Positions 1-64,000 of a stretch of 64,000 bases of DNA are shown here, in pieces. The DNA is from an uncultured Chloroflexia bacterium. GTDB lineage: Bacteria > Chloroflexota > Limnocylindria > Limnocylindrales > CSP1-4. The stretch spans positions 160,001 through 224,000 of the forward strand of contig CAVQJC010000006.1 of NCBI GenBank assembly GCA_963712745.1, given 5' to 3'. Both the position numbers and the translations under genes were made by a program. Position 1 is the first letter of the stretch, and each line of letters begins with the position of its first letter. Below the pieces are notes generated by a model. That model was given only the letters and a program-made list of their open reading frames with translations. It did not search any database and was not told where the DNA came from.

Positions 1-100
1 GGCGAAGCCGGTGCGCACAGACCACGCCCACTTGCGGATCGCGGCCGGCGCGCTCGCGAATGAGGGCAGCCGCCCGGTCGGCGGCGGCGCGCGTGTCCAT
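1..100 (-). CDS. N-terminal part of a probable purine nucleoside phosphorylase (runs off window)
   Basis: Manual translation MDTRAAADRAAALIRERAGRDPQVGVVC(x)TGF resembles the PNP N-terminus (…IRER…P.IG.ILGSG); TATGCT lies 7 nt upstream of the ATG. Confidence 0.5.
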   Translation of the reverse strand, partial: MDTRAAADRAAALIRERAGRDPQVGVVCAHRLR

Positions 101-202
101 GGCCCACAGCATACGGGCGCGCCGAGGCGGCCGAGACGCCTTGCCGCCCTGGGTGCCGCGAACGTAGACTCGGAGGTGCCACCCCGTCCCAGGAGGTTCC
201 TC

Positions 203-1827
203 GTGAGAAAGGCCCTACCGACCCTGCTGCTGAGCGTGCTGCTGGCAGCGGTCATGGCATCGTTCGCAGCCGTCGTCTCTGCCCAGTCCGAGCCTCAGCG
301 TGGAGGACGGCTCGAGCTCATGGCGGCCAATGACCTGACCACGCTCGACAACAGCCAAGTCCTGGATCTCGACTACAACATGGTCGCCGGAGCCCTCTAC
401 GAGGGGCTCTATCACTTCGACCCGCAGGGCCAGCTCGAGTCGGGCCTGGCCGACGGCATGCCCCGAGATCTCGGACGACGGGCTTATCTACACCTTCAAG
501 ATCAAGCCGGGTGCGATGTTCGCCGGGCCCGACTTCGAGCCTCGCGAGGTGACGGCGGCCGACGTCGCCTACGGCATGACCCGGGCGCTCGACCCGGACC
601 CGGTCGGCGCTCCGTATGCATCCTGGGGCGGCGGCTACCTCTTCCCCATCAAGGGCGCGGCCGAGTTCAACACCGGCGAGGCGGACGCTGTGGAGGGCAT
701 CAAGGTCCTCGACGACCACACCCTGCAGGTCACGCTCACCGAGCCGGCCTCGACGTTCCTGCTGGGTCTCACCATCGCGACCAGCTGGCCGGTGCCGGAA
801 GAAGCGGTGAAGGAACGCGGCGAGGGCTTCGCCAACCGCCCGGTCGGCGCCGGCCCGTTCTTCGTCAAGGAATGGAACAAGGGCTCCGACATCACCATCG
901 CCCGCAACCCCGGCTACGTCGACCCCGACCTGCCCTACCTCGATGAGATCTTCGTCGACCTGGGCGTCGACGAGAACACCCAGAAGCTGCGCCTCGAGTC
1001 GGGCCAGGCGGACGGCGTCTTCGAGCAGTTCGCGCTGTCTCCCCAGTCGCTGCGTGAACTGCGCGATGTACCCACGCTGACGCTGGCCGAGTCGGTCGGT
1101 CCACGCATCTTCTACCTGGCTCTCAACAACGATGGCATCCTCAAGGACAAGGACCTGCGCCAGGCGGTGGCCCAGGCCATGACCACGGACTTCACCGTCC
1201 GCTTCGGCGGGCTGGCCAAGCCCTGGAACCAGCTCATGAGCTCGACCTCCGCGCAATCGGACCCGAACGGGACCATTACCTATGCTCACGACCCCGAGGC
1301 GAGCGGCGGCCCTTCTGGAGTCCGCCGGCTACGACGGAACGCCACTCAAGATCGTCTACGACGTGACCGACCCCTACACCACCCAGAACGCCTCCCAGCT
1401 GACGCAGGACCTGGAAGCCGTCGGCTTCGAGGTCGATGCTCAGGGGGCTGCAGAAGGTCGAGTTCTACAGCGCCATCCTTCGAGCCCGAGGCATTCGACA
1501 TCTCGTCGACCTACTGGAGCGCCGACTACCCCGACGCCCAGGACTTCATCTCCACCAACTTCATCTGCGACACGATCGGCGTCCTCAACATCTCGCGCTT
1601 CTGCGACGAGTCCATCGACAAGGCCTTCTTCGCCACCGAGCGCATGGACTTCGGCCCCAAGCGCGATGCCGCCCTGCGAGACGTCCAGCAGCGGCTCATC
1701 GACGAGCTGGCCGGGGTGCCGGTGATGGAGGTCACGCCGGTGGCCGTGTTCGGCGAGCGGGTCGGCGACATCCCCACGCTGGCCACCTACGCGCCCTTCG
1801 ACTGGAAGCGGGCCTGGGTGAAGGCCG

Positions 1828-1835
<8 letters not shown>
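203..1835 (+). CDS. ABC transporter substrate-binding protein, family 5 (OppA/DppA/NikA-like), frameshifted
   Basis: AGGAGG then GTG at 203; signal peptide; LYEGL…F, VTAADVAY, PVGAGPF…W motifs; coding frame switches between ORFs 11..946, 516..1835, 1282..1725 and 1436..1888. Confidence 0.9.
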
Positions 1836-2831
<996 letters not shown>

Positions 2832-2835
<4 letters not shown>

Positions 2836-3689
2836 TCGGGCCCGTCCTCGCCCCGGCACGCGCGCCGGAGCCGACGCGATGGGGCCTGCGCATCGGCATC
2901 GGCCTGTTGATCGATGCTGGCCTTGCTCGTGGTGCTCTATCCGCTGGTGTCGTCCGTCGATCCCGACGTACGAGTCGGTCGCGGGCCTGACCGAGCTCGG
3001 CGAGCCCCTCGGCCCGGGCGCGGACGGCTATCCCCTGGGCACCGACCCCCGCGGCCGGGACATGCTCGCGCGGGTCATCCAGGCCGGCGGGCTGACCATG
3101 CTCACCGCGCTGTCGGCCGTCGCTCATCGCCACCCTGGCCGGCCTCGCCGTGGGCCTGCTGGCGGCCAACACCAGGCGCTTCGCGGGCTCGGTGCTGATG
3201 CGCTTCACGGACCTGGGCCTGGCCATCCCCGGCCTGCTGCTGGCGGCAGCCATCTCGACCATCCTGGGGCGGGGCACGCTCTCGCTCATCGTGGGTCTGG
3301 CCGCGGTCTTCTGGGCACCGATCGCGCGGGTGACCTACGGCCAGGCCGTGGTCCTGCGCGAGCGGGACTACGTGGAGGCCGCGCGCGTCATGGGCGGCGG
3401 GACCACGACGGTCATGCTGCGGCACATCCTGCCCCACCTGCTGCCGGTGGTCGGCGCCTACGCCGCACTGTCGGTCGGCTGGGCCGTGCTCTTCGAGTCG
3501 GCCCTGGGCTTCCTCGGAGCCGGCGTCCAGGAGCCGCAGGCGTCGATCGGCTCGATGCTCGGTCAGCACCTCATCTACTACCGCAGCCACCCCGCTCTCA
3601 TCGTCATCCCGGCCATCTTCCTGGCCGTGCTCGTCATGGCTGCCAACCTGGTGGGCGAGTCGCTGCGCACCCGCACCGAGGAGCGCTGA
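2832..3689 (+). CDS. Peptide/nickel ABC permease (OppC/DppC-like), frameshifted
   Basis: YPLGTDPRGRDMLARV, DYVEAARVMG (EAA loop), RHILPH, ESALGFLGAG. Confidence 0.88.
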
Positions 3690-4609
3690 TGGGCTGGTAC
3701 ATCGGCCGGCGTCTGCTGGCAGCCTTGGTCACGGTCTGGATCGTGGCCACGGCCGGATTCCTGCTGGTCGAGATCATCCCCGGCGACCCGGCCCGGCAGC
3801 TGGCCGGCCCGAGCGCCTCGGCCGAGTCGCTGGCGGCCATCCGCGAGGCCTACGGCTTCGACGATCCGCTGCCGGTCCGCTACCTGGATTCTCTGGGCCG
3901 CATGGCGCGGGGCGACCTGGGTTACAGCTTCGCCAAGGCCGAACCGGTCAGGGACGTGCTCCTGCGCTCGCTGCCGCCGACGCTGCTGCTCACCGGCCTG
4001 GCCTTCCTGGTCGAGATCCTCATCGCCATCCCGCTTGCGCTGTGGGTGGTCAGCCGCGGCGGGCTGGCCGACCGCGTGCTGGTCATCGTGGCGGGCTTCA
4101 CGGCCGCCATCCCGGCCTTCCTGGTGGGCCTCCTGCTGATATACCTCTTCGCCTTCCGCTGGCGCATCTTCCCCCTGGGTGGCGCCGGCGAACCGGCTGC
4201 CTACGCGCTGCCCGTGATCACCCTGGGCATTCCCTTCGGGCTGGTGTTGGCCCGGTTGCTGCGCACGTCCCTGCTCGAGCAGCAGAGCCAGCCCTACATC
4301 ACGTTCAGCTCAGCTCTCGGGGAGCGGCCGTGGTCGGTGCGCTGGCGGCATCTGCTGCCCAACGCGCTGCTGCCCCTGCTGTCGATCCTCGCGCTCGACT
4401 TCGCAGGCCTGTTCTCCAGCGTGGCCGTGGTCGAGGTGGCCTTCTCCATGCCCGGCCTCGGGGCCGACCTGCTGCTCGGCCTCAAGCGCCTCGACACCGC
4501 GCTCATCGTCGGCATCGGCATCGTGGCCGGCCTGCTCGTGGCCGTGGTGAACCTGCTGGCGGACGTGGCCGTCATCGCCATCGACCCGCGCGTCCGGCGC
4601 AGCGACTAG
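3689..4609 (+). CDS. Peptide/nickel ABC permease (OppB/DppB-like)
   Basis: MGWYIGRRLL…IPGDPA…GDLGYS…RHLLPNALLP…IDPRVR; ATG overlaps upstream TGA. Confidence 0.92.
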   Translation: MGWYIGRRLLAALVTVWIVATAGFLLVEIIPGDPARQLAGPSASAESLAAIREAYGFDDPLPVRYLDSLGRMARGDLGYSFAKAEPVRDVLLRSLPPTLLLTGLAFLVEILIAIPLALWVVSRGGLADRVLVIVAGFTAAIPAFLVGLLLIYLFAFRWRIFPLGGAGEPAAYALPVITLGIPFGLVLARLLRTSLLEQQSQPYITFSSALGERPWSVRWRHLLPNALLPLLSILALDFAGLFSSVAVVEVAFSMPGLGADLLLGLKRLDTALIVGIGIVAGLLVAVVNLLADVAVIAIDPRVRRSD

Positions 4610-4615
4610 CCCGAC

Positions 4616-5404
4616 CTAGCCGGACCGGTCGTGCAGCATCGCGGCCAGCAGCTCCTTCGTATAGGGCTCCCGCGGGTCCTCGAAGACCTCTTCACGCGTG
4701 CCCGTTTCCACGATCCGTCCGTCGCGCATGACCGAGACGCGATGCGCGATATGGCGGACCACCGCGAGGTCATGCGCGATGAACAGGTAGCTCAGGCCGC
4801 GCTCCGCCTGCAGGTCCATCAGCAGGTTGAGGATCTGGCCCTGGACCGAGACGTCGAGGGCGGACACCGGCTCGTCGCAGATGATGAGGTCGGGCTCCAG
4901 GGCCAGGGCCCTGGCGATGCCGACACGTTGCAGCTGCCCCCCGGAGAACGAGGACGGTCGACGGTCACCCAGGACCGGGTCGATACCGACCCGCTCCAGC
5001 AACTCGTCTGCACGGCGATGACGCTCATCGCGGTCATACAGCCGGTGGATGACCCAAGGCTCGGCCACGATGTCGCGGACCCGGAAGCGCGGGTCGACCG
5101 AGGAGAACGGGTCCTGATAGATCAGCTGCATGTGCCGCCGCATCCGACGCAACGCAGCACCCTCCAGAGCGAAGAGGTCCTCACCGCGGAACGTGGCGGT
5201 ACCGGCATCGGGCTCGAGCAGCCGCAAGAGGATGCGTCCGGTGGTGGACTTGCCAGAACCCGACTCACCGACCAGGCCATGCGTCTGGCCCGCATCGACG
5301 CGGACGTCCACGTTCTGCACCGCGCGCACGACGCGCCGTTTCCTTCCCCGGCCGCTGGCGAACGCCTTGGAGAGGCCGCGCGCGTCAAGCAGTAGCTCAC
5401 CCAT
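4616..5404 (-). CDS. Peptide/nickel ABC transporter ATP-binding protein (OppF/DppF-like)
   Basis: GLVGESGSGKST, FSGGQLQRVGIARAL, ICDEPVSALDVSVQ, FIAHDLAVV, PYTKELL. Confidence 0.93.
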   Translation of the reverse strand: MGELLLDARGLSKAFASGRGRKRRVVRAVQNVDVRVDAGQTHGLVGESGSGKSTTGRILLRLLEPDAGTATFRGEDLFALEGAALRRMRRHMQLIYQDPFSSVDPRFRVRDIVAEPWVIHRLYDRDERHRRADELLERVGIDPVLGDRRPSSFSGGQLQRVGIARALALEPDLIICDEPVSALDVSVQGQILNLLMDLQAERGLSYLFIAHDLAVVRHIAHRVSVMRDGRIVETGTREEVFEDPREPYTKELLAAMLHDRSG

Positions 5405-5616
5405 GCGTCGCAGCGTAGCGTCCCCAGGCCGCAGACAGGCCGGGCCGGCGAGCCGACCCGGGCAGATGGGACTCCCGATACCCAACGACCCGGTTGCACG
5501 GTGCTCGATCTCTTCAGCCCGCCCAGCAAGAAGACGGGGGTCGATCGGACCTAGCCCCGATGGCAGGCCACGCGGCCGTCACCGCTGACGATCAGAGCGA
5601 GCCTGCCGCCCCTCTG

Positions 5617-5889
5617 TCAGGACGTCGCCGCGTCGTCGGCTTCCCCCTCCACGTCGATGGAGACGAGGCGAAGGTCGGTCGGCTCGTCGGTCTCGGTGAG
5701 ATGGAGTACGGCACCCTCGGCTGGCGTGCCAGTGGCGTGCTGTTCCCAGTGGAAGCGGAGGGCGTCCTCGGAGACGCGGGCCAGCGCTCCGGCCTCGAGA
5801 TAGACCGAGGTGACGCGAGCGGCCCCGGCCCCCGCGGCTTCTTCCACGACGATGTCCAGGATGCGGTCGACGATGCCGGCTTCGTGCAC
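5617..5889 (-). CDS. hypA: Hydrogenase nickel metallochaperone HypA homologue lacking the Zn-finger
   Basis: MHE N-terminus, V.LE.G.L..V..DALRF, T.AEGA.L, C-terminal L.L.SIDVE; no Cys; GGAGG RBS; downstream of hydrogenase genes. Confidence 0.85.
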   Translation of the reverse strand: MHEAGIVDRILDIVVEEAAGAGAARVTSVYLEAGALARVSEDALRFHWEQHATGTPAEGAVLHLTETDEPTDLRLVSIDVEGEADDAATS

Positions 5890-5996
5890 GTGTACCTCCG
5901 AGAGCGGATGGATGGGGCCGGGCAGGGGCCCTTGTCAGCCGAGAGTCTCGCTGATTGACACCCGGATCGCCTCTGCCGCTGCCCGAGGCGAGGGCC

Positions 5997-6596
5997 TCAG
6001 GCGGGCACCGCCGCCTTGCCCTCGATCAGGGCCATGGCCCTGTCCACCACCTCGGGCACCGCCGCCTCCACGAGCTCGGTCATACCTCCGCCTACGGTCC
6101 AGTAGTCCCCCGCCTCGACGGCCACGATGACCAGGTCAGCCGGCACCTCCAGGCCAAGAGCACGGGCCACATCGAGCGTCTCCAGGATCCCGATGTAGTG
6201 AGGCGAGGAGCCTCGAGGACCATCGAGGTCGCTCTCCTTCAGCTCAAGCACCGTGCCCGGGTCAGCCGCCCCGGTGACGACTGAATCGATGATGATGAGC
6301 CTGGAAGCCCCCACGACCGCGTCGAGCAGGTACATGCCGGTCAGGGCAGTCTCCACGAGCTCGACCCTCCCGACCCGTGGGAGTGCGAAGGCGCGCACCG
6401 TCAACGCCGGGTCGACCGCGTCCTTCGGATCGGCCGGCGTTCCGGCGAGAGCGAGACGTCCGATGAGCGCGCGAGCCGCGACGATGCCCACGCCATCATC
6501 CGAGATCAGCTCGTTGCCCAGGCACAGTACCCGGGTAGACCCACCGACGGCACCGCTCCGCTCGGCGGTGCCGTTACTCGCGGTGGAGACTTCCAT
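5997..6596 (-). CDS. Hydrogenase maturation endopeptidase (HyaD/HycI family)
   Basis: VLCLGNELISDDGVG, LIIIDSV, SSPHYIG motifs; follows large subunit. Confidence 0.92.
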   Translation of the reverse strand: MEVSTASNGTAERSGAVGGSTRVLCLGNELISDDGVGIVAARALIGRLALAGTPADPKDAVDPALTVRAFALPRVGRVELVETALTGMYLLDAVVGASRLIIIDSVVTGAADPGTVLELKESDLDGPRGSSPHYIGILETLDVARALGLEVPADLVIVAVEAGDYWTVGGGMTELVEAAVPEVVDRAMALIEGKAAVPA

Positions 6597-8127
6597 CGGA
6601 GTCGCGGCGGAGCAACGAGACTGGCTCGCCGTCCGAGCCCCGCACCGCCACGATCAGCGGCATGCTCCCAGGAAGGGAGTGAGTGGCACAGGCATGGCAG
6701 GGGTCGTACGCACGGAAGGCCATCTCCACCTTGTTGAGGATGCCCTCGGACACCGTCCCCTTCGAGATCAGCCCCTCTGCCGCCTTCTGCACGCTCATCG
6801 CGATGCGCGCCGAATTGTTCTGAGTTGCGACGATCAGGTTGGCCTTCTCGATGATGCCGCGAGAGTCGGTGACGTAGTGATGGAAGAGTGTGCCGCGAGG
6901 CGCTTCCACCACCCCGACACCCTCGTGCGGCGTCTTGGTGGGCAGGGTACGAACCTCCGGGTCGACGAGCTCCGGGTCGTCAGCCAGCTCCTTGAGGCGC
7001 TCCGCCGCGTAGAGCAGTTCCACGACCCGGGCCCAGTGGTTGGCCAGGGTATGGTGCACCGGCTTGCCGCCGAGCGTGGAGTACATCTCCTCGTACGCCT
7101 CCTGGGCCAGCGGAGTGGCCATGGCGTCAGCGGCATTCAGCCGGGCCAGAGGTGCGACCGAGTAGATGCCGCTCTCAGGACCTTCGGTGAAGCCGTTCCA
7201 GCCCACCGGCTTGAGGTAGCAGAACTTGGTGTATGACCAGGGCTCGACATGCTCCGCCACGATGTCGAGGTAGTCGGCGGCGTCGAAGGTCCTCCATTCG
7301 CTACCCTCGGGACTGACCACGCGGATGCGCCCGTCGTAGAAGTTGGGCCGCACCTGCTCGTCCATGAGTCCCATGTAGTAGGTGCGGTGGGTATAGGCGT
7401 CGGAGACGATCAGGTCGACGTATGCCGGGTTGGCCAGCACGACCGAGTGGAAGAGGTCCAGGGTAAAGCGAGCGAAATCCACCGCATCCGCGGCCGTCTC
7501 CTTGATCTGTGCCTGGTCCTCCGCCGTGACGCGCTTGGCGACGCCCCCCGGCAGCCCGAGGACAGGGTGGATGACCTTCCCGCCCGTCATGGAGATGATC
7601 TCCCGCAGGCGGCGTCGCATGGAGATCACCTTCAGCCCGGCCTCTTCGCCCACGGTGGCGATGACGCCGAGGACGTTGCGTTGGGCGGCTGGCGCCTCCG
7701 GGCCCACGACGAAGTCGGGACCGCCGAGGAAGTAGAAGTGCAGCGCGTGGTCCTCGACCATGAATGCCGAGTAGACGAGCTCGCGAATCTTCTTGGCCGC
7801 CGGCGGTGGCTCTACCTGGTAGAGCGCGTCGAGCGCCTTGGTGGCCGCCATGTGATGCGCCGTCGGGCAGACACCGCAGATGCGGGAGGTGATCTGGGGC
7901 ATGTCCTCGGCAGGGCGGCCCTGGGCGAACTTCTCGAACCCACGCAACTCCGGGACCTGGAAGTAGGCACGATCCACGTCCCCCGCCTCGTCGAGGAAGA
8001 TGTCGATCTTGCCGTGCCCTTCGAGGCGGGTGATGGGATCGATGGTGATGCGGCGTCGGGCGTAGGCAGTCTGGGCCCCCTGGGAACCTCGCTGCCATGC
8101 TTCCTGGGTGGTCATCTCATCGGGCAT
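6574..8127 (-). CDS. mvhA: [NiFe] hydrogenase large subunit, MvhA-type (group 3c)
   Basis: DPITRLEGHGKI, RGFEKF, SRICGVCPTAH (L1), RAYDPCHACATH (L2) plus cleavable C-terminal extension; synteny with mvhG/mvhD/hdrA. Confidence 0.93.
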   Translation of the reverse strand: MPDEMTTQEAWQRGSQGAQTAYARRRITIDPITRLEGHGKIDIFLDEAGDVDRAYFQVPELRGFEKFAQGRPAEDMPQITSRICGVCPTAHHMAATKALDALYQVEPPPAAKKIRELVYSAFMVEDHALHFYFLGGPDFVVGPEAPAAQRNVLGVIATVGEEAGLKVISMRRRLREIISMTGGKVIHPVLGLPGGVAKRVTAEDQAQIKETAADAVDFARFTLDLFHSVVLANPAYVDLIVSDAYTHRTYYMGLMDEQVRPNFYDGRIRVVSPEGSEWRTFDAADYLDIVAEHVEPWSYTKFCYLKPVGWNGFTEGPESGIYSVAPLARLNAADAMATPLAQEAYEEMYSTLGGKPVHHTLANHWARVVELLYAAERLKELADDPELVDPEVRTLPTKTPHEGVGVVEAPRGTLFHHYVTDSRGIIEKANLIVATQNNSARIAMSVQKAAEGLISKGTVSEGILNKVEMAFRAYDPCHACATHSLPGSMPLIVAVRGSDGEPVSLLRRDSDGSLHRE

Positions 8128-8140
8128 GTCTCTGGGCTCC

Positions 8141-9123
8141 TCAGGCGTCGACGGGAGTCATCTTGCGCCGGCGCAGCAGTGAACTGGCCAGGCCATAGCG
8201 GTAGAACGTGCCGATGGGGTCAGGGATGCTGTCGAGGGCGGAGTCGATATCCTCGTCCTCGAGGGCCGAGAGCATCGAAGCCACGGCCGACAGGTACTTG
8301 CCACCCTGGTCGTGCACCCTGCTGGTGGGACCGAAGCAGCCGGTACAGGGCATGTTCCCGTTGATGCACAGCTGGCCGCAGCCCGCCCTGGTGGCCGGTC
8401 CCATGCACAACAAACCCTGGGCCAGCAGGCAGGTCTCCTCGTCGATGAGGACCTCGTGGGGACGCAGGAAGCGCTCCAGGCTCAGGTCCTGCGGCTTGGA
8501 CTCGAGGCGGGGGCACTCCTCGCACAGGGAGATGTCTGGCGTCAGGACCGTCCCCGCGGGCGGCAGGTCGCCGCTCAGCAGCGTCTGGACCGCATCGGCG
8601 ATGACGTTCGGCGTGGGCGCGCAGCCCGGGATGTAGTAGTCCACCGACGTGACCTGGTCGAGGACCTGGACCGTTTGGTAGAAGCCGGGGAGGGTCAGCG
8701 TACTCGCCGTTGTGCGGCGTCTTGACCGACGGCAGGACGCCGTCCGGATTGTCGGTCGACGACGTTGTCGAGGTAGACGGCCTGGAAGATGTCATCCCGG
8801 TCCCACAGGTTGGCGAGGGCAGGGATGCCACCGAGATGGGCGCAGGAGCCGAAGGCCACCAGCACCTTCGATTTCCGCCGCAGCAGGTGGGCCATCTCCT
8901 CCTGCTCGGTGGTGCGGATGGAGCCGTTCACGAAGGCGGCCAGGATGGACCCGTCCTCCATGGCCTCCACATCGGCCTTCTTGAAGTCAAGTGCCACCGG
9001 CCAGAAGACGATGTCGACCGCGGCGACCACGTCGAGGATCTGCTCGGCGAGGTCAACGATGGCCTCTTCGCAGCCCCCGCATGAGGAGCACCAGTAGAAG
9101 GCGACCTTCGGCTTGTCGCTCAT
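8141..9123 (-). CDS. mvhG: [NiFe] hydrogenase small subunit, MvhG-type, frameshifted
   Basis: WCSSCGGCE, VAFGSCAHLGGIP, YYIPGCAP, LCEECP, CLLAQGLLCMGPATRAGC…C…PCTGCFGP; frame changes near 8650-8770. Confidence 0.9.
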
Positions 9124-9608
9124 GCCGTCACCTCCGCCAGCTCTGCGACTTCGGAGAACTCCTCGGCCGGCACTTCCACGTGCAGCGGCCCGAGCTCGTT
9201 CAGGTGCTCCACCATGTCGTTCATCACGTCGCGCAGCTTGTCGGCCTCGGCGGCGGAGATCCACTCGAGGCGGATGCGTTCCTCCTCGATGCCCATGCCC
9301 ACCAGGACCCGCTTCAGCAGCCGGAAGCGGCGCGCCGCCTTGTGGTTGCCCGACTGGTAGTGGCAGTCGCCGAAGTGGCAGCCGCCGATGAGCACGCCGT
9401 CGGCACCGTTGGCGAACGCTTCCATGACGAACTGGGGGTCGACCCGGCCGGAGCACATCACCCGGATGACCCGCGCGTTCGGTGCGTACTTCATGCGCGA
9501 GGTGCCGGCCAGGTCGGCCGCCAGGTAGGTGCACCAGTTGCAGAAGAAGGCGACGATCTTCGGCTCCCAGCCGGCGCCGTCCTGCGGCACTGCGTTCGGT
9601 TCAGACAT
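9120..9608 (-). CDS. mvhD: Hydrogenase iron-sulfur subunit MvhD (2Fe-2S)
   Basis: IVAFFCNWCTY, IRVMCSGRVDP, GGCHFGDCHY, RLEWISAAE. Confidence 0.95.
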   Translation of the reverse strand: MSEPNAVPQDGAGWEPKIVAFFCNWCTYLAADLAGTSRMKYAPNARVIRVMCSGRVDPQFVMEAFANGADGVLIGGCHFGDCHYQSGNHKAARRFRLLKRVLVGMGIEEERIRLEWISAAEADKLRDVMNDMVEHLNELGPLHVEVPAEEFSEVAELAEVTA

Positions 9609-11594
9609 GTGCCAGCACCCCCAGGATCTCCTCGTAGATCTCTTCGTCCTCGAACAGGTTCTGCCGGATCGATCCGGACGGGCAGGCGGCGACGCAGACG
9701 CCACAGCCCTTGCAGAGCACCGGGTTGATCTCCGCCTTCTCGTCCACCCGGGTGATGGCCGTGTAGGGGCAGAGCGGGATGCAGGTCTTGCAGCCCGAGC
9801 ATTCCTCCGTCACCACGTACGCGGTGTTGGGCTCCATCTCGACATAGCCACGGTCGATCAGGGCCAGCGCCTCGGAGGCGGCGGCCCCGGCCTGGGCCAC
9901 GGTGTCGGGGATGTCCTTGGGCCCCTGGCAGGCGCCGGCGAGGAAGATGCCGTCCGTGAACGTGCTCACCGGAGCGAGCTTCGGGTGGCGCTCCATGAAG
10001 AAGCCGCCCGAGGCGCAGGTGATGTTGAAGGTGCGGCGAACGTCCTCGGCGTCGGCCTGCGGCTCCAGGCCGGTCGCCAGGACCAGCATGTCGACGGGGA
10101 TCTTGCGCACCCGGCCGAGCAGCGTGTCCTCCGCCTGAAGGATCACCCTCCCGGTGTCACCGTCCTCCGGGTACACGTCGCGCTACCTTGCCCCGGATGA
10201 AGTGGACCCCCTCCTCGGCGACCCGGTTGTAGAACTCCTCCATGCCCTTCCCGGCCGCGCGGATGTCGATGTAGAAGTTGTAGATCTCCGCCCCGGTCTT
10301 CTCCTTGACCAGGTGCGCCAGCTTCAGGGAGTACATGCAGCAGACACGGGAGCAGTACTCGTTGGTGTTGACGTCGCGACTGCCGATGCAGTGGACGATC
10401 CCCACCGTCTTCGGCGTCCGGCCGTCGCGCAAGGTAACGTGCCCCTCGGTCGGACCCGACGAGTTCACCAGCCGCTCCAGCTCCAGGGCGGTGTAGACCT
10501 CTGGGTAGGCTCCGTAGCCGTACGTCGGGAGTCCGCTTCGGGTCGAAGGTCTTGAAGCCGGTGGCGAGGATGACCGCGCCGACCTCGACCGTGTCGAACG
10601 TCTCCGTCTGCGTGAAGTCGATGGCGTTGCGGTCGGCGCAGACCTCCACGCAGGTCTTCTTGCAGCGACCGCTCTTGAATTCGATGCAGGCCTCCTGGTC
10701 GATGACCACCAACGGCGGCACGGCCTGGGGGAAGGGGATGTAGACCGGCTTGCGCATGCTCAGGCCGAGGTTGAACTCGTCGGGGGTCTTGCCCACCTTG
10801 TAGACGCAGGCGTCGATGCACTCGAGACAGCCGACGCAGGCGTCCTCGACGATGAAGCGCGGCTTGTGGCGCACGGTCACCGTGTAGTTGCCCACGTAGC
10901 CGTCGACGTTGTCGACCTCGGCCATCGTCCACAGCGTGATGTTGGGGTTGGAGCGCACCTCGGTCATCTTCGGAGTGAGGATGCAGGCGGCGCAGTCGAG
11001 CGTCGGGAAGGTCTTGTCGAACTGGGCCATGTGCCCGCCGATCGATGGCTCCCGTTCGACGAGGTAGACATGCTTGCCGGCGTTGGCCATGGTCAGGGCG
11101 GCGTGGATGCCGGCGATGCCGCCGCCCACGACCATCACCGCCGGCGTGACATCGACCCGCTGCCGCTCGAGCGGCTTGTGGAAGCGCACGCGGTGGACGG
11201 CGGCGCGGATGAGGTCCTTGGCCTTGAAGGTCGCCTCGTTCATGTCGATGTGGACCCAGGCATCCTGCTCCCGGATGTTCACCATCTGGAAGAAGTAGGG
11301 GTTGAGGCCGCCCTCCGATGTGGCTCGGCGGAAGGTGGTCTCGTGGAGGCTGGGCGAGCAGGAGGCGACGACGACCCGGTCGAGGCCATTGGCCTTGATG
11401 TCCTCCTTGATGAGCTCCTGGCCGGGGTCGGAGCACATGTACTTGTAGCCCCGGGCCACCGCCACGCCGGGGAGGCCCTCGGCGAACTGGCGCACCGCTT
11501 CCACGTCGACCGTAGCGGCGATGTTGGTGCCGCAGTGGCAGACGTAGACCCCGATCTTCGGCTGGCCGTTACCGTTCGTGTCGGCCCGGTTCAT
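9601..11594 (-). CDS. hdrA: Heterodisulfide reductase subunit A family flavoprotein, frameshifted
   Basis: IGVYVCHCGTNI, VVGGGIAG, KTFPTLDCAACIL, HCIGSRD…YCSRVCCMYSLK, GACQGPKDIP, two C-terminal CxxCxxCxxxCP; shifts near 10530 and 10180. Confidence 0.93.
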
Positions 11595-13605
11595 GTGCCG
11601 CTCCTCTGCGCTGCGCCGATCGTCTCTTCCACGACCGTGGTCTCTTCCACGACCGTGGTCTCTTCCACGCCCATGGTCTCTTCCACTAGCTCCACGATGT
11701 CCCGGATGACGAGCGATCCTTCCAGCTCTGTGGTCTTGAGAGCATCACGGAACATGACGAGGTCCTTGGGGCAAGCCACGACCATGGTGGTGACCCCCTG
11801 AAGGCCGGCAGCCTCGCGGACGCGGCTCTCGGCCGGTCGCTCACCGCCGGACGCGGTGTCCTCCATCCAGATCCGCCCGCCACCGGCCCCGCAGCAGTAC
11901 GCGGACGAGCGGTTGCGCGGCATCTCCACCAGCTCGAGCCCCAGCTGCTTCAGGACGCTGCGCGGGGCCTCGTAGACGCCTCCATAGCGGCCTAGGTAGC
12001 ACGGGTCGTGGTAGGTGACCCGGGCGCCGGGGTTCGGGGAGAAGGCGAGGCGGCCCGACGAGATGAGCTCGTCGAGGACCTCGGTGTAGTGCTTGACCTG
12101 CCCATCCAGCCCGTATTCATGCTTGAGGACGAAGTAGGTATGCGGGTCCGTCGTCACGATGGTCTTGAACTGCGATGACTCGAGGGCCGCCGAGTTCTTG
12201 TCCTTCAGCATCTCGAAGAGGCCTTCTTCGCCGAGGCGGCGGATGTCGTTGCCGGCGTTCTGCTCGGCGTCGTAGAGGATCCCGAAGTCCAGGGCCGCTC
12301 GATCGAAGACGCGGGCTGCTGCTCGAGTGACCTCCTGGACCCGAGGGTCGAACGACGCGTAGTCGCCGACGTACCAGAGGTACTCGACAGGCTCCTTGCG
12401 GGCGTCGCGGACCTCGAAATCCAGGTCCCGCGTCCACTTGGGCCGACTGCGCGGCGACTGGCCGAACGAGTTGCCATAACGGGTCATGCCCATGAGCATG
12501 TCCTGGACCCCGGTCCCGACGGCCCCCTCGCCCATCAGATGCCGCCGCATCTGGACGATGAGTGGGACGTGTTCGTTGAAGACGGGGCAACGCTCCATGC
12601 AGGCCATGCACGTCGTGCAGGACCAGATGGCCTCAGGGCCTACCGTATCGATGAGACTCCCCTTCCCGTCACCGTCCGCCGCAGCGAGGACCATCCGCCT
12701 GACGTCATGGATAAGGTCCCGGGGCGAGAGCACCCGCACCGGAGGCGAACGCCGGACAGGCCCGGTCGCAGCGACCACACTCGGCACAGGCGAGGCCGTT
12801 GAACAACTCCCGCCAGGTGAAGTCCTCCAGTCGTGCGGCTCCCTCTGATGGCAGCGGCGTCATCGCCAGGGTCCAGGGAGGCAGTGAAGACGTTGAACGG
12901 CGAGGCCAACAAATGGAGGTGCTTGGAGTACGGCAGGTAGGCCAGGAAGCCCAGCACTGCGAGCATGTGCACCCACCACATCGACAGATACAGCGACTCG
13001 GCAGTCGCTGTAGAGATGCCGCCGAGCCACGAACCGATCAACTCACCGATCGGGCTCCCGCTCACGGCCTCCGGTTCGGCGGCGGCCTTCGCCCCCTGGC
13101 CGACGAGGAAGGTCACCATGAGGAGCGCGATGAGCACGAGGATGAACCCGGCGTCCCGAGACAGCGTCAGTCGCGGCGGCGGGAAAGCGAACCGGCGAAC
13201 GGCCACTCCGGCTAGTGCGACCAGGGTGGCCACGCTCAGCAACTCCATGGGGAAGGTGATCCATGGCACTTCGTCGGCGTACGGGATCGGCAGGAACGGG
13301 AACAGGCCCCGGAGGAGATTCCAGGCGAAGCTGCCCGCGTAGAAGATGAAGGTCCAGAAGATGATGAGGTGGGCCAGCCCCATCCCGAGGTTATCGAACA
13401 TGCGGCGCTGGCCCGCCACGTTGACCACGACGTTCCAGAGCCGGCGCGGGGCCTGATCCCAGCGCGGTTCAGCCCTCCCTCGGCCGACCGTGGTCAGGAT
13501 CATGTAGGCCCGCCGCCCGAAGATGACGCCAACCACCAAGGTGATCGCCCACAGGTAGACGAAGCCGGGGATGCCGAGGTAGGTCGTCGTGGTCGGATCC
13601 GGCAT
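11591..13605 (-). CDS. Membrane-anchored Fe-S oxidoreductase (NarI/HdrE-like heme-b membrane domain + 2x4Fe-4S + CCG domains; HdrF/FadF/EMO-like), frameshifted
   Basis: Five TM helices with AHLIIFW, WWVHML, PYSKHLH; CAECGRCDRACP; WSCTTCMACMERCP; TYHDPCYLGR; CCGAGGG; shifts near 12860 and 12740. Confidence 0.88.
11622..11686. repeat. In-frame 18 bp tandem repeat (about 3.6 units) encoding VEETxx
   Basis: gtctcttccac starts at 11622, 11640, 11658 and 11676. Confidence 0.9.
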
Positions 13606-13610
13606 CGGTG

Positions 13611-14586
13611 CTACCCCTTCCGCTTCCTGACCGCCTCCGCCAGCGCCTCCAGGACGTCGGTGGCATCCTCGACGTAGCCGTAGTGCGCGACCGAGAAGAT
13701 GGGGGCATCAGGGTCGGTGTTGACGGCGATGATCGAGATCGGCGTCTCGCATGCCCTCGACGTGCTCGGGAGCGCCGCTGATGCCTGCCGCGACGTACAG
13801 TCGCGGTTTCACGGTCACGCCGGACTTCCCGACCTGGCGCGCGAGTGGGAGCCACGCCTGGTCGATCACCGGCCGCGAGCCACAGACGGCCCCGCCCAGC
13901 ACATCGGCCAACTCCTGGGCGACTTCGAGATTGGCCTCCATGCCGATGCCTCGGCCTACCGAGACGAGGACATCCTGTTGGGCGATGTCGACGTCGCCGA
14001 CCTCTGGGGCTTCGAACTCGAGCAGGCGTACGCGGGAGTCATCGGCCAGCTCGACCGACACATCCTCCACCACAGGCTCGGTGGTACCTCGGCCTGCATC
14101 GGGTGGTCTCGTCCCGGGCATGACAGCGAACACCGTGGGCGCGGACTCGGCCGTCACCGTCACGGCCATCTTCCCGCCGTACAGCAGGCTGGTGGCCTGT
14201 AGCACACCGTCGACCACCGCGACGTCCTGGCAGAAGTTGACGAATGGGGCCTCGAGTCGCCCAGGCAGCAGCCCGAGCAGGTCCCAGCTGACGTTCGTGG
14301 CCGGTACCAGGAGTGCTGCAGGGGTGCGGTCTGCAGCCAGCGAGGCGAGCGCGCGGCTGGTCTGTTCGCCGGTGGCATCGGCGAGGACGGCATGGTCGAC
14401 GTAGAGGACCGCATCGGCCACGCCCAGTGACGCGGACAACTCTCGTATCCCGTGGCCGAGCAACGTGGCCTCGAGACGCACGCCAAGCGAATCGGCCAGC
14501 TCGCGCCCGAGCGCCAGGGTCTCGTATGTGACGTCCGAGATCTCACCCTTCCAGTGATCGACCACCACCCATACGTTGCCTGTCAT
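13611..14586 (-). CDS. etfA: Electron transfer flavoprotein alpha subunit, frameshifted
   Basis: [43 protein letters not shown]; after shift near 13735 continues [18 protein letters not shown]. Confidence 0.93.
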
Positions 14587-14597
14587 GTGCATCTCCA

Positions 14598-15379
14598 TCA
14601 GAGCAGACCCCGGTCAGCCAGGAGGTCGGCGACCTTCTCGGCCACGTCCGGCACCGATCCCTCGAGCATCTCTGCATGCCCGGTCACGGTGGGCTTGGCC
14701 ATGGCCGTGACCCGGACCGCATCCGCTGACTGTTGCGCTCACGGCTGTGGCGTCCTCGATGCCCCCCGAAGCCATGGCGGCTCGGACCTTGGCGATCGGG
14801 ACATAGCGCGGTGGCTTCTCACAGCCCTGGACGCCGATGAAGGCAGGAAGGGCGATCTCGAAGCGTCCCATCACGCCGCCGGCGTATTCCTTGGACGCGA
14901 CGGCCACCCCGGCGCCGGGTGCGACCGCGATGCGACTGACCAGGCCCAGGTATGGCAGGTCGAGCGCCGAGGCGAGGAGCGGCGCCGTGAACCCGTCGAG
15001 ATCGTCGATGGCCTGGCAGCCGCTGAGCACCATGTCCGCTGGGAGCGACATCGGGGATGCTGGGGAGCGTGGCGGCCAGCGTGGCGGCCAGGGAGCGGGA
15101 GCCCGCGCCGTCGGCGGCCCCCGAGACTTTGACTACGCGGTCGGCGCCCTTGGCCAGCGCGGTATAGAGCACGTCATCGACCTCGGGCGCTTCCGGCGCC
15201 ACCACGGTCACGTTCGCCTCCAGGCGATCCTTCAGGAGCAGCGCCTGCTCCAGGGCATAGTCGTCGCGCTCGTTGACGATGAACCGCAGGTACTCCTGGT
15301 CGAGCGAGGTGCCGTCACCGGCGACCTCCAGCTCCTCCACGATGTCGGGCACCATCTTCATCAGGACTAGGATCTTCAT
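14598..15379 (-). CDS. etfB: Electron transfer flavoprotein beta subunit, frameshifted
   Basis: MKILVLMKMVPD, DDYALEQALLLK, ALAKGAD, GCQAIDD, KPPRYVP across frames. Confidence 0.9.
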
Positions 15380-15427
15380 GGCGCCAGCACTTCCTCCTTG
15401 CGCGGCCTTGCCTCGGATCTTGGTCGG

Positions 15428-16627
15428 TCAGTCATCTAGTGCCTCGGCGACCAGCTCCATCACGTCCCGTACTACCATGCGGTCGTCGTACCCAAGCACC
15501 TTCAGGGAGTCCTCGAAGCGGGGAACCTCGTAGGGGCAGGACACCGCCAGCACGTCCGCGCCTGTGGCGATGGCCTCTGCCACCCGGCGGTCGGACAGAC
15601 GAGGATGTCCCTTGGCCTTGTAGTGGGTGTCGAGCCACATCCCGCCACCGCCACCACCGCAGCAGATGGTGTCGTCCCGGTTGTGGGTCATCTCGACGAG
15701 GCTCACGCCGGGCAGGGCCTCTAGGATGCGGCGCGGCTCATCGTGCATGTGGTTGTGCCGGCCAAGCACGCAGGAGTCGTGGTACGTGATCCGGTACCCG
15801 AGCTCCCGGGTAAGGCGCGGCTTGAGGGCGTCGAGATGGTTCGCCAGGAACGGTGTGGTGTGGTGCACGGGGCGATCCAGCCCGAGGGCCGGATACACGT
15901 AGCTGAAGGCATCGAAGGCGTGCGGATCCGAGGTGAGCAGCGAAGCGTACGCGTACTTCCCGAAGGTGGCCATGTTCTGTTCCCGCAGGGTGTCGAACAG
16001 GCCTCGCTCGCCCGCCAGGCGGGCACACTCCCCGGCGCACTTCTCCTCGGCCCCCAGGATGGCGAAGTCGATCCCGAGGGTAGCCAGGACCCGTGCGGTG
16101 GCCCGTGCGTTGTCCTGGCCGCGCGGGTAATACGCGGCGTAGCACTCGACGACCCACAGCACGTCGACTGGCCGACCCAGGTCGCGCAGGATAGGGACCG
16201 GCACCTCCGCGCTTTCTGTCCAGGCCGCCCTCTTGCGCGGCGATTCACCCATCGGGTTGCCGTAGCGCATCGTGTTCGAGAGCGCGCTCTGCAACTCCGC
16301 GGGCACCTCGGGGAGCTGGATCAGCAACTGCTCCTTGACCACGGGTAGGAGGACATCGGTGAGGTGGAGACCACGAGGGCACTTGGCCCAGCAGTCATAG
16401 CAGGTGACGCAGCTGAGCAGGTCGTCGCTGTTGATCACCTCGTCGATGAAGCCCTCCCGCAGCATGCCGATGAGGCGGCGCGGGGTGAAGTGCATCACGT
16501 CGCCATAGGGGCATGCGCCGGCGCAGGTCCCACACTGGATGCAGCTCAGCAGCGGCCGGCCCTCGGGCGAGGAGAGGAGACCGTCGAGCGTGAGGTCCGG
16601 GGTCTCAAGCATGGTCGCCGTTGCCAT
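15428..16627 (-). CDS. Soluble HdrD-like Fe-S protein (HdrC-like ferredoxin + two CCG domains)
   Basis: CIQCGTCAGACP, CVTCYDCWAKCPRG, EEKCAG, TYHDSCVLGR, CCGGGGGG, VSCPY. Confidence 0.88.
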   Translation of the reverse strand: MATATMLETPDLTLDGLLSSPEGRPLLSCIQCGTCAGACPYGDVMHFTPRRLIGMLREGFIDEVINSDDLLSCVTCYDCWAKCPRGLHLTDVLLPVVKEQLLIQLPEVPAELQSALSNTMRYGNPMGESPRKRAAWTESAEVPVPILRDLGRPVDVLWVVECYAAYYPRGQDNARATARVLATLGIDFAILGAEEKCAGECARLAGERGLFDTLREQNMATFGKYAYASLLTSDPHAFDAFSYVYPALGLDRPVHHTTPFLANHLDALKPRLTRELGYRITYHDSCVLGRHNHMHDEPRRILEALPGVSLVEMTHNRDDTICCGGGGGGMWLDTHYKAKGHPRLSDRRVAEAIATGADVLAVSCPYEVPRFEDSLKVLGYDDRMVVRDVMELVAEALDD

Positions 16628-16920
16628 CGGTCGCTCCCCACTGTTCATCGATCTGGGCCGGCCGCCGCTCACGCGGGCTTGATGACCGTCCCGTTCTATC
16701 AGGGCGAACCTGCCGATCCGTTCTCGACCGACCAGGGCGCCGGTTGCGGTAACTTGGATTGCGCGGGGGGGAACGTATCGAGTCTCAGTGGCGCTGCACG
16801 GCTGCAAACAGTGCCGATAGGACCTCGTGGCCCGGGCCGAAGGCAACGGGAAGGTCGATCCGCCCATGATGGCCGCCGGAACCGATCGATCGGACTCGCC
16901 ACATGAAACGTCGCCACCAC

Positions 16921-16982
16921 GGTTGGCACCCTCACCGGGGTTGGCATCCTCATCAGGCTCCGTCGCGTCGTCGGCGTATAGT
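16921..16982 (+). promoter_or_regulatory. 18 bp direct repeat (x2) followed by a TATAGT -10 element; candidate activator site for the second hypA
   Basis: ggttggcaccctcaccgg / ggttggcatcctcatcag at 16921 and 16939; TATAGT at 16977-16982. Confidence 0.45.
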
Positions 16983-17081
16983 GGAGCGAGGTCGTCGACA
17001 TGGCTGTCCTCGACGACGCGACGGGGGTACTGGGCCGCATCGCGTATGCGTGGCCCGACATCACCAGAGGGGGGTCCGTGA

Positions 17082-17348
17082 ATGCATGAAGCCGGCGTGA
17101 CCGAACGCATCCTGGAGATCGTCCTCCAGCACGCGAAGGAAGCCCACGCCACACGGGTGACCGACGTCTACCTGGAGGTGGGCGAGGAGTCGGGTATCGA
17201 CACCGACTCCGTCGAGCTCCACTGGCCGCTCCTCGCGGAAGGCTCCGTGGCCGAGGGCTCGATCCTGCACTTCGACACCAAGGAGGATGAGCCGTTCTCC
17301 TTCCGACTGACCAGCATCGAGGTCGACGAGGCAGTCGTCGCCGGCTGA
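17082..17348 (+). CDS. hypA: Second HypA homologue lacking the Zn-finger
   Basis: MHEAGVTERILEIV…VTDVYLEVGE…AEGSILHF…FRLTSIEVD; no Cys; clearly paralogous to 5617..5889. Confidence 0.85.
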   Translation: MHEAGVTERILEIVLQHAKEAHATRVTDVYLEVGEESGIDTDSVELHWPLLAEGSVAEGSILHFDTKEDEPFSFRLTSIEVDEAVVAG

Positions 17349-17431
17349 CACGACTGGGCGCGTCTCCCCTGCGCCCGGCTGAAGGACCGCAGAAGCAGCC
17401 CCTCGGGCCGGCCCGCGGGGCTCGTCCATGC

Positions 17432-19273
17432 CTAGGGTTCGGACTCCCTGGGCAGCGGCACGAAACGAACCGCATCGAACGCCACGCGCCGGCCGAGCGA
17501 GCCACTCTCGCCGGTCTTGTCGATGAGCTGGACGACCGAGGTCGGGGTCAGCTGGTGGACGCCCAGGCCGACCCAGCGGCCAGCACCCTTCTGCTGGTCA
17601 CGGGTCCTCCTGACCCAGCCGTCGGGTGTCCTGATCTTGTAGGTGGCGCTGCGAGTGGCAGCGTCCTGGCGTGGGATGTGGGCGAGGACCTGGTAGCGGC
17701 CGGCCGGCAGCTCCGGCCTCCAGACGGCATACCGCTCCCGAGTCCCGACCCTCGTGGGCGCCCAGAAGTGATGATCGGCGTAGCCGCTGGTCGCCTGTCG
17801 CCAGCCCGATCCGTAGCGGCGGAACCCTGGGTCGAGATCGTCGACATAGACCGTCACCGGCTCCGGAGCGCAGCGCTCTGCGAGCGCGCCCGCGTCGAGC
17901 CGTCCTCCACTCACGGTCAGTCCCGCCAGCGAGTCCGTGGCCGCAGCGGTCTCGATGAGCCGCGCGTGGATCTGACGCGCCGTCAGGGCCGGGTCGAGGC
18001 TGGCACACAGGGCCGCGGCTCCACTGACGTGAGCCGCGGCCATGCTGGTGCCGGTGTAGCCGGCGTAGCCCTCGACCCCATCGGGGTGAGTGCTGCTGAT
18101 GCCCGTGCCCGGCGCGCCCAGGTCCACGCCCGCTGCACCCCAGTCCGAGTCGGGACGCCGAGCTCCGTCCGGCTGCAGGTTGGCCACGGCCATGAGGCAG
18201 TCCCAGCCGCGGTCGCTGCCGTCGGCACGTGTGGCACAGCGGTAGGCCGCCGGATACACGGGCGCGCGGTCGATATCCCGGCCCTCGTTCCCGGCCGCGG
18301 CCACGAACAGGATGTCGGCATCGCCGGCACGGGCGATGGCGTCGGCAAGCGCCTCACTGTGGCCACCTCCGCTCCAGCTGTTGTTGGTGGCCACGACACG
18401 CAGGCCGTGACGCAGCTTGAGGTCGGTGATGTAGTCGAGCGCCGCGATCGCGTCGCTGATGTACCCACCGCCGGGGCCCATGAACCTGGCCGGGATGAGC
18501 GTCACGCGCCAGCTCACGCCGGCCACACCGCGGCCGTTGCCGCCTCGAGCGCCGATGGTGCCCGCCACGTGAGTTCCGTGATCGTCGGCCGCACCGTGGT
18601 AGACGGTGGCGTCGCCGCCGAGGAAGTCCCAGCCATGGATGTCGTCGATGTAGCCGTTGCCATCGTCGTCGCGTCCGTTGACGGACTCCCATGGGTTGGT
18701 CCAGACGTTCGGCTCGAGGTCCGGGTGCGTGATCTTGACACCCTCGTCGACGATGCCCACGTGGACCCCGGCCGAGCCGATGCGACCGTCCGCCCAGGCT
18801 TCGCCGGCGCCTGTACCGAAGGCGTTGGCGTGCGGCACGGTCCCGTCGCCGTACATGCCCCAGAGATCGCCCCTGGCGTACCACGGGTCGTCGGCGGTAG
18901 CCGCCGGCCACACCCGGTAGTCCGGCTCCACCCATGCGACGCCCCGGCGTGCGCCGATGCTCAAGAGGGCGGAACCCACGGAGGTACCGCGCACCAGGCG
19001 CACCACCGCCGTGTCCTCCGCCAGGGGCGAGACCGGTCGCCCGGCCGAGGTGCCGGCGGCTGAGACGGCGAGCTTCCTCTTCGCCTTGGAGGCTCCGGCC
19101 TTGAACCCGACGATGACGCGATCGGGAGCGTGTGGTCGGGCCAGGGCCCTGGCCACGCCGGCGTCGTCAGCGCTGGCCACAGCGGCTGCTGCCACCGGGG
19201 CAGCCAAGGCGACCAGCAGGAGTCCGGCCAGGAAGGGACGGCGAGCGTGCGGCCGCGTGGCAGACGTGTCCAT
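17432..19273 (-). CDS. Secreted S8 subtilisin-like serine protease with C-terminal golvesin/Xly CBM-like domain
   Basis: Signal peptide; GIVDEG, DHGTHVAGTI, AAAGN, GTSMAAAHV; NGRDDDGNGYIDDIHGWDF; C-terminal GRYQV…GRWVGLG…VAFDAVRF. Confidence 0.9.
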   Translation of the reverse strand: MDTSATRPHARRPFLAGLLLVALAAPVAAAAVASADDAGVARALARPHAPDRVIVGFKAGASKAKRKLAVSAAGTSAGRPVSPLAEDTAVVRLVRGTSVGSALLSIGARRGVAWVEPDYRVWPAATADDPWYARGDLWGMYGDGTVPHANAFGTGAGEAWADGRIGSAGVHVGIVDEGVKITHPDLEPNVWTNPWESVNGRDDDGNGYIDDIHGWDFLGGDATVYHGAADDHGTHVAGTIGARGGNGRGVAGVSWRVTLIPARFMGPGGGYISDAIAALDYITDLKLRHGLRVVATNNSWSGGGHSEALADAIARAGDADILFVAAAGNEGRDIDRAPVYPAAYRCATRADGSDRGWDCLMAVANLQPDGARRPDSDWGAAGVDLGAPGTGISSTHPDGVEGYAGYTGTSMAAAHVSGAAALCASLDPALTARQIHARLIETAAATDSLAGLTVSGGRLDAGALAERCAPEPVTVYVDDLDPGFRRYGSGWRQATSGYADHHFWAPTRVGTRERYAVWRPELPAGRYQVLAHIPRQDAATRSATYKIRTPDGWVRRTRDQQKGAGRWVGLGVHQLTPTSVVQLIDKTGESGSLGRRVAFDAVRFVPLPRESEP

Positions 19274-19383
19274 GACCCAAACGGTACGCAGCGGCCCTTA
19301 TGCGCCGGTTCACCCGGCTGTGGATAGCGAGCCGGGGCGCGTGCACCCCTGCAGCGTCGGCCGAGATGGCCTAGCGTCAGGGC

Positions 19384-20472
19384 ATGGCACATCTCGCCGA
19401 CGCAGCGCACCCGGGGATCGTGGCCCGCGCCCTCGGCGGCGCCGTCCGCGGTTTCAAACGTGTGCTCATGCGCGTCATCATGCAACCCACGTTCCGGCTC
19501 GAAGATGACCTCGCTGCCCGGCCCGGGGTCGTCCACGCCGCGCCCGTGTCGCCCCGTCGCATCGAGATCGTCCGGGAGTCGATGGAGGTCGAGGGATTGC
19601 ACCGGCCCATGCCGGGCTTCCCACGCTCCATGCCACACGTGCTCTCGAGCGCCCGCAACATCGCCGCCTCGCTGCGGGAGGTCGACGACAACCCGGCCGA
19701 CCCGCGCACCACGATGGATGAGCAGGAGCGCGCAGCGTTCGAGACCTTCATGCGCGCGGTCGGCGTCGATACGTATGGCTACACCAAGGTGCCGCCGGAG
19801 CTCGTCTTCGAGGGCAAGGCCGTGCTCCACCCCAACGCCGTCGTGCTCGCGATGGAGATGGACAAGGCGCGCATGGACCACGCGCCCAGCCCGGACACGG
19901 CGGTGATGGTCCACGAGACGTACAACGAGCTGGGCATCGCCGCCAACCGCATCGCGCGCCACCTGCGCGAGCTCGGCTACTCCGCCCAGGCCAGCCACCC
20001 GCTCGGCGGGTTGACGCTCTACCCACCCCTGGCCGAGGCCGCCGGGCTCGGCCGCCAGGGCATGCACGGCCTGCTCATCACACCCGAGTTCGGCCCACGC
20101 GTGCGCCTCGCGGCCGTGTTCACGAGCATCGAGGACCTGCCCGACACGGGCACCGACGAGCACGACTGGATCGACGACTTCTGCCGGGAGTGCACCAAGT
20201 GCGTGCGCCGCTGCCCACCTGCGGCCATCCGCTCCGAGCCGCTCCGTCACGAGGGCGGACGCGTCAGCTGCGTCGACCCCGAACGTTGCCTGCCCTACTT
20301 CGTGCGCAACAACGGCTGCTCCATCTGTATCGCTGTCTGTCCCTTCCACCTGCGCGACTACGGATGGCTCCGCGAGCGCTGGCAGCGGCATGGCCGGCAC
20401 GCGAGCGCCCTGCGCGAGAACCCGCCGGGCAACTTCCCGGAGCACCTGCGCCAGGGCCCGCCGTTGTCATAG
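19384..20472 (+). CDS. Reductive dehalogenase / epoxyqueuosine reductase-like 2x4Fe-4S (probably cobalamin-binding) protein
   Basis: LAMEMD…APS, LRELGYSA, AEAAGLGRQGMHGLLITPEFGPRVRLAAVFT, FCRECTKCVRRCP, CSICIAVCPF. Confidence 0.82.
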   Translation: MAHLADAAHPGIVARALGGAVRGFKRVLMRVIMQPTFRLEDDLAARPGVVHAAPVSPRRIEIVRESMEVEGLHRPMPGFPRSMPHVLSSARNIAASLREVDDNPADPRTTMDEQERAAFETFMRAVGVDTYGYTKVPPELVFEGKAVLHPNAVVLAMEMDKARMDHAPSPDTAVMVHETYNELGIAANRIARHLRELGYSAQASHPLGGLTLYPPLAEAAGLGRQGMHGLLITPEFGPRVRLAAVFTSIEDLPDTGTDEHDWIDDFCRECTKCVRRCPPAAIRSEPLRHEGGRVSCVDPERCLPYFVRNNGCSICIAVCPFHLRDYGWLRERWQRHGRHASALRENPPGNFPEHLRQGPPLS

Positions 20473-20483
20473 GCTTCTGGCCC

Positions 20484-20759
20484 ATGGCGAGCTACACAGT
20501 GATGTCCTGGCGGGGCATCCCCTCACAGGTCAAGGTCAGCGACGAGACGGGCACCACGGTGAGCAGGCAGCTGCCCCCATTCTTCCAACAGCAGATCGAC
20601 CGGGTGGCCATGACCGAAGGGATCATCGAGTCGGACGAGTATCTGGAGGCCTGGGCCTGGTCGGACGAGCGGACCCGCGAAGGCTCGGCCGAGGACGTGG
20701 CGTCGGTCCTTGTCGACGAACTCGCGGACGAGTGGAGGCGGGCGAACCCGTCGGCCTAG
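20484..20759 (+). CDS. Small 'virulence factor' (CvfA/B/C-type) domain protein
   Basis: WRGIPSQVKV…LP..FQ..IDRVAM..G…D.YL..W pattern. Confidence 0.7.
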   Translation: MASYTVMSWRGIPSQVKVSDETGTTVSRQLPPFFQQQIDRVAMTEGIIESDEYLEAWAWSDERTREGSAEDVASVLVDELADEWRRANPSA

Positions 20760-21511
20760 CCTCGTTCGAGATCGCCGGATACCACGATCTCGTCGGCGCC
20801 CATCGACACCGACCGGGCCACGAACCGGAGCTGAGTCCCGTCGCCCAGCTCGACCGAAGCCGGCAGCAGCGTCACCGCCTGCTCCCCTGCCCCGCCATCG
20901 GGCAGATGGTCGAAGAACCGTCTGCAGGCGCCCTCGGCGAAGAGGCTAGTCTCCACGCCCTGCTCGCCGCTCGCGATCACGGTCCCACTCTCGGCGTCGA
21001 CGGTGAGTGCGTCATCGATCCAGCAGGTGCCGTTGGGGATGTCCAGCGGTCCGGCGAAGACGAGCGTCGTGCGCAGCCGCGCCTCGGCGGGGAACCACTC
21101 GAGGTCCACGCTCGATGCGATGCCCGGGGTGGTCGGCGCTTCGGCCAGCATGCGGTCGGCGCCGGCCTCCAGGAAGGCCCGGTCGAAACGGGCGGTCCAC
21201 TGGTGTCCTGGCTCCAGACAGGCCGCGGCGATGCCTCCGCCGGTACCTGCGTGTCCGGCCCGCACATCGATGCGCCCGGGGCTCTCGCGGTCCATGGTCG
21301 GCTGTGGGAACAACGCCGTACGCGCCGAGACAGCCGATCCGACGGCGGACTCGAGGGCGTCGAGCTCGGCCTCTATGAGCACGCCGGCGACCACCTCCAG
21401 GCAGACGTCGGCCGGCTCGCCGGGGGCGGACGCGGCGGGCCCTGCCACCGACAGCAAGGCCAGCGCGAGGCTCCCGCTCAGCGCCAGCCCTGGGATCGGC
21501 CAGCGGCTCAT
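20756..21511 (-). CDS. Hypothetical secreted protein
   Basis: Signal peptide MSRWPIPGLALSGSLALALLSVAGPAASA; four Cys; ATG overlaps upstream stop. Confidence 0.65.
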   Translation of the reverse strand: MSRWPIPGLALSGSLALALLSVAGPAASAPGEPADVCLEVVAGVLIEAELDALESAVGSAVSARTALFPQPTMDRESPGRIDVRAGHAGTGGGIAAACLEPGHQWTARFDRAFLEAGADRMLAEAPTTPGIASSVDLEWFPAEARLRTTLVFAGPLDIPNGTCWIDDALTVDAESGTVIASGEQGVETSLFAEGACRRFFDHLPDGGAGEQAVTLLPASVELGDGTQLRFVARSVSMGADEIVVSGDLERG

Positions 21512-21933
21512 CCAGGCACCGGGACCGTGACCACCCGACCACCGAAGCCGTTGGCCTGGTCCCGACCCTCCACGGTGACCTCGTCGATGCCGGCGGGGAC
21601 GTGGAGCCCGCGCTGGGTCCGCGTGAACGGCTGCTCGGAGGCATGGTCGTGCATCAACGTGTGCGTCCCGAGCACGTTGCCCTCCGGGTCGAGGACCCGC
21701 CAGCCATCGGCATACCGCTCCGGCGTGTCGTAGGGCGATGACATCGTCACGGCCACGTCGTAGGTGCGCTCGCCGGCCGGCCGCAGCTCGACCGCCAGCA
21801 CGTCGGGGAATCGGTCGGAAGCGGGTGAAGCGGGTTCCGGAGCCATATCCACCATGACCTCCTCCAGCGCGGCGCAAGCGCCCAGCGCGAGCACGAGGAG
21901 CGCTCCCAGCGACAGACGCAGCAGGACACGCAT
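21508..21933 (-). CDS. Conserved hypothetical lipoprotein with YADGW…LMHDH..EQPFTR motif
   Basis: Lipobox LALGAC; compact beta-rich domain. Confidence 0.75.
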   Translation of the reverse strand: MRVLLRLSLGALLVLALGACAALEEVMVDMAPEPASPASDRFPDVLAVELRPAGERTYDVAVTMSSPYDTPERYADGWRVLDPEGNVLGTHTLMHDHASEQPFTRTQRGLHVPAGIDEVTVEGRDQANGFGGRVVTVPVPG

Positions 21934-21996
21934 GAGGCGCACATCGTACGGTGTGGGCACAAGTCAACGACACCCCCAATATCGGAGGCTCGAACG

Positions 21997-22311
21997 ATGA
22001 GCAGCGAGATCCCTTCCGGCGTCAGGGTCGAGACCGTCTATCTGGTCGAGGCGCAGTACACGCCCGACGCGGCCGAGAAGCGACCGGCTGTCCGCATCGA
22101 GCACCTTACGCGCGTAGCCGAGCTGCGCCGAGCCGGCACCATCATCGAGGCCGGCGCCTATGCCGACGCCCTGACATCCTCGGTCCTGCTGGTCCAGGCC
22201 GAGGACGAGGCCGCGGCTCGGGCCATCGCCGAGGCCGACGTCTACGTCAAGGCCGGCGTCTGGAGTGGCATCACCGCCCGCCCCTTCGGGCGTGTCGTCA
22301 CGGACTCCTAG
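21997..22311 (+). CDS. YciI family protein
   Basis: RPAVRIEHL…GTIIEAGAY…DVYVKAGVW; GGAGG RBS. Confidence 0.85.
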   Translation: MSSEIPSGVRVETVYLVEAQYTPDAAEKRPAVRIEHLTRVAELRRAGTIIEAGAYADALTSSVLLVQAEDEAAARAIAEADVYVKAGVWSGITARPFGRVVTDS

Positions 22312-22332
22312 TCGCCACCCGTTGGCGTCCGC

Positions 22333-23403
22333 TCAGGCGGCGGCATCCAGAGCGGGTCGCACCGGCGGGTAGTGCTCGAGGCGGAATCGCTGCCGGGCCC
22401 GGCTCGGCAGTGCGCCGGTCCGGTACTCGACCGGCTTGCCGTGCACGTTGGGCTCGGGCGGCCGGTCCTCGGCCATGTCCGCGGCCAGCTCGCGAAAGTA
22501 GCTGTCGCCAGTCATGCGGCTGAGCAGGCGCAGCTGCCAGATGTGGATCTGGTGGTACTTGTAGTGGTTCGTGCGGCTGCGCAGGCCATAGATGCTCACG
22601 CGGCCCTCACGCCGGTACTCGTCGGCGCGGTCCCGCATCGTGGTCAGCGCCCCCTCAAGAAGCTGGCGTGCCTCGACCGAACGTGTGTGCTGCCAGTACT
22701 CGTAGAGACCGTTGAGCGAGTGCAGGTGGGCGTTGAGCACATGGTCGGGCCGCGCATTGGGGTAGTGCTCCAGCCAGAGGTAGCCGCCGTCGGCGACGTA
22801 GGCGATCCAGGGTCGCCCCTCTCCACCCTGTCGCCGGCCCAGTCGCTGGTAGCTGCGGAAGATGGACTCGGCCGCCTCGAGATGCGCAGGGTCGCCGGTC
22901 ACACGATGGAGGCGCACGAAGAACGACAGCGCCAGCCCCTGGGACATGGCGTTGAACCATGGCGCCGTAAGGCCCTCCGGCGGATAGTCGAACCAGAACG
23001 GCAGCCACCACGCGCCGTCCTCTTCGATGCGCATGTCACGAAGGGCTTGCGCCTGCACGAGCGCCTGCGCCAGTTGGGCCCGGTCGCCGGTGTCGCGGTA
23101 GGCGTCGATCCGCTTCATGCCGTTGATGGCCAGCGAGCCGGGGCGGTAGTAGAGCCCGCCGTCGATCCAGCGAAAGAGCGCGATGTTGCGGTCGTCGACG
23201 GGAGGTGGCACCTCGAGCGACGGCGGCTTCTCGCTGGTCCAGGGCAGGCGGTCGTAGGGCAGATCCTGGAGGTCGAAGTGGCGAGCGTGATACGGCGGCG
23301 GCTCATCGGTCTCATTCGCGACCGCCGGGGGCGGCCAGAACGACCCGGCGGCTGCCGTCACGAGAGCGAGGGCCAGCGCGGGGAGGCGAGCGCGTCGTTC
23401 CAT
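22333..23403 (-). CDS. Secreted D-glucuronyl C5-epimerase family protein
   Basis: PWFNAMSQGLALSFFVR, WLEHYP, HVLNAHLHSLNGLYEY, YHQIHIWQL; signal peptide. Confidence 0.82.
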   Translation of the reverse strand: MERRARLPALALALVTAAAGSFWPPPAVANETDEPPPYHARHFDLQDLPYDRLPWTSEKPPSLEVPPPVDDRNIALFRWIDGGLYYRPGSLAINGMKRIDAYRDTGDRAQLAQALVQAQALRDMRIEEDGAWWLPFWFDYPPEGLTAPWFNAMSQGLALSFFVRLHRVTGDPAHLEAAESIFRSYQRLGRRQGGEGRPWIAYVADGGYLWLEHYPNARPDHVLNAHLHSLNGLYEYWQHTRSVEARQLLEGALTTMRDRADEYRREGRVSIYGLRSRTNHYKYHQIHIWQLRLLSRMTGDSYFRELAADMAEDRPPEPNVHGKPVEYRTGALPSRARQRFRLEHYPPVRPALDAAA

Positions 23404-23740
23404 CCACTTCTCCGGTCGCGCGGCACTGCACCGCATCGGGCGTGAGCCTACCCCGGGCTGGCAGTTCGCGCGACGGCGGGCTGGTAGGGGGTCACTGCCG
23501 ATGGCGCCTGGTCGAAGGTCGGAGGATCGTTCGGCGTGGACGTCCACACGCTGCGCCAGGCGGACAAGGGAACGCGCCGGGGGCCAGGAGGAGGAAGAGG
23601 GCCCTCGACGCGTTCCAGATGGGGGAGAAAGAGTGTGGTCGGAGCGCCCACAAGGGGCGCCGGAACGTGCCCGACCACCTCGTCCTCTTACCTACAGAGA
23701 GGCTCCGGGCAGCGGAATCGTTCCATCCTCGCGCGTCCGG

Positions 23741-24493
23741 TCAGTCGGCAGAGGCCGGGTCGCGCGGGTTCCGGGCCATCAGCTCGGTGGCAAGAGCGAC
23801 CTCGACAAGGCCTACGAAACCACCGACCACGGCCGACACCAGCCAGGTAGCGCCGAGCTCGATCCAGAAGGCGTGATGATGCGTCGCCTGGTGGACGACT
23901 TCATGCACGGCGAGCTCGACCACGATCAGCGCCACCACCAGCAGGAGGATCATCGGCCAGGCGGTGCGGCTGAGCAGCATCGTCCTTCGGAAGCCATCAC
24001 CGATGCCGTGGCGCTCCTGGACGATGACCGGCCCCACGAGGGAGAACAGGGTCATCCACATGAGACCGGGGATGACGAAGAGGGCCAGGCCGACGGCGGC
24101 GCCGATGATGAGGATGAAGTCCGCCACCACGAGCCGGACCCAGGGCAACGTCTTCAGCACCGAACGGAAGTGGACTCGTTGTCCCCCGAAGTACTCGTGG
24201 CCGACCGCCTCGTCGAGATAGCCGGCGTAGACGACCGGGCCCATGAGCCGGATGAGCGTGACCATGAGCAAGCCGAGAAGATAGCCGAGGCCGCGAACCA
24301 GGCCCGGGTCGGACTCGAGTGAATCGCGCAGCCCACCCAGCATGGCTGCCAGCAAGGGTGGCGGCACGAACACGATCAGAGCCACCAAGGCCACGCGCCG
24401 GTAGTGGTGGCGGAGCATGCCCCAGGCCTCATGCAGGACACGTCCGTAGCCGAGCGGCCCCTCTCCAGCAACGTATCGACGTGTCTCGGTCAC
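23741..24493 (-). CDS. Hypothetical integral membrane protein
   Basis: About six hydrophobic segments; LFVIPGL…P.IVQE…..DGFRR pattern. Confidence 0.75.
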   Translation of the reverse strand: MTETRRYVAGEGPLGYGRVLHEAWGMLRHHYRRVALVALIVFVPPPLLAAMLGGLRDSLESDPGLVRGLGYLLGLLMVTLIRLMGPVVYAGYLDEAVGHEYFGGQRVHFRSVLKTLPWVRLVVADFILIIGAAVGLALFVIPGLMWMTLFSLVGPVIVQERHGIGDGFRRTMLLSRTAWPMILLLVVALIVVELAVHEVVHQATHHHAFWIELGATWLVSAVVGGFVGLVEVALATELMARNPRDPASAD

Positions 24494-24556
24494 AGCAGAA
24501 AGGCTACAGGGGCCAGCCGGGGTCAGGTGCGGCGGCGTGTCAGGCGCGGCGGCGTG

Positions 24557-25291
24557 TCAGGCGCGGCGTCGCAACGTGAGGTAGCTCAGGGCCAGGGCAA
24601 CGACGCACCAGGTGGACAGCAGGAGGAACGGGCCCGCGGTGAGGGCGAAGGTGTCAGCGGCGAGAGATCCGCGGATGACCTCGCCCATGGCCTGCACAGG
24701 CAGTATCGCGTGGACGTCCTGCATCCATCCGGGCAGTCGCTCGGCCGGGAAGTTGATGGGTGAGAACACGAGCACGCCGATGACCAGCACCTGTGTCAGC
24801 AGCATGGCCACCATCGGCGGCAGCAGCGTGGCCATGGCGTAGCCGATCGCAGCCGCGGTGGTGGCCACCAGAAGCACCGCGGGAACGATGGCCAGGCTGA
24901 TCGAAAGCGCCAGGTCCAGCGCCCAGGCTCCGACCGCCACCGCGAAGACGACGCCCGGCAGGACGATGGCCAGCCATACCGTCAGGTCAGCCATGAGATA
25001 GACCATCCGCGGTACCGGCAGGCTGCGCATGTACTCCAGTGTGCCTTCGAGCTTGGCCTGGGCCACCACCTGCGGCAGCGCCACCAGGCCCATGGTGATG
25101 AGCGTGATGGCCGGCGCGCCCGTGGCCAGGAAGAGCACGGTCATCTCGTCGATCTCGGGAAAGAGCAACGGATAGCCAACCACGATGGCGAAGGCGAAGA
25201 GGATCTGGACCACGATGGCCAGCGGCAGGAAGGACTTGAGTCGAAGGGCTTGCCATCGGATCAGCAGTGAGTAGCTACGAAACGTGTGCAT
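24557..25291 (-). CDS. ABC-2 type exporter permease
   Basis: Six TM; GTLEYMRSLP, FSPINFPAERLPGW. Confidence 0.9.
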   Translation of the reverse strand: MHTFRSYSLLIRWQALRLKSFLPLAIVVQILFAFAIVVGYPLLFPEIDEMTVLFLATGAPAITLITMGLVALPQVVAQAKLEGTLEYMRSLPVPRMVYLMADLTVWLAIVLPGVVFAVAVGAWALDLALSISLAIVPAVLLVATTAAAIGYAMATLLPPMVAMLLTQVLVIGVLVFSPINFPAERLPGWMQDVHAILPVQAMGEVIRGSLAADTFALTAGPFLLLSTWCVVALALSYLTLRRRA

Positions 25292-26273
25292 GGCTGAACT
25301 CCGTGGTCGACGCCAACGTCACTCCATCAGCGGCGTCGGTGAGCTTGGGGGAGACCAGGTCGACGTAGACATCCTCGAGCGAGGCCGGTGTCAGCGAGAA
25401 CTCGCCTACGATCTTGCCGGCGCGGAGCGCCTGAGCCCAGTCGATGGCAGCGGCGGCGTGCTCGGCGTCCACGATGGCGCGAGCCCGCGTGCCATCGGCT
25501 GCGTACCGAAGCACGAAGGAGGCGGCCGGCGGCGCGGGCCGGCCGGGCTCGAGAGACAGATCCAGATGAAGCTCGTGGTCCAGGCCCGACTTGAGCCGTG
25601 TCGGTGTGCCTTCGGCCACGACGCGACCTTCGTCGAGGATGGCGAGGCGGTCCACGGCGCGCTCGGCGTCGGCCACGTTGTGCGTGACCAGCAGCACCGC
25701 GGACCCTTCGTCTGCGAGCGCGCGAACCGCATCCCACAGGAGTCGCCGCCGCACCGGGTCGACGTCGTTGGTCGGTTCGTCGAGTACGACGACTCGGCCG
25801 GGTACGACCGCGGCCATCGCGAACGAGACCAGTCGCTTGACGCCGCCTGACAGTCGCTCACCGTCGATGTCAAGCCACTCACCGATGTCGAGCGCCTCTA
25901 CCAGCTTCTGGCGGCGGGCCTCGACGCCGGCCTTGGCGCCACCGCGCAGCCGACCGAGCAGGTCGATAGCCTGACGCGGTGTCAGGCCGTTGATGGGCAG
26001 CTGGGCCTGTGGCTGCAGCGAGCATACCTGGCGGGCATGGGCCGGGTCGGCTACAAGATCGATGCCGTCCACGTGGATCGTGCCCCCATCGGGCTTGAGC
26101 AGTCCGACGACCTGGTTGACGAGCGTCGTCTTGCCCGCTCCGTTGTGACCGAGCAAGCCATAGACCTGGCCTCCGTCAGCCCGAAGCGAGATGCCGTCAT
26201 TGGCGCGCACGCCATCCCCGCTTCGAAGGCGTTTCCGGTAGGTCTTCCTGACATCCTGGATCTCAAGCAACAT
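25275..26273 (-). CDS. ABC exporter ATP-binding protein
   Basis: GHNGAGKTT, LSGGVKR, VVLDEPTNDVD, LVTH, ASLEDVY. Confidence 0.93.
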   Translation of the reverse strand: MLLEIQDVRKTYRKRLRSGDGVRANDGISLRADGGQVYGLLGHNGAGKTTLVNQVVGLLKPDGGTIHVDGIDLVADPAHARQVCSLQPQAQLPINGLTPRQAIDLLGRLRGGAKAGVEARRQKLVEALDIGEWLDIDGERLSGGVKRLVSFAMAAVVPGRVVVLDEPTNDVDPVRRRLLWDAVRALADEGSAVLLVTHNVADAERAVDRLAILDEGRVVAEGTPTRLKSGLDHELHLDLSLEPGRPAPPAASFVLRYAADGTRARAIVDAEHAAAAIDWAQALRAGKIVGEFSLTPASLEDVYVDLVSPKLTDAADGVTLASTTEFSHAHVS

Positions 26274-26314
26274 GGTTCCTGTTCCTCGCGAATGCGTGGA
26301 TGCGTCGGCATCCA

Positions 26315-26384
26315 GATACCAGTCAGTATCCACATACTTCTCAGCATGTCAATACCGAGTAGTATCTACATACCAGATGGTATC
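26315..26384. promoter_or_regulatory. Array of four palindromic operators (ATAC-N6-GTAT) at 18 bp period, overlapping divergent promoters
   Basis: GATACcagtcaGTATC 26315, CATACttctcaGCATG 26333, AATACcgagtaGTATC 26351, CATACcagatgGTATC 26369; minus-strand TTGACA-N16-GATACT; plus-strand TATCCT 7 nt before the TetR ATG. Confidence 0.85.
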
Positions 26385-26393
26385 CTGACCCGC

Positions 26394-27215
26394 ATGCCAC
26401 GCGACTCGACACCCGACAGGGCCATCCGCGACGCCACCGATGAGATCCGGCGGGAGACGCGAGCGGCCGCCAGCGAGATCAGGATCGAGCTGAGCGCCGC
26501 CAAGCGAGAGACTGGCGAGGCCTTGCGCGAGGCCATGGCCGAGGTTCGAGCGGCCCTGAGCGGGATCTGGGAGCCGGAGGAGCCTGAGGCAGTCGGCGGT
26601 GGGAGCGGGCGGATGTCCCGCGCCGAGCGCAAGGAGATGACGCGCGAGCTCCTGCTCGACTCGGCTATCGATGTCTTCGCCGAGAAGGGTTACCACGGTG
26701 CATCGCTCGATGACGTGGCTGAGGCCGCGGGCTTCACCAAGGGCGCCGTCTACTCCAACTTCACGCGCAAGTCGGACCTGTTCCGGGCACTGCTCGAGCG
26801 CGAGGCCGGCCGGGCCGCAGCGGTGCGGCGGCGGGCTATCGAGACAGCGCCGCTCGAGTTGCTGCCGGACGTGGCCATGGAGCTGGCCCGGCAGCCGGGG
26901 TCCGATCCGGAGCTGGAGGTCCTGCTGGTCGAGTTCTGGCTGGCCGCAGCGCGCGACCCCAGCCTGAGGGCCCCGTTGCTGGGTACGAGCGAGGCCATGG
27001 GCAAGGCACTCGGCGAGAAGTTGGCGGCCTCCAGCGGTGCTGCGGACCTCAGCGGCCGTGAGCTGGGAATCATCTTCGACGCGCTCATGAACGGACTGAC
27101 GATGCACCGGGTGCTGGCGCCGGACGGCGACCAGCCGGTCCTCCTGGCCAAGGCCATGCACAAGCTGCTGGCGGCCGAGCCTGAGCCCGATGGTGGGCCG
27201 GAGGCGGGACCCTAG
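26394..27215 (+). CDS. TetR/AcrR family regulator with N-terminal helical extension
   Basis: LLDSAIDVFAEKGYHGASLDDVAEAAGFTKGAVYSNFTRKSDL HTH; about 70 aa extra N-terminus. Confidence 0.92.
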   Translation: MPRDSTPDRAIRDATDEIRRETRAAASEIRIELSAAKRETGEALREAMAEVRAALSGIWEPEEPEAVGGGSGRMSRAERKEMTRELLLDSAIDVFAEKGYHGASLDDVAEAAGFTKGAVYSNFTRKSDLFRALLEREAGRAAAVRRRAIETAPLELLPDVAMELARQPGSDPELEVLLVEFWLAAARDPSLRAPLLGTSEAMGKALGEKLAASSGAADLSGRELGIIFDALMNGLTMHRVLAPDGDQPVLLAKAMHKLLAAEPEPDGGPEAGP

Positions 27216-27841
27216 CCGGTCGAGCCTCGGGCGGCTCGGGTCATGGTCAGCACCTCCCACTCGTCGGTCATAGGGACGGTGTCAGCGACGACGAATCCAA
27301 GGCGCCCGTAGAACCGTTCGTGTGAGGGCCTGCCGGGGTCCGCCCAGCGGATGGTCTCGAGGTAGGCCTCGATGCCGTCCTGGTCACAGCCCTGGTCGAA
27401 GGCTTCCATCAAGGCACGGCCCACGCCCTGGGCCTGGAAGGGGGGCGACACGCCGATGGTGGGCAGGTGTCGATGTGGTCTCCTTGGGTGGACGCGCTCG
27501 ATGCGACCGAACATGCGCATCGTCCGGATGATGCGCGGCCCGGCGATGCGGATGAACCGGACGATGCGTCCGGCGCTCATGGTCGAACAGACCGGTGTGT
27601 CCATGTAGGTGAGCGCACCCACCAGTCGGCCGTCGACCTCGGCCGCCAGGGCCATGGCCCCGGAGTCGGGCTCGAACTCCATGGCGAACAGGCGCTTCAG
27701 GCGGTCCCGCGCATCGGCGTCGGTGCCGGCCATGACCTGCAGGGCGGGGAAGTCGAGGAAAGCATCGGCGAAGATATCGACGGCTGTGACCGTCTCGGCC
27801 GGACGCAGTTCGCGGACGGTGACGTCGCCGGGGAGCAGCAT
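27212..27841 (-). CDS. GNAT family N-acetyltransferase
   Basis: HLPTIGVSPPFQAQGVGRALM, AYLET, FYGRLGF. Confidence 0.9.
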   Translation of the reverse strand: MLLPGDVTVRELRPAETVTAVDIFADAFLDFPALQVMAGTDADARDRLKRLFAMEFEPDSGAMALAAEVDGRLVGALTYMDTPVCSTMSAGRIVRFIRIAGPRIIRTMRMFGRIERVHPRRPHRHLPTIGVSPPFQAQGVGRALMEAFDQGCDQDGIEAYLETIRWADPGRPSHERFYGRLGFVVADTVPMTDEWEVLTMTRAARGSTG

Positions 27842-27899
27842 CGCGCGGAGGGTAGCATCGGCCACCGCCGGCCGAGCCGCGACCGCGCATACCGTGCCC

Positions 27900-28031
27900 A
27901 TGAACGCTGGCCGACTGCTCCACATGCCCACCCTTCGCCGGGCCGTCGAGGAGTACCAGCCGCAGGTGGCCGATGTCATCGTCTCGCTGCAGGACGGTCG
28001 CGACATCGGCGAGGAACTGCAGCAGCACTAG
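27900..28031 (+). CDS. Small hypothetical protein (43 aa)
   Basis: MNAGRLLHMPTLRRAVEEYQPQVADVIVSLQDGRDIGEELQQH; strong GC3 bias; fills an intergenic gap. Confidence 0.5.
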   Translation: MNAGRLLHMPTLRRAVEEYQPQVADVIVSLQDGRDIGEELQQH

Positions 28032-28150
28032 ACCCTCGGCGCAGGGATCGCCACCATCGGCGAGTCTGTCACCGGCGTCGGCGAAGCCATGGATGCGCCC
28101 GAGTCACGCCTTCGCGGGCGCTCCCCCGACGAGCGCACGTAGTCCGGGAT

Positions 28151-28807
28151 CTACTCCTCGGAGAGTTCGGGGTACGAGGGTGTCTGCAGGATGCCCAGGC
28201 GGTCGAGGGGGAAGAAACGCAGCCAGGCACGGCCGACCACGTAGTCGGTGTCGACGAAGCCCACCGTCTCGTTGCGGGAGTCGGTCGAGCCCTGGCGATG
28301 ATCGCCTAGCACGAACAGCTGCCCTTCGGGTACGTCCCACTCGGACGCGCTGCGCTTGGCGAACGTGGCCTCGTTCTCGCCGGTGACGGGGTCGTCGTAG
28401 GTGTAGCCGGACTCATCGATGCGCACGCCATCGATCCAGACGGCACCGTCCTTGATATCGACATGCTCGCCACCGACGGCGATGACCCGCTTGATGTACG
28501 GCGTCTCGCCGGTCCGACCCTTGGGGTGGAAGACGATGATGTCGCCGCGGGAGTAGTCGTCCACACGGGGCGTGATCTTGTCGATGAGCAGGTGCTCGCC
28601 GGGCTGCAGGGTGTCGATCATCGACCGCTGCTCCACCCGGAATGTCTGCACGATGAAGGTCGTGATGATGAGGTAGAGGACGACCGCGAGGCCGACGGTC
28701 GTGGCGATCTCGATGACCGCGTCCACCAGCTTGGAACGCTTGCGTGGTTGGTCCTTGGCCTCGGGCATCTCGGGGGCGGCGGGATAAGGTGCGGGCTCGC
28801 CCGTCAC
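28151..28807 (-). CDS. lepB: Signal peptidase I
   Basis: TM, QRSMIDTL (Ser), RGDIIVF, YIKRVIA (Lys), LGDHRQGSTDSR. Confidence 0.95.
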   Translation of the reverse strand: MTGEPAPYPAAPEMPEAKDQPRKRSKLVDAVIEIATTVGLAVVLYLIITTFIVQTFRVEQRSMIDTLQPGEHLLIDKITPRVDDYSRGDIIVFHPKGRTGETPYIKRVIAVGGEHVDIKDGAVWIDGVRIDESGYTYDDPVTGENEATFAKRSASEWDVPEGQLFVLGDHRQGSTDSRNETVGFVDTDYVVGRAWLRFFPLDRLGILQTPSYPELSEE

Positions 28808-28880
28808 GTGAACTCCTCTGGGTGGGCAGTCGCCGTCGCGCGGCGTAGAAACTCAAGATTAGCCGTTCTGCCCGTTCCGC

Positions 28881-30098
28881 TCAGGGAAGCGGGCTGGGGG
28901 TGGCCTCCATGACGACCTCGGGAGAGGTCAGCGAGCCGGGCTCGGCGCTCAGGTCGGGTGATGCTGCGACCAGTGCGGGAGCACGGTCGACGAGTTCCCA
29001 GACGTCATCCTTGGCGGTCTTGCCCTGGCCGCCGAAGAGCAGCAGCCGCCCGCGCTCGGCGTCGGTGATGAGCGTGCCCGCGTAGCGAGCCGCCGGACCG
29101 TTGCCCTCGACCCGGAGCCGCCTGAACTCGAGCGTCTCGCGGTCGACTCGCCAGAGGTCATCGAACGCGCTGTTATCCTCCCCCGCCCCACCGAAGACAT
29201 AGGCGTACGGGCCGGCCTCGGTGACCGCGTACAGCCGTCGAGCCTTGAGCTGCGGGTCGGGCTGCCGGTCCCAGCTGCGGTCGCGGCCCATGACCCACAG
29301 GTCACCCAGCGCGAAGGCGCCATCGTCCTGGCCGCCGTACAGCACCAGCTCGCCAGAAGCCGAGGTGAAGCAATCGTGCAGGCAACGCTCGCCCGGCTTG
29401 CGACCGTCGGGCGTGATCGAGGCCCAGCGCTTGCGATCGAGGTCGTAGGCGCGGGTGTCGTCGAAGCGCCCGGCCGTGGTGAAGCCATGGCTGATCCAGA
29501 GCCGGCCATCAGGACCCGCGACCATGCACGAGCCGTAGCGCGGCTTGGGTACGGAGCCCTTGGCCGGCAGCTTGCGCCACGTACGCGCCTCCGGCCGATA
29601 GACCCACAGGTCGTCGAAGAAGTCCGTGCCCTTCTGACCGGCGAAGACGACCAGGCCGTAGCCGTCGACCCAGACCGCACTGTGCCCGAAGCGCGGCTGT
29701 GGTCGCTTGCCCTTCGGAGACAGCTTCTTCCAGGCGTCACGCTCGAGGTCGTAGCGCCACAGGTCGCCGTAGTCACGTTCGCCGTCGCGGCCGCCGAAGA
29801 GGTAGGCGAAGCGACCGTCACCGTCCACGGTCCAGGTGTGGTCCTCGCGGGAGGCCGGTCCGCGCGCGGACGTGATCTTGCGCCAGTCGGGATCGCTGAA
29901 GGCGAGCCCGGGCTGGGGGACCGAGGGCACCGTGAGCGCCTCGACCGAGGGTTCGGGCAGGGCCGAGGGATCGGCTGCTGCCGGGGGCTGGGGCGACATC
30001 GATGGGTCGGGCTCGGGCTCCGCCTGGGCGAGCACAGAGCCCCCCAGCGCGGAGACCGTGAGGACCAGCGCGAGGCTGGTGGCGATCATCCTACGCAT
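28881..30098 (-). CDS. Secreted kelch-repeat beta-propeller protein
   Basis: Signal peptide; six P..R..H…(L/Y)FGG…DLW repeats. Confidence 0.88.
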   Translation of the reverse strand: MRRMIATSLALVLTVSALGGSVLAQAEPEPDPSMSPQPPAAADPSALPEPSVEALTVPSVPQPGLAFSDPDWRKITSARGPASREDHTWTVDGDGRFAYLFGGRDGERDYGDLWRYDLERDAWKKLSPKGKRPQPRFGHSAVWVDGYGLVVFAGQKGTDFFDDLWVYRPEARTWRKLPAKGSVPKPRYGSCMVAGPDGRLWISHGFTTAGRFDDTRAYDLDRKRWASITPDGRKPGERCLHDCFTSASGELVLYGGQDDGAFALGDLWVMGRDRSWDRQPDPQLKARRLYAVTEAGPYAYVFGGAGEDNSAFDDLWRVDRETLEFRRLRVEGNGPAARYAGTLITDAERGRLLLFGGQGKTAKDDVWELVDRAPALVAASPDLSAEPGSLTSPEVVMEATPSPLP

Positions 30099-30218
30099 GT
30101 TCCGATGCTGGCGAACACACGTGACGGCGCGATGACGCGTTCTATCGCGGCCTGCCACCGGTGTAGGCTGCGGCCAACACCCGAGACGCGGGCATCGCCC
30201 GCCCAAAGGAGGGAAGGC

Positions 30219-30596
30219 ATGATCAAGGAGCTCCGCGAGTTCATGTTCCGCGGCAACGTCGTGGATCTGGCCGTCGCGGTGGTCATCGGAGCCGCATTCG
30301 GCGTCATCGTCACCTCTCTGGTCGAGGACATCCTCACGCCCCTGCTGGGCATCGTCGGCATCCCCGACTTCTCGACCTGGGTCATCGAAGTCGGTGATGC
30401 AGAGATGCGCATCGGCCAGTTCCTCAACGCGCTCATCTCGTTCGCGCTCATCGTCGGCGCCATCTTCTTCCTGGTGGTCAAGCCCATGCAGCGAGTGCAG
30501 GCCGCGTTGGCGACCGAGCAGGCCGAGGAGGAGAAGGGGCCCACTGAGGTCGACCTCTTGACCGAGATCCGAGACGAGCTACGCAAGAGCGCATAG
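30219..30596 (+). CDS. mscL: Large-conductance mechanosensitive channel
   Basis: EFMFRGNVVDLAVAVVIGAAF…LLTEIRDEL. Confidence 0.96.
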   Translation: MIKELREFMFRGNVVDLAVAVVIGAAFGVIVTSLVEDILTPLLGIVGIPDFSTWVIEVGDAEMRIGQFLNALISFALIVGAIFFLVVKPMQRVQAALATEQAEEEKGPTEVDLLTEIRDELRKSA

Positions 30597-30621
30597 GCGG
30601 AGTGCCCGCCGGTGGGCACGA

Positions 30622-30660
30622 ACGAAGAAGCGGGCGCCCCCGACGGGCGCCCGCGTTCTG
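30622..30660 (-). terminator. Intrinsic terminator between convergent mscL and rplY
   Basis: 10 bp stem gcgggcgccc/gggcgcccgc (30630-30654) followed by TTCTTCGTT on the minus strand. Confidence 0.75.
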
Positions 30661-30701
30661 ATTCTCTGTTGGGCCGGGGGGTTGTGCCGGCCGGTGGTCG
30701 G

Positions 30702-31391
30702 CTAGCCGGCGCCCTCGCCAGCTTCGCCACCCTCGGCGGCTGAGCCAGCCTCGGCGGCGTCCTCGCCCTCGGGGACCTCGGCGCCTTCCTCGATCTCCTC
30801 GCCCTCGAGGCCGGTGACCGGCTCCTCCTCGACACGCGGCGGCTGGACGCGGGCCAGCGGCTCTTCGGGGTCGGTGAGGATGGTCACGTCGTCGGGGACG
30901 ATGAGGTCACTGACGTGCAGGACCGCGTCGAAGGAGTCGAGCGGTGTGATGTCGAGATCGATGGCCTGGGGCAGGGCCGTGGCCAGGGCGCTGATGGAGA
31001 CGCTCTCGCGCAGGTGGAGCAGCGTGCCGCCAAGCTTGTCAGCCGCGGTCGAGTCACCCATGTAGTTGACGGGCACGTCGATGGTGATGGCCTCGGTCAT
31101 GGACACGACCTGGAAGTCGACGTGGACGGGATTCCGGCGGACCGGGTGCTCGTGGACGTTCTGTAGGAGCACCGGCGTAGCCCGGCTCTTGCCGATCTTC
31201 AGATCGACGAGCGTGTTCCGGTTCGTGTGACGCATGAGCACGTCGAACTCGCGGGCATCGAGCTGGATGTTCTCCGACTCCCTGCCCGCACCGTAGACCA
31301 CGGCGGGGAGGATGCCCTGCCGACGCAGGGTGCTGACCTTCTTGCCGACGACCTCACGCGGTTCGGCGGACACGACCGGACGGGTGCTCAC
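30702..31391 (-). CDS. rplY: 50S ribosomal protein L25/Ctc
   Basis: LRRQGILPAVVYG, HVDFQ, LHVSDL, acidic tail. Confidence 0.95.
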   Translation of the reverse strand: MSTRPVVSAEPREVVGKKVSTLRRQGILPAVVYGAGRESENIQLDAREFDVLMRHTNRNTLVDLKIGKSRATPVLLQNVHEHPVRRNPVHVDFQVVSMTEAITIDVPVNYMGDSTAADKLGGTLLHLRESVSISALATALPQAIDLDITPLDSFDAVLHVSDLIVPDDVTILTDPEEPLARVQPPRVEEEPVTGLEGEEIEEGAEVPEGEDAAEAGSAAEGGEAGEGAG

Positions 31392-31416
31392 TGGGTGACC
31401 TCTAGAGAAATCGTTG

Positions 31417-31483
31417 GTCCGTACTGGGCGCACGGTCCATCCGTGCTGGCGGGCAGTCGGAAGAGTCCGTACTGGGTGGACGG
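31417..31483 (-). promoter_or_regulatory. Duplicated 19 nt hairpin motif in the rplY 5' region
   Basis: gtccgtactgggcgcacgg (31417) and gtccgtactgggtggacgg (31465), 17/19 identical. Confidence 0.55.
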
Positions 31484-31540
31484 CCGTAAATCGTAGCACG
31501 AGAAGCCGGATCTTCCCAGCCATGTACCATCGGAGGTCGT

Positions 31541-32239
31541 ATGTCAGCAACCATCCTCATCGTCGAAGACGAGTACGCGGTCGCGCGCGGCATCCAGTAC
31601 GCCCTCGAGCAGGAGGGCTACCAGGTGACCGTCGCGGGGTCCGGGGAGGAGGCCCTGGAGGTCGCCGCCGACCTCGCTCCCGATCTCGTCGTGCTCGACG
31701 TGCGCATGCCCGGCATCGACGGCTTCGAGACGCTGCGCCGACTGCGCAGCGAGGGTTCGAAGGCGCCGGTGCTGATGCTGACCGCGCGCGACGAGGAGAT
31801 GGACAAGGTCATCGGGCTGGAGATGGGCGCTGACGACTACATGACCAAGCCCTTCGGGCTACGCGAGCTGCAGAGCCGCATCAAGGCCCTGCTGCGGCGG
31901 GCCTACGGCGACCTGGCCGACGCCATGGGCGGCCGGCTCATCCGCCATCGCGACCTTGTCATCGATCTGGACCGCAGGCGCGTGCAGCGTGGAGACAGGC
32001 GCGTCAGCCTGACGGCCACCGAGTTCGAGATCCTGCGCCACCTCGCGTCCAAGCCGGGTCGAGTCTTCAGCCGCCGAGAGTTGCTCGAGCTGGTGCGCGA
32101 CTACGAAGCTCTCGACCAGGACGAGAAGACCATCAACGTCCACGTGAGCCACCTGCGCGAGAAGCTTGAGGACGACCCGGTCGATCCCACCTTCATCCTC
32201 ACTATCCGTGGTGCCGGCTACGCTTTCGCCGAGCGCTGA
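31541..32239 (+). CDS. OmpR/PhoB family response regulator
   Basis: ILIVEDE, VVLDVRMP, GADDYMTKPF, LTATEFEIL, TIRGAGY. Confidence 0.95.
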   Translation: MSATILIVEDEYAVARGIQYALEQEGYQVTVAGSGEEALEVAADLAPDLVVLDVRMPGIDGFETLRRLRSEGSKAPVLMLTARDEEMDKVIGLEMGADDYMTKPFGLRELQSRIKALLRRAYGDLADAMGGRLIRHRDLVIDLDRRRVQRGDRRVSLTATEFEILRHLASKPGRVFSRRELLELVRDYEALDQDEKTINVHVSHLREKLEDDPVDPTFILTIRGAGYAFAER

Positions 32240-32249
32240 GTAGCCGCCG

Positions 32250-33812
32250 ATGGCCCGGGGATCGACCTCCGCGCCCGCGTACTCCACGGGCTACCGGGCC
32301 CTCGCGTCCAGCTACCGCACGCGCCTCTTCGTGGCCATCATCCTGGTGGTGGCGGTGGTGTTGGGCCTCGTGCTCGTCTCCCTGCCGCGCCTCCTCGAAG
32401 GCTTCTTCCTGAACCAAGAGCGCGAGAACCTTCAGACCAGGGCCGAGTCGATGGCCACCATCATCGCCGGTGAGCTGGCCGACGTCTCCGCCGGTGGCGC
32501 CCGCCCCATCATCCTGCCCGACGAGGGTTCACCCGGCGGCTCCACCGCCTGGGCACTGGGCGATGAGGGCCGTGGCGCAGTTCACGACCTGACCGACGAG
32601 TTCGCGCGCGCCGACGCCCATGTGGAGCTGGCCCCGGCCAGCGATGCCGAACCGGTGTGGGAGCTCGACGTAGCCTATCCCGACGACGCGGGCGAGGAAG
32701 GGCAGAACCGCGAACCGAGCCTCACCGAGTCGGCCGGCACGGTCGTACGTGACCTCTGGTACTCCGACACGGCACCGCCGGAGCGCGAGCTGACGGTGAC
32801 GTTGAGCAACCCCTTCACCTCGCGCGCACAGACGACCCGGACCATCACCGAGGTGCTGCTCAACGCGGCCCTGGTGGCGCTGGTGGTGGCGCTCATCACG
32901 GCTCTGCTGCTGGCCCAGTGGCTGGCCCGCCCCTTGCGCCGCCTGACGGTCACCTCACGCCTGCTGGCCGAGGGTCATCTCGACGCGCGAGTGGCCATCC
33001 CGGCCAACTCCCCGCCCGAGGTGCACGAACTGGCCGATGCCTTCAACGACATGGCCGAGCGTCTGCAGGAGTCGGTGACCATCATCAGCGAGGACCGCGA
33101 CCGCAGCCGCGAGTTCCTGGCCGACGTCAGTCACGAGCTGCGCACGCCCATCGCCGCCATGCGCACCTTCAACGAGCTGCTGCTGGAGGGCGCCGCGGAG
33201 GATCCCGACGCGCGCGAGGAGTTCCTGCGCGGCAGTCGCCAGCAGCTGGAGCGGCTCGACTGGCTGGCCGCCAACCTGCTTGAGCTCTCCAAGCTCGACT
33301 CGGGACTGGTGGCCCTGCAGCTGCGAAACGAGGACCTGCGGACGGTGGCTGAGGATGCTGTCGACCACGCGGAGCCGATGGCCGAGCGCAAGGGTGTCGA
33401 GCTGCGCACGCACCTGCCCGGCGAGCCAGTCATCCAGCCACACGACCCGCCACGCCTGGGACAGGTCCTGGGCAATCTCATCGGCAACGCCATCAAGTTC
33501 ACCTCCGAGGGCGGGCACGTCGACGTCACCGTCGCGGCCACCAAGGAAGGCGCCAGCTTCACCGTGGCCGACGATGGCGTGGGCATCGACCCTGACGAGC
33601 TCGAGCACGTGTTCGACCGCTTCTACCGCGGCACCCGCCGGCCACAGGAACGTGCCGGTGGTTCCGGACTGGGCCTGGCCATCGCCCGCTCGATCGTGGA
33701 CATGCACCACGGCCGCGTCTCGGTCTCCAGCACGCCCGACGTCGGTACCGAGGTCCTGGTCACATTGCCGCGGGATATTACGGCTTCTTCATCCTCCGAC
33801 GCCCAAGGGTGA
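32250..33812 (+). CDS. Membrane sensor histidine kinase (HAMP, HisKA, HATPase)
   Basis: Two TM, DVSHELRTP, NLIGNAIKF, DDGVGI, GSGLGLAI. Confidence 0.95.
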   Translation: MARGSTSAPAYSTGYRALASSYRTRLFVAIILVVAVVLGLVLVSLPRLLEGFFLNQERENLQTRAESMATIIAGELADVSAGGARPIILPDEGSPGGSTAWALGDEGRGAVHDLTDEFARADAHVELAPASDAEPVWELDVAYPDDAGEEGQNREPSLTESAGTVVRDLWYSDTAPPERELTVTLSNPFTSRAQTTRTITEVLLNAALVALVVALITALLLAQWLARPLRRLTVTSRLLAEGHLDARVAIPANSPPEVHELADAFNDMAERLQESVTIISEDRDRSREFLADVSHELRTPIAAMRTFNELLLEGAAEDPDAREEFLRGSRQQLERLDWLAANLLELSKLDSGLVALQLRNEDLRTVAEDAVDHAEPMAERKGVELRTHLPGEPVIQPHDPPRLGQVLGNLIGNAIKFTSEGGHVDVTVAATKEGASFTVADDGVGIDPDELEHVFDRFYRGTRRPQERAGGSGLGLAIARSIVDMHHGRVSVSSTPDVGTEVLVTLPRDITASSSSDAQG

Positions 33813-33862
33813 ATCCGCGGCCGACTACTCTCTTGTTCCGACTGCTGTGCCCTTGATCGGAG

Positions 33863-35203
33863 ATGCGCGCATCCATGGCCGACCGGCCCGGCGCTGATGA
33901 AGACCGTCAGCCCGCCTCCTACAGTCCCCCGCCCCAGCATCGCCCTGCCTGGATCGAGAACGGCTGGGGCAGCCGGCCTGTGAACGGCGCCGTGTCGCCC
34001 GCTGAGGTTCCCGCGGCGGGCGCGCCGGCCGGTCCCGAGCCTGACCGTGGGCGAGGCGAGGGCAGGACCGGCGGCCCCCTGCTGGCGGCGGTCCTGGCGG
34101 CCTTCCTCGGCTCCCTGGGCATGTACGCCCTGTTGATGGCCGGGGGCCAGCTCGATCGGCAAGTGCTCATCTCGGAGCCGCTCGGGCAGCAGTCCGGGAC
34201 AGCCACGCAGGTGGACCCGGATATCGTGCGGGTCGTGGAGGAGAACGCCGTGACCGGAGCCGTCGACGTGGTCAGTCCGGCGGTCGTGACCATCACGCCC
34301 CGTGCACGCGACGGCTCCTTCGTCTTCGAGAAGGTCGGTTCAGGCGTGATCTTCGATGCAGACGGCTGGGTCGTCACCAACCGCCACGTGGTCTGCAACG
34401 CAGACACGCTGACCGTGCAGCTGGCGGACGGTCAGCGCTACCCCGGCGTCATCCACGGACTGGACACGTTGACGGACCTGGCCATCGTCAAGATCGAAGG
34501 CCAGGGGCTTCCGGCGGTCCAGATGGGCAACTCGGGCACGCTGCGGGTAGGTCAGCGAGCGATCGCCATCGGCAGCCCTCTTGGTACCTTCACCAACTCG
34601 GTCACCACCGGCGTGGTGAGCGCGCTCGGACGGCACATCGATGTCACGGACGCCTGCGGGCGCGAGCGCCGCATGGAGTCGCTGCGCAACCTCATCCAGA
34701 CGGACGCTGCCATCAACCCCGGCAACAGCGGCGGCGCGCTCGTCGATGCCTCCGGTGCGCTCATCGGCATCAACACCGCCATCGCCGGCGACGCCCAGGG
34801 CATCGGCTTCGCCATCCCGGTCAATCTGGCCCGGCCCATCATGCAGCAGGCCATCGAGGGCGAGACGTTGAGTCGTCCATGGATGGGCATCTACTACACG
34901 GCACTGACGCCGGTGCTGCAGGACCAGCGCGGGCTCCTGCTGGGCTACGGCGCCCTCGTGGAGCCCCCGCAGGACTTCGTCGAGCAGGCGGTCTTGCCCG
35001 GCAGCCCGGCGGATACCGCGGGACTGCGCAGCGGAGACATCATCACCCACGTCGACACCATCAAGATCGACGGCGACAACCCTCTCGATGAGATCCTCAC
35101 TCAGTACCGTCCGCTTGAGACCGTCGCCCTGCGCGTGCTGCGCGACGAGGACCTGCTCGACCTCAGTCTGGTGCTGGGGACGCGGCCGACCACCGGACCC
35201 TAG
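33863..35203 (+). CDS. htrA: HtrA/DegP family membrane-anchored serine protease with PDZ
   Basis: GSGVI, VTNRHVV, TDLAIVK, IQTDAAINPGNSGG, PGSPADTAGL. Confidence 0.93.
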   Translation: MRASMADRPGADEDRQPASYSPPPQHRPAWIENGWGSRPVNGAVSPAEVPAAGAPAGPEPDRGRGEGRTGGPLLAAVLAAFLGSLGMYALLMAGGQLDRQVLISEPLGQQSGTATQVDPDIVRVVEENAVTGAVDVVSPAVVTITPRARDGSFVFEKVGSGVIFDADGWVVTNRHVVCNADTLTVQLADGQRYPGVIHGLDTLTDLAIVKIEGQGLPAVQMGNSGTLRVGQRAIAIGSPLGTFTNSVTTGVVSALGRHIDVTDACGRERRMESLRNLIQTDAAINPGNSGGALVDASGALIGINTAIAGDAQGIGFAIPVNLARPIMQQAIEGETLSRPWMGIYYTALTPVLQDQRGLLLGYGALVEPPQDFVEQAVLPGSPADTAGLRSGDIITHVDTIKIDGDNPLDEILTQYRPLETVALRVLRDEDLLDLSLVLGTRPTTGP

Positions 35204-35212
35204 GACCCCTCG

Positions 35213-35584
35213 TCAGGCACCCACCTCGCGCTCGCGGTGGATCTCCACCTCGGCGTGGTCCATGGAGACATCCATGGGCACGGCCAGCTTGCGCACCCGC
35301 ACGGTCACGGCCCTGATCCGTGCTGAAGCCTCCAGGACGCCCGAGGCCAGCGCCCCGGCCAGGCCCTCCAGCAGGGTGAAGCCTCCAGCCTCGACGGTGC
35401 GCTCGGTGAGCGCGACGAGTGGGCCGTAGTCGACCGTGTCCCCGAGCGCGTCCGACGATGCCGCAGCCGCCAGGTCCGTCTCCACCACGAGGTCGATCTC
35501 AAGCATCTGGGGGAACGCGCGCTCCTCCTCGGTCGCGCCGATGATGCCTTCGAAGCGCATCGCGCTGAGCGTGATCCGATCCAT
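35213..35584 (-). CDS. folB: Dihydroneopterin aldolase
   Basis: MDRITL…IGATEEER…DTVDY…LLEGLA…VRVRK. Confidence 0.93.
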   Translation of the reverse strand: MDRITLSAMRFEGIIGATEEERAFPQMLEIDLVVETDLAAAASSDALGDTVDYGPLVALTERTVEAGGFTLLEGLAGALASGVLEASARIRAVTVRVRKLAVPMDVSMDHAEVEIHREREVGA

Positions 35585-35623
35585 GCCTGCGGCCTCCTCG
35601 TGCGGGCCTGCCGGCCCCTGGTC

Positions 35624-36490
35624 TTAGCCCGGTGACTCCGTCCAGCCACCACGGATGATGGCATCACTCATGCGTGCGGCGCGGATGTTGGCGGCGACGT
35701 CGTGGACGCGTACCAGGTCCGCGCCGGCGGCGATGCCGAGCGCGGTGGTAGCGAGCGTGCCTTCCAACCGCTCCTCAGGGGGCAGGTCGAGGACCTTGCC
35801 GATGGTCGACTTTCGACTGGCGCCCAGGAGCACGGCTCGGCCGAGCACGCGCAGCGAGGCCAGGTCGCGCAGCAGGGCCAGGCTCTGCTCGGCGGTCTTG
35901 CCGAAGCCGATGCCGGGGTCGACGATGAGCGAGCCCGGCCCGCAACCCGCCGCCTCCGCCCTCGACAGCGCGACTCGCAGGTCCTCGACCACCTCGGCCA
36001 CGACATCCCGGTACTCGGGCCGGGTACGGCTGTGCATCACGATGTAGGGAGCGCCGTGCGCTGCGGCCACGGGGGCGAGGGCGGCGCCGGCGGTCACGCC
36101 GGCCACATCGTTGACGATGTCGGCACCGGCCATCAGAGCGGCAGCAGCCACCTCGGCCTTGCTGGTGTCGACGCTCACCGGTACGCCCGGCAGTCGCGCA
36201 CGGATGCCACGCACGACCGCGACCAGGCGCTCGAGCTCGTCCCCAGCCGAGACGGGGGTATGACCGGGACGAGTGGACTCGCCGCCGATGTCGATGATGT
36301 CAGCACCCTCTGCCACCATGCGCACCGCCTGAGCGGTGGCCGCTGCCAGGGGCTCGCCCGCGGCCAGAAGACCGTCGCCACTGAAGGAGTCGGGCGTCAT
36401 GTTGACGATGCCCATCACGTAGGTACGCTCGCCGAAACGCAACTCGAGGTCTCGGATCCGGATCGGTGGTGGTGCGAGCAGCTCAGTCAT
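35624..36490 (-). CDS. folP: Dihydropteroate synthase
   Basis: MGIVNMTPDSFSGDG, DIGGESTRPG, DPGIGFGK, GASRKS, VRVHDV. Confidence 0.96.
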   Translation of the reverse strand: MTELLAPPPIRIRDLELRFGERTYVMGIVNMTPDSFSGDGLLAAGEPLAAATAQAVRMVAEGADIIDIGGESTRPGHTPVSAGDELERLVAVVRGIRARLPGVPVSVDTSKAEVAAAALMAGADIVNDVAGVTAGAALAPVAAAHGAPYIVMHSRTRPEYRDVVAEVVEDLRVALSRAEAAGCGPGSLIVDPGIGFGKTAEQSLALLRDLASLRVLGRAVLLGASRKSTIGKVLDLPPEERLEGTLATTALGIAAGADLVRVHDVAANIRAARMSDAIIRGGWTESPG

Positions 36491-37802
36491 GGTCGCTGAT
36501 GGTGCCCGGGACGAGCGAAGCACGCAGTTGGCCGACGAGGTAGAGCGAGCCTGCGATGAGGAGCAGCCCGCCGCTCCGGGCCGCCGCCGCGAGGGCCTCG
36601 TCGAGGGCGGCGGCGGGCTCGTCGATGGCGGAGGCACTCGCACTGCCCGCGAGCTGTGCCCAGGCCCAGGCCAGCTCGTCGGCAGCCATGGCTCGGTCGG
36701 ATCCCGGCACGCGCGTGGCGATGAGGCGGGCGTCGGCCAGGAGCTCCGAGCGAGCCAGCGATGCCAGCATCTCGGCCACATCCTTGTCGCGCATGGCCCC
36801 GACGAGCAGCACAGCCCTGCCCGACGGCAGGCTCGGCGCCAGTTCGTCAACGGTGGCGGCCATCACCGCCATGCCGTCGGGGTTGTGGGCGCCGTCAAGG
36901 AGCACGACCTGGCCGTCCACATCGAGCAACTCCAGGCGCCCCGGCCAGCGAGTCGTGGCCAGGCCATCCACGATGGCCGTATCAGGAACGGTAGCGACCC
37001 CGACCTGGGCCAGGGCCTCGACGGCCCCCAGCGCCACCGCTGCATTGGACGCCTGGTGCCGGCCCAGGAGAGGCAGTCGCAGTCGCCCCAGGCGGCCGTG
37101 CCCGAGCGTGATGCCGTCCCGATCCATGCTCTCCACCGCCAGCGGCTCACAGACCTTCAGCGACACACCCTTCGCGCTTGCCCGCGAGCGGATGATGGCA
37201 AGCGCCTCACCCTGGGCCCCCGTGACCGCACGCGAGCCGTATTTGATGATGGCCGCCTTCTCCGCTGCCACCGAGGCGACCGTGTCGCCGAGATACTCCT
37301 GGTGGTCGAGCCCGACGTTGGTGATGGCCACGACGTCCGCGTGCCAGGCGTTGGAGGCGTCGAGTCGGCCGCCGAGACCGACCTCCATGACCATGACGTC
37401 GACCTTGGCACGCGCCGCCGCGAGGTAGGCCGCGGCAGTCAGGAGCTCGAACTCCGTGGCGGGCCCGAACTCGGCCTCGCCCGGCTCGCTCGCACGCAGC
37501 ACCTGCCCGAGCAGATCGTCGAGCTCATCCGCGCTGACCGGCTGGCCGCCGAGCGTGACGCGCTCACGGTAGCTATGAAGATGCGGGCTCGGTGACTGCG
37601 CCGTGGAGTAGCCTCCCGCAGCCAGCACGGAGGCCACCATGGCGGACACGCTGCCCTTGCCGTTGGTGCCGCCCACGAGCACGCCGTGCAGGGATCGCTG
37701 GGGATCACCCAGCTGGGTGAGCAGTGCCTCCATGCGGCCCAGGCCAAGACGGATGCCGATGGGACCGCGAGCTCGGATGCGGGCGAGGATGTCGGCCGGC
37801 AC
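36483..37802 (-). CDS. folC: Folylpolyglutamate synthase / dihydrofolate synthase
   Basis: VGGTNGKGS, SPHL, MEVGLGGRLDASN, WPGRLE, LDGAHNP, AGSLYLVG. Confidence 0.96.
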   Translation of the reverse strand: MPADILARIRARGPIGIRLGLGRMEALLTQLGDPQRSLHGVLVGGTNGKGSVSAMVASVLAAGGYSTAQSPSPHLHSYRERVTLGGQPVSADELDDLLGQVLRASEPGEAEFGPATEFELLTAAAYLAAARAKVDVMVMEVGLGGRLDASNAWHADVVAITNVGLDHQEYLGDTVASVAAEKAAIIKYGSRAVTGAQGEALAIIRSRASAKGVSLKVCEPLAVESMDRDGITLGHGRLGRLRLPLLGRHQASNAAVALGAVEALAQVGVATVPDTAIVDGLATTRWPGRLELLDVDGQVVLLDGAHNPDGMAVMAATVDELAPSLPSGRAVLLVGAMRDKDVAEMLASLARSELLADARLIATRVPGSDRAMAADELAWAWAQLAGSASASAIDEPAAALDEALAAAARSGGLLLIAGSLYLVGQLRASLVPGTISDHD

Positions 37803-37803
37803 G

Positions 37804-38100
37804 TCAGAACGCGACTATCTCTTCCTCGTAGAAGACGCACTGGTTGAAACGTGCGGAGAGGCAGACATCGGTGACGTAACCGGCGTCGAGGTGGACGCCG
37901 CCCCGCACCTGGCAACGCGCGATGGTGCCCTCCTGGCGCATGTAGGCCTTGAGCAGGTGCGGTGTCTGCACCGGGATCGGGCCACGCGGGCCGGTCATGT
38001 AGAAGTGCGGGCAGACGTTGCGGCGGAGGTTGGGCAGACCGAAGGGGATACCCGGACGGAGGGCGGCCAGCTGCGTAGCGGCGGTATCGGCGCTGGGCAT
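37804..38100 (-). CDS. Small four-Cys hypothetical protein directly upstream of folC
   Basis: VCPHFY…ARC…DVCLSARFNQCVFY; stop 1 nt from folC start; good codon bias. Confidence 0.7.
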   Translation of the reverse strand: MPSADTAATQLAALRPGIPFGLPNLRRNVCPHFYMTGPRGPIPVQTPHLLKAYMRQEGTIARCQVRGGVHLDAGYVTDVCLSARFNQCVFYEEEIVAF

Positions 38101-38280
38101 GCGGGGTGTTACCCGGGCGACGGGACCGGGCGGCGGTGGTGGCGGCACGTTACCGATCGAGTTGGAACGCGACCCTCGCGCGCGACTCGATGGCACTCCA
38201 CGCTCTTGACCGTTCAAATGTTCCCCTCTGCGGAGCTCCCCCACTGGCTGTTCCTCGTTAGCGTGCCACAATCTGCGGGG

Positions 38281-39432
38281 ATGGACGACGCCACTTCACG
38301 GACACGCTCGACGAGCCGCCGCATGGCCTCGGCCAAGCCGGCCGGGACGACGCGGCGACGCAGCCCGCGAAGCCCGAGCAAGGGTGATGGGGAGCGGATC
38401 TCGCCGGCGCGCTGGGCGGGTGTCGCTCTGGTCATGGCTGCCATCGTCGGTGCCATCGTGCTGGCGATGATCAGCCCCAGTGAGCCGGGCGCCGTGGCGC
38501 AGACCGGGGCTGCGGCCGAGGCCTCGCCGATACCGGTCGCGACGGCCGCTGACGGGCGCCTGCCCACGGTCCAGCCGCGCATCGTCAAACCCAGCGCAGG
38601 TACCGTTGCGGAGTTCGAGCTCCCCGTGACCGTCGAGGTGCCCAAGGAGGCGTTGCCCAAGGGCGTCCTGCACCTGGTGGTCCTGCGAGGGGAAGACATC
38701 ATCGGCCGTACCGAGAATCCCAAGACGGGTCAGGTGGTGACCGTCCACGCACAGCTGGTCCCCGGCGACAACGAACTCACGGTCGCGCTCGAAGGTCCCG
38801 GGGGCCTGGGCCCCCTCTCCGAGCCGCGGGTGATGACGCTGGACCGTGACGCACCCCAGCTGGCCATCACCTCGCCCAAGAACAAGTACAGGACATACGA
38901 CGATACGGCACGTGTCACCGGCACCTCCGAGGTCGGGGCCGAGGTCCACGTGATGAACCAGGCCAACAACTGGGACCAGACCGAGACCGTGGGACGAAGC
39001 GGCGAGTGGATGGTCACCGTGCCACTGAAGATCGGGGGCAACCAAATCGTCGCGACCTCGACCGACAGCGTGGGGCTGGATCGGGAGAAGCGCATCCGGG
39101 TCACTCGTCTCGATGGCAAGCCGACCATCAAGATCGAGGTCAGGCCGAAGCGCGTCAAGAAGTCCGAGCTGCCGCGGTCGGTCAAGGTCACCGTCACCGT
39201 CACCGACGCCAAGGGCAAGCCCATGCCCGAGGCTCGGGTCGAATACACCCTCGGCGGTCCCGGTCGTACGACCGTGAGCGAACCGGACACGACCAACCCG
39301 AAGGGCAAGTCAACCTGGTCGCCCCGGATCGAACCCAGCTCGTCGCCGGCCGACGAGGTCCTGCTGGGAGTGACCGTCACCTCTCCCTATGACGGGGTCA
39401 AGCGCGGGAGCTTCACCATCGATCTCGACTAG
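38281..39432 (+). CDS. Membrane-anchored surface protein with Ig-like domains
   Basis: Basic N-terminus, one TM, LVPGDNELTV…LDRDAPQLAITSP…VTGTSEVGAEV…LKIGGNQIVA; VTVTVTDAKGKP. Confidence 0.8.
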   Translation: MDDATSRTRSTSRRMASAKPAGTTRRRSPRSPSKGDGERISPARWAGVALVMAAIVGAIVLAMISPSEPGAVAQTGAAAEASPIPVATAADGRLPTVQPRIVKPSAGTVAEFELPVTVEVPKEALPKGVLHLVVLRGEDIIGRTENPKTGQVVTVHAQLVPGDNELTVALEGPGGLGPLSEPRVMTLDRDAPQLAITSPKNKYRTYDDTARVTGTSEVGAEVHVMNQANNWDQTETVGRSGEWMVTVPLKIGGNQIVATSTDSVGLDREKRIRVTRLDGKPTIKIEVRPKRVKKSELPRSVKVTVTVTDAKGKPMPEARVEYTLGGPGRTTVSEPDTTNPKGKSTWSPRIEPSSSPADEVLLGVTVTSPYDGVKRGSFTIDLD

Positions 39433-39450
39433 CTCTTGGCCGCACGACGG

Positions 39451-39957
39451 TCAGCCGCGGCGACTCCGGCGTGAACGTCGCTCGAGCTCCGACATCAGGC
39501 GGCGTCCGGGCGCCACCGAAGGCGCCTCCACCAGCCGGTCGACGGGGCTTGCCTCGACCCAACCGCCGGAGAGCGGCTGCTCCCGCCGGACCTCTCGATC
39601 CCGGACAATCGCGGGCAGTGACCCTGGCGAGGGCGGAGCGGTCAGTGCGGGCGAGTGCAGTGACGCACGCACGGCGACCGCTTCCAGGTCGCCGAACAGG
39701 CCACCACCGTCGACGGCGGGTGAGGCCTCCCAGCACGAGCGCACGTCATCACCGCTGAGCGGAGTACGGGCACGGTCCCGGGCGCAGTAGCCCAGGTCCG
39801 CGGCCACCGAGGTCCGGTACAGATGGCAGGTGGAGCAGGTTAGCGCCGCGCGTGAGCAGGCCCAGCAGCGCGTCGCCTCTGCCTGCAGCGTGCGGCAGTG
39901 CGGACAGCGCCACGAAGGTGCGGCCGACACGGTATCGGGATGGTCGAAGATGGACAT
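39451..39957 (-). CDS. Cys-rich zinc-ribbon hypothetical protein
   Basis: CPHC, CWAC, CSTC, YC…SCWE; 22 bp downstream of pknB. Confidence 0.7.
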   Translation of the reverse strand: MSIFDHPDTVSAAPSWRCPHCRTLQAEATRCWACSRAALTCSTCHLYRTSVAADLGYCARDRARTPLSGDDVRSCWEASPAVDGGGLFGDLEAVAVRASLHSPALTAPPSPGSLPAIVRDREVRREQPLSGGWVEASPVDRLVEAPSVAPGRRLMSELERRSRRSRRG

Positions 39958-39979
39958 CAGCGCCGCGGGTGCGTGCGGG

Positions 39980-41809
39980 TCATCCGGGCGGGCAGGGCTC
40001 GAGCGGATCGCCGAGCATGAGATCGACCTTGGACCCGACCGGGACCGACTCACCCGGCTTGGGCAGCTGGTCGTGCACGACCCAGTCGTCCTCGGGCGGA
40101 GGATCCTCCGGGTACGTAGCGCCGACCAGCAGGCCGAGTTCCTGGAGGTGGGTCCGCGCGGTGGCAAGGTCGGAGCACATGAAGTCACCGACCAGGGCGG
40201 TCTCCGACGAGGGGAACGGCGTAGGCGGAGACGTTACCTCCGACGTGGGGGCCGCCGTCGGCCGCCGTGTCGGTCGTGGCGTCACGCGCGGCCCCGGGGT
40301 GAGCTCGGCTGCAGGTCCGGTCGAGACCGTGTAGTCGATGAGCGCGCCGCGTGTGGCCGACGAGCCCGCGCGAGGGTCGGTCGAGATGACGTAGCCCTCA
40401 GGCAGCTGGTCAGCGGCGCTGGAGCGAGCGCCGACACGCAGCCCGGATGCCTCGAGCTGCTTGAGAGCGTTGTCCTCCTTGATGCCGTGGACGTCGGGGA
40501 CCACGACCGTCTCGATCTGCGTGGCGACCGTTACCTGCACGGTCGTGCCGGCCGGGACCCGCGTGCCGGGTTCGGGCAGCTGCTCGATGATGCGGCCTGC
40601 CTCGACCTCGTCTGTCTCGTGGAAATCCATCTCCAGCACCACGCCCTCGCGCTCGGCCAGGGCAAGCGCGCCGGCTTCACGGCGGCCGACGAAGTCGGGC
40701 GTCTCGACCAGCTCGACGGTCGGCTCCGGGGTGGGGCTGGGCGTCGGCTCCTCTTCGCCGATGCCGCTGAAGAGGAGGAACAGGATGATGCCCGAGGCGA
40801 TGATGACCAGGAGCCCAAGCCCGGCAGCCATCCAGGCCCATGGACCCGATCCGGAGCGCTCGGGGTCGCCCCCGTCGGGGGGCCCAGAGGCCGCGTGGAC
40901 CGTCTGGGTCGGGGGCCGTGGCGGGCCTGCGTGTGGTGGGACGGATGCGGCGGCGGCGCCGGCGGCGGCCAGGGCGGCGGCGCCGGTCGGGTCGGTGCGG
41001 AATCGCGCCAGGGCGGTTGAGAGCTCGGAGGCGGTCGGTCGTGCCGCCGGGTCGACGGCCAGGCACCAGCGCACGATGGCATCGAGCGCCGGGGGCACCT
41101 CCGCTCGCACGGCCATCGGCGAGGGCACGCCGCCTGAAAGCCGGGCCACCGCCACGGCCGCGGGCGAGTCCCCGGAGAAGGCGCGCTGGCCGGTGAGCAT
41201 CTCGTACATCACCAGGCCCAGCGAGTAGATATCGGAGGCCGAGGTAGCGGTGTCGCCACGCGCCTGTTCCGGGCTGAAGTAGAGGACGCTACCAAGCGTG
41301 ATGCCGGTGGCCGTGACCGGTGAACCGGCGGCCGCCTGGGCGATGCCGAAATCGGCCACCTGCACGCGGCCATCGGGCGAGAGCAGGATGTTGCTGGGCT
41401 TGATGTCACGATGGACGAGGCCGCTGGCGTGGGCAGCCGCGAGTGCGTCGGCCACCTGCTGGCCCATGTTCGCCACCGCGGTCGGCGGCAGGCTGCCCTT
41501 CTTGCCCAGGGCCGACGAGAGGTCGCCGCCGGAAACCTGTTCCATGACGATGTAGGGACCGGCGCTGTCGGTGCCGTAGTCGTAGACCTGGACGATGTTG
41601 GGGTGGCTCAGTGACGCGGCGGCCTGGGCCTCGTGCTCGAAGCGTTCCACGAATTGGGCGTCGGCGCCGAACTCCGGCCGCAGGACCTTGACCGCGACCT
41701 CACGTCCAAGCTTGTCGTCGGTGGCTCCGAAGATGGTGGCCATGCCACCCTGGCCGAGGACCTGGTCCAGGCGATAGCGGCCGCCGAGGAGCGTGCCAAG
41801 CTCAGCCAC
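39980..41809 (-). CDS. pknB: PASTA-domain Ser/Thr protein kinase (PknB/Stk1)
   Basis: LGQGGMA, VAVK, HRDIKPSN, DFGIA, YFSPEQ, TM, three PASTA-like repeats. Confidence 0.93.
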   Translation of the reverse strand: MAELGTLLGGRYRLDQVLGQGGMATIFGATDDKLGREVAVKVLRPEFGADAQFVERFEHEAQAAASLSHPNIVQVYDYGTDSAGPYIVMEQVSGGDLSSALGKKGSLPPTAVANMGQQVADALAAAHASGLVHRDIKPSNILLSPDGRVQVADFGIAQAAAGSPVTATGITLGSVLYFSPEQARGDTATSASDIYSLGLVMYEMLTGQRAFSGDSPAAVAVARLSGGVPSPMAVRAEVPPALDAIVRWCLAVDPAARPTASELSTALARFRTDPTGAAALAAAGAAAASVPPHAGPPRPPTQTVHAASGPPDGGDPERSGSGPWAWMAAGLGLLVIIASGIILFLLFSGIGEEEPTPSPTPEPTVELVETPDFVGRREAGALALAEREGVVLEMDFHETDEVEAGRIIEQLPEPGTRVPAGTTVQVTVATQIETVVVPDVHGIKEDNALKQLEASGLRVGARSSAADQLPEGYVISTDPRAGSSATRGALIDYTVSTGPAAELTPGPRVTPRPTRRPTAAPTSEVTSPPTPFPSSETALVGDFMCSDLATARTHLQELGLLVGATYPEDPPPEDDWVVHDQLPKPGESVPVGSKVDLMLGDPLEPCPPG

Positions 41810-41857
41810 CTGGGCTGCCCCTGAGGCTGCCTGCCGGACCGACTGCCTCGGCCGCCG

Positions 41858-42736
41858 TCACTGCAGGTCGATCCCTGCCAAGTAGTCGCGGAACTCGCCC
41901 CCGATGTCGTCGCGGTCGATCGCGAGCTGGACGGACGCCTTGAGCCAGCCCATCGTGGTGCCCGCGTCATGGCGCGTGCCCTCGAAGGCGTAGGAGAAGA
42001 CCTCCTGTTCGTCCATCAGGGCCCTGATCGCATCCGTCAGCTGGATCTCGCCGCCGGCTCCGGCCTGCGTCTGCTCCAGCTTCTCGAAGATCTTGGGCGT
42101 GAGCACGTAGCGGCCGATGATGGCCTTGTTGCTGGGGGCTTCGGCGGCAGGCGGCTTCTCGACCAGGCCGCGGATGCGGTTCAGGCGCACGTCCGGGTCC
42201 GACCACTCGGGATCGATGTCGACTATGCCATAGCGCTCGGTCTCCTCGTGGGGCACGGGCATGACCGCCAGCGTGGAGCCGCCGGTGTGCTGGTAGGACT
42301 CGATGAGCTGGCCGATGCAGGAACGCTCGGCTTGCACCACATCATCGGAGAGGATGACCGCGAACGGCTCGTGACCCACGAGCTCCTTGGCCATCAGCAC
42401 TGCGTGGCCAAGGCCGAGCTGCTCCTTCTGGCGCACGTAGCTGACCTGGGCCATGTCCCCGATCTGGCGAACCCTGCGCAGCATCTCGATGTCACCCTTG
42501 GTCTCGAGCAGGTGCTCGAGTTCGAAGCTGTGGTCGAAATGGTCCTCGATGGCCCGCTTCTGGCTGCTGGTAACGATGATGACCTGCTCGACCCCAGCGG
42601 CCACGGCCTCTTCGACCGCGTACTGGATGACCGGCTTGTCCACCAGCGGCAGCATCTCCTTGGGCTGCGCCTTGGTGGCCGGAAGGAACCGAGTCCCCCA
42701 GCCCGCGGCCGGGAACACTGCCTTGCGAACGCGCAT
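41858..42736 (-). CDS. galU: UTP--glucose-1-phosphate uridylyltransferase
   Basis: KAVFPAAGWGTRFLPATKAQPKEMLP, LGLGHAV, VEKP, GEIQLTDA. Confidence 0.96.
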   Translation of the reverse strand: MRVRKAVFPAAGWGTRFLPATKAQPKEMLPLVDKPVIQYAVEEAVAAGVEQVIIVTSSQKRAIEDHFDHSFELEHLLETKGDIEMLRRVRQIGDMAQVSYVRQKEQLGLGHAVLMAKELVGHEPFAVILSDDVVQAERSCIGQLIESYQHTGGSTLAVMPVPHEETERYGIVDIDPEWSDPDVRLNRIRGLVEKPPAAEAPSNKAIIGRYVLTPKIFEKLEQTQAGAGGEIQLTDAIRALMDEQEVFSYAFEGTRHDAGTTMGWLKASVQLAIDRDDIGGEFRDYLAGIDLQ

Positions 42737-42848
42737 CGATCCTCCATGCGAGTGCCGGGTGTCGGCCCGGTCTTGGTGGCCGGCGCGGGTGTCTCCGACG
42801 CGAGTAGCCCGAGTGTAGCGCGGCGGCGCCGACGACTCAGGCCGCGAC

Positions 42849-43817
42849 CTACTCCGCGACCGGCTGCCCTGGAGGTCCGGGGCGATGGACCGGCGCGAGT
42901 TGAACGAGGCTTGCGCCGACCAGCACGAGCACGCCGCCGGCCAACTGGATGAACGTGGGCTGCTCGGCCAGCAGGAGCATGGCCAGGAGGGCACCAGTGA
43001 CCGGTTCTGCCAGCATGAGCACGGCACCTCGAGTCGGTCCCACCCGACGATATCCGGCGATGATGAGCACGGCCGGGATGGCGGCCCCGACGATGCCGGC
43101 GGTGAGGATGAGCAGCCACGCTTCCGCCGAGCCGACCGGCTCAAGGATGGTGGAGCCCTGCCCCAGCACGAGCAGCAGCGGGACCAACAGGACCCCGTAG
43201 ATGGCCACCGAGAAGAGACGCACCAGCGCAGCCGACTGCAGCGGCGGAACCGAGCTGAAGCCGCCAGCGCCGACCAGAGCGAAGCCCGTCTGGCACAGCG
43301 ACGCGATCAGCGCCAGGCCGACGCCGAGAGGGTCGATGTCACCGGCCCCACTCGACCCGGGACCCGCCAGCAGCAGCACCAGGCCCAGCCCCGAGAGGCC
43401 GATGGCGGCGAGCTTGCGCAGCCCGAGGTGCTCGCCGAACACGGGCACGGCCCCGATGGCGACCCACACCGGGAAGGTGTAGAACACGATCAGGGCCGCG
43501 GCGACAGTGGTGCGTTCGAAAGCGAAGAAGAGCGACAACGTGGTGCCCGCCACGAAGGCACCCATGGCTGCCAGCTGAAGCCACTGGTGGCGGGGTATGG
43601 CCGAGAGACGGGTGCTCGGCACCCGGCGGATTGCGGCGCCGGCGAGCAGGACGACCAGAAGCGCGACCACCGACGATACGGCACGCCAGAGCGCGAAGCT
43701 GACGGCCGTGAACCCGGCATCAGAGGCGAATCGGGCCAGCGGGCCAAGGGTGCCGAAGCCGATCGCGGCGATGACGATGAAGGCGACCCCCAGCGGGTCG
43801 ATGCGGTCGCGGTTCAG
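42849..43817 (-). CDS. DMT/EamA family transporter (start approximate)
   Basis: Ten TM, FYTFPVWV…FGEHL, LAEPVTG…LAEQ. Confidence 0.88.
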   Translation of the reverse strand: MNRDRIDPLGVAFIVIAAIGFGTLGPLARFASDAGFTAVSFALWRAVSSVVALLVVLLAGAAIRRVPSTRLSAIPRHQWLQLAAMGAFVAGTTLSLFFAFERTTVAAALIVFYTFPVWVAIGAVPVFGEHLGLRKLAAIGLSGLGLVLLLAGPGSSGAGDIDPLGVGLALIASLCQTGFALVGAGGFSSVPPLQSAALVRLFSVAIYGVLLVPLLLVLGQGSTILEPVGSAEAWLLILTAGIVGAAIPAVLIIAGYRRVGPTRGAVLMLAEPVTGALLAMLLLAEQPTFIQLAGGVLVLVGASLVQLAPVHRPGPPGQPVAE

Positions 43818-44876
43818 GTCTCGGTCGCTTCCTGTGCCTCGGTCCGGCGGCCCCGCAACACGATGGACGTGAACGGCACCCGGATCTCGCCGAATGTCTC
43901 GGTCGAGACGAGGAACCCGGCCAGCAGGAAGATGACCGGCGAGGAGCTTGCCCAGCTGGAACCACTCGGTGGATCCGAAGCGGTTGAGGCTATCGGTCAC
44001 CGCGGGGATGAAGGCACCGATGGCGATGAGCAGCGTAGCCGGCACTCGGCTGTTGATGTTGCCTGTGAGCAGGGCCTTGAGCGCGCCCGGTAGCGAGCCC
44101 ACGAAGTTGACCACGATGGCCACGGGCGAGATCAGCAGATTGAAGAGGAACTGCTCGCCGGGCTGGCCTGGGTCAAGGGAGTAGTCGAGGACGCGGCGCT
44201 TGGGCATGAAGACGTACGCTGAGAAGACGGCACCCAGGATGAGCGCGAAGGCACCGGTGATGTTCATGAAAGGCGTCAGCAGCCGCAGCTCCGGGGGCAA
44301 GATCTCCGCCGTGGGAACGCCTGTCTCGGGGTCCAGCGAATAGCCCGGATCAGGCAGGGCCGCCATGAACATGAAGACGATCGAGAGGAAGGTGGCGCCG
44401 CCGACCGCCAGCAGCGCCATCCACGGCCAGCGCCAATTCTGGAAGTACGTCTCCACCGAGACGGCCAGGGCGAGCACCGCAGCCACGAGGAAGTAGAGCA
44501 TCGCGGTGGTGCTGGCGTCGGCATAGATCTCCGGGTTGCGCCGCGCGGTCAGGAAGGTGAAGAGGCCGGCGAAGAAGAGACACAGTGCGAACGCGAAGCC
44601 GAAGCGTGTGCGCCCCAGGAGGAAGGCGTTGCCGAGGCCCAGCCAGCCGGCTGTCCAGACGGCTCCGGTGAGATACCAGACGCGGTAGATGGGCTCGTTC
44701 CAGCCAGCCGCCGCGGCGATGGCCTCGCAGGCCACGGCGATCCCGAAGAACAGGATGCCCAGCGCCCAGATGGCCTGGTAGGCGCGTCGTCGGGTCCGCC
44801 ACTGGTCGAGCAGCAGGACGAAGAAGACGGCCGCCAGGACAGCGGTGATCGCGGGTATGAAGACGTTGGCGTCCAT
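43814..44876 (-). CDS. Hypothetical polytopic membrane protein, frameshifted near 43940
   Basis: YQAIWALG…GWNEPIYRVWYLTGA; true C-terminus VIFLLAGFLVSTETF…EATET* is in another frame. Confidence 0.75.
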
Positions 44877-44899
44877 GGAGCCCCCGGCGAGGTCGGCCG

Positions 44900-45277
44900 T
44901 CAGGCCGGTTCGAACTCGTGATCCTCGCGATGGTTGGCGTCACACAGGCCCCAGGCCGGAGGATCGACGGGCAGCGGCGTGGGCCGCATCAGCTCTCGCA
45001 CCTCGGAGAGCCGGCAGATATAGTGGCCACGTCGCTGTGCCCAGGCGCGGAAGCACTCTGGGGCGGCGTGAAACTGGTGTGGGCCAGGGTTGAGAGGCGC
45101 GGTATCCGCCCAGCTGGGGGCAGCTTCGCGCGCCACGTTGTCGAGCAGCGATACGCGGAACGGCGTGCCCTCGATGGGCACGTTGCAGCCGTCGCAGCGC
45201 TTGGCGTCGTTCTCACTGAAGACGGTCGGGATCCGGATGCCCATGATCCGGCCGCCGCGGAATCGGGTCGCGCTCAC
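44900..45277 (-). CDS. Small Cys/His-rich hypothetical protein
   Basis: CDGC…HQFH…EC, C…CDANHREDH; TACGAT 6 nt before GTG 45277 (alternative ATG 45244). Confidence 0.72.
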   Translation of the reverse strand: MSATRFRGGRIMGIRIPTVFSENDAKRCDGCNVPIEGTPFRVSLLDNVAREAAPSWADTAPLNPGPHQFHAAPECFRAWAQRRGHYICRLSEVRELMRPTPLPVDPPAWGLCDANHREDHEFEPA

Positions 45278-45413
45278 CGGCTGATCGTAGCAGAGCGCCC
45301 CGCACATCGAACCTCGAGCACTGGCGCCTGGATCTCGCACCGTCGCGGTCCCGCTACTCGGGCCCCTCGCCGATCCCCGGCTGAAGGCTTGCGCGGGGCC
45401 GTATCGTTCACCC

Positions 45414-45800
45414 ATGAGTGAACAGACGATGCCCCTCGGTGCCTTCTCCGTCAGCCTCGCCGTCAAGGACCTGGCGGCCTCGCGTGCGTTCTACGAGAAG
45501 CTCGGATTCCATGCCGTCTTCGGTGAGCCTGAGCAAGGCTGGCAGATCATGCGCAACGGGAGCACCACCATCGGGCTCTTCGCGGGCATGTTCGAACGCA
45601 ACATCCTGACCTTCAATCCCGGCTGGGATGCCGACGCCCAGCCGCTCGATTCGTACACGGACGTCAGGGAACTGCAGCGACGACTGGAGGCGGCGGGGGT
45701 CGAGTTCGAATCGAAGGCTGATGACTCGACGACCGGCCCAGCGTCATTCGCAGTGGTCGACCCGGACGGCAACACCATCCTCGTCGACCAGCACGTCTAG
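45414..45800 (+). CDS. VOC/glyoxalase family protein
   Basis: [25 protein letters not shown]…[13 protein letters not shown]. Confidence 0.92.
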
Positions 45801-45877
45801 CGCTCATCGGCCGGCCGACATCTGCCCGACCGCTCTCTGGCATCGTAGAAGCCGATCGCTCGCTAGGAGGCACGACG

Positions 45878-50139
<4,262 letters not shown>

Positions 50140-50141
50140 GG

Positions 50142-51836
50142 CTAGTTCGCGAAGGCCTCGGCGCGCTGGCGCCGGTACTGGACGATGGTGAAGATGAAGA
50201 TGAGCCCGAACAGGACCCAGGCGATGGCCGAGGCGTAGCCGAACTCGAAGTTCTGGAAGCCTGCGTTGTAGAGGTACATGACCGGGGTCAGGGTGGCGTT
50301 GTTGGGCCCGCCGCCGGTCAGGATGAAGGGCTCGGTGAAGAGCTGGAAGGCGAGGATGGTGGTGGTCGCGACGACGAAGAACGTCGTGGCCGAGACGGAC
50401 GGCAGCGTGATGTTGCGGAAGCGCTGCCAGCGGTTGGCCCCGTCGATCGTTGCCGCCTCGTATAGGTCGGCTGGGACCCCCTGCAGGCCCGCCAGGAAGA
50501 GGATCGAGTTGAAGCCGACAGTCGTCCAGGCGAAGACGACGGCGATGATCGGGAGGGCTGTGACCGGGTCGTTGAGCCAGGCGATCTTGGGGTCTTCGAT
50601 GCTGAGGCCCAATGTCGAGTTGATGAACCCGATGACACTGGTGATGCCGTAGTTGACCCAGCCCACGCTCTGGTCCAGGAGCTGCTGCCAGATGATGGCG
50701 ATGCCCACGATGCCGGCAACGCTGGGGATGAAGTAGACGGCCCGGAAGAAGCGGATGCCGCGGACGCGCGAGTTCAGCAGGGACGCCAGGAAGAGCGCCG
50801 GGATCACGGCCATGGGGATGGCGATGAGGCAGAAGACGAGGATGTTGCGCAGCGCGATCCAGAAGAGCCTGTCCTGGGCCGCGATGACGACCGAGCCGAT
50901 GCGGAGGACCTCGCTGTAACCCTGCTCCAGGCCCGGTGCCAGAAGCACACTGGGGTCGTCGAGCACGACGAACTGGAGCGCGAGGATGTCGAGGTAGTTC
51001 TGGAGGCCCAGGAAGATCGGATCGCTGAAGGCGTCCCAGTCGGTCAAGCTCACGTAGAGGCTGAACAGAAGGGGGCCGGCGAAGAAGCCGAGGAAGCCGA
51101 GGAGGTTGGGCGAGATGAGCAGCACTCCATCGAGGACGTCGCTGTCCTTGAGCGTGGCGCCGAAGCGCGCCTTGCCCGCCTCGCCCCAGAGTGCCAGCAG
51201 GAAGGCCAAGATGACGCCGCTCGCCACGGCCAGCCCGAAGTGCAACGGATCGGCAAGTCCCGTGGCGAACTCGACGACGCCTCGCACCGCGTCGATGGCG
51301 AAGAGGAAGCCGACGCCCGCCACCACGAGCAGCCCGGTCCGAACAAGACCGAGTCCTCGCTTGAGAGTTGGGCGGGCACCGACCGCATCAGTGGCGTAGC
51401 CGAGCACGAACGCCACGAGCGCGAGCAGGAGCCACGGCAGCGAGGCCCCGAAGACGCCCGCGAGGTCATCCAACCCGACGAACACGCCCGACAGATGGAG
51501 CAGGAACAGGAAGACGGTCAGGAAGGCGAGGTAGTCGACGATGATGGCCAGGACGCGGCCGCGGGCGGTACGCCGGAGCGTGAGCAGCGTCGAGGCTCCA
51601 GCGGCCACGGTGAAGAGCAGCGGGACCGCCAGCGCGGCGATGAAGAGCGGCAGGGGCAGACCCCCGGGGTCCTGGAGCGCCAGCGCGACGAGAGCGATCG
51701 CGCCCAGCACGGTCAGGGTGCCCTGGAAGAGCGGGCTGACACGGACAAGCAGGCGCTCCACCTGCGCGCGCGGGCTAGCGGGTGCAGGCTGCGACTGCTG
51801 GGTCGTGGTCGGTGCTTCGACCGTGGTAGCAGACAT
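50142..51836 (-). CDS. Carbohydrate ABC permease (MalF-like) with long hydrophobic N-terminal extension
   Basis: LYEAATIDGANRWQRFRNITLP, FEFGYASAIAW. Confidence 0.93.
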   Translation of the reverse strand: MSATTVEAPTTTQQSQPAPASPRAQVERLLVRVSPLFQGTLTVLGAIALVALALQDPGGLPLPLFIAALAVPLLFTVAAGASTLLTLRRTARGRVLAIIVDYLAFLTVFLFLLHLSGVFVGLDDLAGVFGASLPWLLLALVAFVLGYATDAVGARPTLKRGLGLVRTGLLVVAGVGFLFAIDAVRGVVEFATGLADPLHFGLAVASGVILAFLLALWGEAGKARFGATLKDSDVLDGVLLISPNLLGFLGFFAGPLLFSLYVSLTDWDAFSDPIFLGLQNYLDILALQFVVLDDPSVLLAPGLEQGYSEVLRIGSVVIAAQDRLFWIALRNILVFCLIAIPMAVIPALFLASLLNSRVRGIRFFRAVYFIPSVAGIVGIAIIWQQLLDQSVGWVNYGITSVIGFINSTLGLSIEDPKIAWLNDPVTALPIIAVVFAWTTVGFNSILFLAGLQGVPADLYEAATIDGANRWQRFRNITLPSVSATTFFVVATTTILAFQLFTEPFILTGGGPNNATLTPVMYLYNAGFQNFEFGYASAIAWVLFGLIFIFTIVQYRRQRAEAFAN

Positions 51837-51936
51837 CTCGATAGCGTGTCGCCCGTGGCCGGGCGAGCGGGGCCTCCGCTCAGTCGAACGCCCGGGCCAG
51901 CACGGGGCCGGCCCGGGCGGCTAGCTCAGCTTCGGC

Positions 51937-53258
51937 TCAGTCGGAGAAACCTTCGGCGTCGGCTTCAGCGCAGATCGTGGCAGCGAACTCCTCGATCGTC
52001 GTCTCGCCGCTGGCCAGGCCATCGACGGCCGCGGTCATCACGGCGTCGAACTTCGGCCAGTTGCCCTCCCACAGCGGCCCCTCGGCGACGGCGCGGTTCG
52101 CGAGTCCATCAAGGAACGCCTGGTTGTTCTCCGGCGGGGTCAACGTCAGGAAGGTCTCGGCCACGTCGTCACCGACCCGGCTCGGGATGTTGGCACCCAG
52201 CTCGGCGACCATAGCCTGGATGTCCGGCTGTGTGAGCTCGTTGATGACCCGCCAGGCAGCCTCCGGGTTCTCGGTGTCCGCGTTGGCTGTGTAGGCACCC
52301 CAGAAGAGCCAGTTTCCGCCCGGGACAGGACCATCGGGAAGCGACACCACGTCCCAGTCGAAGTTGGCGTTGGCGCGGGCGCCGGGCGTGGCCCAGCGGC
52401 CGTTCATGAACATGCCGGTGTTGCCGGCCAGGAACGCCGGCTCGCCGTCCGAGTATTCCGCGAAGCCGTCGAGCCCCTGGTAGATGAGCTGGAGCTGCGT
52501 CAGGCCCTCGATGGCCTCGGGGGTGTCAAGGGCACAGGCGGTCCGGTCCTCGTTGAAGAAGCTGCCGCCGGCGGAGTTGATCCAGTACCCGTAGGGACCC
52601 CACCAGGGCGAGCCGGTACCGAAGCCGGTGATCTCGGGGCCGAGGACGCTGACAGCCTCGCCGACCTCGATGAACTTCTCCCAGGTCCACTCGCCGTTGG
52701 CGGCGAGCTCCCGGGGTATCCTCCGCGCCGGCCTCGAGGATGAGGTCGTTGTTGAGATACAGCGCGAAGGTGGAGACGTCACGGGGCAGGCCCCAGAGCG
52801 GCCCACCGGCCTCACCCGTCTCGGGATCGTAGGTGAGGTGGAACATCGGGCCGGGGTAGAAGGCATCGTCGCTGAAGCCCTCGGTCGCGTTCGCGAACTC
52901 GCGATTGTTCGCGATGATCCCACGGGTCGCGAAGTCAGCGATGTCAGTGCCCGGGATCCAGAAAACGTCGGGGGCCGTTCCTGACGCCGCCTCCGTCTTG
53001 AGGGTGTCCTGGTAGCCAGAGGTCTCGGTCCCGCCCGCCTGGTACTCGACGGTGATGCCATCGAGCCGCTCGGAGATGACGTCTGCGATGTCGCGGTAGA
53101 CGCCGGCCTCCGTGTCGTTGTCCGGGCGGGTCCGGAACGTCACGGTCACATCGTCTTGCGCGGCCACGGCGATAGACGAGCCCACGAGGGCTGCGGTCGC
53201 CAGCGCGGTGACCAGGATGGCCGTGCGCCGCGGGGCGCGAAGAATCAGGGAATGCCAT
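51937..53258 (-). CDS. Sugar ABC transporter substrate-binding protein, frameshifted
   Basis: GGAGGAGG RBS; signal peptide; GTAPDVF, WGLP…LYLNNDL, WTWEKF, FMNGRW; shifts near 53230 and 52720. Confidence 0.9.
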
Positions 53259-53298
53259 GTGTTCCTCCTCCATGACTATGAAGGGCAGTCCAGCGGAC

Positions 53299-53314
53299 TC
53301 CCAACCGGTTATCG
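53299..53314. promoter_or_regulatory. Possible LacI-type operator core upstream of the sugar ABC operon
   Basis: AACCGGTT palindrome at 53303-53310; flanks are not symmetric. Confidence 0.3.
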
Positions 53315-53430
53315 AAGTCGGAGTCTGAGAATCCGGCAGCGGGCCTGTCAACGACCCCGGTCCTCGGCGCCAGCCCCTCCCATATCGTTCGCTTCGATGG
53401 GTCCGATCTGGTGGGAGGCTCCAGGTCGGA

Positions 53431-53946
53431 TCAGCCCATGGTGACCGGATGAACGACGCCGTCCACGAACCAGGTGTCGTCCATGCCCAGGCCCACGACG
53501 GTGATGTCAAGCGTCGCGCATAGGCCTTCGTAGGCACCGTCCCCGAACAGCAGCGCGCGAACTCCGACCGGCTGGAAATCGTTCGGCCGGAAGCCCGTGA
53601 AGTCGCCGTGCCACGAGCCGTCGGCGCCCTCGATGGTGATGGAGCCCCAGGCTGGGATCGGCTGGTCACCGGATGACACCACATCCCAGTTCCAATCGGA
53701 GACCAGATCGCCTGCCATTCGCGGGTCACTGAAGCGGTGAGCCGACCCCGCCATGGCATAGTCGCGGTACTGGAAGACGCGGTCTTCCTCGTTGAATGTC
53801 CCGCCCGGGATCCAGTGCACGTCGACGGAGCCGGCGACCGGGCCGATGGCGTGGGTCGCTTCCGTCGTCGCGATGGCGACCGCAGAGGTTCCGCCCACAA
53901 GGGAGAGGATCGCGAAGGAGAGAGCGGCGATCCGCAGGGCGCGCAT
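53431..53946 (-). CDS. Secreted protein of the 'DPR…G.GAYEGL' family
   Basis: GGAGG RBS; signal peptide; FSDPRMAG, GSWHG, GDGAYEGL, WFVDGVV. Confidence 0.8.
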   Translation of the reverse strand: MRALRIAALSFAILSLVGGTSAVAIATTEATHAIGPVAGSVDVHWIPGGTFNEEDRVFQYRDYAMAGSAHRFSDPRMAGDLVSDWNWDVVSSGDQPIPAWGSITIEGADGSWHGDFTGFRPNDFQPVGVRALLFGDGAYEGLCATLDITVVGLGMDDTWFVDGVVHPVTMG

Positions 53947-54169
53947 GTCAGGCCTCCTTGCCAACACACTGCGCGGGCCGGGTTCGCCAGTGGCTCGGTG
54001 CGACTCAGGCGGCCAACGTACGCGAGTCGCGCTTCCATGCCTCCCGTCAGACTGTCAAGCGTGCACTCGTGAAACCACCGGCAACAAGTGCCAGACGGGC
54101 TGAATCGCGCCAGTGCGCAGCACGTCCGGCCCCCCGGGTGGGCCGCTGGGAACGGTGCCACGACGGTGC

Positions 54170-54766
54170 TCAGTCGGTCAGCCCCACGATCATCGCGGTC
54201 ATCAACTCTGACGCAGCGGCGGGCCCAAGTCCGTTCGAGGCCAGGGACGCCCAGGTTCGGAAGTCCACGGCATGCCGTACCGCGATCTGCACGCGCTGGT
54301 CATCCGGTCGCGACCACGCCTCGACCAGGGCGGCATGCGTGTTCTCGAGTTGAGCACGGAGTAGCTCGCCCACGAATGGGGGCATGATCGCGACGTCACG
54401 GAACGAGTTGGACATCATCTGTTCGTTCTCGTCGTAGTAGCGATACAGATCGCCAAGTCCGCGCGCGAGTCGAGTGGCTGGATCAGGCTCGTCGCGCCAG
54501 TCCTCGGTCCGCGGCCACGGATGGCGCGCGAACCAATGGCTGGTACAGGCGCCGTACAGGGTCTCCTCGTCGGGGAAGTGCCGATAGACGGTCGAGCGCT
54601 GGACGCCGGCCTTGGACGCCACGCCTTTGATCGTCGTGTATCGCGGTCCGACTGAACCATGCAACTCCACTGTCGCTTCGACGATCCGCCGTCGGGTTCC
54701 CTCGAAGTCTTCGAGTCGCTTGCGCATGCGGTAGGGGCGAGCGGCGTGGCTGGCTTCGGAACTCAT
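54170..54766 (-). CDS. TetR/AcrR family regulator
   Basis: TRRRIVEATVELH…TTIKGVASKAGVQRSTVYRHFPDE. Confidence 0.92.
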   Translation of the reverse strand: MSSEASHAARPYRMRKRLEDFEGTRRRIVEATVELHGSVGPRYTTIKGVASKAGVQRSTVYRHFPDEETLYGACTSHWFARHPWPRTEDWRDEPDPATRLARGLGDLYRYYDENEQMMSNSFRDVAIMPPFVGELLRAQLENTHAALVEAWSRPDDQRVQIAVRHAVDFRTWASLASNGLGPAAASELMTAMIVGLTD

Positions 54767-54775
54767 GAATATGAT

Positions 54776-54896
54776 GATACACACATGTACCACCATCGTG
54801 CGTCAATAGGCATTCACAGAGGGAGTTCGGTCTCAGATTGTAGCGTACACCTATGTACGACCAATACTTGACAGCCCGACACGAGTGGCCTAGTCT
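54776..54896. promoter_or_regulatory. Two TACA-N4-TGTA operators and a sigma70-type promoter
   Basis: GATACAcacaTGTACC 54776; CGTACAcctaTGTACG 54844; TTGACA(54868)-N17-TAGTCT(54891). Confidence 0.7.
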
Positions 54897-55003
54897 CCTG
54901 TTCTGCAGGACACAGGTGTTCGATGAACTGTGCCGAGGCGCGGAAGACCCGACACACGGGTCTCATGCCCACTCACGAGATCAGCGGACGGAGGAGACCG
55001 GCA

Positions 55004-55447
55004 ATGACGACGACGATGGACACGAACAGGTCGCAGCCAGGCGGCTCGCAAGCGCTCTGGCACGCACAGGCTCCGGCCTATCGCATCGAGGGTGAGCTCC
55101 GCGAGGTCGTACCGGTGGGTGCCTTCGGGGACGCGATCCGCTTGCTGAGCCGGTGCGACGCCAAGGTCCTGACGGCCATGGCGGGGACTACGGGGCCCGC
55201 GGTCGGGCGTGTGTCACTTGATGTCAACGGGGTGGTCATGGCGCCTGATGGCTTCTCGATGCCGCTCCCGGCGGCTATCGCCACTCCCGGGTTCGAGTTC
55301 CCGGATCTCGACTTTCGACTGACGGGTACGGCATACATCCGTGCCGTCGAGCACGGGCTGGCGCAGCTCGAAGGCTCGACCGTGTCGATCGAGGGCTGGG
55401 TCAACTTCGAGTCGGGGGAGTTGGTGGTCGAGGCTCTTCCGTTGTGA
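55004..55447 (+). CDS. Hypothetical beta-rich protein (DUF3237-like?), possibly internally deleted
   Basis: GGAGGAG RBS; alternating beta-strand pattern; divergent from TetR. Confidence 0.55.
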   Translation: MTTTMDTNRSQPGGSQALWHAQAPAYRIEGELREVVPVGAFGDAIRLLSRCDAKVLTAMAGTTGPAVGRVSLDVNGVVMAPDGFSMPLPAAIATPGFEFPDLDFRLTGTAYIRAVEHGLAQLEGSTVSIEGWVNFESGELVVEALPL

Positions 55448-55775
55448 GCGCCGGGCGCAAGCTGGGCACGAGCGCACCGCCTGGCCTTGCAGGTGACTGG
55501 CGACGCCGACCGATCACGGGGTGATCGACCCAAGCGAGCTCGCCTCCTGCGACTTCACACCTGGTAGCGTCGCGCCCGCCCTGCAGGCAGCGTGGCACCG
55601 TCGTGCGGCGCGCCTGACTTGGCTCGCCGCGCAGCCTCGCACGTGACCCTTTGAGCGCGTCTGTCCGAAATCGGAACCCTGGGTGCTTGGTGCCGATTCG
55701 TACCCTATAGAGGAACGACACAAGACCGCTCCTCCATGGTGGCCCAGGGCAGCTGTCCGAAGGGAAACAGGGGGT

Positions 55776-56339
55776 ATGGACGAAGAGCTCGTGCGAAGGG
55801 CACAGGGTGGAGATCCCGGCGCTTTTCGCACGCTGGCGATCGAGCACCACCCGCGCCTGTTCGCCGCCGCCTACGGCATCCTGCGCGATCGTGACCTGGC
55901 CCAGGATGCGACACAACGGGCGCTCGTCAACGTGTGGCGCCACATCCACGGCCTGAAGGAACCAGCCCGGTTCCAGGGCTGGTCGTATCGCATCCTGGTC
56001 CACGCCTGCTATGCCGAGGCCAAGGCAGTGCCGAAGCTGCTCGCCGATACCGACCAGCAGGCGGTCCGCGAGCCCGTGGCCAGCGATGAGATCAAGCGCA
56101 TCGACGATCGCGACCAGCTCGAGAGGGCGTTCCGGCGCCTGTCGCTCGAGCACCGGGCCGTCGTCGTGCTGCACCACCTCGCCGACATGCCCCTTGACGC
56201 GGTCGCTGAGGCGCTCGACCTGAAGGTCGGGACCGTCAAGTCACGGCTCAACCGCGCGATGGGAGAGCTGCGTGCGGCCATCGAGGCCGATGCACGGCCG
56301 ACGTCCACGTTGCCCCTCGGACGGGAGGTCGCGCCATGA
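55776..56339 (+). CDS. ECF RNA polymerase sigma factor
   Basis: LVRRAQGGDPGAF, AQDATQRAL…W, FQGWSYRI, LSLEHRAVVVL, GTVKSRLNRA. Confidence 0.93.
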   Translation: MDEELVRRAQGGDPGAFRTLAIEHHPRLFAAAYGILRDRDLAQDATQRALVNVWRHIHGLKEPARFQGWSYRILVHACYAEAKAVPKLLADTDQQAVREPVASDEIKRIDDRDQLERAFRRLSLEHRAVVVLHHLADMPLDAVAEALDLKVGTVKSRLNRAMGELRAAIEADARPTSTLPLGREVAP

Positions 56340-57142
56340 ACGTGCCCGATCGCACCACGCAGCGAGTGCGCGAGTGGCTCCGACAGTCGACGCCGGACGC
56401 GCCGGAGGCCGAGCGCAGCGTCGACGAGGTCATGACCACGTTGTTCCAGGCATCACAGCTGCGGCCCCGGTCGTCGTTCCGCTTCCTGCGCAGAGCGGAT
56501 TGGGGCGAAGGAGGGTATTCGATGTTCTCGGCACTCAAGATCGGTGTGGCGACAGCGCTCGTGGCGCTGCTCGGCGGAGTCCTGGCCATCAGCACGCTGC
56601 CTCAGGAGCAGCTACCCCAGGCACCGGCCGCAGCCACGGAGGTAGCGACCCCGGAGATCTCGCTAGAGGACCTCCCGCCATACGCTGCCATCAACGGCAA
56701 GATGTTGGCGGGTCCCAATACCCACTTGCCGGACATGGAGATCGACCCGACGACGGGCCGGGGAACAGGCAATGACTATGCCTGGACCATGAGCCTCGAA
56801 ACGAACGACCCCAGGCTCGATGGGCCTTTCCTTTCCAACCACGACTACCTCGTCTTCGAGGGCGAAGACCCGTTTAGCGGTTCCCTCCGCAACGGCATCG
56901 GTACGCTGTCGAACGAGGGCGGATCCTGGAGCGTCGAGTTCCACGGATTCTCGAAGCCCGGCCAGAGCAACATCACCAGCGACTACTACGTGACCTACCT
57001 CACCGGCGAAGGCGGATACGAAGGGCTGTCCGCGATGCTGTTGTCAGTCCCTGCCGGGAGCTACTGGGCCGTCGATGGCGTCATCGCACCTGGCCCCATG
57101 CCCGAGCCCCCGACCACGGTGGAGCCGGCCATGGCGGAGTAG
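56336..57142 (+). CDS. Putative anti-sigma factor: cytoplasmic N-domain, TM, extracellular 'DPR…G.GAYEGL' domain
   Basis: ATGA overlap with ECF; TM MFSALKIGVATALVALLGGVLA; TNDPRLDG, GEGGYEGL, WAVDGVI. Confidence 0.78.
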   Translation: MNVPDRTTQRVREWLRQSTPDAPEAERSVDEVMTTLFQASQLRPRSSFRFLRRADWGEGGYSMFSALKIGVATALVALLGGVLAISTLPQEQLPQAPAAATEVATPEISLEDLPPYAAINGKMLAGPNTHLPDMEIDPTTGRGTGNDYAWTMSLETNDPRLDGPFLSNHDYLVFEGEDPFSGSLRNGIGTLSNEGGSWSVEFHGFSKPGQSNITSDYYVTYLTGEGGYEGLSAMLLSVPAGSYWAVDGVIAPGPMPEPPTTVEPAMAE

Positions 57143-57273
57143 CAGCGACGGTTCGGCACGATGGGCGCAGGACTGGATGCGCCCTCCGTGCCGATGCCGA
57201 AGACCGCATCGCGGCGACCGCCTCATCTAGGGGCCTCATCGACGTCGGCGACGCGTGCGCGCTCGACCCGCCG

Positions 57274-57669
57274 GTGCCCCATCTCGCCATGCACGGCACG
57301 GCGGACCTCCACGTGCCCTTCGACGGAAGTGCGAGCCCGATGGGCGACGACACCATGGTGGACGGCCAGCCCTGGACCGCCTGGCCGATCGCATCCTGGC
57401 CGGGCATCTTCGTTCCGGTCCCCGATATCGTGGCCGCCGTGGCCGAGCGCAACGGATGCGCGCCGAAGACCACATCCGCGCCGACCGCTGACGGCATCGA
57501 GCGCCCGAGCTGGTCTTGCCCCAGCGGCGGCGAGATCGAGTTCGTGGTCGCCGAGGGGGGTGGTCACGGTTGGCCGGGCAGTGTGGTTCAGCAGGTCTAC
57601 GAGGATGCGTACGGGCTGGGACCGGTGAGGATGGACCTCGACGTGTCCGGCACCGCCGACGGCGGTCCG
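57274..57669 (+). pseudogene. C-terminal remnant of a PHB-depolymerase/LpqC-like esterase
   Basis: HGTADLHVPFDG, AERNGC, EGGGHGWPG present; nucleophile region and start absent. Confidence 0.65.
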
Positions 57670-58746
57670 CTACGGGGAGCAGTCGTCCGGACTGTTGTCG
57701 CGGATGTTGCCGGTGGGATCGCAGGCGACCCCGACGACGTAGGGGAAAGCGTCGTAGTAGCCGCCACCCCACGCGCCCGCGGTGTTGTGATGGATCGAGC
57801 TGGAGTCGTGGAGGATGAGCGGACCGCCGTTCCATACGCCGCCACCGTTGTTGCCGGTGGCGTTGTGGTGGATCGAGCTGGAGTCGTTGAGCGTGAGGTA
57901 GGCGTAGTTGTGGACGCCGCCGCCCTTGGTCGACGCCTCGTTGCCATGGATCGAGCTGGCGTCGTTGAGAGTGACGCTGCCGTAGTTCGAGACGCCGCCG
58001 CCGATCTCGGTGCTGGCCGCGTTGTGGTGGATGGAGCTGGAGTCGTTGAGGATGAGGGTGCCGATGTTGAAGACGCCGCCGGCCTGGTTGGCCGCGTTGT
58101 GGTGGATGGAGCTGGAGTCGTTGAGGATGAGTGTGCCGTCGTTGTCGACGCCACCGCCGATCAGGCTGACGGCGGTGTTGTGGTGGATGGAGCTGGATCC
58201 AGAGAGTGTGAGGGTGCCCATGTGGGTGTTGCCGACGCCACCGCCGTTGCTGGCGACGTTACCGCGGATGGCGGCGGCGCCCTGGAGCCTGAGGGTGCCG
58301 CGATCATTGAAGACGCCGCCGCCGTTCCCAGTGGCGGTGTTGTCGCGGATCACGGTCGAGCCCATGAGGACGAGGGTGCCGCGGTTGAGGATGCCACCGC
58401 CCTTGGCCGCCTTGCCGTCACGGATGCGGACGTCCGCTATGGCCACCATCGCGCCTGGCTCGATGGTGATGACGCTACCCTGACCATCGCCATCGAGCGT
58501 CGGCCGGCCCGAGGCCTCCGTTCGGATGCCCCTGATGCTCAGGTGCTTGCCGATCGTCGTTACGCGGTGGCAGGTGCCTCGCACGGTTAGCCGGTGGCCC
58601 TTGCGGGCGAGCGTGACCGCCTTCTGGAGGCTGTTGCTCGTGGCGCCGGTGTCGAGGTTCTTGACCCGACAGGCAGTAGCCGACCCAGCAGCGACCGGCG
58701 CCGACGCGGCCGCGATCGTCAGCGTTGCCAGCAGGGCCGTCGACAT
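57670..58746 (-). CDS. Secreted right-handed beta-helix repeat protein (start may be slightly upstream)
   Basis: Signal peptide; about eight repeats of GGGVxN.GTL.L.DSSSIHHN.A. Confidence 0.82.
   Translation of the reverse strand: MSTALLATLTIAAASAPVAAGSATACRVKNLDTGATSNSLQKAVTLARKGHRLTVRGTCHRVTTIGKHLSIRGIRTEASGRPTLDGDGQGSVITIEPGAMVAIADVRIRDGKAAKGGGILNRGTLVLMGSTVIRDNTATGNGGGVFNDRGTLRLQGAAAIRGNVASNGGGVGNTHMGTLTLSGSSSIHHNTAVSLIGGGVDNDGTLILNDSSSIHHNAANQAGGVFNIGTLILNDSSSIHHNAASTEIGGGVSNYGSVTLNDASSIHGNEASTKGGGVHNYAYLTLNDSSSIHHNATGNNGGGVWNGGPLILHDSSSIHHNTAGAWGGGYYDAFPYVVGVACDPTGNIRDNSPDDCSP
57775..58400. repeat. Coding tandem repeat, about 78-84 bp unit
   Basis: gttgtggtggat(c/g)gagctggagtcgttgag recurs at roughly 80 bp spacing. 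Confidence 0.85.
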
Positions 58747-59241
58747 CAGGAACGCCGCGACGCGTCGGAACGGGATCGCTGCCAGCAGGACAAGCCCCTT
58801 CCTCGCGTCCTCTCCTCACTCATGGGCACGGAAACGGGACACGAGCGCGCCGAGCCCAGACCGATAGATGCTATCCGATGCCATCTTCGGCTGGGGCGAT
58901 CGGTCGCGAAGCACGTCGTACAAGATCCAGGCCACCAGCTGGGACGTACAGAGGCCTCCTACGTGCCCGATCAGACGCCAGAGGTGATCGCGGCGGCCTC
59001 CCGGGAATGATGCGCGAAGGTCTGCCCGGCATCGAGGCTGAGCGGGCAGTGGCGACCGAGAAGGTGGTGGTGACCGACCGGCTGAAGGAGTCCACCATGT
59101 AGCGAGCTGAAGATCCGAGACCGTCTTGGTCACGACCGGGCGCTGGTGGTTCGAGCCGCTTGCTGACGAACTCGGTCTCGATGTCCAGTGGCAGGACGGC
59201 GGGCAGTGCATACGCTCCCGCGAGGCTCAAGCGCAGCGACG

Positions 59242-59588
59242 CGAGGCTCTGGCGCCCCGAAGGGGTCTTGAGGGACCCGGTTGCGACGCAGTGACGACCA
59301 GCCGGCGTGGCACGCGGAAGCGGAGTAGGCCAAGGGCGGAGTCTGCCAAGCCAACAGTTCGCCTGATCCCTGGGGCCGTGTGCGTCGTCGTGTATGTGTG
59401 GAGACCGGACAGCACGGGCCGGCCGGTTCGAGGACTGGGTCGACCGCATCGTCGTTGACACCTGCTGCGACCGCCTGCGGAGGGCCGCCCGACGGCCGAC
59501 CACGGACGTCTCGACGCAGACCGCATTGAGCACCCCGGAGGCCACGGCTAACGTGCACCGGCGGCTGATGGTGGAGCAGGCCTTCGCC
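59242..59588 (+). pseudogene. Decayed, internally deleted duplicate of the downstream ECF sigma gene and its upstream region
   Basis: Aligns by eye to 60347-60517 and 60735-60899 (tctggcgccc..aaggggtcttgaggg; tgtggagaccggacagc; FEDWVDRIVVDTCCDRLRR vs FEHWFDRIVVNTCRDRLRR). Confidence 0.85.
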
Positions 59589-59647
59589 GATTCCGGCGAG
59601 GACGATGGCGATAGACTGCAGGGGGCGTTCGCCACCAGGAGGATGAG

Positions 59648-60253
59648 ATGATCAGGTTCCGACTGCTCAGCGCCGCGTTGGGTGCGCTGCTGCTGCTGGT
59701 GCAGGCCGGCGGTGTCCTCGCACAGACGCCGCCACCCATCGAGCGCACACCGGAGATGGAGGAGCGTGCCGTCGAAGTCGCCGCGCTGTTCCCCGACGAG
59801 ATCGCAGGCGCGTCCCTCCTAGAGAATCTCGACATCAGCGTCGGGCAGGAGGTCCTCGCCACGTTGGATCCGAACGACCCCGATGATGCGGCAGAGATCG
59901 CCCAGTTTGACGAGATCGTGGCGGCCGTCGGAGCGACACTGGACGATGTAGCGACCGCGTCCAGCTACGCCCAGCTCGACGAGGATGCCTATGCCTTCGT
60001 CATCGCCTTCCAGATCCGAGGCGCCGACATCCAGCCGGCACTGCCGCTCCTCGCGGCTGCCCTCGAGGAGGACATGAGCGAAGCGGTCGTCGAGCAGGGG
60101 CAGGTCGGCGACGTGGATGTGACACTGTTCCGCAGCGCCGAGGACCCGGAAGGGGACGCGAACGTCATGCTGGCTCGAGGTGACGTCATCTGGCTGCTCA
60201 CCGTGCCAGCAGAGCTCCTCGAGGAAGCCATCGAATCGCTGCCCGAGTCCTGA
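59648..60253 (+). CDS. Hypothetical acidic secreted protein
   Basis: AGGAGG RBS; signal peptide ending VLA-Q; LFPDEIAG…GDVIWLL. Confidence 0.8.
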   Translation: MIRFRLLSAALGALLLLVQAGGVLAQTPPPIERTPEMEERAVEVAALFPDEIAGASLLENLDISVGQEVLATLDPNDPDDAAEIAQFDEIVAAVGATLDDVATASSYAQLDEDAYAFVIAFQIRGADIQPALPLLAAALEEDMSEAVVEQGQVGDVDVTLFRSAEDPEGDANVMLARGDVIWLLTVPAELLEEAIESLPES

Positions 60254-60467
60254 CGCATCGCGGCACGCGCCCATCAGGGCTGTGTCCGATGCGTCGTCGC
60301 CGCGCCCTCGGGTCGACTGTGAGCGCCCTGCCTCGGCGGCCTGATGGCGAAGGTCTGGCGCCCCCAAGGGGTCTTGAGGGCTCAGAGGCAACGCACTGAC
60401 GACCCGCTCGCGTGGTACGCGCAAGCGGAGTGAGCCCGCGGCCCTCCTCGACCAGGTCGAACTGACC

Positions 60468-60496
60468 CAATCCTTCGGGCCGCCTACGTCGTCATG
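60468..60496 (+). promoter_or_regulatory. Candidate ECF autoregulatory promoter CAATCC-N16-CGTC
   Basis: Directly before GTG 60502; conserved as TGATCC-N16-CGTC in the duplicate near 59364-59389. Confidence 0.55.
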
Positions 60497-60501
60497 TCTA
60501 T

Positions 60502-61080
60502 GTGGAGACCGGACAGCGCCACTTGACGGGAACGCGCACGATGCCTGCAGGGGGGCGCATGGCAGAGACAGAGGCCCAGCGGGCCGCGGCGTTCCAGGCG
60601 CTGGCGGACGAGCACCTGCTCCGGAGCTACCGGCTCGCCAACGCCATCCTCGGTGACCAGACCGAATCCCAAGACGCTGTACACGACGCTTTCATCAATG
60701 CCTGGCAGCGGTGGGATTCACTGCGCGACCGGGCCAAGTTCGAGCACTGGTTCGACCGCATCGTCGTCAACACCTGTCGCGATCGCCTGCGCAGATCGGC
60801 GCGGCGGCCAACCACCGACATATCGACGCAAGCGGCGTTGAGCACTCCGGACGCCTCGGCCGACGTACACCGGCGACTGCTCGTCGAGGAGGCTTTCGCA
60901 CGGTTGAAGGCCGACGATGTCGTCGTGCTGGCGCTCCGCTTCTTCGTGGATCTCGAGACGGAGGACATCGCCCGACTGCTGGACGTGCCCACACCGACCG
61001 CCAAGACGCGACTGAGATCAGCGAGGATGCGACTTCGCGACCTCATCGAGCGACAGACACCCACCGAGGCAGTCCCATGA
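60502..61080 (+). CDS. ECF RNA polymerase sigma factor (alternative start 60559)
   Basis: SYRLANAILG, SQDAVHDAF…W, FEHWFDRIVVNTCRDRLR, IARLLDVPTPTAKTRL. Confidence 0.92.
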   Translation: METGQRHLTGTRTMPAGGRMAETEAQRAAAFQALADEHLLRSYRLANAILGDQTESQDAVHDAFINAWQRWDSLRDRAKFEHWFDRIVVNTCRDRLRRSARRPTTDISTQAALSTPDASADVHRRLLVEEAFARLKADDVVVLALRFFVDLETEDIARLLDVPTPTAKTRLRSARMRLRDLIERQTPTEAVP

Positions 61081-63692
61081 ACGACCACCAGCTCGACCTC
61101 GCGCTTCAGGCGATGGGCAGAGATCGGACCGCGGTCGCCGAACCGCCCGAGCTCCGGGAGCGAGTGGCCGCGATCCCGCTCACCACGCTCCGACGCCGCC
61201 GCTGGCTGCCGGCGACCGACACCAAGGCGTTCACCATGTTCTCCACACTCAGGTTCGTCGCCGCTGCGTCCATCGTGGCGCTGTTCGGCGGCTTCCTGCT
61301 TGCGGGCATCCTGACCACGCCGCAAGGGGACGAGATGGCCCCGGCGGCGGTGACCGACTCACCCTCGCCGATGACGACCGAGGAATCGCTCTCGGGCATG
61401 GTCACCGAGGAGGTGGAGCCGGGCGTCTTCCGGGTCGTCAACGATGGCGTGCGGGACCTGACCCTGGAGGGACTCTGGGGTTGGTGGATCGACATCGTTG
61501 CGGGTCTGGACGGTAGCGTCTGGATCGTCACCGACCACGATCTCTTCCGGCTGGGCGACGAACGGACGCACCCCTGGCTCGAGGAGATTCGGAATCTCGA
61601 CTCTCTCGCACCCCTCGGGGTCGACCGCGAGGGGAGGGCGTGGCTCGGCGGGTCGGTAGACGGTGGACCTTGGCGGGGTCTCTTCGCACTCGAAGGCGAG
61701 ACCTGGACCAAGTACGCCCCAGCGGACATCCCGGCGGGAGTGGCACTCAGCCAGGCGGAGTTGGGGCCGGACGGTGCCATGTGGGTGGCGCTGGACTGCT
61801 GCGACGCCGGCCTCGAGGCCAGCCCCCCAGACGCTGCCCTGCCCATCCTGGCCCGTCTCGAGGACGGTGTCTGGGAGACCGCCCACACCGAGGTCCCAGA
61901 CCGGGGGAGCCTGCACGTCGGCACCGACGGCCCCTTCGGATTCATCGACGAGGTCTTCTCCCGCTACGACGGCGCTGACTGGCAGCCGCAGGAGATGCCC
62001 TACGACGGGACCGACTCCTTCAGCGATCTGGACCAGCTGGCCGGCCCGGAGAACACCCTCTGGCTGGGCCTCTGGGGGGAGTGTCCCGACGGTGAGGAGG
62101 ATGCCTGTGGCGATACGGACTCGCCCCGCTACGGTCTCGCCCGCAATGACGGGAGCGGCTGGGAGGAGTGGCTCATGGGCGGCTTCCCGGACAAGGACGG
62201 GGAGAACCTTCTGTCAGCACTCTTCCTGAGAGCCGTCGGAACTGACGGCAGCCTGTGGGGCAGTCTCGAGTGGGGAGGCGACGGAGCGTCCTGGCCGGGA
62301 TGGAGTGGTGATGCCGCCCGTTGTGATGGCGTGGCCCACTTCGACGGTGTCGAACTGGACCGCCACCTGCGGGGCCTCTGCGTAGGGCCCTTGGAAGTCG
62401 CTCCGGATGGCGCGGTCTGGCTACTTGCCAGCGCCACCCCTTCGACGAGTTCCGATGTCTACGTCATCACCCCCGATGCCGTGGCGCTCAAGGAGTCCGA
62501 TGTTGCCGAGCTACCTTCGGTGGAGGAGGCGACCGACACCGAGGACTCCACGACGACCGCCTCCGACATCCTGCCCGGCGTCACCCTGACCGTCGAGGAG
62601 GTCAAGCCAGGCGTCTTCCGGGTCGTCAACGACGGTCACAGGGAGCTACCCACCTCGGACGACGACTTCGGTGGCTCCGTAGATGTCACCCCCGATGGCA
62701 GCGTCTGGCTGCGCAGCGACAGGCAAGGCTTGTACCGCCTGGGAGATGAAGCTACGTTCGACGACTCGACGGAGATGCGGCCATCCATCCAGGTCGCTCC
62801 CGACGGCTCGCTCTGGGCCATCGGTCAGTTCCTGGACGACCGTATGGCCGTCTTCTCGTTCGATGGCCAGGGATGGACGGAGCGGACCGACCCGACCGGC
62901 AACGACCCCCATCTCGACCCCCTCCTCGAGAGGCTGGCCATCGGACCCGACGGGACGGTCTGGGTGACGACGACGGACGAGCGCAAGTACTGCCCCGACA
63001 TCGAGGCTGGCGAATGCCCCGGCACCTTCCTCGTGCGGCTCGAGGACGACGGTTCCCTGACGACCATCAACGACTGGCCCGATGCTTACGATGGCGACGC
63101 GTCTCCACACCGACTGGTGGTGTCACCCGACGGCGACGTGTGGCTCATCGGCGCGAGGCGCTGGGGTGGTCGCTCGGGTGGTCCGGAAACCGAGGCGCTC
63201 CTGCGCTTCGATGGCAGCGGGTGGGAAGTCCTCCCGCTTCCCGACGGGTTCCTAGACGCCAGGGTGTGGCGGTCGTTCGGCTTCGGTCCTGACGGCACAC
63301 TGTGGGTGCAGGTCCGCGGCCTCGCCGCTGGCCACCCCGATGCGCGCGGCCTCGCCCGCTTCGATGACCCCGGCTGGACCATGTTCACCGAGCCCGATGG
63401 CGGTTTGGGCTGGCAAGGCTGGACCGGGTCCGACGGCGAGCCCGTCTGGCCCGGTGCAGACCTGCTCACCGTCGCCGCCGACGGCAGCTTCTGGCTGCGC
63501 GGAAGACCGACCGCAGACGGCTGCGGCGGCGTGGCCCACTTCGACGGCACGACGTGGACCACATATCTGGTCGAAGCCTGCATCAGCGATCTCGCCATCG
63601 CCCCCGATGGCAGCGTCTGGCTGCGCGGCGAGGTGGGTGTCCAGGGCCACCTCTACGTCATCACCCCCGAGGCCGTGACGGCCACCGGGTAG
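61077..63692 (+). CDS. Putative anti-sigma factor with two tandem extracellular beta-propeller-like domains
   Basis: ATGA overlap with ECF; PPELRERV; TM MFSTLRFVAAASIVALFGGFLLAG; repeated xPDGxVW…LxRFDGxxW blades; internal duplication. Confidence 0.8.
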   Translation: MNDHQLDLALQAMGRDRTAVAEPPELRERVAAIPLTTLRRRRWLPATDTKAFTMFSTLRFVAAASIVALFGGFLLAGILTTPQGDEMAPAAVTDSPSPMTTEESLSGMVTEEVEPGVFRVVNDGVRDLTLEGLWGWWIDIVAGLDGSVWIVTDHDLFRLGDERTHPWLEEIRNLDSLAPLGVDREGRAWLGGSVDGGPWRGLFALEGETWTKYAPADIPAGVALSQAELGPDGAMWVALDCCDAGLEASPPDAALPILARLEDGVWETAHTEVPDRGSLHVGTDGPFGFIDEVFSRYDGADWQPQEMPYDGTDSFSDLDQLAGPENTLWLGLWGECPDGEEDACGDTDSPRYGLARNDGSGWEEWLMGGFPDKDGENLLSALFLRAVGTDGSLWGSLEWGGDGASWPGWSGDAARCDGVAHFDGVELDRHLRGLCVGPLEVAPDGAVWLLASATPSTSSDVYVITPDAVALKESDVAELPSVEEATDTEDSTTTASDILPGVTLTVEEVKPGVFRVVNDGHRELPTSDDDFGGSVDVTPDGSVWLRSDRQGLYRLGDEATFDDSTEMRPSIQVAPDGSLWAIGQFLDDRMAVFSFDGQGWTERTDPTGNDPHLDPLLERLAIGPDGTVWVTTTDERKYCPDIEAGECPGTFLVRLEDDGSLTTINDWPDAYDGDASPHRLVVSPDGDVWLIGARRWGGRSGGPETEALLRFDGSGWEVLPLPDGFLDARVWRSFGFGPDGTLWVQVRGLAAGHPDARGLARFDDPGWTMFTEPDGGLGWQGWTGSDGEPVWPGADLLTVAADGSFWLRGRPTADGCGGVAHFDGTTWTTYLVEACISDLAIAPDGSVWLRGEVGVQGHLYVITPEAVTATG

Positions 63693-63761
63693 GGATGGGG
63701 GGCCTGCGCTAGAAGGATCGAGCACCACAGCATGCGAGTTCTGTGCAGACGGGAGGAAGAG

Positions 63762-64000
63762 ATGCGCACACTGCGGGTATCTATCATCGGTGCGATCCTG
63801 GTGGCCGTATCCGCTCTGGGGGTCGCAGCCCAAGCACAGGAACGGCCGGCTGGATCCGACCTGCTCGTCGTGGAGGGCACCGGCTCGTTCGCCGCCATCC
63901 CGGGCCACGCTTCCGGCACCAACACCATGAGCGATCCCCGCGTCAGCGGCGACGTGGTCGTGGACTACGACTACGTGTGTGATCCCACGATGTCGAACTG
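63762..64000 (+). CDS. Secreted protein, probably 'DPR…G.GAYEGL' family (partial)
   Basis: GGAGG RBS; MRTLRVSIIGAILVAVSALGVAAQ…TMSDPRVSGDV; runs off window. Confidence 0.7.
   Translation, partial: MRTLRVSIIGAILVAVSALGVAAQAQERPAGSDLLVVEGTGSFAAIPGHASGTNTMSDPRVSGDVVVDYDYVCDPTMSN

Follow-up and report, generated by a model that had tools for sequence, protein, structure and literature searches.

A gene in the 64,000-nucleotide stretch of DNA analysed here (the window) encodes a short HypA-like protein with no cysteine, and it raises the question of whether a HypA that lacks its zinc site is a real gene product and, if so, what it does. As the textbook case of a nickel chaperone, HypA serves hydrogenases (and, in Helicobacter pylori, also urease); mutational work treats its zinc site as essential, and the maturation endopeptidase acts after nickel insertion. 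In three reviews (PMC7055735, PMC13202556 and PMC12134894), HypA is described as binding nickel through its N-terminal amine together with His2/Glu3, as obtaining the metal from or with HypB and as delivering it to a large subunit in which Fe(CN)2CO is already in place. The 2019 review (PMC7055735) adds that every HypA protein has two metal sites, one for nickel and a structural one for zinc, and that zinc-site cysteine mutations in H. pylori lower hydrogenase and urease activity. In a search of the full-text literature on HypA, with subscription journals mostly outside its scope, no paper turned up that describes a HypA without zinc. We refer to the protein studied here as HypA-1 and to a paralogue in the same window as HypA-2 (Table 1).

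Table 1. Positions in the window of the two short hypA genes and of the hydrogenase genes upstream of the first.
Feature	Position	Strand	Remarks
Short HypA (HypA-1)	5617..5889	-	Intact ORF, 90 codons, 0 Cys
GGAGG ribosome-binding site (Shine-Dalgarno) of HypA-1	5895..5899	-	Sequence, 5 nt 5' of GTG
HycI-type hydrogenase maturation endopeptidase	5997..6596	-	Directly upstream of HypA-1
[NiFe] hydrogenase large subunit, Mvh/group-3c-like	6574..8127	-	517 aa; RICGVC, DPCHACATH, C-terminal extension
MvhD-like and small-subunit (MvhG-like) genes	8141..9704	-	Three frames versus a single ORF in genome G077
HdrA-like and HdrB/C-like (CCG-domain, 4Fe-4S) genes	9601..13776	-	Upstream; frame changes versus G077
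Short Cys-free HypA (HypA-2)	17082..17348	+	88 aa, 45% identical to HypA-1, 0 Cys, same gap

The gene, its product and the predicted fold

The start codon of HypA-1 is a GTG read as methionine, which gives the N-terminus M-H-E-A-G-I and places Met-His-Glu, the nickel-binding motif of HypA in the literature, at its predicted start. The spacing of the Shine-Dalgarno sequence from this GTG fixes the N-terminus at M-H-E, and the start position is common to 18 orthologous loci (GTG in 14, ATG in four). His2 and Glu3 are invariant among 34 close relatives, and Met1, His2 and Glu3 are each at least 90% conserved among 72 diverse short forms. The protein is acidic (19 Asp + Glu against 5 Lys + Arg, 4 His, calculated pI of 4.2). 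From about residue 82 it ends in a variable, acidic low-complexity tail, which in 86 of 87 relatives measures 5-35 residues (median 14, 34% Asp + Glu) and which, speculatively, might help solubility or weak metal binding.

When the short proteins are aligned with three canonical HypAs, they show a gap of about 38 columns that lies exactly over CxxC...CxxC. In HypA-1 an eight-residue acidic linker (residues 65-72, TETDEPTD) spans this gap, where canonical proteins have an insert of about 40 residues, and both the strand flanking the gap and the last strand (LRLVSIDVE) still align with canonical HypA. The structural zinc site formed by two CxxC motifs is absent from HypA-1, there being no Cys among its 90 residues. 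The Pfam HypA profile (PF01155) recognizes the protein with 55.7 bits (cut-off 28.9), the match being restricted to residues 1-67, which correspond to profile positions 1-67 of 112. Databases already name short forms of this kind HypA; the NCBIfam HypA models miss them, and all five (TIGR00100 and four others) fall below their cut-offs for HypA-1 (best score 43.9 bits versus 88.1). JGI labels many Cys-free relatives 'Zn finger protein HypA/HybF involved in hydrogenase expression', a misfit to their sequences.

The AlphaFold2 model of HypA-1, calculated from a 72-sequence alignment, has a pLDDT of 89.4 and a pTM of 0.77. It consists of a helix (residues 2-21), a strand (26-33), a second helix (41-52) and two further strands (61-66 and 73-80), followed by a tail without ordered structure beyond about residue 82. 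HypA chains make up all of the best 12 matches listed by Foldseek against the PDB (E down to 4e-7). With VIA-align, model residues 1-82 superpose on residues 1-135 of Thermococcus kodakarensis HypA (5aup_H; Z of 14.0, r.m.s.d. of 1.2 Å for 82 residues); H. pylori HypA reaches a Z of 13.2, and the top non-HypA fold has a Z of 7.1. The superposition on HypA chains suggests that the 82 ordered residues form a complete nickel domain, put together from both segments that flank the zinc domain, and the predicted fold of HypA-1 is that of the alpha/beta HypA nickel domain. The original prediction had read the gene as a Cys-free HypA of 90 residues with an MHE start, the nickel-domain pattern and the last strand, in which TETDEPTD takes the place of the CxxC pair; ORF and alignment agree with this description, and the profile alignment and structure prediction that it had proposed as checks both bear it out.

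Predicted complexes of the large subunit with short HypA scored 0.06 and 0.01 (mark 0.32), values that are taken neither for nor against a contact. According to one review, His98 of T. kodakarensis HypA completes the high-affinity nickel site in the HypAB complex (PMC7055735). Among 127 representatives, histidines on helix 2 are enriched in the short forms: 25 of 60 have one at position 47, compared with three of 67 canonical forms, and ten of 60 have one at position 43, compared with none of 67, counts that ignore relatedness. As a lead only, His47 and His51 (HxxxH, helix 2) could be a candidate stand-in for the missing His98-type ligand; His51 is absent from HypA-2.

Two contig pieces of 151 bases each from a metatranscriptomic library (X17) are identical to the window; one (5690-5840) lies inside the HypA-1 gene and the other (5881-6031) links the start of this gene, the intervening spacer and the protease gene. 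The genes for the protease and the large subunit are partly covered by contigs of other RNA libraries. These matches are a hint that HypA-1 is expressed, given that RNA libraries can contain DNA and that contigs show neither strand nor level.

Relatives, selection and the number of origins

A word-indexed database search returned 92 relatives, most of them 85-115 residues long and 64-84% identical to HypA-1; 90 of the 92 lack CxxC and 86 are entirely free of Cys. When 1.84 billion cluster representatives were searched exhaustively, 631 matches at E <= 1e-3 were obtained. The query and 147 of the best 150 representatives were classified, with P0089 and P0090 (already in the first set) and the 2318-residue P0172 left out. 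They divide into 67 canonical proteins, 13 fragments truncated at the C-terminus, eight others and 60 short forms without CxxC, the last being the query plus 59 more clusters at 50% identity; these numbers do not estimate a global share because the query is itself short. The source names of the short HypAs include Chloroflexota and Acidobacteriota/Bryobacterales, among others, and the commonest phyla among the short HypA clusters of the ESM Atlas are Chloroflexota, Gemmatimonadota and Actinomycetota.

The HypA-1 gene yields dN/dS values of 0.12-0.33 against 17 orthologues (Nei-Gojobori, first 81 codons). Of 153 orthologue pairs, 152 have dS > 0.05, and their median is 0.20. A contig from a DNA run matches window positions 5500-5959 with no differences and no gaps; it possibly derives from the source sample and so is not an independent witness. 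One might suspect that HypA-1 is a fragment of a gene in decay, or that an error-prone assembly produced it, and the neighbouring hdr and mvh genes do shift frame several times relative to G077. Against this, the frame of HypA-1 is intact, the same architecture recurs in 90 of the 92 relatives from many independent assemblies, dN/dS is close to 0.2, the fold is predicted confidently and the DNA-run contig is identical over the region. Since an in-frame loss of about 38 codons is common to so many relatives, it is no indel error. The fragment or artefact explanation is refuted, with next to no chance of being right, and HypA-1 is a genuine gene under selection, neither an error nor a relic.

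A tree was calculated for 127 rows from the 75 columns that make up the nickel domain, with the insert omitted. The labels 'short' and 'canonical' change at least 21 times on it, compared with a mean of 42.6 (range 33-51) for shuffled labels, and a single clade of short forms is rejected by the AU test (p = 0.009). On this alignment the short HypAs are polyphyletic, and the zinc domain appears to have been lost or gained several times, the count of events being rough given the short alignment. Because the tree is unrooted, loss and gain are indistinguishable on it, and to call the domain 'deleted' presupposes a direction.

These results bear on three further statements of the original prediction. 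Its expectation that a sequencing error was unlikely agrees with the intact frame and the shared in-frame loss, and the paralogue that it had noted with the same deletion is HypA-2. The short homologues that it had asked to see under purifying selection were found, both in the 92 relatives and in the further clusters. The proposal of a 'Zn-independent HypA subfamily' is supported, with qualifications: short CxxC-free homologues are many, but they do not form one subfamily, and 'Zn-independent' is a putative property that we infer only from the absent Cys4 site.

Gene neighbourhoods and maturation partners

The literature expects a HypA to be encoded with a [NiFe] hydrogenase or with hyp genes, and HypA-1 is the last gene behind the hdr, mvh and protease genes. 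The protease is 69% identical to its G077 orthologue, which matches Pfam HycI (PF01750). Related loci were found with an alignment of close relatives in public genomes, the majority of them MAGs that bear the title uncultured Chloroflexia or Candidatus Limnocylindrales. In 14 of the 20 loci the order is small subunit, large subunit, protease, short HypA; a 15th, ended by a contig edge, shows the protease only, which brings the protease to 15 of 20. Three loci (L023, L025 and L033, gene at 5001-5264) carry a close orthologue of the short HypA without an upstream hydrogenase, directly before cydA-cydB, together with a CydDC-like ABC-transporter gene in L025 and L033 and a transposase in L023. 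The two remaining loci are distant (32-33% identical) and have neither the hydrogenase order nor cydAB. Two subtypes of large subunit lie beside short HypAs, 86-89% and 57-60% identical to that of the window, and the large subunits keep RxCGxC, DPCxxCxxH and the C-terminal extension. The order Hdr-Mvh-HycI-short HypA is also recovered with Pfam in G077 and G010. In G077, cydBA adjoins the short HypA gene as well, in convergent orientation.

In the window, the HdrB/C-like, HdrA-like and MvhD/G-like genes (8141-13776, minus strand) each occupy three frames where G077 has single ORFs, and the ABC-transporter genes at the window start (1-4600) also look split. Indel errors of a long-read assembly are the likely cause, rather than pseudogenes.

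HypA-2 has no hydrogenase adjacent to it in the genome of the window (G000); its gene converges on one for an S8 protease (17432-19273, minus strand). Full-length short HypAs were found in 12 of 24 other genomes of the genus. The 11 of these that were examined as loci (L008-L018) are all of the HypA-2 type (77-92% identical) and in all 11 the gene follows a large subunit, with large subunit and protease preceding it; the S8 protease gene is convergent with it in ten. The large subunits in question are about 53-55% identical to that of the window, apart from one that is fragmentary and one at 92%. HypA-2 in the window keeps only its S8 neighbour, and the hdr-mvh operon with HypA-1 lies inverted about 11 kb away, an arrangement that suggests either an inversion or a misassembly.

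The wider class was sampled with 251 genomes of at least 80% completeness, including the unpublished G267. Of these, 45 have a HypA match at E <= 1e-6, and in 21 a match ends by profile position 71 and was counted as short. Twenty of these 21 proteins were read (19 fetched and that of the window's genome, G267 being left out); all are about 85-100 residues long, have no CxxC and fall into several different sequence types. In genus g6 (L059-L063 and L065) the short CxxC-free HypA starts with M-H-Q rather than M-H-E and has 'GEDDEHTE' before helix 2. HypB over the TIGR00073 cut-off, a count of the GTPase type as opposed to the ATPase type (Mrp/MinD), is present in 12 of the 251 genomes, each time beside a high-scoring canonical HypA. 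It is found in four of the 21 short-HypA genomes (four of 20 without G267) and is absent over the cut-off from the other 17.

No other HypA match at E <= 1e-6 is present in 14 of the 21 short-HypA genomes. Five of the 14 were rechecked at E <= 1: G010, G075 and G099 have no full-span second HypA even at this threshold, and G077 and G220 have a weak full-span match (17-18 bits) beside another large subunit. The one in G077 (L050 5511-5840, plus strand; G077:C1:895510-895840) is a very divergent MHE protein, some 110 residues long, with two CAGC motifs (17.9 bits, Pfam HypA); its gene is flanked by the cytochrome b and protease genes of a group-1-type hydrogenase. Such a protein would escape standard annotation. 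This CxxC-bearing gene in G077, and probably that in G220, means that the short form is not always the sole HypA. Judged by these sequences, the short HypAs look like hydrogenase-specific paralogues that are sometimes the only recognizable HypA.

Other maturation genes are unevenly distributed. The window's genome has three [NiFe] large subunits and a hypA-hypB pair, and neither HypD nor HypF was found in it by HMM and tblastn. Beside its group-3b-like hydrogenase, HypC is followed by a DUF6390 gene (G000:C17:295610-296802; L053 11608-12802, minus strand) with an MFS transporter nearby, and the same grouping occurs in G001 and G009. Across the genus, 37 of 41 genomes encode large subunits and seven of 41 encode HypD (eight of eight and three of eight, respectively, among high-quality genomes); the five high-quality genomes without HypD also have no HypE or HypF, and four of them keep HypC. 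In the 251 genomes of the class HypD is found in 33 and DUF6390 in 73, never both together. The 21 short-HypA genomes divide into 11 with HypD, eight with DUF6390 and two with neither (G010 and G267), and in several (G075, G187, G223 and G182) a DUF6390 gene follows downstream, at most about 1 kb from the short HypA. No mention of DUF6390 was found in the literature searched.

Function and comparison with known HypA proteins

We consider it probable (about 70%) that HypA-1 acts as a hydrogenase-specific, single-domain nickel chaperone of the adjacent Mvh/Hdr-type [NiFe] hydrogenase. What the data show is that HypA-1 is homologous to HypA, has its predicted fold, lacks the zinc site, is conserved and under selection and is linked to hydrogenase genes. 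The reading would further have HypA-1 bind nickel, deliver it to the adjacent enzyme and work without a zinc domain and, in most genomes, without the GTPase HypB. Ni(II) would be held at the N-terminal amine, His2 and Glu3; HypA-1 would dock on the immature large subunit and pass the nickel over, and the adjacent HycI-type protease would then cut off the C-terminal extension of the large subunit. Several observations weigh against the chaperone role, namely the score of 43.9 bits against the NCBIfam equivalog cut-off of 88.1, the three of 20 loci in which a short HypA has no hydrogenase and the position of HypA-2, likewise without an adjacent hydrogenase in this genome. In addition, zinc-site Cys mutants of H. 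pylori HypA are less active (PMC7055735), from which it follows that a zinc-less HypA might be impaired or otherwise employed.

One such employment would be as a non-metal accessory factor that, for example, holds the immature large subunit's N- or C-terminal tail or aids the HycI-type protease. The linkage to the protease gene in 15 of 20 related loci fits this idea, as does the missing zinc domain, which is said to be needed for partner interactions (PMC13202556), and in T. kodakarensis the tail at the large subunit's N-terminus touches the nickel site of HypA (PMC7055735). The nickel ligands M1-H2-E3, however, are invariant or nearly so in short forms, which would be unexpected for a protein with no metal role, and the start codon and ribosome-binding site set exactly the M-H-E N-terminus; we regard an accessory role as unlikely. 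A short HypA might instead be an adaptor that works only with a canonical HypA and HypB, here the pair on contig C5, and gives specificity for the Mvh-type enzyme. The window's genome does hold both kinds of HypA as well as HypB, HypA paralogues confer hydrogenase specificity elsewhere (PMC12134894), and G077 has its second, divergent CxxC-bearing HypA-like gene. An obligate adaptor is nevertheless hard to reconcile with the many short-HypA genomes that have no HypB over the cut-off (17 of 21) or no other HypA match (14 of 21), and with G010, G075 and G099 in particular, and it seems very improbable.

The chaperone reading can be extended. The zinc-less HypA could be a self-sufficient nickel insertase with no NTPase partner, forming with the endopeptidase a two-gene finishing module for Mvh-type hydrogenases. 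Coupling to HypB would then have been lost together with the zinc domain, and in some lineages the module would be part of a non-canonical maturation pathway where HypC and DUF6390 replace HypD, HypE and HypF. We put this forward tentatively and think it on the whole doubtful.

A large and diverse natural set of HypAs without a zinc domain, under selection and in hydrogenase operons, indicates that the nickel domain can stand alone. The short forms thus offer a natural test of what the zinc domain is for, be it HypB coupling, partner choice or sensing, and they also matter for annotation.

The canonical HypA of the window's own genome (contig C5) is a protein of 116 residues with CGFC and CPDC motifs, followed directly by HypB. 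It resembles HypA-1 in its MHE start and is 30% identical to it over the nickel domain; unlike HypA-1, it matches the PF01155 profile over positions 1-111 (97.5 bits) and has no hydrogenase beside it. HypA from T. kodakarensis (PDB entries 3A43 and 3A44; with HypB, 5AUN and 5AUP; with HyhL, 5YXY and 5YY0) likewise has the MHE start and a nickel domain like that of HypA-1, to which it is 34-35% identical. In this protein of about 139 residues, however, a Zn(Cys)4 domain lies between the last two strands, where HypA-1 has an eight-residue turn. Escherichia coli HypA/HybF and H. pylori HypA (PDB entries 6G81 and 2KDX) belong to the same PF01155 family and share the nickel-domain fold (Z of 13.2 and 11.2 for 6G81 and 2KDX, respectively), and the idea of a hydrogenase-specific paralogue, as HybF is in E. 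coli, fits the gene linkage of the short HypAs. The E. coli and H. pylori proteins bind zinc through two CxxC motifs and work with the GTPase HypB, whereas HypA-1 has no CxxC and the genomes of most of its relatives have no GTPase HypB. By homology and fold HypA-1 belongs with HypA, and it departs from the known proteins in one of the two metal sites by which the literature defines them.

Follow-up and report, generated by a model that had tools for sequence, protein, structure and literature searches.

The window, that is, the whole stretch of 64,000 nucleotides analysed here, carries nine genes at positions 5997–16627, all on the minus strand, as delimited by ORF calls, Pfam matches and comparison with relatives (Table 1). 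By these coordinates every gene junction is an overlap or a gap of at most about 50 nt, and the start of hdrA overlaps the stop of the EtfD-type membrane gene. The gene content, order and strand given in an earlier note on this DNA are all present in the sequence, as are the four short motifs that it quoted (LELER, CCMYSLK, EEKCAG and EQNAGN). As assembled, four genes have an unbroken frame (mvhA, mvhD and those for the protease and the HdrD-like protein); the five others are each spread over two or three frames, a feature absent from the earlier note.

Table 1. Genes of the operon (window positions) and approximate positions of single-base insertions with respect to five relatives
Gene	Position	Strand	Insertions (about)	Remarks
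HycI-type hydrogenase maturation protease	5997..6596	-		199 aa, intact; PF01750, E 9.2e-12
mvhA, group 3c [NiFe] hydrogenase large subunit	6574..8127	-		517 aa, intact; PF00374, 9.8e-40
mvhG, [NiFe] hydrogenase small subunit	8141..9126	-	8771 and 8698	PF01058, 2.1e-14; split over three frames
mvhD	9120..9605	-		intact; PF02662 (FlpD), 2.9e-54
hdrA, full-length methanogen-type flavoprotein	9601..11594	-	10530 and 10181	split over three frames
EtfD/EMO-type membrane/Fe-S/CCG protein	11591..13605	-	12861 and 12736	Pfam CCG PF02754, 3.1e-18; frame-broken
etfA, ETF large subunit with FAD domain	about 13611..14598	-	13735	split over two frames
etfB, ETF small subunit	about 14598..15379	-	15048 and 14727	split over three frames
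Soluble HdrD-like/sHdrB3-like protein	15428..16627	-		399 aa, intact ORF; CCG matches (Pfam, genome) at C6:175533-175790 and 175920-176156

The hydrogenase half resembles the MvhAGD–HdrABC complex of hydrogenotrophic methanogens, an H2:CoM-S-S-CoB, ferredoxin oxidoreductase (PDB entries 5ODC and 8RVU), in having MvhG, MvhD and an MvhA with group 3c motifs: ICGVCPTAH and AYDPCHACATH fit the L1 and L2 patterns quoted for MvhA in PMC6085437. HdrA is of the full-length methanogen type, as the orthologue from locus L005 (663 aa) aligns with 8RVU end to end (E 1.5e-216 over residues 10–658; 3.1e-212 for 5ODC). It keeps the Cys-rich cluster motif and, within LELER and CCMYSLK, the Glu and Lys that the note had matched by eye to the flavin-flanking residues of methanogen HdrA. 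In contrast to the methanogen complex, the operon holds no stand-alone HdrB or HdrC, and the only CCG-domain genes in the window are two members of the cluster itself. Instead of HdrB and HdrC, it encodes an ETF, a membrane protein of the EtfD/EMO type and an HdrC/HdrB fusion whose first CCG domain is degenerate. CoM/CoB metabolism, moreover, would not be expected in a bacterium.

The soluble HdrD-like protein comprises an N-terminal HdrC-like part with two four-cysteine motifs followed by two CCG domains, the first of which is degenerate (EEKCAGEC, DPHA). The invariant Cys/His columns of the alignment leave it a single complete non-cubane site. Its L005 orthologue matches EtfD (9OJN, 1.4e-48) and HdrC (about 1e-16) in the PDB, and it shares 44–49% identity with B3 of the type II sHdr clusters; judged by sequence, it is a relative of sHdrB3. 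The two Etf subunits were assigned from intact L005 orthologues searched against the PDB: EtfB (259 aa) matches 1O94_C (2.3e-26), and EtfA matches CarE (6FAH, 4.5e-48) and 1O94_D (7e-38). The zipper peptide of EtfB reads DDLDGF instead of the bifurcating DGDTAQ, and this ETF is probably non-bifurcating. The membrane protein begins with a cytochrome-b-type membrane part, continues with two cubane motifs and ends in a CCG/NCB domain, the first half of which has lost its cysteines (EQNAGN). It resembles EtfD of mycobacteria and EMO of Syntrophus aciditrophicus (PMC13083937; bioRxiv 10.64898/2026.08.18.745454): its L005 orthologue (655 aa) aligns with Mycobacterium smegmatis EtfD (9OJN) in three collinear stretches (E 1.4e-66) that span the membrane, two-cubane and CCG portions. 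As for EtfD/EMO, the gene adjoins etfBA. Unlike EtfD/EMO, the protein is without the cluster D1 cysteines in its first CCG domain, a loss also reported for FadF/DgcB, and without a long disordered C-terminus, and its gene lies in a hydrogenase operon, not beside β-oxidation genes. The degenerate first CCG domains had been taken to argue against ordinary heterodisulfide reduction, and they do resemble the electron-transfer clusters, as opposed to disulfide-reducing ones, of the EtfD and EMO–ETF structure papers (PMC13083937; bioRxiv 10.64898/2026.08.18.745454), in which ETF docks at CCG/NCB clusters of this kind.

The same four genes in the same order, B3-etfB-etfA-emo, form part of the type II sulfur-oxidising Hdr-like system, described in the accessible portion of PMC11094781 (citing Kumpel et al., 2024) as shdrC1B1AH-B3-etfAB-emo. 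According to that portion, B3 stands in for HdrC2B2 and binds one non-cubane cluster, in keeping with the one complete site found here, and EtfAB/EMO is proposed to pass electrons to menaquinone; the link from ETF and the membrane protein to menaquinone made in the note thus has a counterpart in print, and the proposed role, electron transfer between an HdrA complex and menaquinone, is the same. Among our loci, those of the L165 type (DsrE-hdrC1-hdrB1-short hdrA-hyp-B3-etfB-etfA-emo-LplA) correspond to this cluster as described there. However, the partners of the unit differ: in the present operon they are a [NiFe] hydrogenase and an HdrA of the methanogen type (663 aa), in the sHdr system they are sHdrC1B1, a short sHdrA (356 aa), DsrE/TusA and lipoate genes. 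For the quinone pool, the electron source would accordingly be H2 here, against sulfane sulfur in type II sHdr. B3 proteins from the sHdr context form nearly one clade apart from those of the hydrogenase context (two changes for 20 rows).

We found 591 relatives of MvhA and read 80 of their loci. The layout described here occurs in 21 of them, with six more probable (truncated loci in which etfD immediately precedes hdrA), while 35 have the canonical hdrC-hdrB-hdrA-mvhDGA, with the same hdrA-mvhD-mvhG-mvhA order as here; 15 have no hdrA in the locus and three are cut at hdrA. The ETF unit is thus present in 21 (plus six probable) of the 62 resolvable loci. Searching with the HdrD-like protein, the hydrogenase half, and with it the whole operon, was present in all 15 close loci with room for it, and among 77 distant loci 47 have a full HdrA and 67 an ETF. 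The two halves, which the note had placed in one cluster, therefore co-occur in both query directions and in many phyla. The layout is scattered over the MvhA tree, with at least six changes forced by well-supported branches, and the operon is common to many uncultured soil and sediment bacteria. Public contigs from RNA runs match it, which is no proof of transcription. The association was already mentioned in passing in a 2021 preprint (bioRxiv 10.1101/2021.08.23.457424): the sections available report Chloroflexi genomes (Anaerolineae, Dehalococcoidia) with a group 3c hydrogenase and HdrABC ‘and in some cases ETF’, and describe the same set of group 3c hydrogenase, Hdr, EtfAB, HdrD and an ETF–quinone component, which they suggest might bifurcate electrons. 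This is a brief genomic remark, with HdrB2C2 present, and those sections contain no sHdrB3/EMO link, cross-phylum survey or test.

The pairing of HdrA with the HdrD-like protein was modelled using HdrA(135–663). The complex reached an ipSAE of 0.84 (best control 0.00), passing a mark that was attained for 58 of the 80 complexes with known structure and for two of the 110 mismatched pairs; this supports binding of the B3-like protein by HdrA, but the pass may reflect no more than likeness to the solved HdrA–HdrC pair (5ODC, 8RVU), and the model does not tell the B3-like protein apart from EtfD's HdrC-like domain. At least 97% of contacts are common to the three runs, with a partner pLDDT of at least 89, and in the interface residues 30–39 and 82–86 of the B3-like protein, at its first cubane motif, meet the Cys-rich stretch 402–409 of HdrA.

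The gene identities, the conserved arrangement, the homology with the type II sHdr unit and this passing model are shown here; the docking of ETF on the B3-like protein, ferredoxin as second acceptor, the direction of electron flow and any additional need for HdrCB are inferred. We propose that a cytoplasmic group 3c [NiFe] hydrogenase (MvhAGD) docks on a full-length, bifurcation-type HdrA, and that a four-gene unit, comprising a fused soluble HdrC/HdrB protein of the sHdrB3 kind, a non-bifurcating EtfBA and a membrane EtfD/EMO-type ETF:menaquinone oxidoreductase, takes the position that HdrC–HdrB holds in methanogens and in most of the bacterial relatives. H2 would be oxidised at MvhA and its electrons passed through MvhG and MvhD to the flavin of HdrA. 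From there the low-potential electron would go to ferredoxin, the presumed second acceptor, and the high-potential electron to the B3-like protein, in through its HdrC-like clusters and out at its CCG domain to the flavin of an ETF that would dock on it, and finally through EtfD/EMO to menaquinone. The operon itself is real; in this way it would couple a methanogen-type H2-splitting enzyme to a flavoprotein chain toward the membrane quinone pool. Since the genome carries a separate fused EtfBA with ETF-QO, the ETF/EtfD pair of the operon is an additional, dedicated set; a haem-copper oxidase and two ferredoxin enzymes of the PFOR type are also encoded in the genome. That the nine genes form one functional operon, with its frame breaks as consensus errors and with this wiring, we regard as about evenly poised between right and wrong.

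A high-potential arm running through the HdrD-like protein and ETF to quinone had already been suggested; co-occurrence, unit homology and the HdrA/HdrD-like model favour it, but a competing reading is still alive, in which HdrBC is the actual partner of HdrA or an additional one. HdrBC would then still belong to the machine, in an HdrA dimer that binds HdrC–HdrB and the B3-like protein on opposite sides, and hdrCB would lie in the unassembled part of the genome. By analogy with the proposal for type II sHdr (HdrAA′–C1B1–B3), HdrB might turn over some thiol or disulfide while B3–ETF–EtfD links to quinone; an asymmetric assembly of just this kind is the one modelled in the available part of PMC11094781. 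Neither HdrB nor a stand-alone HdrC was found in this genome with Pfam CCG and two HdrB queries, and the sole further CCG-domain gene of the assembly encodes a 963-aa FAD-oxidase/CCG fusion (C6:131.5 kb), but the genome is 84.55% complete and the absence may stem from the missing roughly 15%. The description ‘without HdrB/HdrC’ thus holds for this incomplete genome and fails as a general rule: in eight of 16 close relatives hdrC-hdrB, together with an HK/hybrid-HK/RR phosphorelay, lies directly upstream of the operon, and the same five-gene size pattern is found elsewhere in two more genomes (Pfam was applied to a single one of the three). In eight of the 21 loci with the present layout hdrCB lies within the locus, in L017, L044, L049 and L056 between etfD and hdrA, and ten of 15 genomes with this cluster type carry an HdrB or HdrB-like gene. 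On the other hand, 13 of the 21 loci are without hdrCB, the HdrB query has no match in five of 15 other genomes of this type, and in 17 of the 77 distant loci a B3-like gene stands directly before hdrA. We consider a role for HdrBC in this machine unlikely, at perhaps one chance in a few.

The complex might also work mainly in reverse (confurcation): in fermentation or in the syntrophic oxidation of fatty acids, HdrA would merge electrons from reduced ETF or menaquinol with those from reduced ferredoxin, and H2 would be evolved. In principle, bifurcation of the HdrA type can be reversed. The genome encodes two PFOR-type enzymes that yield reduced ferredoxin and two further cytoplasmic group 3 hydrogenases; metagenomes from estuaries and sediments contain nearly identical DNA, and the EMO/ETF of syntrophs handles electrons from acyl-CoA oxidation (EMO structure paper). 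However, the operon has no acyl-CoA dehydrogenase gene, and a separate ETF/ETF-QO set is available for ordinary β-oxidation. With potentials of −74 mV for menaquinone and about −450 mV for ferredoxin (as given in the abstract of PMC10734219), H2 formation from menaquinol and ferredoxin would be feasible only below about 1 Pa H2, an estimate from standard potentials. Operation mainly in this direction seems to us distinctly unlikely.

ETF is a promiscuous electron carrier, and the two halves could be mere neighbours, with B3–EtfBA–EtfD serving another donor, for instance sulfur- or acyl-linked, and HdrA–Mvh a different acceptor. B3-etfBA-emo is indeed a portable unit, since in the type II sHdr clusters, as described in the portion available, it operates together with other flavoproteins. 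Yet the association recurs across phyla in several gene orders, the etfD stop overlaps the hdrA start, the operon offers HdrA no other HdrC-like partner and the HdrA/B3-like model passes; two electrically unconnected halves are highly improbable.

As for the frame breaks, all nine (Table 1) are +1 insertions, and neither deletions, stops nor excess substitutions were found in the cluster genes with respect to the relatives. The pieces downstream of breaks are 85–94% identical to relatives, still 91–94% after two shifts, and codon bias is retained in the shifted frames. The whole genome shows 599–950 frameshift-like events, with insertion-like outnumbering deletion-like ones (424:175 to 616:334). 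The idea of a decaying pseudogene cluster with genuine insertions, to which an insertion density in the top 2.8–4.8% of the genome's 10.6-kb windows and three sites without visible read evidence (13735, 12861 and 10181) lend something, is hardly credible against this pattern. Given the genome-wide insertion bias and the lack of the additional base in near-identical public contigs wherever these span a site, the breaks are most likely errors of the assembly consensus: public short-read contigs, 98–100% alike, have one base fewer at 8698/8699, 8760, 10526 and 14728, and those spanning 12736 and 15048 show one gap each.

The cluster consists of nine co-directional genes on the minus strand, listed in the table with the other features discussed here. 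Its gene content, order and direction, as established from open reading frames and Pfam families, are those that the earlier note had read from the sequence by eye, and the short strings quoted there (LELER, CCMYSLK, EEKCAG and EQNAGN) are each found in the sequence. Neighbouring genes overlap or are separated by gaps of no more than about 50 nt.

Features of the operon, of its surroundings and of related loci (window positions unless a locus or contig is named)
Feature	Position	Strand	Remarks
Soluble HdrD-like protein	15428-16627	-	399 aa; two 4-Cys ferredoxin motifs and two CCG domains
etfB	about 14598-15379	-	
etfB middle piece, holding the zipper-aligned peptide	14724-15044		L005:2790-3569
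etfA	about 13611-14598	-	
Membrane/Fe-S/CCG protein	11591-13605	-	adjoins etfA
hdrA	9601-11594	-	
mvhD	9120-9605	-	PF02662, 2.9e-54
mvhG	8141-9126	-	PF01058; two insertions break the frame in the assembly
mvhA	6574-8127	-	PF00374, 9.8e-40
HycI-type protease	5997-6596	-	
Insertions in etfB	about 15048, 14727		
Insertion in etfA	about 13735		
Insertions in the membrane gene	about 12861, 12736		
Insertions in hdrA	about 10530, 10181		
Insertions in mvhG	about 8771, 8698		
Further transitions within 1-3200	462, 1308, 1965, 2286, 2955, 3120	+	mostly insertion-like
Stretch upstream of the operon	16628-17431		about 800 nt; no clear coding signal
Subtilisin-like gene	17432-19273	-	613 aa; beyond the 800-nt stretch
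Fused EtfB-EtfA and ETF-QO, own genome	L085:2447-5916 (contig C11)		630 aa and 527 aa
Cytoplasmic [NiFe] hydrogenase, own genome	L082:5051-9389 (contig C20)		
Cytoplasmic [NiFe] hydrogenase, own genome	L084:1893-6051 (contig C17)		
Qmo-like set, own genome	L081:2077-9116 (C17:320-327 kb)		two HdrA-like flavoprotein genes, one apparently split; Fer4/NarI-type membrane gene
Kinase-receiver-HdrC-HdrB unit, relative G001	L086:5968-11101		upstream of the operon; Cache/HAMP histidine kinase, hybrid kinase/receiver, receiver protein, HdrC (196 aa), HdrB (289 aa)

Genes that are broken in the assembly were identified through intact orthologues at locus L005 of a relative. The L005 HdrA, 87–94% identical to the three pieces into which three frames divide the window copy, aligns end to end with 8RVU (E = 1.5e-216; residues 10–658 with residues 10–651 of 8RVU) and with 5ODC (3.1e-212), and has the N-terminal cluster, flavin, inserted ferredoxin and C-terminal ferredoxin domains of a full-length HdrA. 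The Glu of LELER and the Lys of CCMYSLK, which had been proposed to flank the flavin, are kept, as is the Cys-rich motif; from an alignment offset of 8, we take these two residues to be Glu356 and Lys409, which flank the flavin in 5ODC. The 517-aa MvhA ORF carries ICGVCPTAH and AYDPCHACATH, the group 3c L1 and L2 patterns (ICGxCxxxH and AYDPCxxCATH for the MvhA large subunit; PMC6085437), and has MvhG and MvhD (PF01058 and PF02662) as neighbours, as expected of this group. The membrane protein matches Mycobacterium smegmatis EtfD (9OJN; E = 1.4e-66) in three collinear stretches corresponding to the membrane part, the cubane domain and the CCG domain, with conserved His in the alignment. It has the architecture of EtfD/EMO proteins: a cytochrome-b-type membrane domain, two cubane motifs, a CCG/NCB domain and adjacent etfAB genes. 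In its first CCG domain, the cysteine positions of the distal cluster (D1/FeS4) are replaced by GDY, EQNAGN and TDPHT; the same loss of D1 cysteines is described for FadF and DgcB in the EtfD structure paper.

A bifurcating ETF (group 2, two FAD) was ruled out, as the zipper motif is absent from EtfB: the peptide aligned with DGDTAQ of the A. fermentans protein (4KPU_B) is DDLDGF, which does not fully match the canonical DDDSNQ consensus either. In 216 bifurcating ETFs, the zipper is conserved at 100% (D), 95% (G), 85% (D), 100% (T), 86% (A) and 93% (Q) (PMC8958531). The best match of EtfB is the AMP-containing W3A1 ETF.

For the soluble HdrD-like protein, the nearest match is the soluble part of EtfD (1.4e-48); for its N-terminus it is HdrC (about 1e-16). 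The residues that do not vary in 13 orthologues, which come from several phyla, are the eight cubane cysteines together with C162, C197, C201, H236, C286, C322, C323 and C364, a pattern from which the first CCG domain is seen to be degenerate (EEKCAGEC, with DPHA where CPxC is expected) and the second nearly complete. In the EtfD and EMO structures, such clusters take electrons from the flavin of ETF instead of reducing a disulfide. The earlier argument that the degenerate CCG motifs speak against ordinary heterodisulfide reduction is thus borne out by the cysteine pattern and agrees with the papers on these structures.

Searching with the single HdrD-like protein gave only 18 close loci, and the entire operon is present in all 15 of those with room for it; a search with an alignment gave 501 relatives and 77 new, more distant loci. 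ETF genes are found in 67 of these 77 and a full-length HdrA in 47, with the HdrD-like gene immediately upstream of hdrA in 17; Mvh genes are seen in 30, many of the other loci being ended by the 10-kb flank. In 20 of the 77, a hydrogenase is absent and the sole HdrA-like gene is short and distant. In one of these, L165, the order is DsrE and hdrC1, then genes for a CCG protein of 405 aa and a flavoprotein of 356 aa, a hypothetical gene, and the HdrD-like gene (434 aa) ahead of etfB, etfA, the membrane gene and a lipoate ligase; this is a type II sulfur-oxidising Hdr-like (sHdr) cluster, shdrC1B1AH-B3-etfAB-emo. PMC11094781 describes sHdrB3 as sHdrC2 fused to sHdrB2, with capacity for only one non-cubane cluster; it is proposed there to substitute for C2B2 in complex with sHdrA, and EtfAB and EMO are proposed to route electrons to menaquinone. 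Our HdrD-like protein is likewise a fused HdrC2/HdrB2 that keeps one non-cubane site, its gene is followed by etfAB and emo, and the four-gene unit of the operon is the same as B3-etfAB-emo. It is 44–49% identical to B3, and this identity and the shared gene order make it a relative of sHdrB3 (hereafter the B3-like protein). In a tree of these proteins, the rows from sHdr contexts form nearly one clade (two changes for 20 rows, fewer than in any of 500 shuffles), and the hydrogenase-linked proteins therefore form a sister subfamily. In contrast to type II sHdr clusters, however, the operon has no shdrC1, shdrB1, short sHdrA, hyp, DsrE/TusA or lipoate-binding protein genes and its HdrA is of the 663-aa type, so we do not class it as an sHdr system. 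It also differs from MvhAGD-HdrABC, since it holds neither a stand-alone HdrB with two complete CCG domains nor a stand-alone HdrC.

From the hydrogenase side, searching with MvhA gave 591 relatives, and we read the best 80 of these 591 loci. The layout of the window is seen in 21 of the best 80, and in six more an EtfD-type gene stands immediately upstream of hdrA where the locus ends. The canonical order hdrC-hdrB-hdrA-mvhDGA, with an HdrC of 190–290 aa and an HdrB of about 290 aa, is found in 35 (verified by Pfam on locus L018, where a MarR gene stands in front); 15 have no hdrA and three end at hdrA. Seen from both ends, the etf/membrane half and the mvh/hdrA half are not rarely found together, as the earlier reading would have had to fear, and this two-way co-occurrence makes the association robust. 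Loci with the ETF layout come from Chloroflexota, Actinomycetota, Acidobacteriota and Ignavibacteriota, and on the MvhA tree they are interspersed with canonical ones (17 changes, at least six of them forced by well-supported branches); the unit has therefore been repeatedly gained or lost. The window itself falls in a well-supported clade of ten rows, mostly labelled Chloroflexota, and wherever the layout of these rows can be seen it is that with ETF.

Other arrangements of these genes also exist. In seven loci, mostly from Gemmatimonadota (L012, L026, L060, L067, L024, L035 and L052), hdrC-hdrB lies immediately upstream of mvhA, and in the last three an EtfD-type gene followed by hdrA-mvhD-mvhG is found 4–5 kb farther upstream: the same parts in a rearranged order. 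In L044, L049 and L056, the best hdrA match comes after etfD and is followed by hdrC and hdrB, with mvhD about 3 kb on; the gap before mvhD would fit a second hdrA copy.

Is HdrBC really missing from the system? In the genome of the window, 84.55% complete as assembled, the Pfam CCG family finds only two operon genes and a 963-aa fusion, and two HdrB queries gave no match. The fusion, this third CCG gene, was rejected as an HdrB because it is fused to an FAD oxidase, and an Hdr-like locus on contig C17 was rejected as a hidden HdrBC, being Qmo-like and without a CCG domain; TusA lies upstream of this Qmo-like set and hemerythrin downstream. In eight of 16 close relatives, a conserved unit stands immediately upstream of the operon, made up of genes for two kinases (a histidine kinase and a hybrid one), a response regulator, HdrC and HdrB, and in two more genomes (L087 and L088) the same pattern of gene sizes occurs away from it; this unit was not found in the window's own genome as assembled. 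HdrC and HdrB are both present in the canonical loci, hdrCB lies inside eight of the 21 loci of the window's layout, and of 15 genomes with the ETF layout, ten gave an HdrB or HdrB-like gene and the other five gave none. The absence of HdrB/HdrC claimed in the earlier note therefore holds for the assembled genome and for about a third of the carriers, but not as a property of the cluster type, since hdrCB occurs in many relatives.

We modelled HdrA (residues 135–663) with the B3-like protein, as the earlier note had suggested, using alignments of 12 rows for each. The pair scored 0.84, compared with 0.00 for the best control, and passed a mark that 58 of 80 solved complexes reach, as do two of 110 mismatched pairs. 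Contacts agree to at least 97% among the three runs, and the pLDDT of the partner is at least 89. In the predicted interface, the first cubane motif of the B3-like protein (30–39, 82–86) faces the Cys-rich HdrA stretch 402–409. This resembles the solved HdrA–HdrC interface, so the pass may reflect likeness rather than binding.

The scheme with most support is one in which electrons from H2 would pass through MvhAGD to the flavin of HdrA and be split there, the low-potential electron going to ferredoxin and the high-potential electron reaching menaquinone by way of the B3-like protein, ETF and EtfD/EMO. It draws on the gene order, on the type II sHdr precedent and on the ETF-docking role of the CCG clusters in EtfD/EMO. 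Alternatively, HdrCB could form a second arm on HdrA, as in the sHdr model; the relatives that carry hdrCB beside or inside the operon fit such an arm, and the assembled genome and the carriers in which no HdrB was found fit it less readily. For these, the B3-like protein might by itself fill the place of HdrBC, with ETF shuttling to EtfD/EMO and the whole operon acting as an H2:ferredoxin/menaquinone bifurcating hydrogenase, a reading to which we give somewhat less than an even chance. If it is true, the enzyme would make low-potential ferredoxin from H2, paid for by respiratory quinone reduction, and the long-missing high-potential acceptor would be named for the group 3c hydrogenases that are widespread among bacteria of soil and sediment.

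Among bacteria that are not methanogens, the pairing of a group 3c hydrogenase with HdrA is common. To our knowledge these bacteria have no CoM-S-S-CoB, which puts their high-potential electron acceptor in question. The operon offers a candidate route to one, through a fused HdrC/HdrB protein, ETF and an EtfD/EMO-type quinone reductase, and would, if the scheme is true, tie flavin-based H2 bifurcation directly to the respiratory chain. The homology of the unit to that of type II sHdr further suggests that B3-EtfAB-EMO is a portable 'quinone outlet' common to different HdrA machines. The cluster type is interesting, yet already noticed: a 2021 preprint on Chloroflexi reports HdrABC, 'in some cases' together with ETF, ahead of group 3c hydrogenases and puts forward bifurcation (bioRxiv 10.1101/2021.08.23.457424). 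Our search of the literature found no biochemistry of the hydrogenase-HdrA-ETF-EtfD combination. What is new here is the two-way synteny counts, the HdrBC counts, the homology to type II sHdr, the complex model and the contig evidence that the breaks in the genes are artefacts.

The genome context is consistent with the bifurcation scheme. A second, separate ETF-to-quinone route is encoded elsewhere, by a fused EtfB-EtfA beside a canonical ETF-QO, and the ETF/EtfD pair of the operon would thus be a dedicated set. The genome also encodes a haem-copper oxidase, two PFOR-type enzymes and two more cytoplasmic [NiFe] hydrogenases, one with NuoF/NuoG-like diaphorase genes (3d-like) and the other with a Fer4_22/NAD-binding subunit (3b-like), which brings the organism to three group 3 hydrogenases. 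The futalosine-pathway family PF02621 was not found, which at 84.55% completeness says nothing about menaquinone.

The copy in the window is degraded by assembly errors. Five operon genes pass through two or three frames, as seen in a map of stop-free segments, a plot of GC3 by frame and a Viterbi segmentation under a codon model. In an alignment with five relatives whose genes are intact (L003, L005, L006, L007 and L011), one inserted base in the window accounts for each break within a gene, the operon genes show no frame-shifting deletion or stop codon, and pieces beyond two shifts remain 91–94% identical to the relatives. Public short-read contigs from estuary and sediment, 98–100% alike over 300–700 nt, are one base shorter at 8698/8699, 8760, 10526 and 14728, at all but 8760 in every covering contig; contigs across 12736 and 15048 have one gap each, and the contig evidence leaves out 13735, 12861 and 10181. 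Genome-wide, frameshift-like transitions number 599, 751 or 950 depending on the filter, with insertion-like events exceeding deletion-like ones (424:175, 540:211 and 616:334). Given insertion-only breaks, kept identity, the genome-wide bias and the shorter public contigs, the frame breaks are, almost certainly, consensus errors of the assembly and not gene decay. With so many insertion errors, fragmented gene calls are to be expected in the window. The insertion density of the cluster lies in the top 2.8–4.8% of 10.6-kb windows, some others holding 20–27 events, and rates of frameshift-like events vary about five-fold among contigs; relaxed counts were used because a first, strict filter flagged only two of the nine cluster events and was unfit for comparing densities. 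Errors are dense over the first 16 kb of the window, with five or six events in the other 48 kb.

Contigs from RNA runs match parts of the operon exactly, one of them over the hdrD-like/etfB junction (15268-15491), which proves neither transcription nor a single transcript. A scan of 5400-17600 gave no promoter-like and two terminator-like sites, not above shuffles and thus uninformative on transcription units. The subtilisin-like gene that lies beyond the apparently non-coding stretch upstream of the operon is at that place in none of the 18 close relatives, so the upstream neighbourhood of the operon differs in this genome.
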